Shown: positions 1-64,000 of the stretch, one piece after another | Layout of the letters: every line of letters begins with the position of its first letter | Position numbering within the stretch: position 1 is the first letter of the stretch | Source: Alphaproteobacteria bacterium | GTDB taxonomy: Bacteria > Pseudomonadota > Alphaproteobacteria > Rs-D84 | Direction: 5' to 3' | Assembly: GCA_017629245.1 (NCBI GenBank) | Contig: JAGBXO010000007.1 | Location: 14,100 to 78,099 of the forward strand | Length of the DNA: 64,000 nt | Notes under the pieces: generated by a model | What the model saw: only the letters and a program-made list of their open reading frames with translations | What the model was told of the DNA's origin: nothing | The model's database searches: none | Position numbers and translations under genes: made by a program

Positions 1-8898: not shown

Positions 8899-10129
8899 AC
8901 AGTGTGATTACGCCGTCCGCAAATTCAATTGTTGCGGGCGCGCCCGCATCGCTGCGGCTGACTATTTGATTGTTTGCATCACGCACGATTGCATAGCCAC
9001 GCGACAAAACGCTTTTATAACTAAGTGAATTTAGCATCTGTCCCATATGATTCAGACCCTGGGTCAATACATTTATCTGATTTTGCAGAATATTTGGAAA
9101 CGCAGAAACAATATCCATCTTTTGTCGTGCCGTGGTCATTTTTGCATTAATAATAACATTCATTGTACGCCCCAGGTCGTCCAAACGCTGTGCGTGTTCC
9201 ATAACAACCTGTTTAGGGCTTTTAATATTAATTGTTTCTATGCGCTGTTTTGCATTTATTAGGCGTGTTGTAAAATTTCCTGATAGTCTGACCCACATAT
9301 TGTCCAGTTCATGAATCAGTGCCAATTTTGTTGGCACAACTGCCTCGGCGGCACCGGTTGGTGTTGGTGCGCGATAGTCAGCGGCAAAATCAATCAGCAT
9401 CCAGTCTGGTTCATGCCCAACGCCAGATATCAGTGGTATTTCACTGGCGGCTGCGGCACGCACAACAATTTCTTCTGAAAACGGCAGCAAATCTTCCAAT
9501 GCGCCACCACCACGCGCAACAATAATAACATCAACATTGCGCATTTTGTTAAAGTATTCAATGCCGGCGGCAACCTCGGCTGCGGCAGTTGTGCCTTGGA
9601 CAGTCGCCGGATATAACAACACATGCACCGGAAAGCGTTCGCGCAACCTGTTTTGAATGTCTTGAAATGCAGCACCGGTCGGACTGGTAACAACACCAAT
9701 TCTTTGTGGTAATCGGGGCAGGGGCTTTTTCCTGCTTTCGTCAAACAATCCTTCGGCGGCCAGTTTTCTTTTGCGTTCTTCCAGCATTTTCAAGATTGCG
9801 CCCACGCCCGCCATCTCAATTTCACTGGCGACAATTTGATAGTTGCTGCGTGCAGGATATGTTGTAAAACGTCCGGTCAGGATAACCTCCATCCCTTCTT
9901 CTAGCTTAAAAGAAACGGGTGTGCCGCGCCATATAATTACGGATATTGCTGCACCCGAATCCTTGATTGTCATATACATATGCCCCGAAGTCGCACGTGT
10001 TATTTGTGATAATTCCCCACGAATTTTTATTCGCGGAAAAGCGGTTTCAACAACACCTTTTAACAAAGCGGACGCATCGGTCACGCTAAAAACAGTATCG
10101 CCACTTACAAACGGTTCTGGTTTTTGCAT
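8897..10129 (-). CDS. xseA: Exodeoxyribonuclease VII large subunit
   Basis: N-terminal OB-fold plus catalytic core (GVVTSPTGAAFQDI, VIIVARGGGALEDL); 410 aa. Confidence 0.9.
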   Translation of the reverse strand: MQKPEPFVSGDTVFSVTDASALLKGVVETAFPRIKIRGELSQITRATSGHMYMTIKDSGAAISVIIWRGTPVSFKLEEGMEVILTGRFTTYPARSNYQIVASEIEMAGVGAILKMLEERKRKLAAEGLFDESRKKPLPRLPQRIGVVTSPTGAAFQDIQNRLRERFPVHVLLYPATVQGTTAAAEVAAGIEYFNKMRNVDVIIVARGGGALEDLLPFSEEIVVRAAAASEIPLISGVGHEPDWMLIDFAADYRAPTPTGAAEAVVPTKLALIHELDNMWVRLSGNFTTRLINAKQRIETINIKSPKQVVMEHAQRLDDLGRTMNVIINAKMTTARQKMDIVSAFPNILQNQINVLTQGLNHMGQMLNSLSYKSVLSRGYAIVRDANNQIVSRSDAGAPATIEFADGVITL

Positions 10130-10134
10130 ATCAC

Positions 10135-10650
10135 TTACTCTTTTGCATTATTGTTTTTCACAAATTCCATAAAGTCTATACCAATCGAGTGCAGAAATCT
10201 AACAACTGTATCCTGGGCTTCACGATTAATTTTTATTGGTCGTCCCATATAATATGGTACAGTCAGCATGTCATGTTCGTATTGGTCGTATGTCAGGTCA
10301 AAAGTCTGTCCGCTGGGTATGTGTTGAACATAATAATGCGGTCCATATGCCCAAACCTCATTTATATACATAACGCGCCATTCTTTCGGATTATTCATCA
10401 GTCCTACAAAAGAACAGCTTGCTGCCTTGCAGAAACCATACGCATCATACGGAAAATTCTTATAATCATCACCAATTATGCGTGAAAAAGTCGCATGTTT
10501 AACCGTGTCCAACTTAAAACTGTCGCGAAACAGCAATACAAAATTCTTGGCCTGCATACGTGTCCGTTTATCCAACCCCATCGTATCCAGTTGACCTATT
10601 AATTTTTTCGTTGCGCCTTCAAATAATTGTTCTTTTTTCTTTGCTTCCAT
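10135..10650 (-). CDS. Hypothetical protein (171 aa), co-directional and tightly packed between tsaD and xseA
   Basis: ORF with protein-like composition, a 5-nt gap to xseA and no recognised domain. Confidence 0.45.
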   Translation of the reverse strand: MEAKKKEQLFEGATKKLIGQLDTMGLDKRTRMQAKNFVLLFRDSFKLDTVKHATFSRIIGDDYKNFPYDAYGFCKAASCSFVGLMNNPKEWRVMYINEVWAYGPHYYVQHIPSGQTFDLTYDQYEHDMLTVPYYMGRPIKINREAQDTVVRFLHSIGIDFMEFVKNNNAKE

Positions 10651-10686
10651 AACAAGAACTATACCACAGCAGAATTTTTATATCAA

Positions 10687-11808
10687 TTACAATTCGGTAA
10701 GTGGCCAACGCGGGCGCGGAGCGACAGGTTCGGATATAATTTTGCCAATCTTATAATTTTCCAATCCTGCCCATGCAATCATTGCGCCGTTATCTGTACA
10801 CAGACTCATTGGTGGGGCAGCAAATAGCATTTTATTTTTCTGGGCAAATTTTTCCATCGCGCTGCGAATTGCGCTGTTTTTTGCAACGCCGCCCGCCACA
10901 ACCAGTGTTCTGGGCATACAATCGCGTACGCGTGAATCCCGCAGGGCGTTATTCAAACGATTAATTATGCAATCCACAACCGATGCCTGAAAAGATGCGC
11001 AAAAATCATTAATGTATTCATCGGTCAAAGGTTGCGCAGCACGGTCCAAGAATGTACGCGCCGCTGTCTTAATTCCGCTGAACGAGAAATCACATCCTGG
11101 CTTATCACATAATGGGCGCGGAAAGGCAAAGACCTTTGGATTGCCGGTTTGTGCACGTTTATCAACAATCGGCCCACCTGGATACCCCAGCCCCAGCATT
11201 TTTGCAACCTTGTCATATGCTTCACCTGCGCTGTCATCCAATGTTTGTCCAATCATTTCATATTGTCCAACACCACGCACCAATAAAATCTGACAATGCC
11301 CACCAGACGCCAGCATTAGCAGATATGGAAAATCTACTTGAACATTTCCATTTGTGCCATCTGCCATTGTTGCACATAACCGTGGCACCAATGCATGGCC
11401 TTCAAGATGATTGACCGCAACCAATGGTTTTTCTGTTGCCTGGGCAATACCGGTCGCTGCCATCCAACCAACCAACACACCGCCAATCAAACCTGGGCCC
11501 GCGGTTGCTGCGACAACATCAATATCATCAATTGTTTTACTGGCTTTGGTCAAGGTTTGTTTCACAACGTCTTCAATTGCCAATATATGTGCACGCGCTG
11601 CCAGTTCTGGCACAACGCCACCATATTTTTGATGTTCTGGAATTTGCGAATATATAATATGCGCCAAAATGTTTTTATCGCTGTCCACAATTGCCGCAGA
11701 TGTTTCATCGCACGAAGATTCAATCCCCAGACACAGGGTGGGGCGCATACTGTGTGTTTCAGAATCTATTGTGCCCATATCCATACGTATTAATTTTTCA
11801 TCGCTCAT
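10687..11808 (-). CDS. tsaD: tRNA N6-adenosine threonylcarbamoyltransferase TsaD
   Basis: Matches the Kae1/TsaD family: LGIESSCDETSAAIV plus HxxxH-type metal-binding motifs (HLEGHAL). Confidence 0.9.
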   Translation of the reverse strand: MSDEKLIRMDMGTIDSETHSMRPTLCLGIESSCDETSAAIVDSDKNILAHIIYSQIPEHQKYGGVVPELAARAHILAIEDVVKQTLTKASKTIDDIDVVAATAGPGLIGGVLVGWMAATGIAQATEKPLVAVNHLEGHALVPRLCATMADGTNGNVQVDFPYLLMLASGGHCQILLVRGVGQYEMIGQTLDDSAGEAYDKVAKMLGLGYPGGPIVDKRAQTGNPKVFAFPRPLCDKPGCDFSFSGIKTAARTFLDRAAQPLTDEYINDFCASFQASVVDCIINRLNNALRDSRVRDCMPRTLVVAGGVAKNSAIRSAMEKFAQKNKMLFAAPPMSLCTDNGAMIAWAGLENYKIGKIISEPVAPRPRWPLTEL

Positions 11809-12488
11809 TTTATTTTCACCAATGCTATCCCAAGGTTGTTTTTATTTTTTTTGCGTGTGTTCATGTATTTATCAAAAGACACATCAACAACTGCACCGTG
11901 TTCACTGGATGCATGTCGTAATACGCCATTTGGCATTAATATTCCCATGTGCACCACCGCTAAATCAGTTCCTATCTTATCACGAAAATCGGCATTGTCA
12001 GTAATAAACAACACAATCACAGGGTTTTCAATAATAATATCTTTTGTAAATTCGTATGGAATATATTCCAAATCAACCGCAACCGGCTTAAAATCAGTGT
12101 CGATATTGTGCGCCTTTTTAAACCAAGATTTTTTATCAATCACAACATGCCGAATTTTAGTTTTTCCATAATCCGCGCTGATATTTTGCACACGGTCTGA
12201 ATTATTGATCAACCAATCAGATTCAATAAAATGGTTTCGGTTTAAAAAGCCAATTTTACCGTCCTTGTATCGGATCTGATTCAGTGTCTCTATATCGCCA
12301 TTTGCCAGCACTGTTTCCACAAATGTTGTGCAATCAAACGCATCAAATCGTATCAGCGGATCAGAATCTGGTGCAATACCTTCACCTAATGGTGAATTTA
12401 TATATGGTGCACCTAAAAAATTATGGCCTGGCAATTGTGGGGTCACGCCACACCCAACCAAAAATAAAAGAAACGGTAATCTTCGCAT
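11805..12488 (-). CDS. Putative lipoprotein, possibly DUF1460/amidase-like
   Basis: Signal peptide with lipobox (LLFLVGC). The FDCTTFVETVLA motif resembles papain-like/DUF1460 Cys proteins. It overlaps the tsaD start by 4 nt. Confidence 0.45.
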   Translation of the reverse strand: MRRLPFLLFLVGCGVTPQLPGHNFLGAPYINSPLGEGIAPDSDPLIRFDAFDCTTFVETVLANGDIETLNQIRYKDGKIGFLNRNHFIESDWLINNSDRVQNISADYGKTKIRHVVIDKKSWFKKAHNIDTDFKPVAVDLEYIPYEFTKDIIIENPVIVLFITDNADFRDKIGTDLAVVHMGILMPNGVLRHASSEHGAVVDVSFDKYMNTRKKNKNNLGIALVKIK

Positions 12489-12793
12489 TACAGATTTTGC
12501 TTTAACTTAATACCTGTATAACACAGTGACGCAGCGTCTCGCACCGCCATTTGACCGCTGTCGGGCAAGGTTGCCATTTTATCTATGCATGCAACCAACA
12601 TGTCAACATTACCTGTTGCACCTGTCATAATCTGTGCAGACGCAATCCTGCGCTCCATTGGCGTGGCACGCCAATCTTTTAATGTTGCAGTCTCTAGTGA
12701 ATCGCTGCGCTGTGCGAAAAAGAACACAACAATTACCAATAATAAAACAGCCACACCAATAAAAATCTTAAAATATTTTTTTGCAAAATTCAT
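12488..12793 (-). CDS. Small single-pass membrane protein, hypothetical
   Basis: N-terminal TM helix (IFIGVAVLLLVIVVFFFA). It overlaps both neighbours (1 nt and 4 nt), suggesting an operon. Confidence 0.4.
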   Translation of the reverse strand: MNFAKKYFKIFIGVAVLLLVIVVFFFAQRSDSLETATLKDWRATPMERRIASAQIMTGATGNVDMLVACIDKMATLPDSGQMAVRDAASLCYTGIKLKQNL

Positions 12794-13182
12794 TTTCTTT
12801 TCCCTCTTTGTGCTCCTTTAACCAGTTTAAAATAATCTGGGCGAATTTGTGCCGCATTTTGCAATAAATGTTGTTCTGACATTTTTTGTACAGAACGGTA
12901 CAGAACAGGTCTGTCTACAATTATTTTATTTCCTTCCTTTGTCCACGCCAAGTTTCGCAAATCCGTATATGCATCAATATTGATATCATTGGCATGCACA
13001 CGATAAATCGTGGTCCATATAATATTCCCCATTTCTATCTGTGAAGACTCTAATATCGCCTTGGCCACATCTTTATTTGTGCAAATATAAACCTGTTCAC
13101 CCGCATCGCACCACTGGTCACCGCGCGCCATCACATGATTACTGTTTCCTAACATATATCCAACAATATTTGCAATTTTCAT
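12790..13182 (-). CDS. Hypothetical protein (130 aa)
   Basis: First gene of a co-directional overlapping gene string that ends in tsaD and xseA. No recognised domain. Confidence 0.4.
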   Translation of the reverse strand: MKIANIVGYMLGNSNHVMARGDQWCDAGEQVYICTNKDVAKAILESSQIEMGNIIWTTIYRVHANDINIDAYTDLRNLAWTKEGNKIIVDRPVLYRSVQKMSEQHLLQNAAQIRPDYFKLVKGAQRGKRK

Positions 13183-13200
13183 TTTATAAACCTTAAAACT

Positions 13201-13572
13201 TTATTCGCATTTTACCAGCCACACATCATAGTCCGGATGCTGCAATGGATTTTGCCCTGGTTCATTTCGTGACATCCAGCCACCAAAGACCCGGCCCTTA
13301 TCTCGTTCTGAAATTTCAAAGAACGCAAAGAAATCTTCTGGCTGGAATGGATCGGTTTGTTTACAAGACCGAACATTTATAAAAATTTTTTCAAACTGCA
13401 ATTCTTGATTCACAGGAATTGTCACCTGCTGAACCTTGCCAGCATCTTTATTCATTATCTTAACAACTGCCACATTGCGGTTTACATAAGCATCTGCCAC
13501 CACGGGCAGGGCACAAAGCAACCAAGATAAAATAATTTTTTTCATACCTACATGATACCCATCACATATCAA
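13201..13572 (-). CDS. Secreted DUF2155-like protein
   Basis: Signal peptide MKKIILSWLLCALPVVADA. Its ~120 aa length and C-terminal ...DYDVWLVKCE resemble the alphaproteobacterial DUF2155 family. Confidence 0.5.
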   Translation of the reverse strand: MICDGYHVGMKKIILSWLLCALPVVADAYVNRNVAVVKIMNKDAGKVQQVTIPVNQELQFEKIFINVRSCKQTDPFQPEDFFAFFEISERDKGRVFGGWMSRNEPGQNPLQHPDYDVWLVKCE

Positions 13573-13610
13573 TATGTCAAACCCATAAAAAGAAGTTTTT
13601 TATCATTTTG

Positions 13611-13638
13611 TTGACAAAATATGCTTCGGGGATATAAT
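13611..13638 (+). promoter_or_regulatory. Consensus sigma70 promoter (TTGACA-N16-TATAAT) for the nucleotidyltransferase/phosphoesterase pair
   Basis: TTGACA at 13611-13616 and TATAAT at 13633-13638 with a 16-nt spacer. The predicted TSS is ~13645, only 2-3 nt before the ATG at 13648, implying a leaderless or very short leader. Confidence 0.55.
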
Positions 13639-13647
13639 CAATCCACA

Positions 13648-14580
13648 ATGAAAAATCAATATAGTATTTTTGCAGGTATGACAAACCCCACCATGGCGGA
13701 AAAAGATTTCCTGGAATGTGCAATCTTGGACAAATTATTCCAAGACAAATTCTTTGCAGAAAATTTTGTGTTTGCGGGTGGCGGCTCTATTACCAAATCT
13801 TATGCATTCAGTCCGCGCATCAGCCAAGACTTAGATCTGGCATACACTGCCTTTTGCGACATTCCTGACACCCCGTCACGAAACCAGTTAAAGAAATTTC
13901 GCAAACGGTTTAAGACATTTATTTTTGAAACAATTGCTCCCCGAATAACCTCTCTGATTGCCGCGGACAATAAATACCAAATACTGACAGATCGCGAACA
14001 CTGCGTAAAGAGCAACAAAGAACAATGGCTGTCGTCACCTACAATCCACATATTGTATAAATCTGCATTTTATAACAGGACCGAAGAAATCCACATTGAA
14101 ATTATTCCGCGTAAATATTCACCGTCTGCGCTATCTTTTCATTCTGTAATGCCGTATGCATTACCTGGTGCCCGGTTTGGACATATTCCAACCGTTGCCT
14201 ATGAACAAACATTCTGGGACAAGGTTTTTGCCTTGCATTCAAACGCTTTGTCGGCACATCCGCATACAGATGCCTTTTATTCACGACACTATTTTGATGT
14301 TGCCAGACTGGCCGGTCGTGTTGATTTAGACAAAACCGCACATATGCTGTCAGATATTGCGCAGTACCAGGAAAAATACACAACCAAGCGACTGGGAACA
14401 GACATATCGCCCTGCGATGCTATTTTGATTCCATCAGATCCGGTTTTGTATGCCCTGGAATCAGACTATGACAATCTTGCACAGCAAACATTTATCGCAC
14501 CAAAAACTTCATGGAATTTAATTGTTCAGCGTCTTGAACAATTATCCCAAGACTTAAAGCAAATCGCATATCAAAGGTGA
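13648..14580 (+). CDS. AbiEii/AbiGii-like (DUF1814) Pol-beta-superfamily nucleotidyltransferase
   Basis: The Pol-beta NTase motif is present (FVFAGGGSITKSYAFSPRISQDLDLAY fits hG[GS]-x9-13-DhDh). The ~310 aa length is typical of AbiEii/MenT toxins. The start could instead be the ATG at 13678; the ORF-track start at 13621 lies inside the promoter. Confidence 0.65.
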   Translation: MKNQYSIFAGMTNPTMAEKDFLECAILDKLFQDKFFAENFVFAGGGSITKSYAFSPRISQDLDLAYTAFCDIPDTPSRNQLKKFRKRFKTFIFETIAPRITSLIAADNKYQILTDREHCVKSNKEQWLSSPTIHILYKSAFYNRTEEIHIEIIPRKYSPSALSFHSVMPYALPGARFGHIPTVAYEQTFWDKVFALHSNALSAHPHTDAFYSRHYFDVARLAGRVDLDKTAHMLSDIAQYQEKYTTKRLGTDISPCDAILIPSDPVLYALESDYDNLAQQTFIAPKTSWNLIVQRLEQLSQDLKQIAYQR

Positions 14581-14585
14581 TACAC

Positions 14586-15110
14586 ATGGCAAAATTTGTA
14601 TTCTCTGATCCGCATTTTAATTCTGAATCTATCATAAGAAATGGTCAGCGTCCATTTGTGAATATTGCTGAAATGAACGCAAAACTGATAGAAAATTATA
14701 ATTCTGTTGTTTCCAAACAAGATATATGTTATTGGCTGGGCGATATTATGTATGGTGCAACCCCTGACAAAGTGAAAAAGATTCTACAACAAATGCGTGG
14801 TCGCAAATATCTTATTATGGGCAATCACGACCGTGGACATTCAGAACATTGGTGGTTATCGGCTGGGTTTGACCGCGTTTATTCACATCCAATATATGAT
14901 GCAGAAAATTATATAATGCTGTCGCACGAACCATTGCCAGAATTTGGCAACCTGCCAAACATTGCGAACATTCATGGTCATATTCATATCCAAGATTACG
15001 ATTTCCCAGACCACGCACATTGCATAAATGTATGTGTTGAAAAAACGGATTACAAACCTGTACCATTAATCAATCCGTTTATTACCCAATCGCGCAAATT
15101 TTCACGCTAA
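14586..15110 (+). CDS. Calcineurin-like metallophosphoesterase (MPP superfamily)
   Basis: All MPP motifs in order: SDPHF (DxH), LGDIMYG (GD), MGNHD (GNHD), SHEP, IHGHIH (GHxH). A GGTGA RBS lies 5 nt upstream. A GTG at 14577 would overlap the NTase stop as GTGA. Confidence 0.75.
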   Translation: MAKFVFSDPHFNSESIIRNGQRPFVNIAEMNAKLIENYNSVVSKQDICYWLGDIMYGATPDKVKKILQQMRGRKYLIMGNHDRGHSEHWWLSAGFDRVYSHPIYDAENYIMLSHEPLPEFGNLPNIANIHGHIHIQDYDFPDHAHCINVCVEKTDYKPVPLINPFITQSRKFSR

Positions 15111-15111
15111 T

Positions 15112-15145
15112 AAAAATCCCCCAATTGGGGGATTGCTTTTATTTC
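15112..15145. terminator. Bidirectional terminator between phosphoesterase gene and dnaK
   Basis: ATCCCCC-aatt-GGGGGAT hairpin flanked by A-run/T-run. Confidence 0.5.
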
Positions 15146-17034
15146 TTTTCAGAAAAGTCTGCATCAACTGTACCGTCGTCATTTTTCTTGTCGCCGGTGT
15201 CAGCATTGGCCTGTTGTTCAGCCTGGGCAGCTTTATAGACCGCTTCGCCTAACTTCATAGCCTTTTCTGTTAACGCATCTGTCTTTTCTTTCAACGATTC
15301 TGCTGTCGCATCGACCTTGGCCAATTCGTCGGCCAATTCTTTCTTAGCATCTTCGATGGCCTTCTTTTCATCTTCGCTGATTTTGTCACCGTGTTCTTTC
15401 AGTGATTTTTCAATACTGAACACGGCTGTTTCCGCAGTATTTTTCGCTTCGGCCAACTCGCGTTTCTTTTTATCTGCTTCGGCATTTTGTGCGGCTTCAT
15501 CAACCATGCGATTGATTTCTTCTTCGCTCAACCCACCATCAGACTTAATAGAAATCGCCTGTTCTTTACCTGTGCCTTTATCTTTTGCAGACACATGAAC
15601 TATACCGTTCGCGTCAATATCAAAAGACACTTCAATCTGTGGCATACCGCGTGGGGCAGGCGCAATCCCTTCCAGGTTAAATTGTCCCAGCAATTTATTG
15701 TCGGCTGCCATATCGCGTTCACCCTGGAATACACGAATTGTCACAGCGGATTGGTTATCTTCTGCAGTACTAAACACCTGCGATTTCTTGGTTGGAATTG
15801 TTGTATTGCGGTCAATCAGTCGTGTGAACACACCACCCAGTGTTTCAATACCTAATGACAAAGGTGTCACATCCAACAACAGAACATCTTTTACATCGCC
15901 CTTTAAAACACCGCCTTGAATGGCTGCGCCCATACCGACAACTTCGTCTGGGTTAACGCCCTTGTGTGGTTCGCGACCAAAGAATTCTTTTACCGTTTCT
16001 GCAACCTTTGGCATGCGTGTCTGACCACCGACCAAGATAACTTCGTTAATCTGTGATTTTTCCAAACCTGCATCTTTCAACGCCTTTTTGCATGGTTCAA
16101 TAGTGCGTTCAATCAAATCCGCAACCAGCGATTCCAACTTTGCGCGTGTCAATGTTGTGTTAAAGTGCTTTGGCCCTGTTGCATCTGCCGTCAAATAAGG
16201 CAGGTTAATATCAGTTGATGTCTTTGAAGACAATTCAATCTTGGCCTTTTCCGCAGCTTCTTTCAAACGCTGTAATGCCAATTTATCGCCAGTCAGGTCA
16301 ATTCCCGTCTGGGCTTTAAATTCTGCGATTAAGTGTTCCAAGATACGCGCGTCAAAGTCTGAACCACCCAACGCCGTATCACCGTTTGTTGATTTTACTT
16401 CAAATACGCCATCTACAATTTCCAAGATAGACACGTCAAATGTACCACCGCCCAAGTCATATACTGCGATAACGCCGTCTTTACCCTTGTCCAGGCCATA
16501 CGCCAACGCTGCAGCGGTTGGTTCGTTCACAATACGCAACACATTCAGCCCTGCAATACGACCCGCGTCTTTTGTTGCTTGGCGTTGTGAATCGTTAAAG
16601 TACGCAGGAACCGTAATAACCGCATCAGTCACTGTTTCGCCCAAATAACTTTCCGCGTCTTTTTTCAGTTTTGCCAAAATCATGGCTGAAATCTGAGATG
16701 GGGCATATTTTTTACCTTCCATTTCAACCCACGCATCACCGTTTTCCCCGGCAACAATTTTGTATGGAACGCGCGCAGCTATTTCCTTGACCGCAGGGCT
16801 ATCAAAACGCAACCCCATCAGTCGTTTAATTTCATAAATTGTATTTTCAGGATTTGTCACCGCCTGGTTTTTTGCGGTAATACCGACTAACTGTTCACCA
16901 CCATTGGTTAATGCAACAACAGACGGTGTTGTGCGTTGCCCTTCGGCATTTTCAATAATTTTTGGATCTGTTCCGTCCATAAACGCCATGGCGGAATTAG
17001 TTGTACCCAACTCAATACCAATAACTTTTCCCAT
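15139..17034 (-). CDS. dnaK: Chaperone DnaK (Hsp70)
   Basis: N-terminus [16 protein letters not shown]; the full 631-aa Hsp70 architecture with an acidic C-terminal tail. Confidence 0.9.
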
Positions 17035-17065
17035 TTTTCATACTCCTTAAATTTTTGCTTACCCT

Positions 17066-17098
17066 CCATATAGTTAATCATAAAACCATTTCAAGGGG
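17066..17098 (-). promoter_or_regulatory. Putative RpoH (sigma32) heat-shock promoter of dnaK
   Basis: Minus strand reads CCCCTTGAAA-N18-CTATAT. This matches the alphaproteobacterial sigma32 consensus CTTG-N17/18-CYTATNT. An AAGGAG RBS follows ~8 nt before the ATG. Confidence 0.5.
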
Positions 17099-17221
17099 CA
17101 ATAGACACATTTTCTTAAAATAAAAATTAATGTATTATTTATCAACCCGCCACAGATTCTGGTATTGTCTTTAAATCAATAATTAAAAACCGCATAAACA
17201 GGCAAAGCAGGGCACACCAAA

Positions 17222-17250
17222 CAAAAACCCGGCTTGCGCCGGATTTTTGC
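17222..17250. terminator. Bidirectional terminator downstream of the giant surface-protein gene
   Basis: CCGGC-ttgc-GCCGG hairpin with an A-run on one side and a T-run on the other. Confidence 0.45.
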
Positions 17251-17271
17251 TTCCTTCCTTAATTTGCCAAA

Positions 17272-20200
17272 CTATTGGTTATCATTCACCACAGAATACT
17301 TAGTATTATTATACTTCACCTTCAGTGGGCCCGATAACGTTGTACTCATATTACCATAGAACATCTTCTCGCCAACTTTCAGATGCAACAGTGGCGATAT
17401 CCCCGTGCGCTTTTCACTGCGCAGATATATTACATTATCACCTGCATGCAACTTGCGTCCACAGTCGCCGGCCTCGTTCGCGCACAGCCCCGCGCCACAT
17501 GTCACCAGACCTGTTGCACATGCCGTACGGGTCAGGCTGTCCGCCCCCGACCAGTATCCACTTTCAACATCCCGACATACATTCGCCAACAAATCTGACG
17601 ATGTTTTGTATGTAAAGTCTTGCGTGGCACTGGTACTATCATTAAACTGTTTATTGTAATACCCACCATTACATGTCAAGTCTGGCTTATTTACCCAACA
17701 GCCTTTACCATCACCCTTTACGCCATATGTGTCCGCACTCGCATCAACATAACACGAATACATAGTCAGATTCCCATCAGCTATTGATGCATTTTTAAAG
17801 CTTGCCTGACATCCTGCGCGAACTGTGTGATTCCCGGCCTCGTTGCTAGTATTCCAGTATCCATACCCCGATGCACCCGACACAGTCGGACATGGTTCAC
17901 ATTTACTCATACCTTCCTGGTCTGCATATGTCGCATCTGTACAAGCATCACAGCTGGATAATTCTCCATATGTCACTGGATGTGCTTCCTTGGCATAGCC
18001 CAACGCGCATTTACCACTGGCACTGCTTTCTTTGGCAACTTTAACATACTTGCCGCCCAGAACATTCATTGTACACTGTGATTCCAGGCTGTATCCTGTT
18101 GTACCATCACGATATCCCGGCGGGCATTCTTCTCTGCCACCCGCAGTATTACCGTATAACTTTATACCGCCCGGACAGTAATAACCGGCAGAACACGTGA
18201 CAAATTCTTGGTCTCCTTCTATCTCAACATAATTACCAGGAGTTGTTATTGCATAACACTGTTCATATTTATCCGCCCCCACATCAGATTTATTGAAAAC
18301 ATTGTCACCACTTTCATCACATGGCGTGCGTCCACCGGTTGTTGGGTGTGTATCAGATGATGTGCCACCATAGTATACCTTGACCGAACCTGGGCAATAT
18401 CCATCCGCTGCACACGAAACCAGACCCGCACCCGCATTCGCAACATAATTCGTGGCTGTTGTATTCAGGTAACAGTCATTAACCGTTGTTGCGCCCGCCG
18501 CAGACAACGTGTACTTACTATTTGTACCACTTGAACATGTCGCGCATGCATTGCTGTTCTTATAGTAGTTTGCAGAACATCCCGCTGTTGCCTTAATCGT
18601 GCACAGATTGGTCATCTTGTTATCTGTGCCCCAAACCGGCGTTTCCCAACCTGTTGATTCCACCCCCGTCGCGTTAGAGCAGGTTGCTGTACACGATGTC
18701 GCACCATCCGCACTGTTCGTCTTGCCCCCAGCACATGCTTTACACGCGCTTTGTCCTGTTGTATCAGTGTACGAACCCATCACACATTTCGTCTGGTTGC
18801 TGGCCCCTGTTGTACCGACAAAGTACCCCGCATCCGCCAAATTACATGCAACTGTATTACCCAATGCAACTGTAGTTGAGGCCTTGTATGTACCTGTCGC
18901 ACACGCCTTTGGTGCTGCTGATAACACAACCAGTTCGCCCGTTGGATTTTCAGTGTTCCGTGTTTGGAAATCCGCATCCTGGAATACTGTTGTATAATCC
19001 TGGTTGTTTTCCGATACAGAAATCGCCATATTCTGGTACACACGTCCGTCGGTGTACATCGCAAATTTAATAGACCCCAGATTTTGTACCGAACCCAAAT
19101 CCCAAACCAACGTTGACCCCTGGGCATACGTTTCCCCTGTTGTGCCACGTGTCCAGGAACCATCTGTTGCCGCCGTCAACTTTGAACCTGTTGTGCCACC
19201 TTTGCCAGACAACAGATTCGTACCTGTTCCATCTGCAGATGCAAACGCCTGGATTTCCAGCATGTGTGTATCAGAGTTTTTTGCACTGCCACTTGATGTC
19301 ACTTTGATATAACGCGCTGCAATCGTAGTAGCACCAACCATTTTACCTTGTACTGTCTGTACACAATCAGATTTTGCATCGTGACCACTGGCCGATGTAC
19401 TGGTCGATGTATATCCATCCATACAGTAATTAACAGGTGATATATTGCCCCAATTAACCAAATGTGCACCTGTGAACCAACCACCCGCTGGCGATGTACA
19501 TGCTGCATTCGCGCTAACAACACGCGTACCCGCTGCACAAGACGCCTGACACTGGCTTACATTTGTCTTACCAGTTTGCGTGCCACCACGATAGTTAGAA
19601 TCGCATATGCCACATGTTTGACCCTCGATACATGTGCCAGTTGCAGATGTGCCACCACCGTTGGAGTAGTATGCCACCGCTAATTTGCCACATGTTTTAC
19701 CACTGCCGGTACAGCCGTTACCGTTGGCGGTTGGTGTTTTTGTTGTTCCGCCACCTGTTGAATAATAACCGCCATCAACTATGCCGCATGTATTTGCTGT
19801 GCCATCAGATTTTTCCCCAACACAACTGTTTGACAGATATGGGGCGGCTTTTTTCGCACCACCTGTCGAATAATAACCTGCCTCAATCAGACCGCAACTT
19901 TTGCCATCAATACATGTGCCATTTGCCGTTGTTCCACCACCTGTTGCATAAAACCCACCAGCAATTGCGCCACATTCATAACCACTGATGCATGTACCAT
20001 TGGGCGACGTTCCACCACCAGTGCTGTAATAACCTGCCGCAACTGGGGACATAGATGAACCGTCGGTTGTATAATATCCCGCAGGTACCACACCTCCTTT
20101 ATAGTCACCGGAACAAACACCACCAATGTCATCTATACCACATCCGTCATTATAATATCCAGACTGAATCGCCCCACATTCACATCCTGCCGCGCAATCG

Positions 20201-23200
20201 ACATCTTGAGTTGCAGGGTATTTATATGTTGCACCACATGTCGAATAATAGCCACTTGATATAACACCGCAATAGTCATAATCGCCACCCATACCGATAC
20301 AATCAGACTTGGCAGTTGGTGTCGCAGTTTTGGCGCCTGAAACAGACCAATAGCCCGCATTAATTAAACCACATGTATTACCCGAACCGACACAATCAGA
20401 AGCCGTTGGTTTAGCCACGGTTGCGCCACCTGTTGCGAAATACCCACCGTCGACCTGGCCACTACCTGTGCTGGATGTTGCGCCTGCTGCCCCCCAATAA
20501 CCTGGTTCAACGGTACCACATTGCGTTGTGCTATCATTTACGCAACCACTACCACGCGTGACCGGTGTTGGTGATGTACCACCACCCATGTTATAATACC
20601 CCGCATTAACCTTGCCATTACCCATAGGCATTGTTGCACCACCGGTTGAGTAATATCCCGCATCAACCATGCCGCTACCCTTCTGGGTTGTTGCTCCGGC
20701 TTCGCCCCAATAGCCCGCTGCAATTCTTCCGCCCTGATTTTGAGAACATGAACTCTGGATTCCTCCCTCTGGATCTGCACCACAACCATTGTTCCAATAT
20801 CCTGCAGAAACCTTACCTGAACCCTTTGAACTCGTTGCGCCGTATCCGCCCCAATAACCCGCATCAATTATTCCTCCTCTATTGGATGAAGAACAAGAAG
20901 TATCGATTCCACCTTTTGGATTTATGCCACAACCGTCATTCCAATATCCTGGCAAAAGCTGGCCACAACCCTTATCTTTCAGGCATCCATTACCCGGACT
21001 GGTTGGTCTTGCAGCTGTTCCACCACCGGTTGAGTAAAATCCTGCATCAACCACGCCACTACCAGCCGGTGTTGTTGCGCCGGCTTCACCCCAATGCCCC
21101 GGACTAATAATTCCTCCTGCATACTCCGAACCACAAGCATCACTAATTCTCCCATCTGGATTTGTACCACAACCATTATTCCAATATCCTGCAGAAACCT
21201 TACCACAGCCATTAGTGCCCTCGAGAACACATCCATCTCCAGCTGTTGTTGGTGTTGCCGATGTTCCCCCTCCAGTGTTCCAATATCCTGCATCAATCGC
21301 GCCACATTCTTGTCCGTCCAGACATCCATTCCCCGCCTCGTACGGGTTTTCCAATGTTCCGCCACCATTGGAATAAAATCCTGCCAAAACCATGCCGCTA
21401 CCCTTCGAGGTTGTTGCGCCGGCTTCGCCCCAATAGCCCGCCTCAATTGTTCCGCACTCAAAGCCCAGCTTTGTGTTACATACACCTTCTGCATACATAC
21501 CTGCACCGGTTGAATAATACCCCGCTTTAACCTTGCCACAGCTTTGCCCCGGCAGGCATCCATTGCCCGCACCGGTTGGTGTCAACGACGTTCCACCGCT
21601 ATTGGAATAGTATCCTGCTGCAACACTGCCACATTCTTCGCCTTCTGCACAACCTGCACCAATCGCCGATGAACCACCACCAGTTGAATATGCGCCACCC
21701 GCAACCATTCCACATGCTTTAAATGAGCTATTCGACATACCTGGTTCCTCATAGTATCCTGTACAATCTGTACCATGAACCGGTGTTGCGGTTGTCATAC
21801 CAGTAACCCTACTGTAATATCCCGGCGCCAACTTTCCGCATTCCTGACCGGCCAGGCATCCGTTCCCCGCCGCGGTTGGTGTCGCCGACGTTCCACCGCC
21901 ATTGGAATAGTACCCAAGCCCAACTGCACCAGAACCCTTGCTGGATGTACCGGCACCTGCGGACCAATATCCCGGCTCAATCATACCGCATTCTTGCTGG
22001 CTGCGACATCCCATGCGAACAGTGCTTATCCCCTGATTTAACAAATCAACATTGAACCCCAGGGCAGTACTGTTTGTTACATCTAAATTCCCCGGTGCAG
22101 GCAATACACCACCACCCGTCGAATAATATCCTGGCAAAATCGAACCGCAGACATTTTTGCGTGGCACTTCAGTACTTCCCCAGATATCAGTTCCAATATA
22201 ACCAACACAATCTGCCGATGTTGGGTTTGATTTTATCGCCCCCCCGGTCGAGAAGTATCCTGCCTCAAGCTCGCCGCATGTTCCACCTGCTACGCAGTCT
22301 TCATTTGAATGTGGTTGGGCTGTTTTCGCACCACCGGTTGAAAAACAACCTGCCGCTACAGCACCTTCACCAGTTGAGCTTTTTCCGCCACCGCTTGACC
22401 AATAACCCGGGGCAACCTTGCCACAATTTTCGCCTGCAATACACCCGTTTCCACTGGCGGTTGGACGTGGATGTGTACCACCACCGGTTGAATAATAACC
22501 TGCATCAACAAAACCACAGCCCATAGAGTTTGCAACACCATCAATCGTTACCAGTTCACAGTCTGCACTCATATAACTTGGTGATTTCTTTTTCATCCCC
22601 GGTTGCACACTGAAATATCCCGCAGCCAATGGCCCACAACCATTGCCACCGACACAGCCCGTACCTTCTTTTGGTGTTGATGTTGTCGCACCACCAGCTG
22701 AATAGTATCCAACACTGACCAAACCATCAATCCCCAAATTATCAGCATATGTACCACTGCCACAAGATGTAAACCCCGTACGCCCGCTACAGTACGAACC
22801 AGCAGGGCATACCTGTGCATCACGATACAACATACTCCGGGTACTATCATCACAATAGGTATCTGAATACCTTGTCGTCAAATAATAACCTGCATTTGGG
22901 CGCGTATAATACAAATTGCCGTTTTTATCATATTTTTCGGTGCTGGTGTTATATTGCACAGCTTCTATTATAAAATAACCACGCGAGTTTGTATAAGAAT
23001 AAGTTGCCCTACAAGATTCAATCGTTGTCCCCCCAACCAAAGAACTCCAATCTGTTTGTTGTGCCGAACCTAATACCAAATTCTCGTTTGGATAAACATA
23101 GGCACCGTGTGTCAGGTTATCATAACTGGTCATCTTATGATCCGCAACCGTCGGACATGCCGTACATTCCACAACATCCGATGCAGCAACGGTCACTTCG

Positions 23201-24390
23201 CCGTGATATGTCCCGGGCACGCATTGGGTATTTGTTCTGACCCTGACGGGTACATGTTGCATCACGGCCGGTGCTGCCGAGGTAGAACTAACCAGGCCAT
23301 TAAATACAGTTGTCCATGTTGTGGCATCGGCCGATATTTCGATTACGATCTTGCGCGTAATATTACCCCCCAACGCAAATAAAATATTTGAAATCGGCAC
23401 AACCCCACTTGTTCTAAACATCGCCATATATCCCTGGGCAGATGTTGCACTTACTACAGCAGTAGTACCCAAATTACCATCTATGGCATTACCTGCACTT
23501 ATCATAGAAGAATTTGCACTTAATCCCTGTGCTACACCATCGGAAATCACTTGAATTTCTGCCAATGGAAACGCACCTTGCACAGAACTGATTCGGATAT
23601 ATTGTGCATCTGGTTCGGCGACCACAGAACTGTATCCACCCGGCACCGTCACCAAACAATCGGCCGCCGAATCATGTAAACTAGGTACCATGCCACGCAT
23701 ATCAGAACCGTATGGACAATAGGTAATTGATGAAATCCTACCATAGTAAACATTATGTACTTTCGAACTGTACCATGACATACCTATGGTCGAGTCACTT
23801 CCCGTAGTACAGGCGTTACCAGGGCTAAACACAGCCGTACCAGGCGCACAAGTTGCATAACAATCCGATTGTGAATCTGAACCCGCCGCACTGTTTCCAT
23901 AACCTGTTGGGCATGCAGTTGGGCTGCTACTGCCTTCTGGACAGTATGAATTTGCAGGACAAGCACCCGTAATTCCACGATCTGTTGATGTTGCAACTTC
24001 GTCTGTTGTATCTGTTGGCGCATCGCAAACTTTCCCCGCAGGACACTTAGCGCATGTTGTAGTGCCCGCCATGATATATTCCCCAGCGGCGCAATGAATC
24101 CCCGCCCTTACCGGACACGCTTGACCGCCTAAACATTTATACCCATCTGGACACTTTAAACATGTTTTGCCAACGACAGGCGTGGCCATAGTTCCCGTCC
24201 ACGCCGACGAATCGGTGCCGCATGCCTCAAGATAATAGCCTTCGACACACGAAGTATACGTCTCAACCGTGTTACAGGTATACCCCGCCGCCATCAAATT
24301 ACCGGTAAAAAGCAAAACGAATAAAAACGCGCAAAACCGCAGAAATCTAAACATTCTTCCCACTTTCTTTTTCTCTTTTGTATTTATCAT
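17272..24390 (-). CDS. Giant (~2370 aa) secreted cysteine-rich surface protein with two F5/8-type-C (discoidin)-like domains and ~30 tandem Gly-rich repeats
   Basis: Signal peptide (MINTKEKKKVGRMFRFLRFCAFLFVLLFTGNLMA). The maximal ORF extends to 24474; likely starts are 24390 or 24354. Two discoidin-like regions are present (…AGNAIDGNLGTTAV… and …ATDGSWTRGTTGETYAQGSTLVWDLG…). A long array of ~35-aa repeats of form AGY(Y/W)S-GGG-S-TPT--GNGC--G--CG-h-AGY follows. Cys-rich modules (CxxC.AG.Y., TTPGNYV...C.AGYYCPGG) are shared with the 38733..45632 protein. Confidence 0.6.
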   Translation of the reverse strand: MINTKEKKKVGRMFRFLRFCAFLFVLLFTGNLMAAGYTCNTVETYTSCVEGYYLEACGTDSSAWTGTMATPVVGKTCLKCPDGYKCLGGQACPVRAGIHCAAGEYIMAGTTTCAKCPAGKVCDAPTDTTDEVATSTDRGITGACPANSYCPEGSSSPTACPTGYGNSAAGSDSQSDCYATCAPGTAVFSPGNACTTGSDSTIGMSWYSSKVHNVYYGRISSITYCPYGSDMRGMVPSLHDSAADCLVTVPGGYSSVVAEPDAQYIRISSVQGAFPLAEIQVISDGVAQGLSANSSMISAGNAIDGNLGTTAVVSATSAQGYMAMFRTSGVVPISNILFALGGNITRKIVIEISADATTWTTVFNGLVSSTSAAPAVMQHVPVRVRTNTQCVPGTYHGEVTVAASDVVECTACPTVADHKMTSYDNLTHGAYVYPNENLVLGSAQQTDWSSLVGGTTIESCRATYSYTNSRGYFIIEAVQYNTSTEKYDKNGNLYYTRPNAGYYLTTRYSDTYCDDSTRSMLYRDAQVCPAGSYCSGRTGFTSCGSGTYADNLGIDGLVSVGYYSAGGATTSTPKEGTGCVGGNGCGPLAAGYFSVQPGMKKKSPSYMSADCELVTIDGVANSMGCGFVDAGYYSTGGGTHPRPTASGNGCIAGENCGKVAPGYWSSGGGKSSTGEGAVAAGCFSTGGAKTAQPHSNEDCVAGGTCGELEAGYFSTGGAIKSNPTSADCVGYIGTDIWGSTEVPRKNVCGSILPGYYSTGGGVLPAPGNLDVTNSTALGFNVDLLNQGISTVRMGCRSQQECGMIEPGYWSAGAGTSSKGSGAVGLGYYSNGGGTSATPTAAGNGCLAGQECGKLAPGYYSRVTGMTTATPVHGTDCTGYYEEPGMSNSSFKACGMVAGGAYSTGGGSSAIGAGCAEGEECGSVAAGYYSNSGGTSLTPTGAGNGCLPGQSCGKVKAGYYSTGAGMYAEGVCNTKLGFECGTIEAGYWGEAGATTSKGSGMVLAGFYSNGGGTLENPYEAGNGCLDGQECGAIDAGYWNTGGGTSATPTTAGDGCVLEGTNGCGKVSAGYWNNGCGTNPDGRISDACGSEYAGGIISPGHWGEAGATTPAGSGVVDAGFYSTGGGTAARPTSPGNGCLKDKGCGQLLPGYWNDGCGINPKGGIDTSCSSSNRGGIIDAGYWGGYGATSSKGSGKVSAGYWNNGCGADPEGGIQSSCSQNQGGRIAAGYWGEAGATTQKGSGMVDAGYYSTGGATMPMGNGKVNAGYYNMGGGTSPTPVTRGSGCVNDSTTQCGTVEPGYWGAAGATSSTGSGQVDGGYFATGGATVAKPTASDCVGSGNTCGLINAGYWSVSGAKTATPTAKSDCIGMGGDYDYCGVISSGYYSTCGATYKYPATQDVDCAAGCECGAIQSGYYNDGCGIDDIGGVCSGDYKGGVVPAGYYTTDGSSMSPVAAGYYSTGGGTSPNGTCISGYECGAIAGGFYATGGGTTANGTCIDGKSCGLIEAGYYSTGGAKKAAPYLSNSCVGEKSDGTANTCGIVDGGYYSTGGGTTKTPTANGNGCTGSGKTCGKLAVAYYSNGGGTSATGTCIEGQTCGICDSNYRGGTQTGKTNVSQCQASCAAGTRVVSANAACTSPAGGWFTGAHLVNWGNISPVNYCMDGYTSTSTSASGHDAKSDCVQTVQGKMVGATTIAARYIKVTSSGSAKNSDTHMLEIQAFASADGTGTNLLSGKGGTTGSKLTAATDGSWTRGTTGETYAQGSTLVWDLGSVQNLGSIKFAMYTDGRVYQNMAISVSENNQDYTTVFQDADFQTRNTENPTGELVVLSAAPKACATGTYKASTTVALGNTVACNLADAGYFVGTTGASNQTKCVMGSYTDTTGQSACKACAGGKTNSADGATSCTATCSNATGVESTGWETPVWGTDNKMTNLCTIKATAGCSANYYKNSNACATCSSGTNSKYTLSAAGATTVNDCYLNTTATNYVANAGAGLVSCAADGYCPGSVKVYYGGTSSDTHPTTGGRTPCDESGDNVFNKSDVGADKYEQCYAITTPGNYVEIEGDQEFVTCSAGYYCPGGIKLYGNTAGGREECPPGYRDGTTGYSLESQCTMNVLGGKYVKVAKESSASGKCALGYAKEAHPVTYGELSSCDACTDATYADQEGMSKCEPCPTVSGASGYGYWNTSNEAGNHTVRAGCQASFKNASIADGNLTMYSCYVDASADTYGVKGDGKGCWVNKPDLTCNGGYYNKQFNDSTSATQDFTYKTSSDLLANVCRDVESGYWSGADSLTRTACATGLVTCGAGLCANEAGDCGRKLHAGDNVIYLRSEKRTGISPLLHLKVGEKMFYGNMSTTLSGPLKVKYNNTKYSVVNDNQ
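19700..22800 (-). repeat. Intragenic tandem repeat array (~100-nt period, Gly/Cys-rich ~33-35 aa units) inside the giant protein gene
   Basis: Repeated peptide units are visible in the translation (AGYYSTGGGTS.TPT..GNGC..G..CG...AGYW, GYWGEAGATT.KGSG.V.AGYY...). Boundaries are approximate. Confidence 0.55.
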
Positions 24391-24476
24391 AGAAAAACCA
24401 GCATTTTTGCACAAGTAAAAAATTCCCCAATCACAGAAATTATTTTTTTGACAGTATGTTTTACTATCCGCCAATC

Positions 24477-24500
24477 AAAAAAAAATCCCCTTGCGGGGAC
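24477..24500 (-). terminator. Rho-independent terminator of gpmI
   Basis: Minus strand: TCCCC-gcaa-GGGGA followed by T9. Confidence 0.5.
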
Positions 24501-24503
24501 TTG

Positions 24504-25976
24504 TTATACTAATGACACACCTGTCATTTGTGCTGGAATTTCTACCCCCAGCATTTTCAGCATTGTCGGCGCAATATCGGCCAGCCCCCCATCGCGCACC
24601 ATTTTGACATCATTTGACACAACTATCAGATTTACCGGATTGGTTGTATGTGCTGTCCAGGGCAGATTATTTTTCGCATCCCACAGTTTTTCTGCATTTC
24701 CGTGATCTGCTGTTATCAACACCGCGCCACCACGCGCCAATACTGCCGGCACCAAACGCGCCAATTGCGCATCCAGTGTTTCCATCGCACGAATTGTCGC
24801 ATCAACATTACCCGTATGCCCAACCATATCACCATTTGCCCAATTTAGTATTACAACATCCCAATTCCCCAGTTCTGGGATTAACGCATCTGTAATTTCA
24901 ACCGCGGACATTTCTGGCTTTAAATCGAATGTCGCGACATCGGGCGACGGGATTAAGATTTTCTTTTCTTTATCAAAGTCAACATTGCGTTCCGCATCAA
25001 AGAAATATGTCACATGATTATACTTTTCCGTCTCGGCAATGCGCAGTTGCGACAAACCATGCGCCGCCAACACATCCCCCAGTGTATTTTCTATACTTTC
25101 ATCTGGCAACAGTGCAGGGCACAATTCATTCAATCCTTCGCCATATTGCGAAAAGCACAACACATGTGCACCTGTCTTTAACAGTTCGCGCATAATTTGG
25201 CGTGCACGGTCACTGCGATAGTTCCCAAACAGCACCCCATCGCACACACGAATCGGCATATCTCCGTCGATAATTGTTGGTACGATAAATTCATCAGTCT
25301 GACCACGGGCATACGCATCTGCCAATGCAGCATCAATCGTTGGCGCACAGAATTCAGATTTTGCATTTGCAATTGCATCGATTGCCAACTGCGTTCTGTC
25401 CATATTTTGGTTTCTGTCCATCGCATAATAACGTCCTGACAAGGTTCCAAAAAACACACGCCCATCACCAATTGCATCTGCCAGTCTATTTTTTATCAAC
25501 GCAATATATTCCGGTGCAGACTGGGGCAGGGTATCGCGCCCATCTGCGATAAAGTGAATACACACACGCAACCCTGAATCAACAATCCGTTCTACAATTG
25601 TCAAAATATCATTAATGTCAGAATGAACACGCCCGTCACTCATTAATCCGGCGACATGGACAATACCACCATCGCTTTTCACAGATGAAATAAATTCGTT
25701 CAACGGGGCGTTCTTTGTCCAATCTTCTATTTGGAATCTGCGCAAGAACTGGTTAACCACCCGACCCGCGCCAATTGTGATATGTCCAACCTCAGAATTT
25801 CCCATTGTTCCATCCGGCAGCCCAACCGCCACCCCACTGGCATTCAAACGCGAATGTGGATATTTTGCCAACAATTCATTAAAGAAAGGCATTTTCGCCT
25901 GTGTAACAGCATTATATTCGGACACAGTATCTATACCGACACCATCCATAATACATAAAACCAACGGTTTGTTCAT
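24504..25976 (-). CDS. gpmI: 2,3-bisphosphoglycerate-independent phosphoglycerate mutase
   Basis: N-terminus MNKPLVLCIMDGVG; ~490 aa iPGM with the metal-binding motifs (ADHGN, SDGRVHSD). Confidence 0.9.
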   Translation of the reverse strand: MNKPLVLCIMDGVGIDTVSEYNAVTQAKMPFFNELLAKYPHSRLNASGVAVGLPDGTMGNSEVGHITIGAGRVVNQFLRRFQIEDWTKNAPLNEFISSVKSDGGIVHVAGLMSDGRVHSDINDILTIVERIVDSGLRVCIHFIADGRDTLPQSAPEYIALIKNRLADAIGDGRVFFGTLSGRYYAMDRNQNMDRTQLAIDAIANAKSEFCAPTIDAALADAYARGQTDEFIVPTIIDGDMPIRVCDGVLFGNYRSDRARQIMRELLKTGAHVLCFSQYGEGLNELCPALLPDESIENTLGDVLAAHGLSQLRIAETEKYNHVTYFFDAERNVDFDKEKKILIPSPDVATFDLKPEMSAVEITDALIPELGNWDVVILNWANGDMVGHTGNVDATIRAMETLDAQLARLVPAVLARGGAVLITADHGNAEKLWDAKNNLPWTAHTTNPVNLIVVSNDVKMVRDGGLADIAPTMLKMLGVEIPAQMTGVSLV

Positions 25977-26092
25977 GTTTTCTCCCTTAACTAGTGTTAA
26001 AATTCAGGGTATCATAACCGTTTTTTAATTGCAAAAGCAAAAGAAAAATTGTATAAAATATTCCAACAGGAAAGTAATATGGAGATTAAGAA

Positions 26093-26512
26093 ATGAGCGG
26101 CAAACCATTTAGACCAAATTCAATTGATGAACATATTGGCCAGCGTATGCAACTGCGCCGCATTATGATGGGCATGTCCCAGAAAGATTTGGCAAAAATC
26201 TGTGGGGTCACATTTCAACAGATTCAAAAATATGAATCCGCAGGCAATCGCATATCTGCATCGCGCCTGTTTGAACTAAGTGCCGCACTGGAAACCCCGG
26301 TTTCATTTTTCTTTGCTGGCTTGCCTGGTCATATCGAGCGCGAACCACGCAACGGTCACTTGCCAAAAACACATTTGCGCGACAACCGTCCATCTGATCC
26401 ATTGGGAAAAAATGAATCATTACAATTAATAAATCTGTATTGGAAATTACCAAATGACGAGCAACGCGAAATGGTAATGAAAATGTTGCGCGCCCTAAAT
26501 GGCCAGGAATAG
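26093..26512 (+). CDS. XRE-family helix-turn-helix transcriptional regulator
   Basis: HTH_3 motif (IGQRMQLRRIMMGMSQKDLAKICGVTFQQIQKYESAGNRISASRLFELSAALETPVSFFF). Confidence 0.75.
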   Translation: MSGKPFRPNSIDEHIGQRMQLRRIMMGMSQKDLAKICGVTFQQIQKYESAGNRISASRLFELSAALETPVSFFFAGLPGHIEREPRNGHLPKTHLRDNRPSDPLGKNESLQLINLYWKLPNDEQREMVMKMLRALNGQE

Positions 26513-26532
26513 GGCACATTCAATATTATTAT

Positions 26533-26557
26533 AAACCGCCACGGCGGTTTTTTTTAT
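26533..26557 (+). terminator. Terminator after XRE regulator gene
   Basis: AACCGCC-ac-GGCGGTT hairpin followed by T8. Confidence 0.5.
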
Positions 26558-26625
26558 TATTCCTATTTACACAGATAAATAAAAGTTTAGCAAAGTATTT
26601 TAAATAAAAAAAATTAAGAACCCTT

Positions 26626-26650
26626 GTCATCCCCGCGACGGCGGGGATAG
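26626..26650. repeat. Short palindromic element GTCATCCCCGCGACGGCGGGGATAG (copy 2)
   Basis: Perfect inverted repeat ATCCCCGC/GCGGGGAT with GTCAT prefix. It is 21/25 identical to the element at 2108..2132. Confidence 0.5.
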
Positions 26651-26744
26651 AGGCCAAGAAATTTCAGAAATATTACTTAGTGCGCTTTGCATACGGTTTT
26701 AAAGTCCTATTCCTGCCTGCGCGGTAATGACAAAACAGTAAAAA

Positions 26745-26768
26745 CCCGCCACATGGGCGGGATTTTTC
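26745..26768. terminator. Bidirectional terminator immediately after the 26768..27964 gene
   Basis: CCCGCC-acatg-GGCGGG hairpin; a T-run on the plus strand overlaps the minus-strand stop codon and an A-run precedes it. Confidence 0.5.
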
Positions 26769-27964
26769 TATTCCGTTTGTTGATCAGCTTTTTTTCCTGT
26801 GACACATTCTTTATATTCATCTGGCGATGTTTTGGCCCAACATTGCCCATCTACATTATTTTTATACGAAACCTTATTTCGACTTTTGCCATACTGTAAA
26901 TCTAAATGTGAATACCCAATGGCAGTCTTACAAACTCCCGTTTTCACATCAAAATATTGCCCCGTCTGATTACAGACCACACATGTTCCATCATTTGGAT
27001 TTGGTCCGCCCTTAACACTGGTTGCACAATCTTGACACTCATCGGTTTTACCTGCCGCAGGAAATGCTTTGGTTTGATCTCTACAGACATAAATATAACA
27101 ATTGCGTTCCTTATCCTTTCGTTTTATATGCAGCGAAGAATTATACCCACTTTCTGGAAAGTTTCCACAGAACACAGGATTTATATCTTCGATTGCTTCT
27201 GCTGTTGCAGGCACACAATCTGTATTTGTATCGTTCGGCAAATATCCCTGTTTACATAACAATTTTCTTGTATTCGACACCAAATCTGCACGTTGAACCC
27301 ATGAATTAATACCCTTCCAGCCATCCCACTGACAACCAACCTGAACCGGTGCGGCCAGAATACCATTCTTCAAAAACTTCACAGCCCCTAAAATAATATC
27401 TTGTTCTCCATGATCGTTCCACACCCCAGCATACCAATAATAATTCCAGGTATTAAAACCATAAATATTCGATTCATAATTACTTATACGGCCACCAGAT
27501 GTCTTTTTCGTGATACCACTACGCAAAGAAGAAATAACATCGCCAACATCTGTTGTTTCCACAGAAAACATTTTTTCACATCCTGGACCAGAATATCCCT
27601 TTTCGCATAACCATACACATTTGCTGTCTTGCCAACCATTTGGACGATGATACAGTGTCCAAGACCAATGATTCTTTCTTGCGTTTGCACACTGAATTTG
27701 ATAGGGGCAAAAAAATCCACCATGTTCCGCTATCTGTTCTGCAACAACCGCGACAATTGCGCCTTCATCACCATAAGTGCCTATAGATGCAAAACCTAAT
27801 GAGCCATCAATAATAAATTCACCAGCGCTTCCCATACTGTTGACGTCTTTTTGTCCCGAATATCCCCATGCTGTGGCCATGTTACTATCTACATGATTTA
27901 TCGCCCAACCAGCACTTGTCCCAAGCGTCGCAAAGAATACTGAAGCATACAAGTATTTTTTCAT
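26768..27964 (-). CDS. Secreted cysteine-rich protein (398 aa) with EGF-like CxC..GY.G..C motif
   Basis: Signal peptide MKKYLYASVFFATLGTSAGWA. It carries 20+ Cys, including CVWLCEKGYSGPGCE which resembles the EGF consensus. No other known domain. Confidence 0.5.
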   Translation of the reverse strand: MKKYLYASVFFATLGTSAGWAINHVDSNMATAWGYSGQKDVNSMGSAGEFIIDGSLGFASIGTYGDEGAIVAVVAEQIAEHGGFFCPYQIQCANARKNHWSWTLYHRPNGWQDSKCVWLCEKGYSGPGCEKMFSVETTDVGDVISSLRSGITKKTSGGRISNYESNIYGFNTWNYYWYAGVWNDHGEQDIILGAVKFLKNGILAAPVQVGCQWDGWKGINSWVQRADLVSNTRKLLCKQGYLPNDTNTDCVPATAEAIEDINPVFCGNFPESGYNSSLHIKRKDKERNCYIYVCRDQTKAFPAAGKTDECQDCATSVKGGPNPNDGTCVVCNQTGQYFDVKTGVCKTAIGYSHLDLQYGKSRNKVSYKNNVDGQCWAKTSPDEYKECVTGKKADQQTE

Positions 27965-27967
27965 ATT

Positions 27968-30508
27968 TTAATTCTCCGGTGCCACATAGCATATGCCATT
28001 CTCATAATACCCATTCCCCAGCAACTTGCACTGGTTTTCATACCATTCGGCACTAAATTCACATTCATCCTTGTCCGCATTATATTTTGCCAACAATTTC
28101 GTCTCTGTTGTACCACCATCTACATCTTCTTTATCTGATGTGACGTTCGAATTGTATGCCTCGCACAATACGCGGGTTGTGTTTTGTACACACTTGCCCC
28201 ATGATGCGGCACCTTTGGTTGTGCTGCTGCTGCCGGTGCCATATATCGCGTTATAGAAGCCAACCAAATCCGGCGCGTTCAGCAATCCTCTGTTCGACTC
28301 TTTGTTTTCTGCAACAATGTCTGCATCGACCCAATAACCATCCAATTCTTCGCATTTTTCAATAAATACATATTCCATTTGCCATTTTATTTCATTAATC
28401 GCCTGGTCAATCTTGTTCAATGTATCCAATGCTATCGCCCCATTCGCTGTCAGTGCCTGACGCGCCGCCGCCGCTGTTGCATTGCTTGCAATCTGCGGTT
28501 TTGTCTTCGTTGGATCTGCACATGAATTTGCCGCAAACTTATAGACATTAATACTCAATTCATCCAAACCCCACTGACGGCAATTCCATGGGAACGCCTC
28601 ACCACTGCCATCTGTTGGTGTGCACCATTCCTTTAACTGGGTTTCAATTGCTGCATCGCAACCTTCGGCAACACGAACATTATCAACAGTATCAACAAAC
28701 GCCAACAATGATGTCAAACCGCATCTTGTTGATGCTGTTCCATCTGCCTTCTGGGTTCCTGCCGTCAAACGGCCATTTCCATCAAATTCGCAGCCTGTCG
28801 TATCACCATACAGCGATGCACACGCAATAACCTTGTCTTCACACATTGCCTTGGCTGCATATGCCGACATCGCCCCCGATGTTTTAGCGGTTGTATCATC
28901 AAAGCTTTTCAATGCACTGGACTGAGTGTCATAACATTCTTTCATTGTATTAACGCACGACATCTTGACTTCTTCAATCTTGGCATCTTGCGCCTGGGCG
29001 ATTTCAATTAACGCCATGCGTTTGAATTCTGTCCACACATTATCGGCAATACCACGGCACGAATCCAACGCAGTTTCTGCATACATTTTCTTAGAATCCA
29101 AGAACTGATCAAATTTTGGATTCTGCCCCAGAACATCCATATCTCCACCGGCCCCGGCCAGGGTAATAATGTTTGTCAATTCAAACAAACGCTGGGAATA
29201 AATCGGTTCACCCGTTGACTGATTTACATATGCGCCACTGTAATCCAAACAACGTTTATAATTCGGACCGCACGCTGTATCTGCCAACAAAGCGGCCTGG
29301 ACCTTGGCGATACATTCGTTTACATCACGCGAATTATGCGCACGGTATTCTTCCAGACGGGCATCACGCAGAATTTTTTCCGCCTGGCGAACGGTTGACA
29401 TAACCTGTTCACGTTTTTTATTAACATTTTTTTCATATGCGTTACAATCCTGAGAAATCATGATATTATACGCACTGGTCGCCATGTTCAGAACCGCATT
29501 GCTTTCACAATTTTCCTTAATTAACTGAACGCACTGCTTATTAGATTCATTATACAATGCCTGACCTTCTAATGTGGTCAAATCTACACCGCCACCGGTG
29601 CTGAATATAGAACCACTGTCAAACGGATCCGCACCACCTTCGCCCCAAACATCGCCGATATCGGTTGAAAAATCTAATGATATAACCCCCAAAGACGACG
29701 AAGAAGTAGTTGCACTTGCCGATGTCGCTTTCTTTTTTCCAGACAACAAATCACCAATTTCATTCAAAATGCTTTGCGCCCCACTGGTGTCGTTTTTAAT
29801 CGCCGCTTCACCAACTGTTGCAGTGTACATTGCATTAACTTCGGCCGCTGTCTTATCAACTGCATTTAAATTATTGTCTTCAAACTTCTGCAACAGAACC
29901 TTAGCCTGATCCATGGCCCATTCCATATCACGGAATTCCGTAAATCTGGAACTGCAGAAACAACGGCGATATGTATCATTTGCATTTGCACAAAACTGAT
30001 CCATACATGTTGCATATGCATCACGACATTCTGAATACCCACCACCAATCTTGGAAATATCTGTAAACACCGCCGTTGCACGTGCACGCGACGCCGCACG
30101 GGCCAGACCACTGATTACACTGGCTGCACTGCGTGCTGCATGTCCACCAACACTTGGTATTGTGGCACGCCCCGCATTAACCACACCACTGCGCGCCATT
30201 GTCGCACTGCGCCCCGGTTGCACACGAGCATTCGTTGCACTGCGCGCGGTTTTCTTTTTATCCATCGAAACATCACGTGATGCAACCGACACATCACGAC
30301 GCACGGCACTGCGCGAAGTATTAGCCACAACATTCGCATTAGCCCCAGCACCACGTTTAACCACACGGCCATCGGCACGCCCGGCAACAACATTGGCCGC
30401 TGTCGCACTGCGCGGATTTGGTGCCTGATCAGCACGCGCCAAACCGACACCGCCAACCGTCGCTAAAACCGCAGAAAACTTACAAAAATGTGTTAATATA
30501 TGTTTCAC
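27968..30508 (-). CDS. Large secreted protein (846 aa) with N-terminal Ala/Arg/Ser-rich low-complexity region and Cys-containing C-terminal region
   Basis: Signal peptide (MKHILTHFCKFSAVLATVGGVGLARA). Residues 30-160 are a low-complexity R/A/S/V region. The remainder has ~30 Cys and no recognised motif. A 3-nt gap separates it from the downstream gene. Confidence 0.5.
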   Translation of the reverse strand: MKHILTHFCKFSAVLATVGGVGLARADQAPNPRSATAANVVAGRADGRVVKRGAGANANVVANTSRSAVRRDVSVASRDVSMDKKKTARSATNARVQPGRSATMARSGVVNAGRATIPSVGGHAARSAASVISGLARAASRARATAVFTDISKIGGGYSECRDAYATCMDQFCANANDTYRRCFCSSRFTEFRDMEWAMDQAKVLLQKFEDNNLNAVDKTAAEVNAMYTATVGEAAIKNDTSGAQSILNEIGDLLSGKKKATSASATTSSSSLGVISLDFSTDIGDVWGEGGADPFDSGSIFSTGGGVDLTTLEGQALYNESNKQCVQLIKENCESNAVLNMATSAYNIMISQDCNAYEKNVNKKREQVMSTVRQAEKILRDARLEEYRAHNSRDVNECIAKVQAALLADTACGPNYKRCLDYSGAYVNQSTGEPIYSQRLFELTNIITLAGAGGDMDVLGQNPKFDQFLDSKKMYAETALDSCRGIADNVWTEFKRMALIEIAQAQDAKIEEVKMSCVNTMKECYDTQSSALKSFDDTTAKTSGAMSAYAAKAMCEDKVIACASLYGDTTGCEFDGNGRLTAGTQKADGTASTRCGLTSLLAFVDTVDNVRVAEGCDAAIETQLKEWCTPTDGSGEAFPWNCRQWGLDELSINVYKFAANSCADPTKTKPQIASNATAAAARQALTANGAIALDTLNKIDQAINEIKWQMEYVFIEKCEELDGYWVDADIVAENKESNRGLLNAPDLVGFYNAIYGTGSSSTTKGAASWGKCVQNTTRVLCEAYNSNVTSDKEDVDGGTTETKLLAKYNADKDECEFSAEWYENQCKLLGNGYYENGICYVAPEN

Positions 30509-30565
30509 TTCAATTCTCTCTTTTCTTCATTCTAACATTTTTTGCCATTTTAAATCAACAGCAAA

Positions 30566-30799
30566 TTAAATCTTTTTATTTTTTTCATAAAAATATTTAC
30601 TGCATCGTTCTGCTATATCCGCATCTGAACATTTTGCATATTTGCCTAATACCACCTGAACATCATGCAACAGTGGCACAACCCCCGGGTTTTCCGTTGC
30701 GCACTGCATCGCCATATGCAAATTCATCATTGCAACCTGCAAATCATTATCAGTACAGATATCAAACAAATTCTTTTTTTGCGCCATACAAACCACCAT
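30566..30799 (-). CDS. Small Cys-containing hypothetical protein (~70 aa)
   Basis: Short ORF co-directional with the flanking genes; its start overlaps the upstream gene's stop. Weak support. Confidence 0.3.
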   Translation of the reverse strand: MVVCMAQKKNLFDICTDNDLQVAMMNLHMAMQCATENPGVVPLLHDVQVVLGKYAKCSDADIAERCSKYFYEKNKKI

Positions 30800-31317
30800 T
30801 ATTTAGTTATGAACCAAAACATCACCGTCATAAGCATCAGCAATGACAAAGGCACAGCAACCTTTTGAAAAGGAAATTTTGCACGCCCGCCATTGTTGCG
30901 TTTAATCTTAACATACCAGCGCGCCCCAAAATAAAACGCAACCGTACCAACGATAACACCCAACAAGAACTTGTCGATGCCCCACAGTGTAATCGCACCA
31001 AAATCTATACCTGGCATTAAGTAAACCATTCCCAACAAAGCATAATACACAACAAAAGGCACAACAATCTGCCACCAGAAATTATTAACACCATGCTTGT
31101 TCAACCAACCAACAGTCCAGAAATACAAAGATAATGTCAATCCGCCCGCCCAAATTCCGGTAATAACATCATCAACCCCCAACAGGCGCGCCCCTTCTAA
31201 TCCTGCACCAACCGCAATTGTACATACCGGACAAACAGCATCTGCTGCACAAATTGCACATAAAAAAGCAGATAATGCCACAAACAATTTTTTCATTACT
31301 TTCTTCCTTTTTTTCAA
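30799..31317 (-). CDS. Polytopic membrane protein with periplasmic CPVC motif (possible thiol-disulfide oxidoreductase-like)
   Basis: Signal/TM segment, a CPVC pair right after the first hydrophobic segment, and 3-4 further TM helices. Confidence 0.45.
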   Translation of the reverse strand: MKKRKKVMKKLFVALSAFLCAICAADAVCPVCTIAVGAGLEGARLLGVDDVITGIWAGGLTLSLYFWTVGWLNKHGVNNFWWQIVVPFVVYYALLGMVYLMPGIDFGAITLWGIDKFLLGVIVGTVAFYFGARWYVKIKRNNGGRAKFPFQKVAVPLSLLMLMTVMFWFITK

Positions 31318-31342
31318 TCGTACAAAAAACCAACTTGCACGG

Positions 31343-32188
31343 TCAATATGTTTTTACAACCCCGCGCATATGCGCCGATCGGGCGCGTGGATTATTCTCT
31401 AACTCGATTTCCGATGGCACAACAGGTTTTATCATTTTAAACGGCGCGTCTTCAACCACAGGCATGCGTGGATCACCAAGCGGTATTGTCCACGTTCGAA
31501 AGGTATTTTTAACAATTCTATCTTCTAATGAATGAAAAGTCACACATATACATTTGCCACCAAGCGTTAACATACCTGGCACCGCCTCCAAGGCACGCTC
31601 AACTTCGCCCATTTCATCATTTACCACAATACGCAATGCCTGAAAGACTGGCGCGACATCCTTGGGATTATGAATTAAATCACGCAATTCAAATGTTGTT
31701 TCTGGCAGCGCTTCTTTCATCGCACGCGCCAATATATTTGCTTTTTTTACATCGCCATAAACACGCAGAATTTCTGCCAATTCAGCAACAGATTTTTCTT
31801 TTATTAAATCTTGGGCGGTCATACCACTTTGCGCCATACGCATATCCAACGGCGCATCCATACGAAAAGAAAAACCACGCGCGGCCACATCAATCTGCAT
31901 AGAAGATATTCCCAAATCAAACACAACAGCATCAACTGTTCTGTCTAAATCCGCAATTTTTGAAAATGGTGCTGCCACAAATTCAAATTGTTCTGGAAAC
32001 TCACCCTTTAGCGCATTAGCATCTGCCACAACATTTGGATCACGATCGAACGCAATAACGTTTGCACCACGCACCAAGAACGCCCGCGAATACCCGCCCG
32101 CACCAAATGTACAGTCAACAATCGTCTTGCCACGAATATCCCCCAGACCATCCAACACCGCATCCAATAACACAGGAATATGTTTCAT
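31343..32188 (-). CDS. rsmH: 16S rRNA (cytosine1402-N4)-methyltransferase RsmH
   Basis: MKHIPVLLDAVLDGL...IVDCTFGAGGYSRAFL SAM-binding motif; 281 aa. Confidence 0.9.
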   Translation of the reverse strand: MKHIPVLLDAVLDGLGDIRGKTIVDCTFGAGGYSRAFLVRGANVIAFDRDPNVVADANALKGEFPEQFEFVAAPFSKIADLDRTVDAVVFDLGISSMQIDVAARGFSFRMDAPLDMRMAQSGMTAQDLIKEKSVAELAEILRVYGDVKKANILARAMKEALPETTFELRDLIHNPKDVAPVFQALRIVVNDEMGEVERALEAVPGMLTLGGKCICVTFHSLEDRIVKNTFRTWTIPLGDPRMPVVEDAPFKMIKPVVPSEIELENNPRARSAHMRGVVKTY

Positions 32189-32189
32189 G

Positions 32190-35100
32190 TTATTCCACCT
32201 CTACCTTTAAACCTAATGCAGTTAAGTCTGCAACCGTTGTCGCCCCCAGTTCAACACCACCCGGCAATGCAACCGTCGCTGTTTTTTCTGCACCATGCAG
32301 AACCAATTCTACACGCGTATAACCACGGGGCAGGGCAACCAAAGCCTTTTTCACATCCTGTAATACAGTCTGGTCCCGTATGTCCAGTGTTAACTTCTTG
32401 GCAATTTTTGCCACCCATTCTGTCAGCGGAGTGATAGAATCCACAAATATAGACACCCTGTCATCACGATTTGATGTTTTTCCCGAAATAACAACCGCAT
32501 TTTCGTTCGCTAAAATCTGGGCAAATTCAATAGAGGCATCGCCAAACGCCACCGCATCAATATTACCATGACTGTCCGAAGCGTTTATAGTTATCATTTC
32601 CTTGCCCGTCTTGGTACGGCGACGACCAAAACTATTTACATTTGCGGCAATCTGCACCGGTTTTCTGTCGCCCATCTTCTCTAAGGTTGCGCTGGTCGCC
32701 AAATTTGACCGTTGGATTAAATGCTTGTACTGATCCAACGGATGTGCCGAGATATAGAACCCCAACGCAGACAATTCATTTTCCAATTTTTGTCCAAATG
32801 TCCATGGGTCTGTCTTGGGCAAATTTTTGCGTAATCTATCTTCGTCAACATCGTCTTCGGTCGTATTCGCAAATAATGACAGCATATTTGCACCATCTTT
32901 TGACTTTGCCGCATACGACAAAATCGCATCCGCATTCAGGTAAATCAGCGCACGATTTGGCTCTAACGAATCCAGAACACCCGTCTTGGCAAATGCTTCC
33001 AAAATGCGTTTATTCATAATTGGCGCACAACGCTTTGCAAAGTCTGTTAAATTCCTAAACTTACCATTTGCATTTCTTTCTGCAACAATCGCATCTGTCG
33101 CGACTGTACCAACCCCTTTCAGTGCCGCCAATCCATAAATAATTTTACCATCACGCACCGTAAACAATGATTCACTTTGATTAATATCTGGCGCAACAAT
33201 CTGAATACCGAAATTAGTCTTGGCATCATCCACAAATATCGCCAATTGGTCGGTGTCATTCAAATTACTTGACATAGATGCCGCTAAAAATTCTGGCGTA
33301 TAGTTTGCCTTTAGATAGGCGCACTGATTTGCTACAATTGAATAGGCAATGGCGTGCGATTTATTGAATGCATATTTTGCAAAATCCTTGAACTTTTCCC
33401 ACAAATCCTTGGCTGTGGCGCGGTCCAGTGTCCCTTCTTTCTCGCACCCCTCATAGAATTTTCCTTCCAGTTCATCCAACATGGCAATAATTTTTTTACC
33501 CATCGCCTTACGCACATTATCGGATTGTCCACGTGTAAATCCGGCCAGAACACGTGTCAACTGCATAACCTGTTCCTGATACACAATAATGCCATAAGAT
33601 TCTTTCAATATCGGTTCTGCGCGCGGATGCACATATTCAATCTTTTCCTCACCATGCATACGGGCAATAAATTGTGGAATAAACGCAATTGGGCCCGGAC
33701 GATTTAATGCATTTAACGCTGATATTTCCAAGAAATTTGTCGGATGCATCTTGCGCAGGGTCTGTTGAACAAACGGGGCATCAAACTGGAATATACCTTC
33801 GGTCAATCCCTGTTGCCATAATTTCATTGTTTTTTCATCATCCGTTGGGATTTGGTCCAGGTCTATGTTTATCCCACGCGTTTGCTGAATCAACCGTGTT
33901 GCATATTTCAGCACCACCAAAGTTTCCAACCCCAAAAAGTCAAACTTAATCAACCCCGACTTTTCCAAATACTTACCATCAAACTGACATGATGGTAACG
34001 GGTTGGCAGGATCACGATAAACCGGTGCAATCTTAGTTGTTGGTCTGTCCCCAATAACAACACCACACGCATGCTGTCCCAGGTTTCGCAAACTGCCTTC
34101 TAATTCTTCAGCGACCGTCACAACCTTGCTTAAATCTTCGTCATTATTCAATATATCTTGAATTTCAGTTGACATACCAACTGCATCTTTCAGCGTTTTT
34201 GCATCCTGTGGAATTAATTTTGACAATCTATCAGATTTAGAATAGGGCATACCATACACGCGTCCAATATCACGAATTGCTCCACGCGCCTGCAATGACC
34301 CAAATGTAATAATTCGACACACTGAATCATGCCCATACTTATCACAAACATACGCCAAAACGCGTTCAATCCCGGTCGGCTCAAAATCAACGTCAAAGTC
34401 AGGCATAGAAATACGGTCTGGATTCAAAAAACGTTCAAACAGCAACCCATACTTTAACGGGTCAACATTTGTAATCCCCAACGCCCACGCCACAATTGAA
34501 CCTGCGCCTGAACCACGCCCAGGGCCAGTCAAAACATCGTTATTTCTGCACCAATCAATATAGTCCGCCACAATCAAGAAATACCCTGGGAACCCCATAC
34601 CGATAATAACACCCAATTCAAATTCAGCCTGTTCATAGTATGGCGCAGTATCTGTAATGTTATGCTGCTCTAGCCTGCGCTTTAATCCATTCATGGTATT
34701 ATCACGCAACATTTGACATTCTGTTTCTAAATCGTCACCAAAACGTGGCAACAAAGGCTTTTCGTGTACATTAACCATAAACCCACAACGCCTTGCAATA
34801 ACAACCGTGTTTTCAATCGCCTCAGGCAGGTCAGAAAATATTTCAGACATTTCCTCGTACGACTTAAAATATTGTTCCGAAGATTTTCTGGGGCGTTCTG
34901 GGTCAATAACCTTGGTCTGTCCCAACACGCAACTTAACGCATCTGCCGGTTCATAGTCTTTATCAGACGCAAAGCACACATCGTTTGTCGCAACAATTGG
35001 AATATTTAATTCCTGGGCAATATTCAAGAATTCTGGTTCGGTCTTTATTTCATTTTCCAGACCATGCCGCTGAATTTCCATATAAAACCGGTCGCCAAAC

Positions 35101-35597
35101 ATTTCCAAGAATCGCTTTGCATACCCCCGGGCCAGTTCATCTTGATTATTCAAAATCGCCATACCTATCGGCCCCAAATGCGCCCCAGACAGACAAATCA
35201 ATCCATCACTATGACTGGTCAATTCATCAAATGAAATATACGGTCCCAGATGATGATTTTCTGTGCGCATATACATCACACGGTTCAATTCGCATAAATT
35301 CAAATATCCGGCATGATTCTGGGCCAACAAAACGATTTTTGACAAAGCCTCGGCCCGTAATATTTTTGGATCTGCATTATGATGATTTAATGTTATTTCA
35401 ACCCCAATGATTGGTTGCAATTTATTCTTGGGCATAACATCTGAAAATTCTGCACACCCAGACATCAGATTTGTATCCGTTAATGCACAGGCACTCATTC
35501 CTGCGCCCTGACATAATCCTGGTATTCCCTTAACTGTCAACGTACTTGCACCAACTGAAAAACGCGAATGTGTACGAAGATGAACAAATTGCTGCAT
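32190..35597 (-). CDS. dnaE: DNA polymerase III alpha subunit
   Basis: PHP N-terminus (HLRTHSRFSVGAST) plus the polymerase core (…FDGKYLEKSGLIKFDFLGLETL…); 1135 aa. Confidence 0.9.
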   Translation of the reverse strand: MQQFVHLRTHSRFSVGASTLTVKGIPGLCQGAGMSACALTDTNLMSGCAEFSDVMPKNKLQPIIGVEITLNHHNADPKILRAEALSKIVLLAQNHAGYLNLCELNRVMYMRTENHHLGPYISFDELTSHSDGLICLSGAHLGPIGMAILNNQDELARGYAKRFLEMFGDRFYMEIQRHGLENEIKTEPEFLNIAQELNIPIVATNDVCFASDKDYEPADALSCVLGQTKVIDPERPRKSSEQYFKSYEEMSEIFSDLPEAIENTVVIARRCGFMVNVHEKPLLPRFGDDLETECQMLRDNTMNGLKRRLEQHNITDTAPYYEQAEFELGVIIGMGFPGYFLIVADYIDWCRNNDVLTGPGRGSGAGSIVAWALGITNVDPLKYGLLFERFLNPDRISMPDFDVDFEPTGIERVLAYVCDKYGHDSVCRIITFGSLQARGAIRDIGRVYGMPYSKSDRLSKLIPQDAKTLKDAVGMSTEIQDILNNDEDLSKVVTVAEELEGSLRNLGQHACGVVIGDRPTTKIAPVYRDPANPLPSCQFDGKYLEKSGLIKFDFLGLETLVVLKYATRLIQQTRGINIDLDQIPTDDEKTMKLWQQGLTEGIFQFDAPFVQQTLRKMHPTNFLEISALNALNRPGPIAFIPQFIARMHGEEKIEYVHPRAEPILKESYGIIVYQEQVMQLTRVLAGFTRGQSDNVRKAMGKKIIAMLDELEGKFYEGCEKEGTLDRATAKDLWEKFKDFAKYAFNKSHAIAYSIVANQCAYLKANYTPEFLAASMSSNLNDTDQLAIFVDDAKTNFGIQIVAPDINQSESLFTVRDGKIIYGLAALKGVGTVATDAIVAERNANGKFRNLTDFAKRCAPIMNKRILEAFAKTGVLDSLEPNRALIYLNADAILSYAAKSKDGANMLSLFANTTEDDVDEDRLRKNLPKTDPWTFGQKLENELSALGFYISAHPLDQYKHLIQRSNLATSATLEKMGDRKPVQIAANVNSFGRRRTKTGKEMITINASDSHGNIDAVAFGDASIEFAQILANENAVVISGKTSNRDDRVSIFVDSITPLTEWVAKIAKKLTLDIRDQTVLQDVKKALVALPRGYTRVELVLHGAEKTATVALPGGVELGATTVADLTALGLKVEVE

Positions 35598-35677
35598 AAC
35601 CCCTTTCCTTTAACCTTTAAATCACCAGCAAAATAACAACACAAAAATAAAAACGCAATAAATTGCACTAAATAATT

Positions 35678-38290
35678 TTAGTGCAATTTACCACAGCAAT
35701 GTTTGAACTTTTGACCTGAACCACACGGGCAAGGCGCATTACGACGCGAATTTAATGCCTCTTGATTAAGTTCTTGATCATGCTTTTGATGTTCCGCTTC
35801 AGTTGCATCAACCTGTTCGCGCGTCAATTCCATACGGCAAATTGTTGATATGGAAAAGACCTTAAAGTTCGTCACAGTATTCTTGAACAAATCCAATGCT
35901 TCGCGTTTGTATTCATACAACGGATTTTTCTGGGCATAACCACGCAATCCAATCGCACTTTGCAGATAGTCCATCTGTTGCAGATGCTTTTTCCACACGC
36001 TGTCCAACGCCCCCAACATCATCTGACGCATTGCCAATTGCATCAATTCTGGACCATATTTCTGTTTCTGTTGCTCAAAACGATACAGCCCCAATTTTTG
36101 CAACACTTCAAACGCCTTACGTTCTGTTATATTTTCATCTGTCTTCCAACGCTCTACATCGGTAATATCCAATGCAAACACACGCAACATAGAATTGCGA
36201 ATGCCATCAATATTCCAATCCGCTGATGTACCTTTCTCTGGGATATTATTTTCGCAAATCAGTTCAACAACATCACCAATCATTTCGCGTGCCAAATCCG
36301 ACAAATCTTCACTTGTCATCAAATCGTCGCGTTGTTTATAAATAACTGTACGCTGTTCATTTGCAACATCATCATATTTCAGCAATTCTTTACGCGCTTC
36401 AAAATAACGAGCTTCCACGCGTTTTTGCGCTTTTTCCAATGCTTTTGTAATCCACGGGTGCGTAATTGCTTCGCCTGGCTTCAACCCCAACGTTGTTAAC
36501 ATACCCTGCAAACGCGCAGCACCAAATATACGCATCAAATCGTCATCCAACGCCAAAAAGAACTTAGAATCACCTGGGTCACCCTGACGACCTGAACGAC
36601 CACGTAACTGATTATCAATACGGCGTGATTCATGTCGTTCCGTCCCAATAACATACAACCCGCCAACATCCAAAACTAACTTTTTGTTGGCTTCTATTAT
36701 ATCATAAATTTCCTTCTTTTTTTCTTCATAGTCAGGTGCTTCGACATCTAATTCTGCAATTAATTCTTCTGCATTACCCCCCAACTTAATATCTGTCCCA
36801 CGTCCCGCCATATTTGTTGCAATTGTCACTGCGCCTGGGGCACCTGCCTGGGCGACAATTTTTGCCTCAGACTGATGGTGTTTTGCATTCAAAACTGCCG
36901 GATTTATACCTAACTTTTCACGTACAATTTCCGCCAACTCTTCTGACTTTTCTATTGAAACAGTACCAACCAATACCGGCTGTTTACGTGCAACACAATC
37001 TGAAATCTGTTTTAAAATCGCTTCGTACTTTTCGTCTTTATTACGATAAATCTCGTCATGATGGTCAACACGCGCAACCGGACGATTTGTTGGAATTGAA
37101 ACTACACGCAACTTATAAATTTCTTCAAATTCCGCGGCCTCGGTCATGGCAGTCCCCGTCATCCCCGACAAAGTTGGATACAAACGGAACAAATTCTGAT
37201 ATGAAATACTGGACACTGTCTGATTTTCTGGCTGAACAGGTACATGTTCTTTGGCCTCAATCGCCTGGTGCAAGCCTTTGCCAAAACGACGTCCGGTCAT
37301 AACACGACCTGTAAATTCATCAACAATCAAGATTTCGCCATTGCGCACAACATAGTTTACATTTAACTGATACAAATGATGCGCCAACAATGCTTGCTGA
37401 ATATGCATAACCAGCGGCGCATTTTCAGATGCATACAAATTATCCCCAATCAATAAATTTGCTTCCTTTAACAGACGTGTCGCCGTATCGACACCTGATT
37501 CCGTCAATGTTACATGACGATCTTTTTCATCTTTCTTAAAATCACTTTCTGTAAATTGTGCAACAACTGCATCAACCTTGGCATACAGTTCACTTGTATC
37601 CTCGGCCGGACCTGAAATAATCAATGGGGTACGCGCTTCGTCAATCAAAATACTATCCACTTCGTCAACAATCGCATAAAAGAAAGGTCTTAATACCTGT
37701 TGTACCTTACTAAACTTCATATTGTCACGCAAATAATCAAAACCCAATTCTGAATTTGTTACATACGTAATATCACACGCATATGCCGCGCGTCTTTCCT
37801 CATCAGTCATATCATGTTGAATAATTCCAACCGTCAAACCCAAGAAACGATAAATTTCCCCCATCCAGTTCGCATCACGCGATGCCAAATAATCATTTAC
37901 CGTAATCAGGTGCGCCCCTTTGCCATGCAATGCCTTTAAAAACATTGCTAATGTCGCAACCAGTGTTTTTCCTTCACCTGTTTTCATTTCCGCAATCTGA
38001 CCATTTGTCAACACCATACCACCAATCATCTGAACATTAAAGTGGCGCAGCCCAATTGTACGAACCGATGCTTCGCGCACCAACGCAAAGGCATCTGGCA
38101 AAATATCTTTTTCATGTTCACCTGCAATTAAGCGCTCGCGCAAGGATACTGTTTGCGCGCGCAATTCATCATCTGTCATCGCATGATATTTCGGTTCCAA
38201 ATCATTGATCAAAGATACCGTCTTGTCATAACTTTTTACCAATCTGTCATTTGCAGAACCCAACAATTTACCAATTACATTTTTAATCAT
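35678..38290 (-). CDS. secA: Preprotein translocase ATPase SecA
   Basis: Walker A (MKTGEGKTLVATLA), the DEAD-like motor, and the C-terminal Zn finger CPCGSGQKFKHCCG. Confidence 0.9.
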   Translation of the reverse strand: MIKNVIGKLLGSANDRLVKSYDKTVSLINDLEPKYHAMTDDELRAQTVSLRERLIAGEHEKDILPDAFALVREASVRTIGLRHFNVQMIGGMVLTNGQIAEMKTGEGKTLVATLAMFLKALHGKGAHLITVNDYLASRDANWMGEIYRFLGLTVGIIQHDMTDEERRAAYACDITYVTNSELGFDYLRDNMKFSKVQQVLRPFFYAIVDEVDSILIDEARTPLIISGPAEDTSELYAKVDAVVAQFTESDFKKDEKDRHVTLTESGVDTATRLLKEANLLIGDNLYASENAPLVMHIQQALLAHHLYQLNVNYVVRNGEILIVDEFTGRVMTGRRFGKGLHQAIEAKEHVPVQPENQTVSSISYQNLFRLYPTLSGMTGTAMTEAAEFEEIYKLRVVSIPTNRPVARVDHHDEIYRNKDEKYEAILKQISDCVARKQPVLVGTVSIEKSEELAEIVREKLGINPAVLNAKHHQSEAKIVAQAGAPGAVTIATNMAGRGTDIKLGGNAEELIAELDVEAPDYEEKKKEIYDIIEANKKLVLDVGGLYVIGTERHESRRIDNQLRGRSGRQGDPGDSKFFLALDDDLMRIFGAARLQGMLTTLGLKPGEAITHPWITKALEKAQKRVEARYFEARKELLKYDDVANEQRTVIYKQRDDLMTSEDLSDLAREMIGDVVELICENNIPEKGTSADWNIDGIRNSMLRVFALDITDVERWKTDENITERKAFEVLQKLGLYRFEQQKQKYGPELMQLAMRQMMLGALDSVWKKHLQQMDYLQSAIGLRGYAQKNPLYEYKREALDLFKNTVTNFKVFSISTICRMELTREQVDATEAEHQKHDQELNQEALNSRRNAPCPCGSGQKFKHCCGKLH

Positions 38291-38440
38291 TTTTCTTCCT
38301 TATTTTATCACGCAATATATAGCAACTTTGCACCTTTCGGTCAATCACTTTATGATATAATAACATTATTTAAATTAAACAAGTGCAAAATGCAAAAAAA
38401 TCTGATAAAATGCCATGGCAAAGCAGGGGAGGATTAGCAT

Positions 38441-38654
38441 TATGCAAGAACAAATTCATAACTTAAATCCAAAAGATATCACCAGTGATGTTTACATTAT
38501 TGCACCAACACAAATTGAATATATCGCACGCTTGTTTGGCAACACCGTCGCCGACACAATGAACATGCGCACATTCGCACCAAAAATTCGCCAAATTGCC
38601 GAACAGGCATTACGACACGCACTACATTCCGCACGCACCCAGGGCGCAAAATAA
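38441..38654 (+). CDS. Small hypothetical protein (~70 aa), isolated between terminators
   Basis: GGGGAGGA RBS 9 nt upstream of the ATG at 38441, followed by two consecutive terminators. No recognised domain. Confidence 0.35.
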
Positions 38655-38684
38655 ACAATCCCTTAAATGGGATTTTTTTATAAC

Positions 38685-38711
38685 AAAAAACCCGCCAAAC
38701 GGCGGGTTTTT
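38685..38711. terminator. Bidirectional terminator (serves small ORF and giant gene 38733..45632)
   Basis: CCCGCC-aaac-GGCGGG hairpin with A6 upstream and T5 downstream. A second hairpin (TCCC-ttaaat-GGGA plus T7) lies at 38658..38680. Confidence 0.55.
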
Positions 38712-38732
38712 CCTTCCTTGATTACCTGCACA

Positions 38733-41700
38733 TTACCAAGACATATACCCTGGTTCACACGTGCGTTCACACTTCTTGCGTGATGCATTCCACTTTCGCG
38801 ATCCTGTTTCATCTGAATAGGTGTCGCATATCAGAACACATTCGTTGTTCTCCAGTGTGTACAATTCACCTTCATACATACAGGTCGCAATCTCACAACC
38901 TTCAACATAACTGCTAGCCGCCAACTCACCACCCGCGCTGTACATATTGTTGCAGCGTCCACACTGCTTCCACAGTTCATTTGTTTGGCTGCGGTCATTC
39001 GTATAGCCTGGGTCACACTTGGTTGCGACACAATCGCCCCATGTATTCTTCTTGTGATTCCATTCGCGTACACCAATACCATGTTCTAATTCACAGACCT
39101 GTTCATCTGCCTGACATGTATTTGCCCCCAGATGATAACCATCCGCACATTCTGTGATTACACATTCACCAAACGCTTGCTTTGAGGCATCCCAGACACG
39201 CGTCGCCGCAACAGCATTAGGAACAGAACATTCTACGGTATCAACTTCGCACGCCTGGCCATTTGGATGGAATCCACTGACACACGACTCTACAACACAG
39301 TTGCCACCATCTTTCTTGTATGACAATGCATTTTCGCGTGCACATGCCTGACATTTACCACCAACCATTTCATAGTTATAGTTACATGATCTTTCTACAC
39401 ATGTTCCATTAACTATGTCGCACGGATTCTTGGTAACAGACATACCGTCAAATCTGCACTGTACCGGATAATTTTCAGTACCAGACACAGGAATCGCTGT
39501 TCCATAAGTGATATCATACGCATCACATTTCAGATAGCAGTCCGAAATCTCTGACGAGCCCGCCGGTGCGAACTTATGTGTTCCCTTTGTCAGATCTGAA
39601 CACAGCTGTGGTTTGCCGCGTTCAATATCCGGTGTACAGATATTATTTGCTGGACATACCTTACATACACCATCACTCAAAGTGTACCCTGGACGACACA
39701 ATGTTATTTCACATGTATCTGTACCGTTTGCATAGTAGTCACGACCGAGCATTTCTTGGGCACTGCTTGCCAAAGAACAACTTGTATAGCACTGTTGTGC
39801 ACTTTCTGCCCCAGAATCAGATAACGCATACCCATCTGGACAGACTTCACGTCCACCTGTGCCAACACGCATTATCTTGACACCACCTGCGCAATATCCA
39901 CCTGTCGCACAATCAACCATTCCCATACCAGCCGTTGCAACATACTTACCCGCTGTTGTAATCAGATAACAATTATCAACAGACCCATTCTGCGCTGCAG
40001 ACTTTGTATAAACACCATCTGTCAATTCAGAACATTTATGTGGCGCGCCATTATCGTTGGCAGGGTCGCACACATTATCCGCAGGACATACCTTACATGC
40101 GCCACCCACAACTGTAAAACCAGCCTCACATAATGTAGCCTCACATGTATCAGCAACATCTGCGCCATAGTAATCTTTACCACTCATCGCTATCGCATTT
40201 TCCGTCAACGCACAACGCTGATAACATTGTGTTTCTGCACTTGCGCCAACAACTGATGAATAGCCCATACCAAACGCTGAACATGCCGAATTACCACCTG
40301 TGGCTGTATACACAACCTTTACACCACCCAAACAGTAATCGCCAACCTTACATGCTACTTCGCCTTGACCCGCAACCGCAACATACTTACCTGGTGTAGT
40401 TATCGTATAACAGCCATCTATTGACGAAGTGTTCTCTAACGACAAGGTATACTTACCATTGGTCAATTCAGAACATGTATGCGGTTTGCCACCATCATAG
40501 TTTGGATCGCACACGCTATTGGCCGGACAGCTGCCACATGTACCATTCGACAAGACAAATCCTGTCTCACACTGCACCGCCTCACATGTATCAACACCTG
40601 TTCCATAGAAGTCTTTTCCAGTCATTTGTGTAGCATGTGAATACATTGCACAGTTTGTATAGCACTGATTTTTCTCAGACGCCCCCGTTCCAGACATTGC
40701 ATAATCCAATGGGCACGCTTCACGACCACCTGTGCCTGTGCGATTTACATCAACGCCACCCGCACAGTATCCACCTGCCAGACAGTCAACTTCGCCTTGA
40801 CCCGCAGTCGCAACATACTTGCCCGCCGTCGTGGTCAGATAACAATTATCAACTGTACCTGTCTGTGCCGCAGACTTTGTATAAACTCCACCTGTCAACT
40901 CAGAACATTTATGTGGCGCGCCATTATCGTTGGCAGGGTCGCACACATTATCCGCAGGACATACCTTACATGCGCCACCTGCGACTGTAAAACCAGCCTC
41001 ACATAATGTAGCCACACATGTATCCGCAACATCTGCGCCATAGTAATCTTTACCACTCATCGCTATCGCATTTTCCGTCAACGCACAACTTTCTGTATAG
41101 CACATATCCGCGGTCTTTGTACCAGCAGCCGACATACTATATTTACCACCAGCCAGTGTCTTACACGCTGTATTTCCACCAACACCACTTACCATAACCT
41201 TGGTGCCACCCGGACAGAAATCACCGGCCTTACATTCAACTTCACCCTTGCCAGCGGTCGCAACATACTTACCTGCGGTCGTAATCAGATAACATTCTGA
41301 CGCACCAGCTTCCGAAGTATATCCCGCAGGGCAGGTTACACAACTGCTTTTCTGACCATAATATACATTATGTTCGGTCTTGTATGTTCCTGCATTACAT
41401 GTTGCAAACGCATCACCATTCCAGTACTTACCATCCGCAACCACCACATAACACTTGTCAGGTGTACTTGCCCCACTGGCTGTCACGCCACTTTGCCATG
41501 CAACATCATCTGACAAATCAGCACACGATAAGTTACCACCAGAATTGCCATACGATACCTTTATATCACCCGGACAATAATAAGGCACAACACAGGTCTT
41601 AACAACGTTATCCATAATGTATTTGCCTGCCACTGTCAAAGTATAGCAATCATCAATACTATCGCTATTTGCTGCACTGCTTGCAAACACTCCATCTGTT

Positions 41701-44700
41701 TCGGTTGCACAACTACGCTTCGTACCATTGCTACAATAACTGCCCGCTTCACAAGCTGTACAACTGCTGGTATTCCCATAAGAAACCAAAACCGCATCCG
41801 ATGTATAGTTTCCTGCTGGACAAACCGTCATTTCCGCCCCTTTTGCCGTAGCCAGATAAGAGCCCTTAGGTACAGAAATCTGACATTGTGATTCATCACT
41901 GTACCCTGTACCACCATCATCATAGCCACTTGGACATTCGGTACGACAACCTGCAACACCAATTGTTACCTTGCCTTCACCAGGACAATAATACCCCTTT
42001 GGACATGTCACAAAAGAAGTCCCATTATAGTACATACCCGGCTGACACATCTCAACATTTATTACCCATTTTGCGTACAAGGTCTTATTTGCCGTGCACC
42101 CGCCCGCTGGGATTGATGATATCGCACTGCCTGCGGTTGCAACATTATCATACCAACCTTCAAAGCGGTAATCCTCACGCGAGATCTGGGCTGCCGTTGG
42201 CAATACGATTACCCCCGTTTCAACAGTACATTGTGAAACCTGGGTATAGTTACTACCTATCTTGCCCCCATTTGTTTCCAATGTTAAACCGTATACGACC
42301 GCATCACAAACAGGATTATATGCACCATTATTCTGCAAATTATCGTAATTAGACTTACATTCCGTTGCATAAGTACAAACCCCTAACGGTGCTGTCAAAT
42401 TACATTTTGCACCATTACCCGCAGCACAGGCTGTACACGCCTTCCACACAGGATACAGCGTAACCGTTGTATTGTTAACCTGTGTCAAATTAACAACCTT
42501 CTGCCCATCGGTATATTCCGGCGTTGCTGCATTTGGCTCTGTCGCCCATCCCATGAACTGACGATCATTCGTTGCCGAAGTAAAGGCATTCGGAGTCAAA
42601 TTCAATGGTTCATCACAGGTATGAGTAACACTTTCCATAACCCCTGAAGCACCTGCGGCATTGTATTTAACTGTATATGTATTCACATTCCACCATGCAT
42701 ACAATGTAGTATCTGCGGATACATCTGGCGCATCCAATATAGCCCCCATTGCATCTATCACACGAACACCACCTTCCAATGCCGTTCTCTTGGTATAATA
42801 TCCTGCGAAGGTATAACATGGACGCACCGGAACCGCAACCTTAGAAATCTTATCCGTTGCTGCAGCATTACTATACCAGCCAGTATTATACTTCTCGTAT
42901 ATAGTATTATTTGCTGTTTCGCCACCATTGACATCCAATGTAAAGGTGTAAACATGTGGTGTACACAGTTCCTCTGGCGCAGACGCCGAACCATCTGTCG
43001 GATCTATATCAGCACTCTCATTCTTATCATAGCCCGTATTACATGTGAACGATGAATCAGGGCAAACATATGCAGCTGCAGAACCAGGCAACGGCTTATC
43101 AGTACCATAGAACAAATATCCACCGCCTAATACAGAGTGAGTTGAATTATACGTACATGTTCCCATTTCTTCCAATGGACAGATCGGTGCAGTACATGGC
43201 AAATCAACAGACTTAAAGCACGCTGTTGCCCCTGTATTAGAATCTGCAACATATTTTACCAACGAAGGATACGATGTTTTGAACGAACCATCGCCCAACG
43301 TCGTACATGATACACAACTACCATCTTCAATATCTCCTGTTGGAGTATAGTATGTGCCAGCCTTACAAGATACCTTGATTATATCACAATAGGTACTATC
43401 AGAACTTCCTGGTGCAGCCACACACATATCAGGATTTGCTTTATAAGTCACTCCCCTAAATCTAAGATCATTGTATTGGCAATTGTTCGCGCCCTTGGCT
43501 TCACATTCTGCATCATCATGTGAACACCAGCATTTCGGTACTTCTTTATAACATTGTCCTTCTTCAGATGCGCCAGCAACACTATTTGGATAATCTGACG
43601 GACATTCTGCGACCGGACATGTTTCAGATGTTTCCGTGCTCCATTTTCCACCGGCACAATACTTGCCTGCAGGACATTCCTCTACTTGACCAGACTCTTT
43701 GTTATAGTATGTACCTGGTGCACATTCACCATCTGCCATCCATTGTGCAAACAATGTAATATCACTATCGATATCCCACTTTGCAGGTACTCCATTCATA
43801 TTGTAATACTGTACACCACCTGTCTGTGCAGAGTAGTACCCCTTGAATATAAAGTCTGTCTTCGTTGGCATAACAGCATCTGGCAACACCTCGCCAAATG
43901 TTGCAATCACGGACGCGGTACCACCGACACCACCATTTTTATCAAATGTCACAGTATATGTATTAGCAGTCCACTTAGCATACAATTTGTAATCTGACAA
44001 ACATGCACCCTTTGCAATCACTGTAATCGGACTTCCTGTAAAATCAGAATTCTGATACCAACCACCAAATGTATAGCCCGTTTTTGTTGGCTTTGGCAGG
44101 GTTATATCCGCCGTTTCAACAGTACATGAGCTTGGTGTTACACTGCTGCCTCCAACAATTGTGCCACCATTTGCATTCATTGATATATTGTATTTTACAA
44201 CCGTACAGGTTTCTGCACCTGTTTGCCCATTCGTTGAATATCCATCCATACATGTTGCACAACTATCTTTGTCTCCATACAAAACAGGATGTTCTGGCAA
44301 TACAGTATTTTCTGGGCAGACCTTAACTTCTGCTGCATCAAAATCAAAATAATGCCCCGCCTGGATAGATGTTACACAATTGCTAGGAGTAGACAGACCT
44401 ATTTTACCATGTCCATTATCCTTCCATTCTAAGCCAGCATACTCTAACTGAGCGCATGTTTTCGCGCCACCTGTTGAACCATAATACACTGTCACACCAC
44501 CCGGACAATAATACCCAGCACTACAGGTAACTTGTTTTGCATTCTCTAAAGCAACATAATTACCCGGCGTTGTTACCAAATAACACTGATTTTCTGCAGT
44601 TGCTCCTTTGTTGCTGGTATACCCAATCGCACACGAATATGCGACACCTGCAATGCAATAACTGCCTTCAGGACATATTGCAGGTGCACTCACACCCGAC

Positions 44701-45632
44701 ACACAAACTTCCCCATTGGCACAGGCATACATTCCAGCCGCCTCAGCACCAACATATTCTTCCCCACCTGGGCAGTAATTACCTGCTTCGCACACAAGAA
44801 CTTCTCTGCCGTTCCAATAATAACCAGACGCCAACACCCCAGATTCTGGCACACACGATGCAGAACCTGCCTCTGAAGTATATCCTGCCTCACACGGTGT
44901 ACAAGCTGTCCCCGTTGTACCATATGCAACCAATCCCCCTTCACTGTAAGTGCCCGCTTCACATGTGCCAACAGAAATAGCTCCATCAACCCAATCTGCC
45001 GACTTCAAATAACTGCCTGCCGGCATAACAAATTCGCATTCGGCAATCGATACTGCAACAACATCACCATATGTTTTCAGCTGATAATCACCAATGGCAG
45101 GACAGGCGACCGCTCCATTGCCAATCGCCCCATCTTCTGTACGAAGATCAGCATAAATTTTACCACCCGGATAATAATACAAATGCCCTTCATTCGAGCT
45201 AACCCCTGTTGCAAAAGCGTTTTTCGCAACATCATAATATTGACCAGCCCCAACATTAGCAACAAAGCAATCTCCCTCCTCATCACTTTGCAATACACTA
45301 GAAGGGAAGTCTGTTGGACATTTTGTCGCTACAACCGCACCAGAAATACAATAAGAACCAGCTGGACACTCCATCTGTGCACATCCATCCTTCATATTAC
45401 CTTCACCAGGGCAGTAATAACCCGCCGGACACGGTTTTGCAACATTACCTTCATACGCATATCCTGCATCACAGCCATTGGCAGAATACAGTGCCGTAAA
45501 GGTCACATCTTTGGTATAGTTAAAGTTTTCTATCACTTCTCCAGGCAAATATGTCACAGCGAACGATTCGGATGCGCCAAAAACAGACGCAAAAAAAGCC
45601 AGAATTCCTGATATTAAGTGCTTCAATTTCAT
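38733..45632 (-). CDS. Giant (2299 aa) secreted cysteine-rich surface protein with Listeria-Bacteroides (Flg_new) repeats and tandem ~145-aa Cys-rich modules
   Basis: Clean signal peptide MKLKHLISGILAFFASVFGASESFA. At least 6 Flg_new-type repeats (YTVTFDKNGG…GYTFGGWY…LYAKW). Repeated modules …CY..TTxGKYVA.AGxGEVxCxxGxYCxGG… are paralogous to the 17272..24390 protein. Confidence 0.65.
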   Translation of the reverse strand: MKLKHLISGILAFFASVFGASESFAVTYLPGEVIENFNYTKDVTFTALYSANGCDAGYAYEGNVAKPCPAGYYCPGEGNMKDGCAQMECPAGSYCISGAVVATKCPTDFPSSVLQSDEEGDCFVANVGAGQYYDVAKNAFATGVSSNEGHLYYYPGGKIYADLRTEDGAIGNGAVACPAIGDYQLKTYGDVVAVSIAECEFVMPAGSYLKSADWVDGAISVGTCEAGTYSEGGLVAYGTTGTACTPCEAGYTSEAGSASCVPESGVLASGYYWNGREVLVCEAGNYCPGGEEYVGAEAAGMYACANGEVCVSGVSAPAICPEGSYCIAGVAYSCAIGYTSNKGATAENQCYLVTTPGNYVALENAKQVTCSAGYYCPGGVTVYYGSTGGAKTCAQLEYAGLEWKDNGHGKIGLSTPSNCVTSIQAGHYFDFDAAEVKVCPENTVLPEHPVLYGDKDSCATCMDGYSTNGQTGAETCTVVKYNISMNANGGTIVGGSSVTPSSCTVETADITLPKPTKTGYTFGGWYQNSDFTGSPITVIAKGACLSDYKLYAKWTANTYTVTFDKNGGVGGTASVIATFGEVLPDAVMPTKTDFIFKGYYSAQTGGVQYYNMNGVPAKWDIDSDITLFAQWMADGECAPGTYYNKESGQVEECPAGKYCAGGKWSTETSETCPVAECPSDYPNSVAGASEEGQCYKEVPKCWCSHDDAECEAKGANNCQYNDLRFRGVTYKANPDMCVAAPGSSDSTYCDIIKVSCKAGTYYTPTGDIEDGSCVSCTTLGDGSFKTSYPSLVKYVADSNTGATACFKSVDLPCTAPICPLEEMGTCTYNSTHSVLGGGYLFYGTDKPLPGSAAAYVCPDSSFTCNTGYDKNESADIDPTDGSASAPEELCTPHVYTFTLDVNGGETANNTIYEKYNTGWYSNAAATDKISKVAVPVRPCYTFAGYYTKRTALEGGVRVIDAMGAILDAPDVSADTTLYAWWNVNTYTVKYNAAGASGVMESVTHTCDEPLNLTPNAFTSATNDRQFMGWATEPNAATPEYTDGQKVVNLTQVNNTTVTLYPVWKACTACAAGNGAKCNLTAPLGVCTYATECKSNYDNLQNNGAYNPVCDAVVYGLTLETNGGKIGSNYTQVSQCTVETGVIVLPTAAQISREDYRFEGWYDNVATAGSAISSIPAGGCTANKTLYAKWVINVEMCQPGMYYNGTSFVTCPKGYYCPGEGKVTIGVAGCRTECPSGYDDGGTGYSDESQCQISVPKGSYLATAKGAEMTVCPAGNYTSDAVLVSYGNTSSCTACEAGSYCSNGTKRSCATETDGVFASSAANSDSIDDCYTLTVAGKYIMDNVVKTCVVPYYCPGDIKVSYGNSGGNLSCADLSDDVAWQSGVTASGASTPDKCYVVVADGKYWNGDAFATCNAGTYKTEHNVYYGQKSSCVTCPAGYTSEAGASECYLITTAGKYVATAGKGEVECKAGDFCPGGTKVMVSGVGGNTACKTLAGGKYSMSAAGTKTADMCYTESCALTENAIAMSGKDYYGADVADTCVATLCEAGFTVAGGACKVCPADNVCDPANDNGAPHKCSELTGGVYTKSAAQTGTVDNCYLTTTAGKYVATAGQGEVDCLAGGYCAGGVDVNRTGTGGREACPLDYAMSGTGASEKNQCYTNCAMYSHATQMTGKDFYGTGVDTCEAVQCETGFVLSNGTCGSCPANSVCDPNYDGGKPHTCSELTNGKYTLSLENTSSIDGCYTITTPGKYVAVAGQGEVACKVGDYCLGGVKVVYTATGGNSACSAFGMGYSSVVGASAETQCYQRCALTENAIAMSGKDYYGADVADTCEATLCEAGFTVVGGACKVCPADNVCDPANDNGAPHKCSELTDGVYTKSAAQNGSVDNCYLITTAGKYVATAGMGMVDCATGGYCAGGVKIMRVGTGGREVCPDGYALSDSGAESAQQCYTSCSLASSAQEMLGRDYYANGTDTCEITLCRPGYTLSDGVCKVCPANNICTPDIERGKPQLCSDLTKGTHKFAPAGSSEISDCYLKCDAYDITYGTAIPVSGTENYPVQCRFDGMSVTKNPCDIVNGTCVERSCNYNYEMVGGKCQACARENALSYKKDGGNCVVESCVSGFHPNGQACEVDTVECSVPNAVAATRVWDASKQAFGECVITECADGYHLGANTCQADEQVCELEHGIGVREWNHKKNTWGDCVATKCDPGYTNDRSQTNELWKQCGRCNNMYSAGGELAASSYVEGCEIATCMYEGELYTLENNECVLICDTYSDETGSRKWNASRKKCERTCEPGYMSW
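39925..41090 (-). repeat. Near-identical ~290-bp direct DNA repeats (approx. 39925-40215 and 40800-41090) within the giant gene, separated by a diverged copy
   Basis: Long exact matches, e.g. cagaacatttatgtggcgcgccattatcgttggcagggtcgcacacattatccgcaggacataccttacatgcgccacc and catctgcgccatagtaatctttaccactcatcgctatcgcattttccgtcaacgcacaac, occur in both copies. They encode CALTENAIAMSGKDYYGADVADTC…KVCPADNVCDPANDNGAPHKCSELT… twice. Confidence 0.6.
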
Positions 45633-45771
45633 GTACTTACCCTCTCATTAATATGAATCCTAGAAAAAAAACAGCCTTTTGGGCAAGTGAAAAATAATAA
45701 AAAAAACTTTATTTTATCGGCTGTATATACAGATATGACAAACCATTTCTTAGGCAACCCAAAGACACAAC

Positions 45772-46890
45772 TTAACGTTGTGCTTTTTTTGTCAATTCTT
45801 CAAACATTTCTTTAAATAAAATATGCGCACGTTCTAATGCACCCGCACGCCATCTAACATCTGATGGATACCAACTTTCCGTTAAATTGGCCCAAGTTTG
45901 TGGATTAATTTTTCCATGATTAATCAAATCATAGCGTGCATCACCCATATCCATTCTTTTGTAAATTGGTGACATAATTGGAAACTCGCCAGTACCAATT
46001 TCAAAGTCGGCTGTATATACAGGCAATTTTGGCGTTGCATATCGTGCCTCCAGACAATCAACCAAATCGCCCAACAGGGTTGGTCCATTTACCGCTAACT
46101 CATCAGAAACAATTTCCGTACCACGCAACATATCTGAAAAATACCGCGTATTTTCATGCTGTTTTGGATGCGACACCAACAAATGAGATGATACGTATGC
46201 ACGTTTTCTGTTAAATCGCCCCAGACCTGTATGTAAACCAATAGAAGTCAACGATTTTGCACCACACATAAGATTATCATATATACTTAACGCCATTTTA
46301 TTTTCTGTCATAGGCGCCATACCGCCATAGAACAACCCATACGGATGTTTATACTGCCCATAACTAATCGCACTCCATACACCATCACGCAAATGTTTCT
46401 GACGAAATTCTTTAATTTGGTTTTTCTTTTTAATTTTGTCTGGTCTTGACAACAGCAAATCATGTGCCAAATCGTACTTTGGATTTTGGGGCAGGGCAGA
46501 TTTATTATCAAAATCAACCCCAAAGTTTCTATTTAAATCAACCAAACCACCATGCGTCTTGTCCATAACTTCACGCATGCGGTTTTGCATTCCCCAACCA
46601 TTGATAACATGCACCAAAACAATTTTATATTCATCTAATAATTTTGTCGGCAAATTATCCGCCATCTTATCCAGGAACATATTTTGCGCAGCGCTGCCAA
46701 AATAGCCTTCAATTCCATGCACACCTGAATTAATCACAACAAGATTTTCGCCATTACCAATTGTCAGATATGGAATATCGTATTCATGCCCTGAAACAAC
46801 ACACCACCGCAACACACCACGACCTTGTGCATTTTTAATAAATTTATCCGTTGCCTGATACCAATTTTCTGAATAGTAATCTTGAAACAT
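45772..46890 (-). CDS. M14-like zinc carboxypeptidase / succinylglutamate-desuccinylase-fold protein (DUF2817-like)
   Basis: VINSGVHGIEGYFGS resembles the HxxE zinc-binding motif of the M14/AstE-AspA fold; 372 aa. Confidence 0.45.
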   Translation of the reverse strand: MFQDYYSENWYQATDKFIKNAQGRGVLRWCVVSGHEYDIPYLTIGNGENLVVINSGVHGIEGYFGSAAQNMFLDKMADNLPTKLLDEYKIVLVHVINGWGMQNRMREVMDKTHGGLVDLNRNFGVDFDNKSALPQNPKYDLAHDLLLSRPDKIKKKNQIKEFRQKHLRDGVWSAISYGQYKHPYGLFYGGMAPMTENKMALSIYDNLMCGAKSLTSIGLHTGLGRFNRKRAYVSSHLLVSHPKQHENTRYFSDMLRGTEIVSDELAVNGPTLLGDLVDCLEARYATPKLPVYTADFEIGTGEFPIMSPIYKRMDMGDARYDLINHGKINPQTWANLTESWYPSDVRWRAGALERAHILFKEMFEELTKKAQR

Positions 46891-46932
46891 AATTTTGCCT
46901 TTGGTTTTCTTCTCTCTCCCGCAGGCCCTGTA

Positions 46933-47727
46933 CTACATAACTTTACCCTGGGTTGGATAAAAGGTTAGTTGAATTTTTTCCCACTTTGAAAATTCTTTTT
47001 CTGGCAACATACGCAATGGCTGACAGCGATTTATAGCATCCCGAATTGTCCCCAAGACATAAGCAAACGCAGCATCTGTTTCTTCACGTGCCTGGGATTC
47101 AAACCAAACATCACGCACTGTACCGTTCTTTCGCATTGTCAAATGTGCAACAGCACGAATATCGGCTATATCTGGACGCGCTGAATCAATCACCCAACAA
47201 CGCGTCATTGCCACACGCAACGCATCAACAACAGAAACCGTCAACGTTCTGTCCAACGACAAAACCTCGCGATTGACACGAACAACCTTGCGTTTTTTCG
47301 GAACAGGAGCATTTTCAACCGGTTTTGATTCTTGTTTTTTTTCCTGTTCCTTTTTATCTTCTATCTTTTTTTCTTCGGGTGCTTCTTCTTGTTTCTTTTC
47401 AGGTTCTTCAACCAATGTTGGTTGTTTTATCTCTTCTGGCTCAGTCTCCGATATTTCTTCTTTTTTATCAAGTTTGGCATCCGGCACAGGGGTTGGCTCT
47501 CCTGGCTTTGATTCAGCAACATTACCAACATTATACAGTTTTGTTTCATCTCCCGTCACAACAACATCATTTAAATCAATTTCCATAATTTGAATTCTGT
47601 CTGGCGCGACCATTTTTGCACGATTAACCACCACCGCAAAAGAAGTAATTAAAACCGCCACCAAAACCAGGTGCCCCGCGACAGAAATCAAAATATTCTC
47701 TGATGAAAATCGGTTAAATTTCGCCAT
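46933..47727 (-). CDS. tolA: TolA-like protein
   Basis: N-terminal TM anchor, a Glu/Lys/Pro-rich central linker and a TolA/TonB-like C-terminal domain. Its position after tolQ-tolR supports the call. Confidence 0.6.
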   Translation of the reverse strand: MAKFNRFSSENILISVAGHLVLVAVLITSFAVVVNRAKMVAPDRIQIMEIDLNDVVVTGDETKLYNVGNVAESKPGEPTPVPDAKLDKKEEISETEPEEIKQPTLVEEPEKKQEEAPEEKKIEDKKEQEKKQESKPVENAPVPKKRKVVRVNREVLSLDRTLTVSVVDALRVAMTRCWVIDSARPDIADIRAVAHLTMRKNGTVRDVWFESQAREETDAAFAYVLGTIRDAINRCQPLRMLPEKEFSKWEKIQLTFYPTQGKVM

Positions 47728-47732
47728 TTATT

Positions 47733-48131
47733 TTATTCCGGTTGCGTACGCAGTCCAACCTTTTGAAAACCCGAATCTTTCAATTTACCCATCATGCTCA
47801 TTACCGCGCCATAATCCGCATGTGTATCTCCACTTATCATAATGGTTAAGTTTGGATTTTCCCCACGCATTGCAATTGCACGTTTTACAATTTCATCCCT
47901 TGGCAATTCCATCTCTGACAGAAAGTATCGCCCACGCGAATCCACACTGATTTGAATTGCATGATCATTACCTGTCATTGCCGATGCACCTGCGCGCGGC
48001 AATTCCAAATCAATCCCTGTTGTCATCATAGGTGTCGTCACCATAAATACCGCCAACAGCACCGTCATAACGTCAATCATTGGCGTTAATTGAATTGAAC
48101 TGTCAGTATTTCTGCGTCTTAGTCTGGACAT
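47733..48131 (-). CDS. tolR: TolR/ExbD biopolymer transport protein
   Basis: IQLTPMIDVMTVLLAVFMV TM helix and the ExbD fold; 132 aa. Confidence 0.75.
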   Translation of the reverse strand: MSRLRRRNTDSSIQLTPMIDVMTVLLAVFMVTTPMMTTGIDLELPRAGASAMTGNDHAIQISVDSRGRYFLSEMELPRDEIVKRAIAMRGENPNLTIMISGDTHADYGAVMSMMGKLKDSGFQKVGLRTQPE

Positions 48132-48142
48132 CTATCACACCA

Positions 48143-48622
48143 TTATTTTTGATTTTTATGTTCTTTACATGCACATTCCAGTCGTTCATACAAATCATCT
48201 GATTTTCTTGTAAAATACTGGTGAGCAATCGCCGCCGGAATCGCCGCAATCAACCCCAGCGCAGTCGTACCCAATGCAACCGCCAAACCTGGCGCAATCA
48301 CACCAATACTGACCGATTGATTAACACCAATCGCCGCAAAAGAATCCATAACCCCCCAAACAGTTCCAAACAAACCAATAAATGGCGAAATATACGCAAC
48401 CATCGACAAAAACCACAGATTTTTATCAAACGGACGAATAAAGACATCAATATTTTCATCTGGCTTCATTTTCATGGGAGTTCTTTTTTGTGCCCGCCAC
48501 AGGCGAATCTTCTCAACAATTACAGCCCATGAAACGACACTAAAAATTACCAAAACGATTGACACAAACACTGTCAACCAATCACCCGTAAACAAACTTA
48601 ACAAAGAAAAACTTCCTTCCAT
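48143..48622 (-). CDS. tolQ: TolQ/ExbB/MotA-family proton channel (short form, 159 aa)
   Basis: Three TM helices with the conserved C-terminal helices (PFIGLFGTVWGVM…APGLAVALGTTALGLIAAIPA). Confidence 0.7.
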   Translation of the reverse strand: MEGSFSLLSLFTGDWLTVFVSIVLVIFSVVSWAVIVEKIRLWRAQKRTPMKMKPDENIDVFIRPFDKNLWFLSMVAYISPFIGLFGTVWGVMDSFAAIGVNQSVSIGVIAPGLAVALGTTALGLIAAIPAAIAHQYFTRKSDDLYERLECACKEHKNQK

Positions 48623-48646
48623 CTCTCTAACCCTTTTTATCTAAAA

Positions 48647-49024
48647 TTAAACTAAACCCGTTATAAATTCCGCAGGTATCCGCTTTGGGCGCATATCACC
48701 CCCCAAGTACGCAACCTTAAGATTAATTATAGCACAAACGGCACCATCTTTCACGAACTTTTGTTCTATTCTAACAATTGCCGCTCCAACATCAACCATT
48801 TGCGTTTCAACCACAAATTCATCTGCTGCACGCAACGGTTGCAAATATTTGATATTCAACTCGCGAATAACAAACCCAACATCATCGCCAACCACAACAT
48901 GTCCACGCAACCAATTCATACGCGCACGTTCTGCAATTTCTAAGTATCGCGCATGATAAACAATCCCTTCGGCATCAGTATCCGCATACGCAATTGTAAA
49001 TGGGAAAACATGCGTTTTGTTCAC
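48647..49024 (-). CDS. ybgC: YbgC-type acyl-CoA thioesterase (4HBT family)
   Basis: FTIAYADTDAEGIVYHARYLEIAERARMNWL hot-dog-fold motif, located upstream of tolQ. Confidence 0.75.
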   Translation of the reverse strand: MNKTHVFPFTIAYADTDAEGIVYHARYLEIAERARMNWLRGHVVVGDDVGFVIRELNIKYLQPLRAADEFVVETQMVDVGAAIVRIEQKFVKDGAVCAIINLKVAYLGGDMRPKRIPAEFITGLV

Positions 49025-49026
49025 CT

Positions 49027-49452
49027 CTAATCCTCCACACTAATTTGTACACGCGCAGTACCAGAATTAATCATGTCTAATTTTTTCGCCGCCGCACGGG
49101 ACACATCAATAATGCGCCCCTTGGAAAACGGGCCACGGTCATTAATCACAACACTTACTCTTTTTCCATTTTCCAAATTTTTTACCAACAGCCGTGTCCC
49201 AAACGGTAATGTTTTATGCGCTGCAGTCATCTTGTTCTGATTGTATCGTTCACCACTGGCAGTTTTGCGACCATGAAACTTCTTCCCATACCAAGAAGCA
49301 ATACCTGTTTCATAATACCCATCTGCACTCTTCAACGGCTGATATGTTTTACCAGCAACTGTATATGAACGCGTATTATTCTTATAAACAACATCTGACG
49401 CACAACCAGCAACAATCAGCATAACAGCAAAGACAACGACAAACCTAAACAT
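49027..49452 (-). CDS. RlpA-like double-psi beta-barrel (DPBB) lipoprotein
   Basis: Signal peptide with lipobox (IVAGC), then GIASWYG…GRKTASGERY…MTAAHKTLPFGTRLLV…NDRGP. Confidence 0.7.
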   Translation of the reverse strand: MFRFVVVFAVMLIVAGCASDVVYKNNTRSYTVAGKTYQPLKSADGYYETGIASWYGKKFHGRKTASGERYNQNKMTAAHKTLPFGTRLLVKNLENGKRVSVVINDRGPFSKGRIIDVSRAAAKKLDMINSGTARVQISVED

Positions 49453-50442
49453 TTATTTTTCCAATCCCAAATGCCGATAGCCCGCATCCGTAATAACGCG
49501 CCCACGGGGTGTACGCTGAACAAAGCCTAATTGCATCAGATACGGCTCAATAACATCCTCTATCGTATCAGCGGGTTCCGATAACGCTGCTGCCAAATTC
49601 TCAATTCCAACTGGGCCACCGGCATAGAACTTGATAATCATATTCATGTATTCACGATCTATCTCATCCAAACCACATTCATCAATATGCAATTGAAACA
49701 AGGTGGTCTTAATCGTATCTGCAGTTATTTGATTTTTACCCAACGCCGTTGCAAAGTCACGTGCGCGTTTCAACAAGCGATTTGCAATACGGGGTGTACC
49801 ACGGGACGAACGCGCCAACATCAGTGCACCATCTGCATCAATCGGTGTTCCCAAAATATTTGCACTGCGCATAATAATCCGCGCCAAATCTTCTGGGGAA
49901 TAGAACGTCAGCCTTAAATCAATTCCAAATCGGTCACGCAACGGATTCGACAGCAAGCCCGTACGCGTTGTCGCCCCAACCAACGTAAACGGGGGCAGGT
50001 CAATACGCACACTTTTTGCGCTGGGACCTTCACCCAGCATAATATCCAACTTGAAATCTTCCATTGCAGAATACAAAACTTCTTCAATCGCCGTCGGCAA
50101 ACGATGAATTTCATCAATAAAAAGCACATCCATCGGTTCCAACGCTGTCAAAATAGCCGCCAAATCCCCTTGCTTGGTCAACATAGGTGCCGCTGTCGCC
50201 CGAAAGTTTGTTCCCAATTCATTTGCAACAATATGCGCCAGTGTTGTCTTACCCAACCCCGGGGGGCCATACAACAACACATGATCCATTGCCTCACCAC
50301 GCGAACGCGCACCAGAAACAAACACCGACAAATTTTGTTTTAAACTTTCATGCCCAATAAAGTCAGTCAATGACCGCGGACGAATTGTCGCTGCCATTTC
50401 ATCCGGGATATTCGCATCTAAAAAACGTTCTTTACTCTGCAT
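49453..50442 (-). CDS. ruvB: Holliday junction branch-migration ATPase RuvB
   Basis: Walker A ([22 protein letters not shown]) and sensor motifs; 329 aa. Confidence 0.9.
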
Positions 50443-50444
50443 TA

Positions 50445-51104
50445 TTACAACAACTTATCTTCTTCGTTTTCACGTCCCACATAGGCCTTTAAATCATTGT
50501 ACATTTGGCGCAGGTCTGCTGGCTGGCTGTACATTGAATCTGCACCACGCACACGAATTGTTTCCAAATCAATTTGTGCTTGTTTTTTCAAAACCTGGGT
50601 CAGGTGCGTTGCAAATGCACGCGCTTCATCCGATTCTGCTGCCCCTTGCAACAACAAGCCACGATTTGGTCGAGGCGACAAAAACGCAAAATCAGACACA
50701 GATACATCAGGCGACACTAACGCAAAACCAGAAATTTCTGGTCTGCGCATCATAGCCTGCAAAACATACCAGGCACCCAATTGATGTCCTGCCAACCAAA
50801 TCTTATCGCTGTCTTCGTTATGATTTTGAATCCAGTCAATCACCGTGGCAATATCCAACATATTTTCAGTTGTTGTTCCAATTACCCCTTCGGAATCGCC
50901 AACACCACGATAGTTAAACCGCACCACCGAGAAACCAATATCCATAAACGCACGAAACATTGCATACGAAACCCGATCGTTCATATGATATTTCTGACGC
51001 GGATTACCCGACAACACCACCGCCAACGGCGCCGATGGCTGGGCAGACTTATGATACACAGCATGCAACTTACCAGACTCACCAGAAATAATTAAATCAA
51101 CCAT
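50445..51104 (-). CDS. Alpha/beta-hydrolase fold protein
   Basis: [11 protein letters not shown] and a HQLGAW nucleophile-elbow-like motif. The ORF extends to 51161 but the start is probably MVDLI at 51104. A 2-nt gap separates it from ruvB. Confidence 0.5.
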
Positions 51105-51240
51105 TACTTTTCCACCTTTCTTATTTAATTCTGTACCAACAGTAGAACAAACCCATATCAAATTTCAATAAAAAATTTTCACTTTACACAAATATCTAAA
51201 ATGTTCTAAGATTCAACACGAGAGAACAAAAGGCCATATC

Positions 51241-52164
51241 ATGCTAAGACTATTATCTATTGCGTTTTTGACTGTTTTTTGCGGTTTTTCCGCATTTTCT
51301 GCGACCGAAGAAGTTATAAATCAGGATTTTCAAACAATATACACCCAAACGCCTGTACAATCATACTACGCATACCCAGACGATCCAAACTTTATCCCAG
51401 AATCTGAATTTATGGTTCGCGCTGACAGTTTGGATTACGACCAAAACATAGATGATGCACGCGCCGCGGAAGAGGCCGCACACCCCGGCGTAATGTTTGC
51501 AGATCGCCCAATGGTCATATGCCGTAATTTTGGGTGCACCAGATTAAACGAACGCATTACCCGTTCGTTCTTATTCAACAGCCTGACAAACATGTTCTTA
51601 ATGAATGCACACTCTCGCGTATATATATGTGAAGCCGATCCTTTCTCGCGCGATTGTTTACAATCTGGCATATCTTTTCCCGTACGCAGCGGCATTGCAA
51701 ATGCGATGGTCAAAATCCCCAAGGCCACCATTTCCCAGGTCAGCACATCAACCGGCCTGTCCAAGGCAACTGTTGGTATGACCTATGAATTTCTGGTAAA
51801 TGGCATTGACCGTGTATGCGAACCAACCGTAATGGACATTGTTGTTCCTGTAAACTCAGAAGCATTACTGTCCAATCGTGAATTCGCCTGCAACATGACC
51901 AGCGATGGTATCAGCAGCGTATCCTTGATATTAAGCATCGATTACATCGACCTTGATTATGGCATAATCGGTGGCTATTATTCACTGGGAATGCAGGGTC
52001 CAACAACAGGTGGCGGCACAGGATACGCCTTGTTCAAGACGGAATTTACAACCGGTGGCATGCAGTTCCGCGCCGCGGTCTACGAAGAAGACACGATGGG
52101 CGCAAATAACGCCATGCGCACAATACAACCTGGCGAATACGCCGTTGAACCATTAAAGAAGTAA
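51241..52164 (+). CDS. Secreted hypothetical protein (307 aa), first gene of a three-gene unit with a two-component system
   Basis: Signal peptide MLRLLSIAFLTVFCGFSAFSA. Its stop abuts the response-regulator ATG. No known domain. Confidence 0.45.
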   Translation: MLRLLSIAFLTVFCGFSAFSATEEVINQDFQTIYTQTPVQSYYAYPDDPNFIPESEFMVRADSLDYDQNIDDARAAEEAAHPGVMFADRPMVICRNFGCTRLNERITRSFLFNSLTNMFLMNAHSRVYICEADPFSRDCLQSGISFPVRSGIANAMVKIPKATISQVSTSTGLSKATVGMTYEFLVNGIDRVCEPTVMDIVVPVNSEALLSNREFACNMTSDGISSVSLILSIDYIDLDYGIIGGYYSLGMQGPTTGGGTGYALFKTEFTTGGMQFRAAVYEEDTMGANNAMRTIQPGEYAVEPLKK

Positions 52165-52806
52165 ATGACCAAAACCGTTTTAATTGTTGATGACGATGAT
52201 ATATTGCGCAATACACTGGCACGTGGATTGCGCAATGATGGTTTTTATATACTAACCGCCAATTCTGCTGAAAACGCAACAGATGTATTAAATCGCATAT
52301 CAGTTGATGCGATTGTATTGGACAGAATGATGACTGGCATGGACGGATTAAGTTTTTTAAAACAACTGCGTGCATCTGGCAATCAAACCCCAACAATTAT
52401 GCTAACAGCAATGACGGGGCCTGAAAACGCCATTGATGGATTATCTGGTGGCGCAAACGACTATCTGGCAAAACCCTTTCAAATTCGCGAATTAATTTTG
52501 CGTCTGAACAATATTATAAAACCTACAAATATCACAATGCCAACAGGCCTGGCCCTTATCAACAATGATTTTTTTGCAACCGCACCCGATACTGGGGAAC
52601 AAAAATTACTTGCTCTGTCTGGCGAAGAAAAGAAACTGTTGCACAGTTTAACCCATCCAATTGGTAATATCGTATCTGCATCACCAATGGTTGCAAAACG
52701 CTTGCGCAACAAATTAAATGTTGTATTATCTACACTGGACATAATAACAATTCGGGGCCAAGGCTATAAATTAATAGACCTGTCTGCCGACAAACAAAAA
52801 CGGTAA
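52165..52806 (+). CDS. OmpR-family response regulator (short)
   Basis: Receiver domain (VLIVDDDDILRN…DAIVLDRMMTGMDG…MLTA…K) plus a short winged-helix C-terminus (…ITIRGQGYKLI). Confidence 0.7.
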   Translation: MTKTVLIVDDDDILRNTLARGLRNDGFYILTANSAENATDVLNRISVDAIVLDRMMTGMDGLSFLKQLRASGNQTPTIMLTAMTGPENAIDGLSGGANDYLAKPFQIRELILRLNNIIKPTNITMPTGLALINNDFFATAPDTGEQKLLALSGEEKKLLHSLTHPIGNIVSASPMVAKRLRNKLNVVLSTLDIITIRGQGYKLIDLSADKQKR

Positions 52807-52810
52807 AAGA

Positions 52811-54091
52811 ATGAGATTAACACCACGAACTTTTTTATGGCGCACAATATTGATGATTTTAATTCCACTGATTGTGGCATTAGCAATTATTGCAAACGCC
52901 TTTTTTGGCAATCACTGGTCACGTGTACACGACACGCTGGCGCGCACATTGGCCGGCGAAATTACAACAATGACCAAATTTATTGACGAAGGCAACACAG
53001 ACGCTGTTGAAAAAATGGCAAGCGACATTGGTATAAATGTCACATTCCATGACAAACTGAACCGCCCAAAGCATAACGACAATCACGCCCGTGAAACAGG
53101 TAAACTGGCATCAGAATTATCAAAACGTCTGCAACGTCGCACACAAATCTACACCGACCGTGGCAAGCGTTTGGTTTACATTGATGTTCCAACACGCGAC
53201 AATCGCATTGCGACATTTGGCACATCACTGTACAGAATATATTCAACCAGTACAGAAGTCTTTTTAATCTGGTTATTGGGTTCAATATTAATCGTATCAA
53301 TACTGATTACACCATTTATCATCATGCACACACGCAGCATTCGTCGCATCGCACACGCCGCCAGCCGCTTTGGCCGTGGCCTGGACGCACCCGGGTTTAT
53401 TCCAACCGGTTCCAAAGAAATCCGCGAAGCCGCAAAATCTATGATAACAATGAAAGAACGTCTGGATCGATACAATCGCACACGTACAGACATGCTGAAC
53501 GCGGTCAGCCATGACCTAAAGGCACCACTGACGCGTATGCGCCTGGCCATTGAAACTAACAGCGCAACAGACACAGACCTGATACGCGACATAGACCGCA
53601 TGACAGAAATGGTAAACGGATACCTGGCGTTCGCACGTGGCGAAGCCCCCGAAATAGAACAGGCAACAGAATTACCACCAATGTTGACACGCATTGCGCG
53701 CGACGCGGCACCTGACAAACGCATAATCACTGATTTCCCTGATGCGCCGGTTCAATTTTATGCACGCCCAATGGCATTGGCACGCGCGTTCAGCAACATT
53801 ATTGAAAATGCAGCCAAGTATTCGCATAAAATCATAAAAATAACCGAACGCGACACAGACGAAACCGCCGAAATTATTATTGAAGATGACGGTCCCGGAA
53901 TCCCAGACGAACGCAAGAAAGATGCACTGCGCCCATTTGTGCGCCTAGACGATGCACGACGCAGCGACACCGGCGGAACCGGATTGGGGCTATCCATTGC
54001 CCAGACCGCAATTGAAAATCACGGCGGCCAATTATTCCTGGAAGACAGCGAATTCGGTGGTCTACGGGTCAGGGTTGTTTTACCAATATAA
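52811..54091 (+). CDS. Sensor histidine kinase (EnvZ-like)
   Basis: Two TM helices, a HAMP-like region, the HisKA H-box (AVSHDLKAPLTRMRL) and HATPase_c (DDGPGIP…GGTGLGLSIAQ). Confidence 0.75.
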   Translation: MRLTPRTFLWRTILMILIPLIVALAIIANAFFGNHWSRVHDTLARTLAGEITTMTKFIDEGNTDAVEKMASDIGINVTFHDKLNRPKHNDNHARETGKLASELSKRLQRRTQIYTDRGKRLVYIDVPTRDNRIATFGTSLYRIYSTSTEVFLIWLLGSILIVSILITPFIIMHTRSIRRIAHAASRFGRGLDAPGFIPTGSKEIREAAKSMITMKERLDRYNRTRTDMLNAVSHDLKAPLTRMRLAIETNSATDTDLIRDIDRMTEMVNGYLAFARGEAPEIEQATELPPMLTRIARDAAPDKRIITDFPDAPVQFYARPMALARAFSNIIENAAKYSHKIIKITERDTDETAEIIIEDDGPGIPDERKKDALRPFVRLDDARRSDTGGTGLGLSIAQTAIENHGGQLFLEDSEFGGLRVRVVLPI

Positions 54092-54121
54092 TACAAACAT
54101 CACAGAATCAGGGTTTTAGAA

Positions 54122-55828
54122 ATGAATTTATATAAACATGTATCAAATGCAATAAATGAAAAATTGGGCACATCTGTAAATCTGGAAGTACCCCGTAATC
54201 GTGACTTTGGCGATTTTTCAACAAATGCAGCCATGGTAATGGCAAAATCCGCCGGGAAAAACCCACGCGAATTGGCGGCCGAAATTCTGCCAAAAATAAC
54301 CGAACTGGATTTTGTTGCAGACGCATCAATTGCAGGCCCTGGTTTTATCAACATTAAATTAAAAGACGAATTTATTTGGGAATCCGCCTGCGCCCCACAG
54401 TCACCTAAATCTGACACCCCCATGACTATCGACTTGGACTATGGTGCATACAATGTTGCAAAGTCCTTGCATATTGGCCACCTGCGCACATCTATTGTTG
54501 GCGACACATTTAATCGCATTGCAAAATTATTGGGACATAAAACATATTCTTGGAATCATATTGGCGACTGGGGCAAACCAATGGCATTAATTATTGCATG
54601 GATTGAACGGTTGCACCCGGAACTGCCGTATTTCAGCGATAATTTCGACCCAGCTACACCGGTTGATTTTGAAATTAACCCAACAGAATTGAACGCATAC
54701 TATCCTGCAGCCAGCACTTTCGCCAAAGAAAATCCTGATTTTCAGGCCCACGCCCAAGACATCAAGGCAAAATTCCAAAATGGACACCCTGGTTATTTTG
54801 CCCTATATGAAAAATTCCTGAAAATATCCATGAAAATGATGCAGGAAACTGTCAGCCGTCTGAACATTCTACCATTTGATTATGACTTGGGCGAACGCAA
54901 CGCCGCAAAATATCTAGATAAAGTCGAAAAAATCCTGCGCGCCAAAGATTTAATTTCTGAAAGTGACGGCGCCCAGGTTATCGTTGTTAAGCGTGAAGAC
55001 GACAATAAACCAATGCCACCGTATATGTGGACGGACTCACGTGGGGCAGATACATACGACTCAACTGACCTGGCAGCAGTATATTGCCGTAAAATGACAG
55101 ACAATCCAGATAAAATCATTTATTTCACAGACCTGCGCCAAAGTTTGCACTTTGAACAGTTATTCCGCGCTTCCCAAATTTCTGAAATATTTGATTACAA
55201 CAACCTGGAACATATAGGATACGGTACAATCAACGGTCGCGACGGCAAGCCATTCAAAACCCGCGATGGCAATGCCGCCGGCCTGGATGACATTATTGAC
55301 GCAGTTAATATTGCCGTTCGTGAACGCGTATCAGAATCTGGCAAAACACTGGACGAAGGCACAATCCGTGCAATCGCATTGGCCGCGGTAAAGTTCAACG
55401 ATTTAATGCACGATGTACGTTCTGACTATATCTTTGACCCTGCATCCGTCACCAGTTTCGAAGGTCGCACAGGGCCATACATCCTGTATACTGCCGTCCG
55501 CCTGAACAGCGTATTAAAGCGCGCCACAATGACTGCAAGCCCCACATATATGCCAATGAATGCAGACGAACGCAATCTGTTAATCAGCGTATTGGATTTT
55601 GAACGCACAGTTATCAACGCATTTGAAAACCGCGCCACAGACATGATTGCGAACTATGCGTATGATTTGTGCCAATTAATTAACACATTTTATCACAATT
55701 GCCCAATCCTACGTGAAGATACGCCGTCAGATATACGGGCAGGGCGCCTGCATATTGTAAACGTGGCACATGATACATTATTGAAAACGATTGATTTAAT
55801 GGGACTAATTGTTCCTAGCGAAATGTAA
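54122..55828 (+). CDS. argS: Arginine--tRNA ligase
   Basis: Arg-tRNA synthetase N-domain and HIGH motif (SLHIGHLRTSIVGD); 568 aa. Confidence 0.9.
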   Translation: MNLYKHVSNAINEKLGTSVNLEVPRNRDFGDFSTNAAMVMAKSAGKNPRELAAEILPKITELDFVADASIAGPGFINIKLKDEFIWESACAPQSPKSDTPMTIDLDYGAYNVAKSLHIGHLRTSIVGDTFNRIAKLLGHKTYSWNHIGDWGKPMALIIAWIERLHPELPYFSDNFDPATPVDFEINPTELNAYYPAASTFAKENPDFQAHAQDIKAKFQNGHPGYFALYEKFLKISMKMMQETVSRLNILPFDYDLGERNAAKYLDKVEKILRAKDLISESDGAQVIVVKREDDNKPMPPYMWTDSRGADTYDSTDLAAVYCRKMTDNPDKIIYFTDLRQSLHFEQLFRASQISEIFDYNNLEHIGYGTINGRDGKPFKTRDGNAAGLDDIIDAVNIAVRERVSESGKTLDEGTIRAIALAAVKFNDLMHDVRSDYIFDPASVTSFEGRTGPYILYTAVRLNSVLKRATMTASPTYMPMNADERNLLISVLDFERTVINAFENRATDMIANYAYDLCQLINTFYHNCPILREDTPSDIRAGRLHIVNVAHDTLLKTIDLMGLIVPSEM

Positions 55829-55837
55829 TCAAAATAA

Positions 55838-55864
55838 AAACGCCCACCTGGGCGTTTTTATTTC
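55838..55864. terminator. Terminator after argS
   Basis: ACGCCCA-cc-TGGGCGT hairpin plus T5 with an A-run upstream. Confidence 0.5.
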
Positions 55865-55904
55865 AAAACACTTACACGGTACAATAATACCGCAATGTTT
55901 TTTC

Positions 55905-55933
55905 TTGACTTTTCTGGGGCTTTGCGTCATAAT
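55905..55933 (+). promoter_or_regulatory. Sigma70-like promoter of rplM-rpsI (TTGACT-N17-CATAAT)
   Basis: -35 at 55905-55910, -10 at 55928-55933. An AAGGAAAA RBS precedes the rplM ATG. Confidence 0.45.
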
Positions 55934-55972
55934 ACGCACCGCTATAACAATAAATAAACAAGGAAAACAAAA

Positions 55973-56446
55973 ATGGCAGCGACAAAATCGTTAAAAAAGT
56001 GCGAATTAGAAGCCAAATGGTATCTGATTGACGCAACTGATTGCACATTGGGTCGTTTGGCGGCATATACCGCAAACATCCTGCGTGGCAAGCATAAGCC
56101 AACATGGACACCAAACATGGATTGTGGTGACCACGTTATCATCATCAACGCAGATAAGGTTGCATTATCTGGACACAAGGCTGACAAAGACCGTTTCTTC
56201 TGGCATTCATTGTGGACTGGTTCTTTGAAATCACGCACATTGGGTCAGATGCGCAGTGAAAAACCAGAAAAATTGGTTTTCAACGCCGTAAAACGCATGA
56301 TGGGCCGCCGCACAGCAGTTGCTTTGGCAAACCAGCGTTTAACAAAACTGCATGTTTATGCAGGGTCTGAACATAAACACGAAGCCCAGAAACCAGAAGT
56401 TATTGATTTCGCAGGCTTGAACCGCAAGAACAAAAGGGGCGAATAA
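55973..56446 (+). CDS. rplM: 50S ribosomal protein L13
   Basis: [32 protein letters not shown]…. Confidence 0.9.
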
Positions 56447-56928
56447 TGGCAGAAGCAAAAAAAACAGCAGCAAAAACAACAGCAAAGAAAGCTGCCCCTG
56501 CAAAGAAAGCAACCGCTAAGAAGGTTGTTGCACCAAAATTGACAGATGCAACATACGCAACAGGCAAACGTAAAGATTCAGTTGCACGCGTATACTTGAT
56601 GCCAGGCAAGGGCAACATCACAGTTAACGGTAAACCATCCAGCGAATACTTCCGTCGTGCAGTATTACAGATGATTATCGCACAGCCATTTGGCATCACA
56701 AAACGCGAAACATCTTATGACATCGTTGCAATGGTCGAAGGTGGCGGTTTGTCTGGCCAAGCAGGCGCAGTAAAACACGGTATTTCCAAGGCATTGGAAA
56801 AAATTGAACCAGAATTACGCGCAGCGTTAAAGTCCGCAGGCTTCTTGACACGCGACAGCCGTGTTGTTGAACGTAAACACTACGGTTTCCGCAAGGCACG
56901 TCGTTCTACACAGTTCAGCAAACGTTAA
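56446..56928 (+). CDS. rpsI: 30S ribosomal protein S9
   Basis: C-terminus …[16 protein letters not shown]. Its start overlaps the rplM stop. Confidence 0.9.
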
Positions 56929-56950
56929 TTCGTTTCTGTACAGAAAAAAA

Positions 56951-56975
56951 ATCCCACTCTGGTGGGATTTTTTAT
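56951..56975 (+). terminator. Terminator after rpsI
   Basis: ATCCCAC-tct-GGTGGGAT hairpin plus T6. Confidence 0.5.
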
Positions 56976-56977
56976 TA

Positions 56978-57005
56978 TTGCTTTCATATAAAAACATTGT
57001 ATAAT
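56978..57005 (+). promoter_or_regulatory. Sigma70-like promoter of tig (TTGCTT-N16-TATAAT)
   Basis: -35 at 56978-56983 and -10 at 57000-57005. Confidence 0.45.
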
Positions 57006-57039
57006 CACGGGGCAATTCTACTATTAACAGGGGAAACAA

Positions 57040-58347
57040 ATGTTTAAAAAAGAAAAAATCAAAGATTTACATTATTCCGTTAATGGCCTGATTTCTGCGA
57101 ATGATTTGCAGGCCGCAGCCGACGAAATTTTATTAGAATACGGCAAAAAGGTTAAAATGCCGGGCTTTCGCGAAGGCAAGGTTCCACTATCAATTTTGCG
57201 TCAAAAATACAACGCATCTGCATATGGCGAAGCAATTGATAAATTAATGAACGACGATTTAAACAACTATATCGCAGAAAAGAAAATTCGCTTGGCTGGC
57301 GCACCAAAGGCTGACCTGGCGGGTTGGGAAATTGGCAAAGACGCAGAATACTCATTAGAATTTGACATTCTGCCAACATTGCCAGAAATTGACCTGAGCA
57401 AAATCACTGTCACTAAAAAGGTTGCAGAGCTGGATGAAAAAGAAGTTGAAACTGCACTGGAAAACATCCGCAAATCACGTAGTGTTGCAGAAAAACAAGA
57501 CGAAAAATACAAAGCTGCCAACGGCGACGTTGCTGTTATTGACTTCAAGGGTTTTGTAAATAACGAAGCTTTTGAAGGTGGCGAAGCAAAAAAACACCAC
57601 CTTATTTTAGGCTCTGGTGCTTTTATTCCAGGTTTCGAAGACCAAATCATCGGTCATAAAATTGGCGACAAATTTGATGTAAATGTTAAATTCCCATCTG
57701 ATTATCATGCTGAAAACCTGGCGGGCCAAGATGCGCGCTTCGAAGTCGAAATTCATGAAATTCGTAAACATATCTTGCCAGAATTAAATGACGAATTGGC
57801 AAAACAGGTTGGCCAGGAAACGGTTGATGCCCTGCGCGAACACATTCGCAATATCTTGAACGAACAATATGCAGATGTTGCACAACGCGAAATGCGCGAC
57901 GAATTATTGGATGTTTTAGCCGATAAAGTAAAATTAGACCTGCCTGAAACATTGGTTGAACAAGAATACAATATGGCAAAATCTGAATTTGACCGCAACC
58001 ATGCACACTGTGGCGATGAAAAATGCGACCACAAATGGGACGAAAAATCAGAACGCAAAGACGCAGAACGCCGCGTAAAATTAGGTCTGATTTTGGCAGA
58101 ATGGGGTACACAAAATAATGTAGAGGTCACACGCGACGACCTGCAACAGGCAATCTGGGCCGAAGCGGCACGCTATCCAGATCCAAAACAGGTATTTGAA
58201 TTCTATAACAAGAATCAAAATGCCTTGGCAATGTTGCGTGGCATGTTATTTGAACGCAAGGCCCTGGATGCAATGTTAACAAATGTCAAGACCAAAGAAA
58301 AAAAGGTCAAAGCAGACGAATTGTTTAAACAAGCATCTGTCCGTTAA
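57040..58347 (+). CDS. tig: Trigger factor
   Basis: N-terminal ribosome-binding domain (…GFREGKVPLSIL…) and FKBP-type PPIase (…GDVAVIDFKGF…). It contains an unusual Cys/His-rich insert, HAHCGDEKCDHKWDEK. Confidence 0.85.
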   Translation: MFKKEKIKDLHYSVNGLISANDLQAAADEILLEYGKKVKMPGFREGKVPLSILRQKYNASAYGEAIDKLMNDDLNNYIAEKKIRLAGAPKADLAGWEIGKDAEYSLEFDILPTLPEIDLSKITVTKKVAELDEKEVETALENIRKSRSVAEKQDEKYKAANGDVAVIDFKGFVNNEAFEGGEAKKHHLILGSGAFIPGFEDQIIGHKIGDKFDVNVKFPSDYHAENLAGQDARFEVEIHEIRKHILPELNDELAKQVGQETVDALREHIRNILNEQYADVAQREMRDELLDVLADKVKLDLPETLVEQEYNMAKSEFDRNHAHCGDEKCDHKWDEKSERKDAERRVKLGLILAEWGTQNNVEVTRDDLQQAIWAEAARYPDPKQVFEFYNKNQNALAMLRGMLFERKALDAMLTNVKTKEKKVKADELFKQASVR

Positions 58348-58352
58348 TTAGT

Positions 58353-58377
58353 GGCGCGCCAACCGGCGCGCTTTTTC
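58353..58377 (+). terminator. Terminator after tig
   Basis: GCGCGCC-aacc-GGCGCGC hairpin plus T5. Confidence 0.5.
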
Positions 58378-58397
58378 TTATATTATGGAGAATAACT

Positions 58398-59369
58398 ATG
58401 CAAGCATACCTTGACATATTAAAAAACATACACAGCAACTGTACCGAATATCGCAACAATCGCACCGGCATTCCTGACATTGGTCTGGGGCACGGCGCAA
58501 CATTTGTCCACGATATGAACATGGGATTTCCACTGATTACAACCAAGAAAATGGGGTTAAAAAACATCGCAACAGAACTAGAATTTTTCCTGCATGGAAT
58601 TACCGATAAAAAATGGCTAACTGACCGCAACTGTAAAATCTGGAATGAATGGGCAAACCCAATAAAGGTCGAACAGGAATACAATCTAAAACGCGGATTA
58701 CTGGAATACCAGGGCAAGCGCAAACTAGACACAAACCAACAAAAAATTCTGCGCAATTCCATAATGGATAACGAACGTGACCTGGGGCCAATTTATGGAT
58801 TTCAATGGCGGCACTTTGGTGGCGAATACCAGTGGGATTTGGGACGCATAGAACGCAATCCAACCGATAACTTTAACCCACAAAAACCCGGCATAGACCA
58901 GGTTGCAAACGCCATAGATAAATTAAAGAATAATCCAACCGACCGGCGTATAATTGTTTCGGCCTGGAATCCGGTTGATTTTCCACAAATGGCATTGCCA
59001 CCATGCCATGTCATGCACCAATTAATCGTGCGCGACGGCAAATTAAATCTAATCTGGACCCAGCGGTCATGCGATATGTTCTTGGGCATTCCATATAATA
59101 TCGCCAGCTATGCATTATTGCTGTTATTATACGCAAAAGAAGCAGGCTTGAAACCTGGCATTCTAAAAGGCGAACTACATGACGCGCACATATACCAAAA
59201 CCATCTGCCCCAGGTTGCCCAGCAACTTCAGCGCACACCATACAAACTGCCATCTGTTGAAATACCAGATGAAAATTGGCATGGCATGTTAAATTGGCAC
59301 GCAGACGGTGGTTTTAAACTAAAAGACTATGTTTGTCACGAACGACTGCGTGGCGATGTTGCACGATAA
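58398..59369 (+). CDS. thyA: Thymidylate synthase (long form, 323 aa)
   Basis: Active-site region IVSAWNPVDFPQMALPPCHVMHQLIV…RSCDMFLGIPYNIASYALL, with a ~60-aa insertion in the small domain. Confidence 0.9.
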   Translation: MQAYLDILKNIHSNCTEYRNNRTGIPDIGLGHGATFVHDMNMGFPLITTKKMGLKNIATELEFFLHGITDKKWLTDRNCKIWNEWANPIKVEQEYNLKRGLLEYQGKRKLDTNQQKILRNSIMDNERDLGPIYGFQWRHFGGEYQWDLGRIERNPTDNFNPQKPGIDQVANAIDKLKNNPTDRRIIVSAWNPVDFPQMALPPCHVMHQLIVRDGKLNLIWTQRSCDMFLGIPYNIASYALLLLLYAKEAGLKPGILKGELHDAHIYQNHLPQVAQQLQRTPYKLPSVEIPDENWHGMLNWHADGGFKLKDYVCHERLRGDVAR

Positions 59370-59370
59370 G

Positions 59371-59404
59371 AAAAAAGCGCCCAACAGGGCGCCTCTTTTT
59401 TTTT
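59371..59404. terminator. Bidirectional terminator between thyA and the 59403..61787 gene
   Basis: GCGCCC-aaca-GGGCGC hairpin flanked by A6 and T9. Confidence 0.55.
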
Positions 59405-61787
59405 AATTCATTGGTGGAAAACAATCATCTGTTCCAATGGCACAGCATAAATATTCGCCATCTACATCTGCCAATTCTTCCCCAGCACAGCACCCATCCG
59501 CATCTGGCGCATTTCCATCCGCACAGGTTTCTTGTGTTTCTGTTTCTTCAAAAACCTGTTGTGTCACATATTGATGTGTCGCAGGTTCAATTTCTTGTTC
59601 TTCTACAATTGTTGGGCGAACAATTTGGGCATCTGCCATAACATCAACCCCCATATCCTCTTCCAACATTTCATCAATTTCTTGAACAACTGTCGCAGAA
59701 TCCGTTTCATATTCTTCATCCGCCACAAACATTTTTTCATTTTGCGAAACACCATATGCCGGCTTGCTGGCCAGAATTTCTTCTTCTGTCATAATTTTTT
59801 TTGCAGGCTGCGCATCTTCTTCCGTCAAGAAAGGCGATACGGGCTCAATAACAGCAACTGTTGGCTCTGGCACAACTGTTACAGGTTCTTCCACAACTGG
59901 CGTCACGGGCACTGGTTCTGGTTCAACTGCAACCTCTAACTGAACAGGTTCTGGTTCAACAACAGGAACAGGTTCCGGCACAACATCTGGGATTACCACA
60001 GGTTCTGGCTCTGCAACCGGTACAGGCTCTGGTTCTGTGACCACCACTTCTTCTTCAACAACTGGCGTCACCTCTTCAACGGTCACTTCTGCCACAACTG
60101 GCTCTTCTGACACTTCTTCTTCAACTACCGTCGCCACCTCTACCACAGGCTCTTCTGCAGCCACGACTTGCTCTTGCTGTGTTTTTGCCCCCAATTCTGG
60201 AACAGATTTATTTGTCGTATTTTGATAGAACCATAATGTAAACACAGACAAAACAATCAATATAATTAACAATACATAATACAGCATTGTTGGCTTGCGC
60301 GGTGTAATCGTCGCATCTGCCACAGGGGCAGGGGGCAACGCATCGCCATCGCCACCAGATATTGGCGACACAGGTCGCATTCCAGAATCAATCGGGGCCG
60401 GTTCTATATCATCCAAAGGCGCAGGTGCCGGCAACGGTTCAACCACCGCCTGGGGTACTACTGGCGCATCATAATCAACATTGTCCGCCGCATACACCTG
60501 TGGTGCGGCCGGAACTTCAACCGGCGCAATCTGTGGAATTTCAACTGGCGCAATAGACGGCATCAATTCAGAATCAATCTGAACCTGGGGCTCTGATACG
60601 GATGTTATCGTATCCAACACAGGCGCAACAGGCTCTACATCCTGTTGGGGTTCCAGCACCGGCGGCTGAAAACTGCCCAACACAATATCATCATAATTAT
60701 TCCCCGATTCTTGCCCCATCGGAATATCAGCTACAGGTTCAAAGACAACTGGTTCAATTGCTGATTGTGGCACGGGCATAGGCAACAAATCATCTTCCAC
60801 ATCTGCATCCATTATATGTGTTGACGAGACATCGCCCTGTGTCGAACTTGAACTAAAATCGACCGGTTTAAATGCAATTTCATCATCTAATATTTTTGGA
60901 TCCGTATCAAATAAAGGTTTTACTTCTTCGTCGGCCATCTTTTCTGCCCTTGGTTCTAAATTATCATTGTTGTTAATTATATTTATTTGTGGCGCAAACA
61001 CAATCCCTTCTGATTCCTTGGGTTTGTTTTCCACCACAAGCGGGATTGACTTCTTGGGCTGTGCCACAGGCAACGCCACATCATCTGCGTCTAAAATCGT
61101 TAAGATATTATTTGCAACATCAATTTCTTCCAACGCCACATCTAAACGCCGTTGCGCCCGATGCAAACGTTTTTTTGCACGCCCCAACTTACCCATTGCT
61201 GTTTCAATTTGGTTTTCTGTTCGCAGAATCTTAGCTGCAGACTGCTTAGTAGGCTCTCGCCCAATCTCGCGCCGTTGCACAACCAACTTTGCACGCAAAG
61301 TCTTTAAACGCCCCTGCAATTCAGAAATTGTATCCTTGGTTTTATCAACCGTTTCACGCGCACGATCTGCCGTTAATTCCGCAGCCCCCATTCTTTCAAA
61401 AGCCGCCCGTCGTGCCGCTTCATTACGAAACACCGCCAAATTCTGCAACGCCACATCCAGCCCATCACCATTATCATTTGCACGAATTAAATCATCATAC
61501 TGGGCCAACCCTGCATATTCAATATCCAGCTTCTGATATTTATTATCCTTTTTTGGACGCACCATCTCCAGGTCAACACCATAGTCATTGGCCAATATAT
61601 CATCCCATTTACGATCCCCAACCGGATTAATCACCAATAAAACATTCGGCTTAACCTGCGATTCCGTATAGTCCAAAACAAAAACAATCTTGCCATCCGC
61701 ATCATAATACGCGCGCAACACATTGCCCGAAATATCAAAATCGACAGAAGTTAATGGTTGATAAAGATTTTCTCTCTCGTTTTGCAT
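59403..61787 (-). CDS. Large single-pass membrane protein (794 aa) with N-terminal coiled-coil domain, central TM helix, acidic Pro/Glu/Val tandem repeats and a C-terminal Cys-rich tail
   Basis: TM helix MLYYVLLIILIVLSVFTLWFY. Repeats of EPVP/VVEPEPV/VTEPEPVPVAEPEPVVIPDVVPEPVPVVEPEPV type. C-terminus CADGNAPDADGCCAGEELADVDGEYLCCAIGTDDC. The gap after gcrA is 19 nt. Confidence 0.5.
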   Translation of the reverse strand: MQNERENLYQPLTSVDFDISGNVLRAYYDADGKIVFVLDYTESQVKPNVLLVINPVGDRKWDDILANDYGVDLEMVRPKKDNKYQKLDIEYAGLAQYDDLIRANDNGDGLDVALQNLAVFRNEAARRAAFERMGAAELTADRARETVDKTKDTISELQGRLKTLRAKLVVQRREIGREPTKQSAAKILRTENQIETAMGKLGRAKKRLHRAQRRLDVALEEIDVANNILTILDADDVALPVAQPKKSIPLVVENKPKESEGIVFAPQINIINNNDNLEPRAEKMADEEVKPLFDTDPKILDDEIAFKPVDFSSSSTQGDVSSTHIMDADVEDDLLPMPVPQSAIEPVVFEPVADIPMGQESGNNYDDIVLGSFQPPVLEPQQDVEPVAPVLDTITSVSEPQVQIDSELMPSIAPVEIPQIAPVEVPAAPQVYAADNVDYDAPVVPQAVVEPLPAPAPLDDIEPAPIDSGMRPVSPISGGDGDALPPAPVADATITPRKPTMLYYVLLIILIVLSVFTLWFYQNTTNKSVPELGAKTQQEQVVAAEEPVVEVATVVEEEVSEEPVVAEVTVEEVTPVVEEEVVVTEPEPVPVAEPEPVVIPDVVPEPVPVVEPEPVQLEVAVEPEPVPVTPVVEEPVTVVPEPTVAVIEPVSPFLTEEDAQPAKKIMTEEEILASKPAYGVSQNEKMFVADEEYETDSATVVQEIDEMLEEDMGVDVMADAQIVRPTIVEEQEIEPATHQYVTQQVFEETETQETCADGNAPDADGCCAGEELADVDGEYLCCAIGTDDCFPPMN

Positions 61788-61805
61788 ATACCCAATCCCT
61801 AAAAA

Positions 61806-62414
61806 CTATTTTTTCTTTGGTGGTGTAAACTGATACGCATGTTTACAGTGCTCATAACAGTACGGTTTACCAACAAAAACCGTTTCGCCACAAAAATGAA
61901 AATGTTCAGAATCCGGATCACCGATTGGCCAACGACATTGGTTCGGCTTTAAGTTAGCCATTTCCAAAGAATGTTGAACAATACGTTGATGTATCGCCAG
62001 TTTTTTTACATCGGTCTTGCCTGTCTTAACTTCGGCTTGTTCTGTTTCATTAACAGCTTCTGCCACTTTCTTCTCTTGTTTTACAACAATCGTTTTTTTC
62101 ACAGCAACCTTTACAGCATCCTTTTTTTTCACCGCTGCTTTTTTTGTTGCCTCTTTGACACTGGCCTCCGCCTTAGTGGTTGTCACCTTTTTTACCGATG
62201 ATTTATCGGCCGTTTTCTTGCCCACCACCTTAACTTCCGCATCTTTTGCCGTCAACGCACCACCCGCCTTGGCATTCCACCCCAGGCGATTCAACTTACC
62301 AACAATAGCGTTCTTGGACATCCCCAAACGCTTACCAATTTCAGAAGTAGAAAGCCCTTTACCCGTCAAAGCTTTTAACTTTTTTAGCGTTACACTATCC
62401 CAGCCTTTACTCAT
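61806..62414 (-). CDS. gcrA: Cell-cycle transcriptional regulator GcrA
   Basis: N-terminus W-x-…LKKL-…GLS-SEIG--LG-S-NAI-GK--RLG. C-terminus CRWPIGDP…FHFCG…GKPYC-EHC. Confidence 0.8.
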   Translation of the reverse strand: MSKGWDSVTLKKLKALTGKGLSTSEIGKRLGMSKNAIVGKLNRLGWNAKAGGALTAKDAEVKVVGKKTADKSSVKKVTTTKAEASVKEATKKAAVKKKDAVKVAVKKTIVVKQEKKVAEAVNETEQAEVKTGKTDVKKLAIHQRIVQHSLEMANLKPNQCRWPIGDPDSEHFHFCGETVFVGKPYCYEHCKHAYQFTPPKKK

Positions 62415-62488
62415 TTCACAAAATCCTTGTTATATACTATAATAGACAGTGTAACACATATCCGATTCGAAAGGCAAGGGTTAAAAAC

Positions 62489-62959
62489 ATGATTTTTTAC
62501 ATATTTTTTATTGCTTTACTGGCATTTGCCGCATATTGCGCAATTCAAATTTCACTGAATGATTTCCGTCACAGATTAATTCCAGACAAATACCTATTCC
62601 CTCTAATGTTAACTGGATTACTACTAATATGCTTTTTTCCATTTCCCGTATCATTATCTGATGCGGTTCTGGGGGCAACATTTGGCTATGTCATGACAAC
62701 GATTATCGGCATCATATTCGACTACAAATTGCGTAACAAGAACCAAAACACCACACCACCTATCGGCATGGGCGATATAAAACTAATTGGCGTTGGCGGA
62801 CTGTGGTTGGGAACAATGGGGCTGTCTATTTCTTTGATTATCGCGTGCATTTCTGGCGCAATTTGGGCGCATAACAAAAAACAAAAATACATTCCATTTG
62901 CGCCATTCTTTTTACTGGGTGGATTTTTATCTTTCATTACAATTACAATTTTGTTATAA
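62489..62959 (+). CDS. A24-family prepilin peptidase (CpaA-like)
   Basis: Polytopic membrane protein with the MGDIKLIGVGGLWLG motif typical of type IV prepilin peptidases. Confidence 0.55.
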   Translation: MIFYIFFIALLAFAAYCAIQISLNDFRHRLIPDKYLFPLMLTGLLLICFFPFPVSLSDAVLGATFGYVMTTIIGIIFDYKLRNKNQNTTPPIGMGDIKLIGVGGLWLGTMGLSISLIIACISGAIWAHNKKQKYIPFAPFFLLGGFLSFITITILL

Positions 62960-62981
62960 TCAAACCAACCAGGGCCCCAGG

Positions 62982-63899
62982 ATGAGAGTTAACTACAAAA
63001 TATTACTTAATTTTGTTATTTTTTTATGCATCATATTTTCAGATGCATTGGCGGCCAAGCCATTATCAAATTATGGCAACATCCAAACCGTACAAAACTA
63101 TTCATCAAACCCATTTTGGACACCAGATGCCCCATATAATCAACGTATGCCAACACCGGTCTATGCCACAGGCACAAGCATTGAAACCGCGGAATGCCAA
63201 CGCATTACTGCAAACCTGATTGCCGCCCAATGCATGACACGAAACAATTGCATATCAACCCGTCTGTCAGATATACGCCCCGCATTAATGATGCAATTAA
63301 CGAACATGCCTGGTGGGAATTACGGAACCGCGTGCGCGGGCTATCTAGACTCTGCATTCAATGACTATGTGAAAAAATACGGGCATGCCGGTACAAATGT
63401 TGCAGGCGCCACATTCCCTGCACCAACTATTCCGAACCCCAGTGCTAATTCGCCCCAGCCGCAGGTAAATACAAATAATACATTTCCACAACAAAAACCA
63501 GATTGGATGGTTGAACAAGAAATGCGCAAGCAAGAATTGCAGGCCTTAAAAGCGGCCAGCGGCACAAAACCTGTTGGTGTTGATCTAGACACAGAATTTC
63601 CAACAACATATGCCGACTTGTCTTTTGAACAACGTATGCAGAACGCCAAAGAAGGCTATGACCCCTTTAAAGACAACAGCGCATTTAAAACCATAACTGT
63701 CGAATCCGAAGAAAAATACCAGGCTCGTCGTAAAGAATATCTGGCACTTCAGAAGAAACAGCAACAAGCACGTGACAAACAAGAGCTATCCAACAAAGAA
63801 TATTGCAAAAAATATCCCCAAGATGAAAGTTGCAAAAAACAAACACATGAAGAACTGATGCAAAAAATTATAGAAGCATTAAGAGATGCAAAGAAATGA
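62982..63899 (+). CDS. Secreted hypothetical protein (~305 aa) with Lys/Glu/Gln-rich C-terminus
   Basis: Signal peptide MRVNYKILLNFVIFLCIIFSDALAA, with a CAGGA RBS just upstream. The ORF-track start at 62898 would overlap the peptidase gene. Confidence 0.45.
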   Translation: MRVNYKILLNFVIFLCIIFSDALAAKPLSNYGNIQTVQNYSSNPFWTPDAPYNQRMPTPVYATGTSIETAECQRITANLIAAQCMTRNNCISTRLSDIRPALMMQLTNMPGGNYGTACAGYLDSAFNDYVKKYGHAGTNVAGATFPAPTIPNPSANSPQPQVNTNNTFPQQKPDWMVEQEMRKQELQALKAASGTKPVGVDLDTEFPTTYADLSFEQRMQNAKEGYDPFKDNSAFKTITVESEEKYQARRKEYLALQKKQQQARDKQELSNKEYCKKYPQDESCKKQTHEELMQKIIEALRDAKK

Positions 63900-64000
63900 A
63901 ATTAACAAAAAAAATCTTTTTCGCTTTTATTATATTGCTGACCACACATCAGGTGTCTTATGCAAACATATCCACCGAATGCACAAAATACACTGACTGT
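63896..64000 (+). CDS. Secreted hypothetical protein, N-terminal fragment (runs off window end)
   Basis: Its ATG overlaps the previous gene's stop (ATGA). It encodes MKLTKKIFFAFIILLTTHQVSYANISTECTKYTDC, a signal peptide followed by Cys residues. Confidence 0.35.
   Translation, partial: MKLTKKIFFAFIILLTTHQVSYANISTECTKYTDC

Follow-up and report, generated by a model that had tools for sequence, protein, structure and literature searches.

A two-gene cassette in Candidatus Enterousia pairs an AbiEii-like nucleotidyltransferase with a phage-type metallophosphoesterase and may be a variant AbiE/MenAT module

The window, i.e., the whole 64-kb stretch of DNA that was analyzed, contains a two-gene cassette in which a nucleotidyltransferase (NTase) gene is followed by a phosphoesterase gene and ended by a bidirectional terminator. 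Cassette coordinates refer to the plus strand, and the features at the locus are as follows.

13552 to 13580, minus strand: promoter that serves the divergent DUF2155 gene, back to back with the cassette promoter, TTGACA-N17-TATCAT, 11 of 12 consensus positions matched
13611 to 13638, plus strand: sigma-70 consensus promoter of the cassette, 12 of 12 positions matched (-35 box TTGACA, 13611 to 13616; 16-nt spacer; -10 box TATAAT, 13633 to 13638)
13648 to 14580, plus strand: AbiEii/DUF1814 (MenT-like) nucleotidyltransferase, 310 aa, assigned by Pfam, PADLOC and fold
14574 to 14580, plus strand: Shine-Dalgarno-like AAGGTGA of the phosphoesterase gene, read from the sequence, within the 3'-terminal codons and stop codon of the NTase gene
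14586 to 15110, plus strand: small calcineurin-like metallophosphoesterase, 174 aa, of the phage-type phrog_547/Aquifex aq_1665/D29 Gp66 family
15115 to 15134, both strands scoring: bidirectional intrinsic terminator AATCCCCCAATTGGGGGATT, common to the cassette and the convergent dnaK gene

The cassette promoter was the sole perfect TTGACA-N16-TATAAT match in the window, against 0.07 expected by chance, and is as an earlier note on this DNA had described it. The conserved start codon of the NTase gene is ATG 13648, which lies 10 nt past the -10 box, and the NTase mRNA is probably leaderless. An ATG at 13621 was rejected as the start because it falls within the promoter. When the best promoter-like site of each of 42 carrier loci was taken, it scored at least 10 of 12 in 40 loci and was positioned 7 to 11 nt 5' of the NTase start codon in 36. 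The terminator, also described in that note, has an 8-bp stem with five G-C pairs and T-runs on both sides. The gene upstream of the cassette is the divergent DUF2155 gene that had been named there (Pfam, E 5.4e-24). Its promoter at 13552 to 13580 places the DUF2155 start at ATG 13545 rather than at TTG 13572. This promoter is the left boundary of the cassette and lies outside it; it is still present in the empty site of a relative (L171), where it comes directly after the dnaK terminator.

The first gene had been proposed to encode a Pol-beta NTase of the AbiEii/DUF1814 family. The profile search suggested as a check gave a match to Pfam AbiEii (PF08843) over residues 35 to 289 with 71.3 bits (cutoff, 22.5; E 1.5e-19), 15 PADLOC AbiEii models were also matched (best E 4.8e-37), and an identical protein carries the NCBI annotation "AbiEii/AbiGII toxin family." The protein contains Pol-beta motif I (GG[ST]...DxD), present as GGGS-x13-DLDL, together with the catalytic Lys and the RHYxD motif. 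The catalytic set was assigned to G44-G45, D61-x-D63, E151, K192 and R213-H214-Y215-x-D217, and G44, G45, D61, D63, E151, K192, H214, Y215 and D217 were invariant in both the clade and the canonical outgroup AbiEii proteins. An AF2 monomer model (pLDDT 88.8) adopts the bilobed MenT/AbiEii fold, and the top 13 Foldseek matches in the PDB were MenT3/TglT, JHP933 and MenT4 (E 2e-6 to 5e-5; TM 0.45 to 0.63). A PDB sequence search with the clade NTase profile returned no match; MenT4 and AbiEii were reached with a mixed profile alone. The closest relatives outside the clade share about 25% identity, and no relatives were found in IMG/VR. The dN/dS ratio of the NTase is 0.10, and both cassette genes, at about 0.1, are under purifying selection. 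Judged by its sequence, this AbiEii/MenT homolog has an intact catalytic apparatus.

The second gene had been claimed to encode a complete calcineurin-like phosphoesterase, and this was upheld. The protein matches Pfam Metallophos (PF00149) with 29.8 bits (cutoff, 21.5), and its five metal-binding motifs (SDPHF, LGD, GNHD, SHEP and HGHIH, corresponding to the DxH, GD, GNH[DE], H and GHxH pattern) are all intact and invariant in 27 homologs. It was not assigned to the PdeM/MPE ligase-associated endonucleases, which are recognized by a TIGR04123 score above threshold and linkage to Lhr-ligase, and it matches no PADLOC model. Its closest relatives are phosphodiesterases and nucleases, namely D29 Gp66 by profile and MJ0936, MPE, YfcE, PolD-DP1 and SbcD by structure. 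The nearest known counterparts are the small phage metallophosphoesterases, a group that includes mycobacteriophage D29 Gp66, Cluster A Gp48 and phrog_547 and to which Aquifex aq_1665 (PDB 1XM7) can be added. The Enterousia phosphoesterases are 35 to 49% identical to the phage proteins and are distinguished by the clade-specific conserved elements PEFGN, DYDFxxH and a C-terminal NPxxxxxRxFxR tail. Homologs were present in 976 phage genomes, many of them stand-alone and often in replication/recombination modules, whereas every Enterousia copy comes with a coupled NTase. No AbiEii gene was found within 4 kb of the phage homologs (0 of 84 loci), two plasmid homologs that were inspected were both stand-alone, and no consistent functional partner was found in the phage and plasmid neighborhoods. 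The wider family context therefore gives no pointer to an antitoxin role.

The two genes are closely joined. The NTase stop codon (TGA, 14578 to 14580) is separated from the phosphoesterase ATG at 14586 by 5 nt, and an alternative GTG at 14577 overlaps the stop, both as previously noted. In the 42 carrier loci the phosphoesterase ATG either overlaps the NTase stop as ATGA or lies up to about 24 nt past it, and most have a GGTGA, GGGGG or AGGAG element in or just past the NTase 3' end. From these junctions, it was deduced that the phosphoesterase is translationally coupled to the NTase. The operon design is thus kept across carriers, with the same promoter, the same spacing of the NTase ATG from the -10 box and a coupled Shine-Dalgarno element for the phosphoesterase.

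AbiEii and MenT1/3 are tRNA 3'-end NTase toxins under antitoxin-induced auto-phosphorylation (PMC11375011; bioRxiv 10.64898/2026.01.19.700257). The absence of an AbiEi partner, as had been proposed from the window, was supported by an HMM search: with a profile of 10 AbiEi proteins from the outgroup, neither the window nor any of 41 carrier loci yielded an AbiEi-like ORF at E<=10. No AbiEi/COG5340 gene (wHTH plus C-terminal domain) lies directly upstream of the cassette NTase. Among the nearest outgroup AbiEii loci inspected, 11 of 12 have an ORF of 202 to 232 aa directly upstream that overlaps or abuts the NTase gene. Five of the upstream ORFs were tested and proved to be DUF6088/AbiEi_4; a sixth ORF, of 123 aa, gave a partial DUF6088 match. 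The phosphoacceptor was also found to be poorly kept. The position equivalent to AbiEii T65 and MenT3 S78, two residues before the first catalytic Asp, has no conserved Ser/Thr across 109 clade NTases, being G in 70, S in 28, C in 8, T in 2 and A in 1. All five phosphoesterase motifs are intact in every locus whose NTase has G, C or A at this position, and the known phosphorylation switch therefore cannot be the general control here.

The pair was found solely in Candidatus Enterousia/order Rs-D84, gut Alphaproteobacteria with genomes below 1 Mb, and always at the same intergenic site. Both genes are present in 54 of 54 carrier loci wherever the contig allows. A DUF2155-seeded metagenome scan gave a clean empty site in 40 of 50 testable related loci, and no locus with one gene alone was seen among the 54 carriers and 40 empty sites. 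Co-conservation in other genomes, which the earlier note had suggested checking, takes the form of strict co-inheritance and co-loss. The pair is kept together, with its coupling conserved, down to 36 to 38% NTase identity. No such pairing was found next to 41 outgroup AbiEii loci. The sole defective copy seen, at locus L037, combines a frameshifted NTase with an intact phosphoesterase; the frameshift is possibly a MAG assembly error, but this order of decay is the one expected for a toxin and its antidote. That the genes might be a core housekeeping pair of the clade had been suggested by an NTase-seeded genome scan, in which 39 of 39 loci were syntenic. This was ruled out by the empty sites, the 39 of 39 having resulted from ascertainment bias.

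The cassette had also been described as part of an accessory patch of hypotheticals and as a candidate defense pair, and neither description was borne out. Between tsaD and the cassette, all genes except hyp130 are syntenic throughout the related genomes. The cassette itself is a 1.5-kb insert at one fixed site between core genes and is the sole variable part, present in some relatives and not in others. Its GC content (0.375 to 0.415) is like that of its neighbors, and its flanks consist of core genes with no integrase or transposase. It does not have the makeup of a mobile defense island or of a known anti-phage architecture, and PADLOC recognizes the NTase alone. The cassette is a dispensable accessory element, mostly vertically inherited and repeatedly lost as a unit.

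Our tentative interpretation is that the cassette is a lineage-specific variant of AbiE/MenAT whose antidote is a phosphodiesterase instead of AbiEi. By analogy with characterized relatives, the NTase would add nucleotides to tRNA 3'-CCA ends and so block aminoacylation. The canonical partner AbiEi, which induces toxin auto-phosphorylation and represses the operon, would have been lost in the clade, as would the phosphoacceptor residue in most members, and the phage-type binuclear metallophosphoesterase encoded directly downstream would have taken over as the neutralizing partner. Neutralization would most likely be enzymatic, through trimming of the aberrant 3' extension, and binding to the NTase may add to it. 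The constitutive consensus promoter would drive a single bicistronic transcript, from which the NTase, being probably leaderless, would be poorly translated and the phosphoesterase, with its strong coupled ribosome-binding site, would be made in excess. Abortive phage defense, growth control or plain addiction are candidate benefits.

The known systems to be compared are AbiE (AbiEi-AbiEii) of Streptococcus agalactiae and MenAT1/MenAT3 of Mycobacterium tuberculosis, in which DUF1814 NTase toxins are paired with AbiEi/COG5340 or MenA antitoxins (type IV/VII toxin-antitoxin systems). The cassette shares with them the Pfam family, fold and catalytic motifs of the NTase, the two-gene operon and, presumably, tRNA 3' ends as the target. 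It differs in having neither an AbiEi/MenA-type partner nor an autoregulator, in having as its partner an enzyme that is encoded downstream rather than upstream, in the Gly found at the T65/S78-equivalent position in 64% of clade NTases, and in an NTase that is probably leaderless behind a consensus promoter and about 25% identical to canonical AbiEii. Several of these differences count against the module interpretation: the NTase-first order is the reverse of that in AbiE and MenAT, and there is no DNA-binding autoregulator at a promoter that is a perfect consensus. Furthermore, the antitoxin is the faster-evolving partner in many toxin-antitoxin pairs, whereas here it is the NTase that evolves twice as fast (median dN, 0.49, versus 0.22 for the phosphoesterase).

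That the phosphoesterase is a catalytic antidote, hydrolyzing off the nucleotides that the NTase adds to tRNA 3' ends, is possible although doubtful. The logic is somewhat better grounded by the kinship of the phosphoesterase with phosphodiesterases rather than protein phosphatases and by the finding that overexpressed RNase PH or CCA-adding enzyme trims the added nucleotides and thereby detoxifies MenT3 (PMC11541572). With a constitutively active toxin opposed by a catalytic eraser, however, the cycle would be futile if the phosphoesterase did not also bind and inhibit the NTase. The same logic of a transferase toxin with a hydrolase that erases its modification is known from DarT-DarG, from toxSAS with a small alarmone hydrolase and from Fic-1-AntF, and toxSAS toxins are reported also to act on the tRNA CCA end (bioRxiv 10.1101/2021.04.30.441581). 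Both protein families of the cassette differ from those in these systems, and erasure by the cassette is proposed only. The literature searched described no metallophosphoesterase antitoxin, and no earlier description of AbiEii or DUF1814 together with a metallophosphoesterase was found.

AbiEii/MenT is a widespread toxin family of relevance to tuberculosis and phage defense, and the field has recently converged on antitoxin-induced auto-phosphorylation as its unifying control. Enterousia/Rs-D84 provides a natural case to which that control cannot extend, as AbiEi is absent and the acceptor is mostly Gly. Through long divergence, and in such small genomes, the NTase of this lineage has retained a partner enzyme from another class. 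If the phosphoesterase is the antidote, it would represent a new neutralization mechanism for the family and a tool for reversing tRNA 3'-end nucleotidylation, and a function would be suggested for a large uncharacterized family of phage phosphoesterases. If it is a catalytic eraser, no dedicated antitoxin of that kind would precede it in the AbiEii/MenT family, and it would be the first metallophosphoesterase to act as an antitoxin. The toxin family could then exchange a partner that induces phosphorylation for an enzyme that reverses the damage, and the stand-alone phage homologs might be anti-defense erasers.

An unlikely alternative to the variant AbiE/MenAT module is a tRNA/RNA 3'-end repair couple. 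Ends that ribotoxins leave with a 2',3'-cyclic phosphate or a 3'-phosphate would be healed by the phosphoesterase and then re-extended by the NTase. Neither protein would then be toxic, the pair would be a beneficial accessory function, and a DUF1814 NTase would for the first time be seen in a non-toxic role. A functional analogy is provided by the bacterial class II CCA-adding enzyme, with its NTase head and HD phosphohydrolase domain, and by the phosphoesterase module of Pnkp in RNA repair, where a 3'-end NTase is likewise paired with a metal-dependent phosphodiesterase that heals 2',3'-cyclic or 3'-phosphate ends; the HD domain of the E. coli CCA enzyme has cyclic phosphodiesterase activity. 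Unlike these, the cassette is dispensable, consists of two separate proteins and employs an unrelated NTase subfamily, and no evidence of the templated CCA synthesis of the bacterial CCA-adding enzyme was seen in it. The profile match to D29 Gp66, reported as a 2',3'-cyclic nucleotide phosphodiesterase in a title cited in PMC12287305, is consistent with healing, and the co-gain and co-loss of the genes suit a two-step pathway equally well. The tRNA genes sampled in clade loci (Gly-CCC and Arg-CCG) encode CCA, so a 3'-end NTase would serve repair and not maturation. In favor of repair, the homolog of a Brevundimonas jumbo phage has an RtcB RNA ligase about 2 kb away; against it, that of Herelleviridae phages lies in a DNA replication/recombination module and not among RNA repair genes. 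Repair is also opposed by what is known of the NTase family: all characterized DUF1814 NTases inhibit growth as toxins, adding C, U or G without a template and never rebuilding CCA, and the nearest relatives of this one belong to canonical toxin-antitoxin pairs. Most related genomes also do without the cassette, which argues against a needed housekeeping repair.

It is quite improbable that the roles are reversed, with the phosphoesterase as the toxin (a nuclease or phosphodiesterase) and the NTase as a type VII-style antitoxin that nucleotidylates it, as MNT does HEPN. DUF1814 NTases are known as toxins alone, the combination of a frameshifted NTase with an intact phosphoesterase at L037 should be lethal if the frameshift is real, and stand-alone phosphoesterase homologs are common on plasmids and phages that have no NTase. 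The modifier-first order and the faster evolution of the upstream gene are nevertheless the usual antitoxin-toxin layout, and the nucleases MPE, SbcD and Mre11 are among the closest structural relatives of the phosphoesterase. Gp48 of the Cluster A mycobacteriophage A10ZJ24, whose likeness to the cassette protein was not compared, causes DNA damage and is toxic for its host (PMC12287305).

The phosphoesterase could also be a phosphoprotein phosphatase that lifts the inhibitory auto-phosphate from the NTase, i.e., an activator and the "missing eraser" of the AbiEii/MenT switch, but this is very unlikely. Cellular Ser/Thr phosphatases dephosphorylate AbiEii-p and MenT3-p in vitro, with reactivation proposed (bioRxiv 10.64898/2026.01.19.700257), and the NTase in the window does have Ser (S59) at the acceptor position. 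In the clade, however, the acceptor is Gly, Ala or Cys in 72% of NTases, with the phosphoesterase fully conserved there, and the predominance of Gly in particular argues against a protein-phosphatase role; nor is there an AbiEi to induce phosphorylation. The PPP-type Ser/Thr phosphatase signature of lambda-PP and PrpA/B (GDxHG/GDxVDRG/GNHE) is lacking, the sequence reading LGDIMYG and GNHD in place of GDxVDRG and GNHE. Among the structural relatives, phosphodiesterases and nucleases outrank lambda phosphatase, and A10ZJ24 Gp48, again with no comparison to the cassette protein, is a diesterase with little monoesterase activity (PMC12287305).

We give very little credence to the genes being unrelated neighbors on one transcript or, as the earlier note had offered without later support, making and degrading a nucleotide second messenger: the phosphoesterase family is promiscuous and often stand-alone, and LpxH and ApaH-like nucleotide pyrophosphatases are among its structural relatives, but single-gene loci do not occur, the coupled pair has persisted through deep NTase divergence, genes for a sensor or effector of a signal are missing, and DUF1814 enzymes are not known as signal synthases.

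The occupied and empty alleles at one locus provide a clean natural comparison. Locus L225 carries alternative cargo, of which a PQ-loop protein is the only part with a Pfam or PADLOC identity.

The cassette (13611-15134) was resolved into the following features.

13580-13552, minus strand: promoter of the DUF2155 gene, the divergent upstream neighbour (TTGACA-N17-TATCAT)
13611-13638, plus strand: sigma-70 promoter TTGACA-N16-TATAAT, a perfect consensus match
13648-14580, plus strand: gene 1, nucleotidyltransferase (NTase), 310 aa, from ATG 13648 to TGA 14578-14580, with a start common to homologs
Within the 3' end of gene 1, plus strand: Shine-Dalgarno element AAGGTGA for gene 2, as read from the sequence
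14586-15110, plus strand: gene 2, phosphoesterase, 174 aa, with its ATG 3' of the gene 1 stop
15115-15134, both strands: perfect 8-bp terminator hairpin, scoring on either strand and common to the cassette and the convergent dnaK

The promoter, the bidirectional terminator and the divergent DUF2155 gene are each present as the earlier note had described them, and the perfect sigma-70 consensus occurs only once in the 64-kb window (chance expectation, 0.07). The start proposed there for gene 1, ATG 13621, lies inside this promoter and was replaced by the ATG at 13648 that the homologs share. The listed TTG start of the DUF2155 gene (13572, minus strand) overlaps its own predicted promoter, and ATG 13545 (minus strand; MKKIILSW..., signal-peptide-like) was therefore taken as the probable true start.

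Gene 1 is an AbiEii/DUF1814 NTase with its catalytic set intact. The AbiEii-like assignment made earlier was borne out by profile searches against Pfam PF08843 (E 1.5e-19, 71.3 bits, cutoff 22.5) and PADLOC AbiEii (E 4.8e-37). The best solved-structure matches of its AlphaFold model (pLDDT 88.8) were MenT3/TglT (Rv1045), H. pylori JHP933 and MenT4 (E ~2e-6, TM 0.45-0.63), and G44, G45, D61, D63, E151, K192, H214, Y215 and D217 are invariant across the NTases of the clade (Candidatus Enterousia/order Rs-D84) and canonical AbiEii. Gene 2 likewise proved to be the complete calcineurin-like metallophosphoesterase that had been claimed, with 29.8 bits against PF00149 (cutoff 21.5), five metal-binding motifs that are all invariant in 27 homologs, and a structure model at pLDDT 96.3.

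Protein searches returned about 113 close NTase relatives at 37-100% identity, followed by a sharp drop to 25%, and more than 100 phosphoesterase relatives at 56-95%. Many hits for the two proteins agree in the length of their longest contig, a hint that they are on shared contigs. An NTase-seeded scan with each GTDB species represented by a single genome, in which only carriers could turn up, gave 39 loci. Every one came from a gut alphaproteobacterium labelled as Candidatus Enterousia or as a relative of it (order Rs-D84), organisms whose genomes measure 0.75-1.0 Mb (PMC12306168). The co-occurrence survey suggested in the earlier note was thereby answered for carriers, with the phosphoesterase gene directly 3' of the NTase gene in 39/39 loci. 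Since the scan was seeded with the NTase itself, the pairing seemed universal, and a first reading as a core housekeeping pair was rejected on the results of a second scan of metagenome contigs, seeded with the neighbouring DUF2155 protein. Among its 50 loci with enough upstream sequence, both genes were present in 10, neither in 40 and a single gene in none.

The left flank reads tsaD, (AmiA-like), hyp101, (hyp130), DUF2155 in all 39 carriers, hyp101 and hyp130 being hypothetical genes. The patch between tsaD and dnaK had been described as accessory; instead, it is the cassette that varies and is accessory, and the surrounding genes are not. To the right, the ancestral neighbour is the convergent rplS-trmD-rimM-rpsP operon, found in about 28 loci including the deepest, with dnaK in its place in the window and two close relatives. 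The 130-aa hypothetical gene hyp130, between hyp101 and DUF2155 (12790-13182, minus strand), is a second variable gene in the otherwise fixed array; it was detected in only 20 of these 39 loci, at 34-91% identity, and has no family match.

About 100 nt separate rplS from DUF2155 in most empty loci, and the two genes run in the same direction. In L171, an empty locus whose tsaD is 87% identical to that of the window, the DUF2155 promoter comes straight after the dnaK terminator, and no cassette remnants were found in the site. The same site holds a different 3.6-kb cargo in locus L225 (390-4000), comprising a PQ-loop membrane protein and four ORFs (150, 254, 301 and 177 aa; none matched in Pfam or PADLOC), likewise in reverse orientation. 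The rplS/DUF2155 intergenic site may thus be a small integration hotspot. In one sub-lineage (L174:1766-3815, L175:320-2369, L178, L180), rpsP-rimM-trmD-rplS lies the other way round with respect to DUF2155, so that rpsP and DUF2155 are divergent, which shows the junction to be a recurrent rearrangement breakpoint. The GC content of the cassette is like that of neighbouring genes, and no mobility genes flanked it in the carrier loci inspected.

Carriers and empty sites are intermingled on a tree of tsaD from 87 loci, which requires at least 13 changes of state compared with 28.9 +/- 2.4 for shuffled states. Pairwise divergences correlated at r 0.73 for NTase and tsaD, 0.69 for DUF2155 and tsaD, and 0.78 for NTase and phosphoesterase. 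The simplest history is an old insertion that was then inherited mainly vertically and was repeatedly lost without trace, both genes going as a unit. Both genes are under purifying selection: dN/dS over unsaturated pairs was 0.10 (NTase), 0.12 (phosphoesterase) and 0.10 (tsaD). The NTase evolves fastest of the three (median dN over all pairs, 0.49, 0.22 and 0.145, respectively). The sole defect among carrier loci complete enough to judge was in L037 (6330-6360), where the insertion of one G (CGT-G-GAT) puts the NTase out of frame between residues 116 and 123 and leaves the phosphoesterase intact; the cause is either genuine decay that began with the toxin or an error of MAG assembly.

Outside the clade, the closest NTases (23-28% identity; from Acidobacteriota, Mesorhizobium, cyanobacteria and others) appear to belong to ordinary AbiE modules. 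A 202-232 aa ORF overlaps or abuts the NTase gene immediately upstream in 11/12 outgroup loci inspected, and no phosphoesterase adjoins the NTase in them. All five such ORFs tested were DUF6088/AbiEi_4, and a sixth, shorter one of 123 aa matched DUF6088 in part. Whereas canonical AbiE has the AbiEi antitoxin gene upstream of AbiEii, the cassette lacks it and has a phosphoesterase downstream. The reported absence of an AbiEi partner was upheld, as an HMM built from the outgroup AbiEi proteins found nothing in the window or 41 carrier loci.

AbiEi, MenA1 and MenA3 neutralise their toxins via induced auto-phosphorylation of an active-site Ser/Thr (AbiEii T65, MenT3 S78, MenT1 T39), which is reversible in vitro by cellular phosphatases (PMC11375011; bioRxiv 10.64898/2026.01.19.700257). 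A mixed profile aligned to PDB 9hlo_B placed T65 two residues ahead of the first catalytic Asp (R-S-T65-V-D-I-D), in agreement with the MenT3 numbering R76/S78/K79/D82. The equivalent residue is S59 in the window and G (70), S (28), C (8), T (2) or A (1) across 109 clade NTases, so the known switch is not a conserved feature of cassette NTases. The five phosphoesterase motifs are intact whatever the acceptor residue of the partner (S, 10 loci; G, 29; C, 4; N, 2), and together these data make a role as phosphatase of that site unlikely. The cassette is a naturally occurring example where the unifying control recently proposed for AbiEii/MenT toxins cannot operate.

The best promoter-like site scored at least 10/12 in 40/42 carrier loci (the 42 being the window, L001-L039, L085 and L087) and lies 7-11 nt 5' of the NTase start codon in 36/42. 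At this distance the start codon would coincide with the expected transcription start or lie no more than about 3 nt from it, and the NTase mRNA is thus probably leaderless. A conserved leaderless arrangement with a near-consensus promoter and no repressor is unusual for a presumed toxin gene. The NTase/phosphoesterase junction is also conserved: the two genes overlap by ATGA at one extreme and are about 24 nt apart at the other, and most carrier loci have a Shine-Dalgarno element within or just 3' of the NTase end.

The cassette thus joins an intact toxin-family NTase without its canonical antitoxin to an intact phosphodiesterase-type enzyme, always co-inherited or co-lost, in a conserved operon design. 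We tentatively favour, at somewhat less than even confidence, a scheme in which the NTase would modify the 3' ends of tRNAs in the manner of its relatives, and the phosphoesterase would make its carriage tolerable by trimming the added nucleotides. A leaderless first cistron and a strongly initiated, coupled second cistron could then supply antidote in excess. Catalytic reversal is preferred because the phosphoesterase active site is invariant, because its relatives are diesterases or nucleases, and because MenT3 is detoxified through trimming when RNase PH or CCA-adding enzyme is overexpressed (PMC11541572). The next-best structural relatives were LpxH, MJ0936 phosphodiesterase, MPE nuclease, YfcE, PolD DP1 exonuclease and SbcD, with lambda protein phosphatase ranked below all of these. 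A tRNA 3'-end repair couple, comparable to the NTase and HD domains of CCA-adding enzyme, is unlikely but the strongest of the alternatives. An exchange of roles, in which the phosphoesterase would be a nuclease toxin and the NTase a type VII-style antitoxin, seems improbable, and an activating phosphatase is more doubtful still. Least credible are functionally unrelated neighbours or a nucleotide-signalling pair. The leftover probability was assigned to an explanation not yet conceived.

A literature search found no earlier account of a metallophosphoesterase as the partner of an AbiEii/DUF1814 NTase, and PADLOC has no model for such a partner. Only one lineage has the pairing: neither 41 outgroup AbiEii loci nor 84 phage phosphoesterase homologs have the partner gene alongside, both plasmid homologs inspected stand alone, and a search of IMG/VR gave no NTase relatives. 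Toxin-antitoxin systems commonly swap partners, and the cassette was therefore placed as a variant within them rather than as a separate category.

The phosphoesterase family has homologs in 976 phage genomes or records, and the cassette could point to a function for them. Its profile matched Gp66 (probability 97.8%, E 8.7e-13) of mycobacteriophage D29, a Cluster A phage like A10ZJ24. Gp66 is reported, in a title cited in PMC12287305, to be a 2',3'-cyclic nucleotide phosphodiesterase. Gp48 of the Cluster A mycobacteriophage A10ZJ24 has phosphodiesterase and little monoesterase activity, damages DNA and is described as closely resembling the enzymes of other Cluster A phages (PMC12287305). Phage homologs neighbour PTH2, ASCH and HD_4 genes (L081:1034-6003) or PemK, a second Metallophos gene and RecA (L082:4288-7725), and one lies between DnaB helicase and SbcCD-like nucleases (L089:4618-8589, Herelleviridae).

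Elsewhere in the window, a 2400-aa ORF (17272-24474, minus strand) has Gly/Tyr/Ser-rich repeats (GYYSTGGG, CG.V.AGYW and similar) and ends rich in Cys. Its product would presumably be a giant repeat protein, either secreted or on the cell surface, of striking size for a genome of ~0.9 Mb.

Follow-up and report, generated by a model that had tools for sequence, protein, structure and literature searches.

A gene string conserved across Rs-D84 gut Alphaproteobacteria encodes a CPxC membrane protein, a candidate component of an extracytoplasmic thiol-disulfide relay

Results

A conserved string with a CPxC membrane protein

The minus strand of the window (the whole 64,000-nucleotide stretch of DNA that was analysed) carries a string of genes comprising dnaE, rsmH and the genes for a CPVC membrane protein, a 77-aa protein, an 846-aa protein (p846) and a 398-aa protein (p398), closed by a bidirectional terminator and faced by a convergent XRE-family gene (Table 1). 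The best overall explanation, to which we give about an even chance, is an order-wide string that includes the membrane component, marked by a CPxC motif, of an extracytoplasmic thiol-disulfide relay. Its core is a two-gene module in common with Patescibacteria, made up of a four-TM CPxC protein and a cytoplasmic helical partner, the latter reduced to 77 aa in the Rs-D84 genome analysed here. Conservation, synteny, topology, fusion or adjacency to thioredoxin-fold CxxC domains and cysteine frameworks are directly supported by the data, and from them we infer the redox activity of the CPxC protein, its oxidising direction and its relationship to client proteins.

Table 1. Features of the string and its boundaries (window coordinates).
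Feature	Position	Strand	Description
XRE-family HTH gene (139 aa), convergent	26093..26512	+	HTH_3 match; own terminator at 26533-26550
Bidirectional intrinsic-terminator hairpin	26745..26761	both	CCCGCC-ACATG-GGCGGG, T-runs on both strands; closes the string
p398	26768..27964	-	Exported, fast-evolving; 18 Cys, EGF-like motif, two CxxC pairs near C-terminus
p846	27968..30508	-	Exported; R/A/S-rich and disordered over about residues 27-155, with 28 Cys in the largely alpha-helical body that follows
77-aa cytoplasmic protein	30566..30799	-	Same position as the 190-228-aa CC-x-E partner in 72 loci
CPxC membrane protein (165 aa)	30799..31296	-	Signal peptide (residues 1-20), V-C-P-V-C-T helix, four TM helices
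CPVC motif	31222..31233	-	Residues/codons 22-25 (tgt ccg gta tgt); directly behind signal peptide
rsmH (16S rRNA m4C1402 methyltransferase, 281 aa)	31343..32188	-	Pfam Methyltransf_5 and TIGR00006
dnaE (DNA polymerase III alpha, 1135 aa)	32190..35597	-	Pfam PHP, DNA_pol3_alpha and HHH_6 on the identical gene of locus L001; upstream anchor of the conserved string

All the open reading frames assigned to the string in the earlier note were found in place on the minus strand, and its identifications of the flanking genes were borne out by profile searches. The rsmH product exceeds the curated cut-offs for RsmH/MraW membership with both PF01795 (Methyltransf_5; E 7.3e-69, 233 bits, cut-off 27) and TIGR00006 (E 1.1e-65, 222 bits, cut-off 154), and the XRE protein matches HTH_3 (PF01381; E 2.2e-12, 47.2 bits, cut-off 23), placing it in the XRE family. 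The bidirectional terminator called at the end of the string is a G+C-rich hairpin with T-runs on both strands, located 7 nt past the p398 stop codon. From rsmH onwards, the gaps between genes measure 46, -1 (a TAATG overlap), 57 and 3 nt, replacing earlier values of 25 nt for the first and 0-3 nt for the others. The first value changes with the start codon of the CPVC gene, which is most likely the ATG at 31296 and not the TTG at 31317; the ATG has an AAGGAAG Shine-Dalgarno sequence and is used by gene callers and by all homologues. Counts of promoter-like and terminator-like elements across the region show no excess over shuffled expectation, and we therefore infer the operon structure of the string from spacing and strand.

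Inspection of related genomes, proposed in the earlier note as a check, revealed that, of 80 genomes each representing one species of Rs-D84, about 70 keep the gene order (secA-)dnaE-rsmH-CPVC-partner-p846-p398-<XRE-iPGM; Rs-D84 is an order of gut Alphaproteobacteria encompassing Candidatus Enterousia and relatives, with genomes below 1 Mb. Across most of the 80 loci dnaE identity is 76-100% (61-65% in the two outliers L078 and L085), and, wherever the contig extends that far, rsmH almost without exception directly precedes the CPVC gene. The string is vertically inherited and order-wide in Rs-D84, that is, core, and not an accessory island; its original description as an accessory cluster does not hold. 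The XRE gene keeps its position and orientation in most loci (identity 54-98%) and is a syntenic neighbour, with no functional tie to the string demonstrated.

An uncharacterised family with an outward CPxC motif

A word index returned 750 homologues of the CPVC protein, and the wider family comprises 404 representative clusters. Across 93 diverse members (alignment A2), C22, C25 and one Gly are the only invariant residues and P23 is conserved in at least 90%; no other polar ligand is conserved within the TM helices of this alignment. The outside TM2-TM3 loop has no conserved Cys. The gene is under strong purifying selection (dN/dS 0.05 against locus L007).

The CPVC protein has no family match in Pfam, NCBIfam or PDB. 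Four family members gave no Pfam match at E<=10, DsbB was absent among the best 25 of the 59 Pfam families matched by the 93 members at E<=1, and a PDB sequence search returned nothing at E<=10. The DsbB, VKOR, DsbD or CcdA membership suggested in the earlier note is accordingly not borne out, the protein matching none of these. DsbB (PF02600) was rejected for lack of a profile match and for the single conserved Cys pair, and the predicted fold did not superimpose on a DsbB-like four-TM bundle. VKOR (PF07884) was rejected on the lack of a Pfam or PDB match and on a single Cys pair located at the mature N-terminus, DsbD/CcdA (PF02683) on the lack of a match and on four TM helices after a signal peptide, and MauE (PF07291) on the lack of a match among the families listed and on a motif that is CPxC and not CXC. 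Neither sequence nor fold similarity to known disulfide-generating or -transferring membrane proteins was found. Judging from these sequence comparisons, the CPVC protein belongs to an uncharacterised family common to Rs-D84 and Patescibacteria. The lack of similarity to known disulfide proteins and the one conserved Cys pair, against two in DsbB and VKOR, count against a role in a relay.

In the AF2 model of the CPVC protein (pLDDT 88.9; helices 23-39, 43-67, 73-93, 109-134 and 144-164), the CxxC marks the N-terminal end of a helix, which is also the arrangement of thioredoxin-type active sites. The signal peptide ends in an A-x-A cleavage site followed by CPVC, and 114 of 134 family clusters have Ala at position -1 of the signal-peptidase site. 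Family-wide, the TM1-TM2 and TM3-TM4 loops have net charges of +2.9 and +3.7, and the CPxC helix one of -1.3. Because of the signal peptide and of the positive-inside rule applied across the family, the supported topology has both loops in the cytoplasm and the CPxC helix outside, in agreement with the earlier expectation that CPVC faces the periplasm. The signal peptide would probably be cleaved, leaving V-C-P-x-C as an exposed N-terminus at the outer side of the inner membrane.

Thioredoxin-fold fusions and the cytoplasmic partner

In Patescibacteria, the CPxC domain either shares a polypeptide with an exported CPHC/CPYC domain of the thioredoxin fold or lies next to one. Of 19 long family members, 13 carry at the N-terminus a domain that has a signal peptide and one CxxC (four CPHC, two CPYC, two CQYC, and others), and at locus L089 the domain is a separate 121-aa gene directly upstream of the CPxC gene. 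A profile of this fused or adjacent domain (A6), run against PDB with hmmsearch, matched glutaredoxin (E 1.3e-5) and the Grx domain of thioredoxin glutathione reductase (E 5.6e-4) and, weakly, thioredoxin and DsbA (E about 0.02-0.3; DsbA about 0.07). The CxxC and a cis-Pro loop, G-[VI]-P, are invariant in A6, and single-sequence Pfam Glutaredoxin matches fell just under the gathering score. On these profile matches, the domain is assigned to the thioredoxin/glutaredoxin fold. Neither the window nor the 20-kb Rs-D84 loci yielded a Trx-fold CxxC gene, a point against the relay.

The CPxC gene is followed, in all five Patescibacteria contexts read, by a gene for a cytoplasmic protein ending in CC-x-E. 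This partner of about 200 aa is helical, with invariant E-E-H, E-x2-C-x2-K-H and C-terminal CC-x-E motifs that include three invariant Cys. Orthologues of the 77-aa protein occur at intermediate lengths of 149, 138 and 98 aa, and hhalign of the 77-aa protein against the partner profile A5 (probability 68.7%, E 4.5e-5) aligned its residues 6-50 with partner residues 39-89; the EEHFFF, VWCISKH and CC-x-E motifs are absent from it. By homology, then, the 77-aa gene is assigned as a miniaturised derivative of the CC-x-E partner, and its dN/dS of 0.125 indicates that it is therefore still coding. It had been counted as a Cys protein of the secreted cluster, from which the absence of any signal peptide or hydrophobic segment removes it.

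The pairing of the membrane protein with a cytoplasmic protein of three invariant Cys (C-x2-K-H, CC-x-E), constant in the module, could also be read as a reductive or isomerase relay running in the DsbD/CcdA-like direction, from the cytoplasmic partner through the CPxC protein to exported Trx-fold proteins, and correcting mis-paired disulfides. Isomerisation is plausibly needed by proteins with 14 disulfides. We nevertheless consider this unlikely: the CPxC protein has an outward CPxC only, with no conserved Cys near the cytoplasmic face or at mid-membrane, and in this lineage CPVC is strongly constrained but its partner has degenerated. CPHC and CPYC, the motifs of the fused domain, are moreover typical of oxidases. 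The oxidising relay that we prefer has its own difficulty in the partner, whose role is without analogue in DsbB systems and whose motifs are lost in this genome.

A fusion to a Nitro_FeMo-Co domain occurs in one family member, ahead of which lies a split ArsP_1-like permease, and one family context is flanked by DUF134 and by a Gly/Arg/Tyr-rich 71-aa gene that is presumably DUF5320-like. These contexts count against a relay and hint at metal or metalloid handling, in which a small transporter or sensor would bind metal at its outward CPxC and the partner, with its CC tail and many E and H residues, would be a metallochaperone or cofactor binder. The invariant E-E-H, E-x2-C-x2-K-H and CC residues of the partner do resemble ligands. 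However, the domain most often fused to CPxC or encoded beside it has a Trx/Grx fold, with a CxxC and a cis-Pro loop, and is not a metal-binding domain; the placement of CPxC at a helix N-cap is classical for redox proteins; and the TM helices conserve no other polar ligands, making metal handling quite improbable.

Cysteine-rich exported proteins as candidate clients

Both p846 and p398 carry Sec-type signal peptides, judged by eye, so that their description as secreted stands; their Cys counts, put at about 30 and 20, are 29 and 18. At least 934 homologues of p846, every one labelled 'hypothetical', derive from gut Alphaproteobacteria MAGs, and the 28 Cys of the mature protein are all unchanged across 53 sequences. 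The AF2 model of p846 (pLDDT 64.6) is nearly all helical and returned no PDB match with Foldseek. In p398, 16 of the 18 Cys are at least 90% conserved in 50 orthologues despite an overall identity of 23-55%, and dN/dS is 0.27; such fast evolution would be in line with a protein that is exposed at the surface or interacts with others. The EGF-like stretch noted before is present as C116-x3-C120-x2-G-Y-x-G-x2-C129-E, a CxxxCxxGYxGxxC pattern and not CxCxxGYxGxxCE, and an EGF-like domain was rejected: p398 has no Pfam match, and an orthologue gave only cEGF at E 0.015, below the cut-off. On this evidence p846 and p398 are predicted to be order-specific, disulfide-rich envelope proteins without detectable relatives. 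The effector or adhesin role first proposed for them finds no support in what was observed, namely Sec signal peptides only, no adjoining secretion system and no fold match.

Cysteines number from dozens to more than a hundred in proteins that Rs-D84 exports; the four exported proteins encoded in the window, including two giant Cys-rich ones outside the string, total 332 Cys. Likely clients of the CPxC protein would be p846 (14 predicted disulfides), p398 (8-9) and the two giant proteins. The adjacency of p846 and p398 to CPVC could be historical only, which counts against the relay.

The earlier note suggested that the string could be a self-contained effector/adhesin module in which the CPVC protein is the dedicated folding factor of p846 and p398. 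Co-directional, tightly spaced genes up to one terminator and co-conservation in about 70 genomes are in keeping with such a module. CPVC and partner are, however, far more widespread than p846 and p398. Patescibacteria have them without p846 and p398, and so do seven related genomes of Alphaproteobacteria; in these seven, a SIS-domain-like gene and apparent rpsP-rimM-trmD-rplS genes follow instead. In addition, the two much larger Cys-rich exported proteins of the window lie outside the string, the string is core, and neither p846 nor p398 showed a feature of secretion or adhesion. A dedicated module is thus very improbable: the proposed thiol-disulfide role is retained, on the outside CPxC and the Trx-fold fusions, and "dedicated" is dropped. 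The CPxC protein would instead act as a general DsbB-like oxidoreductase, with the Cys-rich proteins as likely clients.

Discussion

The invariant Cys pair, the outside CPxC, the Trx-fold fusions, the heavy Cys load, the dN/dS of 0.05 and the synteny all count in favour of an oxidising relay. In this relay the CPxC protein would be the membrane part, a non-homologous functional analogue of DsbB and VKOR that keeps exported thioredoxin-fold oxidases, or substrates directly, oxidised without a respiratory chain. Patescibacteria have no respiratory chain. In Rs-D84, too, respiratory chains are lacking (PMC12306168), and DsbB operates through the quinone pool and the respiratory chain (10.64898/2026.03.05.709764). 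For bacteria that lack a respiratory chain, the CPVC family is a good candidate for the disulfide-bond-forming enzyme still missing, although no electron acceptor for the CPxC protein is evident. More speculatively, and with doubt, the CPxC protein, the CC-x-E partner and the exported CPHC Trx-fold protein might form a quinone-independent transmembrane disulfide-generating system with the partner, perhaps metal- or Fe-S-binding, as electron sink; this would be the missing oxidative folding of Patescibacteria, gained horizontally by the Rs-D84 ancestor once respiration was lost.

How structural disulfides form in bacteria without DsbB or VKOR has been a standing question since 2008. A small, extremely conserved, unannotated two-gene module, common to Patescibacteria and Rs-D84 and naturally fused to a DsbA-like domain, bears on it and provides a handle on the envelope biology of two uncultured, partner-dependent groups.

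Among known systems, the CPxC protein resembles DsbD/CcdA in standing between a cytoplasmic Cys protein and an exported Trx-fold domain. CcdA and DsbD-beta have at least six TM helices, with one intramembrane Cys in each of two pseudo-symmetric halves, whereas the CPxC protein has four TM helices and both Cys in one outward CPxC, and gives no HMM match. Like bacterial VKOR, it occurs alone or naturally fused to a presumed Trx-fold partner, a Rosetta-stone pattern. VKOR has a CxxC in its last TM helix and a loop Cys pair; the CPxC family is non-homologous and lacks the loop pair, and, unlike in VKOR-thioredoxin fusions, the Trx-fold domain is N-terminal, and between it and the CPxC part lie a TM hairpin and a signal-peptidase-like site that has been kept.

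The likeness to the DsbB of Escherichia coli, which works with DsbA, extends to small size, a place in the inner membrane, four TM helices and an outward CxxC, to genetic coupling of relatives of the CPxC protein with an exported Trx-fold protein carrying a DsbA-like CPHC, and to a genome full of exported multi-Cys proteins. DsbB has two essential periplasmic Cys pairs, the CxxC and a second-loop pair; the CPxC protein has one conserved pair, no sequence or structural similarity, a CxxC at the mature N-terminus behind a signal-peptidase site, an obligatory-looking cytoplasmic partner and host lineages without a respiratory chain. MauE differs in using CXC where the CPxC protein has CPxC, and the Pfam MauE model was not among the families listed for the CPxC protein; the CXC motif is accompanied by predicted ubiquinone binding, and even with MauE added about 20% of surveyed species remain without any known enzyme, according to a 2026 bioRxiv preprint (10.64898/2026.03.05.709764). 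As a recently recognised membrane protein, neither DsbB nor VKOR, that replaces DsbB, MauE indicates that unrelated small membrane families fill such gaps.

Organization and conservation of the gene string

The gene string headed by dnaE runs toward a convergent XRE-type gene and is flanked by two genes encoding giant cysteine-rich proteins, as listed in the table below. The earlier note had described these genes correctly in outline, but the start of the CPVC membrane protein (165 aa, named here for the motif at residues 22-25), the gaps, the cysteine counts and the 77-aa protein needed correction. ATG 31296 is the likeliest start codon of the CPVC gene, given its AAGGAAG ribosome-binding site and its use in all homologues and by gene callers on a public ENA metagenome contig (139 kb) identical to the window, and with this start the intergenic distances after rsmH are 46, -1, 57 and 3 nt. 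The convergent spacer (26513-26767, 255 nt) contains three G+C-rich hairpins. Counts of promoters and terminators in the region showed no excess over shuffled sequences, and the two internal promoter-like sites, at 31346-31317 (upstream of CPVC) and 30558-30529 (upstream of p846), are therefore candidates only; a tRNA and Rfam search of the window returned no matches. Between positions 9000 and 51000, minus-strand genes show a marked negative GC skew throughout (about -0.2 to -0.35), and the skew is near zero or positive outside these stretches, consistent with strand-biased gene orientation.

Features of the gene string and its surroundings in the window
Feature	Position	Strand	Remarks
Giant exported protein, 2400 aa	17272-24474	-	128 Cys (5.3%)
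XRE-type HTH gene	26093-26512		convergent with the string
G+C-rich hairpin	26533-26550		terminator of the XRE-type gene
G+C-rich hairpin	26629-26648		middle hairpin of the spacer; no T-run
G+C-rich hairpin	26745-26761		after p398; T-runs on both strands
p398, 398-aa ORF	26768-27964	-
p846, 846-aa ORF	27968-30508	-	GTG start
77-aa ORF (p77)	30566-30799	-
CPVC membrane protein, ORF	30799-31317	-	likeliest start ATG 31296
rsmH	31343-32188	-	second gene of the string
dnaE	32190-35597	-	first of six minus-strand genes spanning 35597 down to 26768
Giant exported protein, 2299 aa	38733-45632	-	157 Cys (6.8%)

A one-genome-per-species scan identified 348 genomes that encode a relative, and the best 80 of these 348 were used for locus comparison. 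All 80 are Enterousia-like MAGs, some of them closed (genome sizes 0.72 and 0.96 Mb), and tblastn recovered the order (secA-)dnaE-rsmH-CPVC-partner-p846-p398-<XRE-iPGM in about 70 of the 80 loci. This makes the string, which the earlier note had taken for an accessory cluster, part of the core of the Rs-D84 lineage, the order of Candidatus Enterousia and its relatives. The scan used a narrower alignment, and its 80 closest loci are all alphaproteobacterial; the taxonomy of the distant family members is based on a few named Patescibacteria records. At least 934 homologues of p846 were found, all from gut MAGs labelled 'Alphaproteobacteria bacterium' and none with a protein name, together with 750 close homologues of the CPVC protein, some of them from Candidatus Enterousia. 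According to a published survey, Rs-D84 genomes are under 1 Mb and lack respiratory chains, and these bacteria are probably partner-dependent, like Patescibacteria (PMC12306168).

Sequence and topology of the CPVC membrane protein

Within Rs-D84, the 20 N-terminal residues of the CPVC protein are variable, as in signal peptides, and hardly any variation is seen from A20-V-C-P-V-C-T on. The wider family, in which the motif takes the form CPxC, comprises 404 clusters at 50% identity; two cysteines and one glycine are the only residues invariant across 93 diverse members. The residues preceding the motif fit the -3/-1 rule of signal peptidase, and 114 of 134 clusters have alanine in position -1. 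In the AlphaFold model (pLDDT 88.9), the CxxC lies at the N-terminus of a helix (residues 23-39) that is followed by four transmembrane helices. By family-wide charge counts, the loops TM1-TM2 (net charge +2.9) and TM3-TM4 (+3.7) lie inside and the CPxC segment (-1.3) lies outside, in agreement with the signal-peptidase site and with the periplasmic location of the motif proposed in the earlier note. Residues 129-146 make up a conserved loop on the cytoplasmic side.

Homology to known Dsb families was not borne out. Pfam and NCBIfam scans of the CPVC protein, the 77-aa protein, p846 and p398 gave no match, repeat searches at E<=10 and with sets of 93 and 19 family members returned scattered noise only (for example DUF3007 and TPR), and PDB-sequence profile searches with the membrane family and the partner yielded nothing meaningful. 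A DUF3429 label attached in UniRef to the Enterousia orthologue P0193 (UniRef100_A0A9D1FG62) was rejected, as the current Pfam hmmscan gives no match even at E<=10. A literature search found no paper on the CPxC family.

The cytoplasmic partner and its reduction in the window

The gene following CPVC encodes a protein of about 200-220 aa in Enterousia, versus 77 aa in the window. The Enterousia partner has no signal peptide and is clearly homologous to the product of the gene that follows CPVC in all Patescibacteria contexts examined, which number five and cover nine loci. Conservation of the partner (218 aa in full length at L005) is extreme: the motifs EEHFFF, GEVWCISKHLLAAS and, at the C-terminus, CC-x-E are invariant. 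The protein has no Pfam or PDB relative. Essentially all 8000 candidates scored in the partner search were significant, and the named matches all belong to Parcubacteria, Moranbacteria, Paceibacterota or Minisyncoccota. The Rs-D84 partners form one clan apart from the sampled Patescibacteria (51% identity between the groups, about 70% within each), from which we infer that the gene was either transferred once, in the distant past, or inherited in common. With three invariant cysteines in the partner, a reductive, DsbD-like direction is possible for the module, but the membrane protein has no inward-facing cysteine.

In the sub-lineage of the window (loci L008, L009, L010 and L007), the partner shrinks stepwise from about 200 to 149, 138, 98 and then 77/74 aa, losing all three motifs (EEHFFF, VWCISKH and CC-x-E). 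The 77-aa protein, which has five cysteines and neither a signal peptide nor a hydrophobic segment, was linked by hhalign to the N-terminal helix of the partner (probability 68.7%, E 4.5e-5). Its dN/dS of 0.125 against the nearest relative indicates purifying selection and rules out a dead pseudogene, so the gene still encodes something. Since the CPVC protein remains under strong constraint (dN/dS 0.05) where these motifs have been lost, it can evidently work without them.

Exported cysteine-rich proteins as possible clients

The p846 protein contains 29 cysteines, 28 of them after the signal peptide, and all 28 are invariant among 53 sequences despite identities of 54–80%. A disordered Arg/Ala/Ser-rich segment (approximately residues 27-155) precedes a body that is almost entirely helical. 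This segment is rich in Ala, Arg, Val and Ser, contains an R-S-A motif several times over, and includes five arginines that are invariant among 53 orthologues; it could be an envelope-binding tail. In a Foldseek search the p846 model, itself of modest quality (pTM 0.40), resembled no solved structure at E<0.26. The p398 protein is fast-evolving (identity 23–55%, dN/dS 0.27), with 16 of its 18 cysteines conserved at >=90%, and does not match EGF models. Both the even cysteine numbers and the conservation of the frameworks point to structural disulfides in the two proteins. Nothing points to secretion past the periplasm, adhesion or toxicity.

Neither p846 nor p398 resembles the other or the two giant proteins, which have CPxGxYC-type repeats in common (BLASTP down to 3e-16) and weak Pfam matches to F5/8 type C, Ephrin_rec_like and Flg_new. 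Of the disulfide clients encoded in the window, the giants are probably the largest, and their 128 and 157 cysteines indicate a demand for oxidative folding well beyond p846 and p398.

The genes for the CPVC protein, p846 and p398 are co-directional and co-conserved. In Patescibacteria the CPVC-partner pair occurs without p846 and p398, and seven related alphaproteobacterial genomes (loci L073, L074, L077, L079, L080, L083 and L085) have rsmH-CPVC-partner with no adjoining p846 or p398. At six of these loci (L073-L083) the pair is followed by a SIS-domain-like gene and then by an apparent rpsP-rimM-trmD-rplS block, judged by eye from translations; the downstream genes differ at L085. Several of these seven MAGs, as well as OZ246409.1 (L070), carry a 'Muribaculaceae' label that is probably a mislabelling, the block being alphaproteobacterial. 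Because the pair exists without p846 and p398, the proposal that CPVC is their dedicated folding factor is unsupported; a general envelope redox factor with p846 and p398 among its clients is the more economical reading.

Association with thioredoxin-fold domains

Long N-terminal extensions are present in 19 of 134 representative clusters carrying the core motif, and 13 of these 19 carry a signal peptide and, after it, a domain containing a single CxxC (CPHC in four, CPYC in two, CQYC in two, and others). CPHC is the DsbA-type motif. The best match of the domain profile is glutaredoxin (E 1.3e-5), those to thioredoxin and DsbA being weaker, and a cis-Pro loop is present, as in thioredoxin folds. 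In one case, on a contig from Moranbacteria, a separate gene (121 aa, signal-anchored) directly upstream of the CPVC gene encodes this domain. In the glutaredoxin-domain fusions P0289, P0293, P0302, P0313 and P0318, the transmembrane helix before CPxC keeps a signal-peptidase-like A-x-A site, at which the fusion proteins may be cleaved into two membrane-anchored pieces. The exported domain, the transmembrane hairpin and the retained site together place both CxxC motifs of the fusions outside.

From this fused or adjacent exported thioredoxin-fold CxxC domain in relatives, we read the CPVC protein as a thiol-disulfide protein; the redox role guessed in the earlier note holds, as does its outward topology, while homology to known Dsb families, a dedicated role and an accessory effector module are not supported. 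Some features hint at metal handling, namely one Nitro_FeMo-Co fusion, an ArsP_1-like permease and DUF134 as neighbours, and the ligand-like E/H/C residues of the partner, but the thioredoxin-fold CxxC domain is the dominant association. At L093:4068-6465 (also at L094), a cytoplasmic Nitro_FeMo-Co domain is fused ahead of a CPLC membrane domain, and a split ArsP_1-like permease (145 + 164 aa) lies upstream and a CC-R-E partner downstream, an arrangement that possibly hints at metal or metalloid handling.

The CPVC gene and its partner are an unannotated two-gene module common to two reduced-genome lineages without respiration. Under the thiol-disulfide reading, this module is a candidate for a new means of forming disulfide bonds, not homologous to the known ones, in which the CPxC domain and the thioredoxin-fold CxxC domain follow the same fusion-or-neighbour logic as VKOR and its thioredoxin partners.

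Follow-up and report, generated by a model that had tools for sequence, protein, structure and literature searches.

A giant cysteine-rich repeat protein with a conserved C-terminal domain in reduced-genome gut Alphaproteobacteria

The window analyzed here is a 64,000-nucleotide stretch of DNA from a gut alphaproteobacterium with a reduced genome, a member of the Candidatus Enterousia/order Rs-D84 group. It carries an ORF for a giant, repeat-built and cysteine-rich protein, which raises the questions of what such a protein might do for its cell and how two nearly identical segments within its gene arose. Genomes of the Enterousia group span 0.75-1.0 Mb and lack respiration and standard transporters, and reliance on a partner has been proposed for these bacteria (PMC12306168).

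The gene, its termini and the family it belongs to

The ORF occupies positions 38733..45632 of the minus strand, as do all coding features given below, with an ATG start and a stop codon at 38733-38735. Its frame is unbroken over 6.9 kb. The 2299-aa product is identical to NCBI MBO5739906.1, which was automatically named "InlB B-repeat-containing protein", and 157 of its residues (6.8%) are cysteines. The AT-rich intergenic region 5' of the ORF (45633..45771, minus strand) includes a predicted ribosome-binding site, GAGAGGG, located 7 nucleotides before the ATG. Consensus scans also point to a terminator-like hairpin about 60 nucleotides past the stop codon (38657..38674, readable on both strands) and to another that belongs to the upstream DUF2817 gene (45765-45783). 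The neighboring genes, which include tolQ/tolR-like genes and secA, form a housekeeping neighborhood and not a dedicated operon. The tolQ/tolR-like genes suggest that the bacterium has an outer membrane.

The sequence-only reading described a giant secreted protein with a Sec signal. The ORF is real, and inspection and hydropathy agree with a Sec-type signal at aa 1-25 (45558..45632), where the n-region MKLKH (K2/K4) is followed by a hydrophobic core at aa 6-20 and the sequence SFA/V. The core is the sole strongly hydrophobic stretch of the protein, and the same layout recurs in the family members that were read; secretion is thus predicted from sequence features. A conserved motif follows at aa 26-52 (VTYLPGEVIENFNY..DVTFTALY; 45477..45557), as seen by comparison with relatives. 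Identity over aa 1-52 is 50-69% in relatives P0002-P0007, with 43% in P0003. The N-terminal Cys-rich region (aa 53-478; 44199..45476) varies more than any other part, with 28-49% identity and partial coverage in relatives, and in P0002 it is replaced.

The opposite end of the protein is its most constant part. A C-terminal Cys-rich domain (CTD) of about 266 aa (aa 2032-2299; 38736..39539), which ends in W, is better conserved than any other region in all comparisons made (96, 86, 85, 77, 79, 79, 69, 74 and 52% identity). Of the 120 best homologues, 77 carry it, in every case at the very end of the chain, and in 75 of these 77 the match stops no more than 5 residues from the C-terminus. The alignment contains 24 invariant cysteines and closes with G[YF]xxW. 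Searches of Pfam, NCBIfam and PDB gave no match to the CTD. A structure model (pLDDT 92) predicts an all-beta, elongated, Cys-rich array of beta-hairpins, with weak structural matches to furin-like or EGF-like domains.

A profile of the CTD recovers at least 281 protein clusters at E<=1e-30 in a representative library, including proteins of up to 4444 aa. In GTDB representative genomes, 162 loci were counted. The hosts are almost all gut metagenome-assembled genomes named Ca. Enterousia, Alphaproteobacteria or Rickettsiales. By these sequence comparisons, the CTD defines an unnamed family in reduced-genome gut Alphaproteobacteria, and the protein studied here, a signal-bearing giant with the ~266-aa Cys-rich terminal domain at aa 2034-2299, belongs to it. 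Genomes carry one to a few CTD genes in the loci seen, and these genes sit in at least two unrelated chromosomal slots. Downstream of CTD genes, a comparison of loci found no conserved gene for a partner in secretion or anchoring. Neither the CTD nor the organismal context was part of the sequence-only reading.

A functional analogy can be drawn with the C-terminal domains of type IX secretion system (T9SS) cargo in Bacteroidota, which likewise are conserved terminal domains on many unrelated large secreted proteins. However, T9SS domains are Ig-like and about 80-100 aa long, whereas the CTD described here has 266 aa, is disulfide-rich, and occurs in an alphaproteobacterium. In addition, the C-terminus has no Por_Secre_tail-type match in Pfam or NCBIfam, and the part-genome sequence examined showed no T9SS genes.

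A type V autotransporter is disfavored by the lack of any autotransporter Pfam match and by the predicted beta-hairpin array in the C-terminal 266 aa. An RTX adhesin exported by a type I secretion system (T1SS) is disfavored because there is no RTX or HemolysinCabind match and the protein has a Sec-like signal and 157 cysteines instead. Sortase anchoring does not agree with an N-terminal location for the only hydrophobic segment, or with the terminal sequence ...CEPGYMSW. The giant adhesins of Gram-negative bacteria, such as the RTX/T1SS proteins LapA, SiiE and MpIBP and the type V (T5SS) autotransporters, are Cys-poor. Those of the T1SS class are exported unfolded by way of a C-terminal signal and have no Sec signal, and T5SS proteins use a C-terminal beta-barrel. 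The present protein resembles them as a repeat-built rod of several thousand residues with varying repeat number and a presumed attachment role, but differs in its Sec-type signal, its 157 cysteines, and the all-beta Cys-rich rod that forms its C-terminus.

Flg_new repeats and Cys-rich modules

At least six Flg_new repeats had been proposed. Their presence is strongly significant, both with PF09479 (110.8 bits, cutoff 27, in five stretches) and with TIGR02543 (List_Bact_rpt; 60.1 bits against 20.95). The count is five, and an unfiltered search with a custom HMM gave no sixth copy in the protein. Repeats 1-2 lie at aa 481-554 and 558-631 (43740..44192), repeats 3-4 at aa 894-981 and 985-1063 (42444..42953), and repeat 5 at aa 1113-1189 (42066..42296). 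These repeats and the NCBI pipeline name establish a likeness to the Flg_new/Listeria-Bacteroides repeat proteins. However, of the 2299 residues Flg_new makes up only some 390, and the name is silent on the roughly 1700 Cys-rich residues and the CTD, which define the family.

Of the Cys-rich segments, the middle module (aa 636-890; 42963..43727) is conserved across the family and has no database match. Cys-rich region 3 (aa 1195-1446; 41295..42050) contains C.AG.YCPG and C..C.AGY.S..GAS.C modules. The Cys motifs quoted in the sequence-only reading are indeed in the protein, and CY..TT.GKYV occurs six times (aa 350, 1329, 1447, 1597, 1741 and 1888).

Assignment of these modules to ephrin-receptor-like or TNFR-type repeats is borne out through relatives, and the protein itself falls short of the Pfam threshold. 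Over the full length, PF07699 gives no match at E<=1. Among individual segments its best score is 13.2 bits (E 0.08; cutoff 23.1), with no match to the others; the best sub-threshold signals for PF07699 and TNFR_ELAPOR1 are in Cys-rich region 3. GCC2_GCC3, which we take to be the former name of PF07699, therefore offers no separate test. In contrast, homologue P0027, which aligns with aa 1234-2032 (BLAST E 1e-32), has 37 PF07699 stretches at 292 bits, and P0016, of the same CTD family, reaches 36.8 bits. A profile of the ~146-aa units described below also matches the PF07699-positive repeat profile of P0027 (hhalign, 91.8% probability, E 7e-7). Thus, by transitive and profile evidence, the Cys units appear to be homologous to bona fide PF07699 members.

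The units share their C..G.Y....C..C spacing with PF07699, TNFR_ELAPOR1 (PF23091), NCD3G (PF07562) and TNFR cysteine-rich domains (CRDs), whose Pfam thresholds are exceeded by family homologues. They differ in that each adds a second hairpin module (CxxxxC.xG[FY]xxxxxxC..CP) covered by no Pfam model, and in their context, which is a bacterial giant protein and not a eukaryotic receptor. The model of unit 1 (pLDDT 96.5) has as structural neighbors only extracellular Cys-rich receptor domains and a Chlamydomonas mastigoneme filament protein (PDB 8tx1, 9b4h, 8wa2), with no score individually significant. Scores against the mastigoneme protein are weak, and this eukaryotic, glycosylated protein has no sequence relationship to the one studied here.

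Gene conversion, cassette turnover and repeat number

Sequence comparison defines a tandem array of four Cys-rich units of about 146 aa each (39540..41294): u1 (40845-41294), u2 (40413-40844), u3 (39972-40412) and u4 (39540-39971). Two stretches of about 290 bp had been noted as almost identical. DNA self-comparison supports a 217-bp core, with one copy in unit 1 (aa ~1515-1587; 40873..41089) and the other in unit 3 (aa ~1806-1878; 40000..40216), which is 96.3% identical (8 mismatches) with a longest exact run of 80 bp. The full 291-bp interval is only 91.4% identical (25 mismatches), and the copies are offset by 873 bp rather than 875. The copy between them is diverged, as had been noted, at about 53% identity in the tract. 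Mismatches are concentrated outside the tract (87/251, versus 5/190 inside; Fisher p = 7e-19).

Either recent duplication or gene conversion had been offered as the cause. The near-identity of units 1 and 3 results from ongoing, recurrent intragenic gene conversion and not from recent duplication, because each of the four units has a positional orthologue in the syntenic relative P0002, whose own units 1 and 3 are diverged (66% identical, compared with 79% here). In addition, the tract is identical at third codon positions too, both copies vary together between strains, and the tract is a two-way mosaic, all of which argue for conversion.

The gene also changes in other ways. Three strain variants of ~97% identity lack, in frame, a 211-aa cassette (aa 54-264; 44841..45473), and so the gene diversifies between strains by cassette gain and loss, although this indel falls outside the tandem unit array. 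Between related species, the number of units (1-5) and of Flg_new repeats (5-9 per protein) differs. These differences, and at strain level the cassette indel, support the proposal that the gene is a substrate for repeat expansion and contraction.

Possible roles of the protein

We consider that the gene probably encodes a Sec-exported, disulfide-stabilized, giant modular protein of the cell surface or extracellular space, and we infer a possible role as an adhesin or fiber or in host interaction. The N-terminal signal would carry the chain over the inner membrane. About 78 disulfides would then lock some 1700 residues of TNFR/ephrin-receptor-CRD-like beta-hairpin modules into a long, rigid and probably protease-resistant rod, with the five Flg_new domains placed along it. 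The conserved CTD might serve as a constant base that anchors the protein to the envelope or is recognized by machinery for export or assembly, and the poorly conserved N-terminal part might be a variable, exposed tip that touches a partner cell, host mucus or glycans.

The same cysteine content and TNFR/ephrin-CRD-like modules might instead build a dense coat, resistant to proteases and variable in its antigens, that evades host immunity, phage or proteases, which we regard as unlikely. Analogues would be the variant-specific surface protein (VSP) and high-cysteine membrane protein coats of Giardia and the surface antigens of ciliates. Such a coat would suit the gut habitat, the cassette indels and gene conversion, and the presence of several paralogues per genome, including a second giant gene in the window. 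However, unlike VSPs, the protein has no C-terminal membrane anchor or transmembrane segment, and the small number of CTD genes in each genome, one to a few among the loci seen, does not amount to a large switching repertoire. The Flg_new, F5/8-C and LRR-type domains of the family favor binding; F5/8-C and LRR families appear in the Pfam listings of homologues, and the second giant ORF has an F5/8 type C domain.

A signal peptide-like N-terminus with no recognizable anchor (the protein has no LPXTG motif, beta-barrel or lipobox) would also be expected of a released effector, toxin carrier, or nutrient or metal scavenger. We give this a poor chance, given that Pfam and NCBIfam detect no enzymatic or toxin domain and that structural or adhesive proteins typically have this kind of size and rod-like repeat architecture. 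Moreover, polymorphic toxins vary at the C-terminus, whereas this protein is constant there and variable at the N-terminus. It is quite improbable that the protein is a periplasmic or envelope-spanning structural component without outside exposure. In a diderm cell, a Sec signal by itself takes a protein no farther than the periplasm, and the neighbors include envelope genes, but exposed proteins typically show fast N-terminal turnover, cassette indels between strains and changes in repeat number, some 1700 rod residues would reach far beyond the width of the periplasm, and the housekeeping neighborhood and unrelated slots of CTD genes offer no dedicated operon.

Finally, short-read metagenome assembly can mis-join repeats and the window derives from a k141 MEGAHIT-style contig, but the chance that the locus is a collapsed or chimeric assembly or a decaying pseudogene is very small, since the frame is uninterrupted, 4 contigs carry the exact protein and 3 others a 99.9% variant, ~97% variants originate in other samples, an ENA contig is identical to the window over 26.9 kb, full-length syntenic orthologues have the same four units, and an artefact would not yield a tract that co-varies among strains.

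The reading as an exported surface rod can be extended, tentatively, to a system. The second giant protein has an alternative tail, '...YYGNMT...YSV.DDSM', and it is possible, if doubtful, that this tail and the CTD are modules, particular to this lineage, for sorting or anchoring in an undescribed Rs-D84 surface-display system that exports folded, disulfide-rich, eukaryote-receptor-like rods as physical tethers to a partner or host. If so, these rods would be hundreds of nanometres long, a bacterial analogue of mastigoneme hairs, and would attach sub-1-Mb, transporter-poor bacteria to whichever partner cell or host surface they depend on.

The giant gene and its conserved C-terminal domain

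The gene at positions 38733-45632 on the minus strand is one unbroken ORF of 2299 codons with an ATG start and a ribosome-binding site (GAGAGGG) located 7 nucleotides 5' of it. Terminator-like hairpins, predicted only by consensus scans, lie on both sides, one after the upstream gene and the other about 60 nucleotides past the stop codon. A 26.9-kb portion of the window is identical to an ENA metagenome contig, and the exact protein is recorded on 4 contigs (NCBI MBO5739906.1, 'MAG: InlB B-repeat-containing protein [Alphaproteobacteria bacterium]'). Thus, the ORF is not a one-off assembly product, and an assembly artefact, which the sequence-only reading had named as a possible source of the repeat identity, is very unlikely. 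The protein is already deposited under this automatic name but is otherwise uncharacterised, and the name covers just ~17% of its length.

Hydropathy analysis reveals a sole strongly hydrophobic stretch, amino acids 6-20, within the N-terminal sequence MKLKH-LISGILAFFASVFGA-SESFA|V. By inspection, this N-terminus has a classical n/h/c signal layout, and a similar layout is present in the family members inspected, in agreement with the Sec signal proposed earlier. The 157 Cys residues (6.8%) are spread across almost the full length of the protein, except for the Flg_new segments. In Pfam and NCBIfam scans of the full-length protein, and of eight Cys-rich segments taken separately, Flg_new/List_Bact_rpt was the only significant family (PF09479, 110.8 bits over 5 stretches; TIGR02543, 60.1 bits). 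With filters switched off, a custom HMM locates the copies at amino acids 481-554, 558-631, 894-981, 985-1063 and 1113-1189 and detects no further copy, so the initial count of at least 6 was slightly overstated even though the family assignment holds.

The most interesting element is one that the sequence-only reading did not include: a Cys-rich C-terminal domain (CTD; amino acids 2034-2299, the last ~266 residues) common to 77 of the 120 best homologues. It always occupies the extreme C-terminus and ends in G[YF]xxW, irrespective of the preceding region, and 24 of its Cys residues are invariant in a 27-sequence alignment. The CTD is the top-conserved region in each pairwise comparison (96, 86, 85, 77, 79, 79, 69, 74 and 52% identity), and the lowest values are those of the N-terminal Cys-rich region (28-49%, with partial coverage). 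Conservation declines along the protein from the constant C-terminal end towards the variable N-terminal end. AlphaFold2 models the CTD as all-beta (pLDDT 92.3), and its profile has no match among PDB sequences.

Among 1.84 billion cluster representatives, the CTD profile matches 760 proteins at E<=1e-3, 457 at 1e-10 and 281 at 1e-30. Nearly all matches cover the whole profile length and lie at the extreme C-terminal end of proteins of up to 4444 amino acids. In a few proteins, a sub-module occurs in 7-17 internal copies. P0126, P0133, P0215, P0239 and P0241 carry 5-17 CTD-profile stretches each, the best of them internal (profile positions ~45-185), which implies that the CTD is itself made of a repeatable hairpin module, C-x4-C-x2-G[YF]-x5-7-C. 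This motif is also the one in the second half of the ~146-amino-acid unit described below.

GTDB representative genomes contain 162 CTD-encoding loci, almost all in gut MAGs labelled Candidatus Enterousia, Alphaproteobacteria or Rickettsiales and derived from human, chicken, roe deer, sheep, goat, buffalo and cattle. CTD genes with 54-58% identity also occur in GTDB records labelled Bacteroides fragilis, Clostridia and Muribaculaceae (L046, L052 and L055), but these probably reflect mis-binning of Enterousia-type contigs and not a genuine presence beyond the Alphaproteobacteria. The family is restricted almost entirely to one lineage. The recurrent neighbours at 80 CTD loci are housekeeping genes, including a FAD flavoprotein gene at 33 and secA at 7, and no conserved secretion or anchoring partner gene was found downstream. 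The genes sit in at least two unrelated chromosomal slots, and the FAD flavoprotein gene that follows at those 33 loci points to a second conserved slot distinct from the secA-adjacent one used here. In several cases, a genome carries two CTD giant genes (L021/L035, L024/L028, L026/L037), sometimes adjacent on one contig (L056 and L067, both on CALXLG010000010.1).

Bidirectional gene conversion between tandem units

BLASTP of the protein against itself yields off-diagonal HSPs only after the sequence is cut into chunks. This self-comparison resolves four tandem units of ~146 amino acids (1447-1596, 1597-1740, 1741-1887 and 1888-2031), with the closest resemblance between units 1 and 3. Each unit consists of a CY..TT.GKYV...C.AG.YC.GG module followed by a CA...NA..MSGRDYYG...DTC....C..G[FY]......C..CP...VC.P. 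module. Tandem Repeats Finder reports only a single 18-bp, 2-copy repeat, because the ~441-bp units are beyond its divergence limit.

At the DNA level, the repeat offset is 873 bp. Two stretches of about 290 bp had been described as almost identical, which is accurate for a shorter core (40000-40216 versus 40873-41089; 96.3% identical, with an exact run of 80 bp) but not for the full 291-bp interval, where identity is 91.4%. Beyond the core, identity between the copies drops to 50-65%. The intervening unit is indeed diverged, with ~53% identity in the tract.

This pattern had been attributed to recent duplication or gene conversion, and the closest relative, P0002, distinguishes between the two. 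The protein is 86% identical to ours from amino acid 477 onward and its gene occupies the same chromosomal slot (...tolQ/tolR-like, 264-aa ORF, DUF2817, GIANT, secA, dnaE...). Its four units are positional orthologues of the four described here (84, 93, 83 and 85% nucleotide identity), yet its units 1 and 3 are only 66% identical to each other, compared with 79% in our gene. Mismatches between units 1 and 3 in our gene number 5/190 within the tract versus 87/251 outside it (Fisher p 7e-19), whereas the orthologue has 61/190 in the same tract columns. Likewise, 60/63 third codon positions of the tract are identical in our gene versus 33/63 in the orthologue.

The tract also has a mosaic structure. 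Over the first half, our unit 3 is closer to unit 1 of the orthologue (82% versus 60-69%), and in its second half our unit 1 is closer to the orthologue's unit 3 (82-89% versus 69-73%). Moreover, in P0122 and P0125, two strain variants of the same 90% cluster, units 1 and 3 of each protein share exactly the same 75-amino-acid tract, but the tract differs between the two proteins (PANDNGAPHKC versus PAKDNGAPYTC). Recent duplication is contradicted by the positional orthologues of all four units, by the divergence in P0002 and by the mosaic. Together, the orthologous units, the contrast in tract mismatches and third positions, the mosaic and the strain co-variation show that units 1 and 3 evolve in concert by repeated, bidirectional and ongoing intragenic gene conversion. 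The gene is thus a clean natural case of this process, with both orthologue and strain controls.

Other parts of the gene vary in different ways. In three variants with ~97% identity across amino acids 263-2299, the segment missing is exactly amino acids 54-264, an in-frame 211-residue cassette of the N-terminal Cys-rich region, and inspection of the junctions for direct repeats revealed no obvious microhomology. The possibility that the second giant gene of the window recently donated the N-terminal cassette was considered and rejected, as the N-termini of relatives are only 33-50% identical to it in the best alignments. Among P0001-P0011, the unit number is, in order, 4, 4, 5, 4, 3, 4, 2, 2, 2, 1 and 1, and the number of Flg_new repeats ranges from 5 to 9. 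The first ~476 residues are not shared with P0002 but are shared with P0005 at 46-69% identity. Comparison of species thus documents repeat gain and loss as well as cassette turnover, and one cassette also differs between strains, which bears out the earlier proposal of a substrate for such changes except that no unit-number polymorphism was seen inside a strain population.

Relationship of the Cys-rich modules to the ephrin-receptor and TNFR class

The modules between the Flg_new repeats had been likened to ephrin-receptor-like, GCC2_GCC3 or TNFR cysteine repeats. In the whole protein and the eight Cys-rich segments, Ephrin_rec_like (PF07699) remains below threshold (best 13.2 versus 23.1 bits), as do cEGF and Lustrin_cystein; TNFR_ELAPOR1_6th is also below threshold in the protein (12-14 versus 33 bits). 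GCC2_GCC3, an earlier name of PF07699, provides no independent test.

Homologues do pass. P0027 aligns with amino acids 1234-2032 (BLAST E 1e-32) and matches PF07699 in 37 stretches (292 bits), as well as NCD3G and TNFR_ELAPOR1, and P0016, a CTD family member like our protein, scores 36.8 bits for PF07699. When the 19-sequence unit profile is aligned to the P0027 repeat profile with hhalign, the probability is 91.8% (E 7e-7). A Foldseek search of the PDB with the unit lists DcR3, DR6, the EphA2/EphA4 CRD and a mastigoneme, none at E<=1e-3, and the unit profile has only chance-level matches to PDB sequences (fucoidan lyase, E 0.05). Indirectly, the homologue and profile matches indicate that the modules are ephrin-receptor/TNFR-like by distant homology and probably in fold class. 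The tie is real as a fold- and profile-level relationship, at which no single structural score is significant and strict Pfam membership of the protein is not demonstrated.

The distant homologue P0027 has, besides its 37 Ephrin_rec_like repeats, a single Flg_new repeat and a prepilin-type methylation motif (N_methyl) at the N-terminus. It is a pilin-like giant Cys-rich protein, probably from another lineage. To our knowledge, the ephrin-receptor/TNFR structural class is rare in bacteria. Literature searches for bacterial Ephrin_rec_like or GCC2_GCC3 proteins, or for giant Enterousia proteins of this type, yielded nothing relevant.

Genomic setting and possible function

The gene lies among housekeeping genes (secA, dnaE, rsmH, iPGM, ruvB, dnaK, trigger factor and thyA) and the alphaproteobacterial regulator gcrA, in DNA of unremarkable GC content. 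Throughout positions 10000-52000, the GC skew is strongly negative (-0.15 to -0.30), which coincides with nearly all genes being on the minus strand. A Tol-like cluster at 46933-50442 (minus) comprises ruvB, DPBB_1 (RlpA-like), 4HBT (ybgC-like), ExbB/TolQ-like and ExbD/TolR-like genes and a 264-amino-acid ORF with no Pfam match; the DPBB_1, 4HBT and ExbD assignments are taken from the identical contig L001. DUF2817 and then the giant gene follow in place of tolB-pal.

A second giant ORF (17272-24474, minus; ~2360-2400 amino acids, 128 Cys, likely true start MFRFLRF...) has a signal-like N-terminus, many 'AGYYSTGGG...C' repeats of the GYYSTGG type and two F5/8 type C stretches; PF07699 matches it weakly (20 bits). 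It carries no CTD but another conserved tail (...CGRKLHAGDNVIYLRS...FYGNMST...YSVVNDNQ) that is common to ~25 of 120 homologues, including P0026, P0041 and P0100-P0119, and that seems to represent another class of C-terminal module. Large ORFs at 27968-30508 (846 amino acids), 26768-27964 (398), 59403-61787 (794) and 2133-4058 (641) have no Pfam match or sub-threshold ones and may encode further lineage-specific envelope proteins. An AbiEii-family nucleotidyltransferase toxin of the type IV toxin-antitoxin/abortive-infection family is encoded at 13621-14580 (+) in this strongly reduced genome.

Members of Candidatus Enterousia and the order Rs-D84 are widespread in the gut of humans, ruminants, horses and chickens, are uncultured and have genomes smaller than about 1 Mb. 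Ca. Enterousia (order Rs-D84) genomes measure 0.75-1.0 Mb and lack a TCA cycle, respiration and standard transporters, and partner dependence has been proposed (PMC12306168); that report makes no mention of giant proteins of this type.

The gene is intact, conserved yet rapidly diversifying, and modular in its anatomy. On the favoured reading, the protein would be exported by Sec and oxidatively folded into a long rigid rod, with the CTD serving in anchoring or sorting and the variable N-terminal part and Flg_new domains binding a partner or host. Alternatively, it could form a protective variable coat, act as a released factor or build a structure internal to the envelope, but each of these matches the pattern of variation and the domain content less well than the anchored, partner-binding rod. 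The original description was largely right in substance, with corrections to the Flg_new count, the core length, the role of gene conversion and the level of the Ephrin_rec_like relationship.

Giant repetitive surface proteins form a broad class in bacteria, of which this protein is a genuine and fairly unusual example. The two ~7-kb genes fill 22% of the 64-kb window, a very large investment for so small a genome. The family offers handles for localisation, binding and imaging in its conserved, confidently modelled CTD without known relative, its variable N-terminal tip and its ephrin-receptor/TNFR-class modules.
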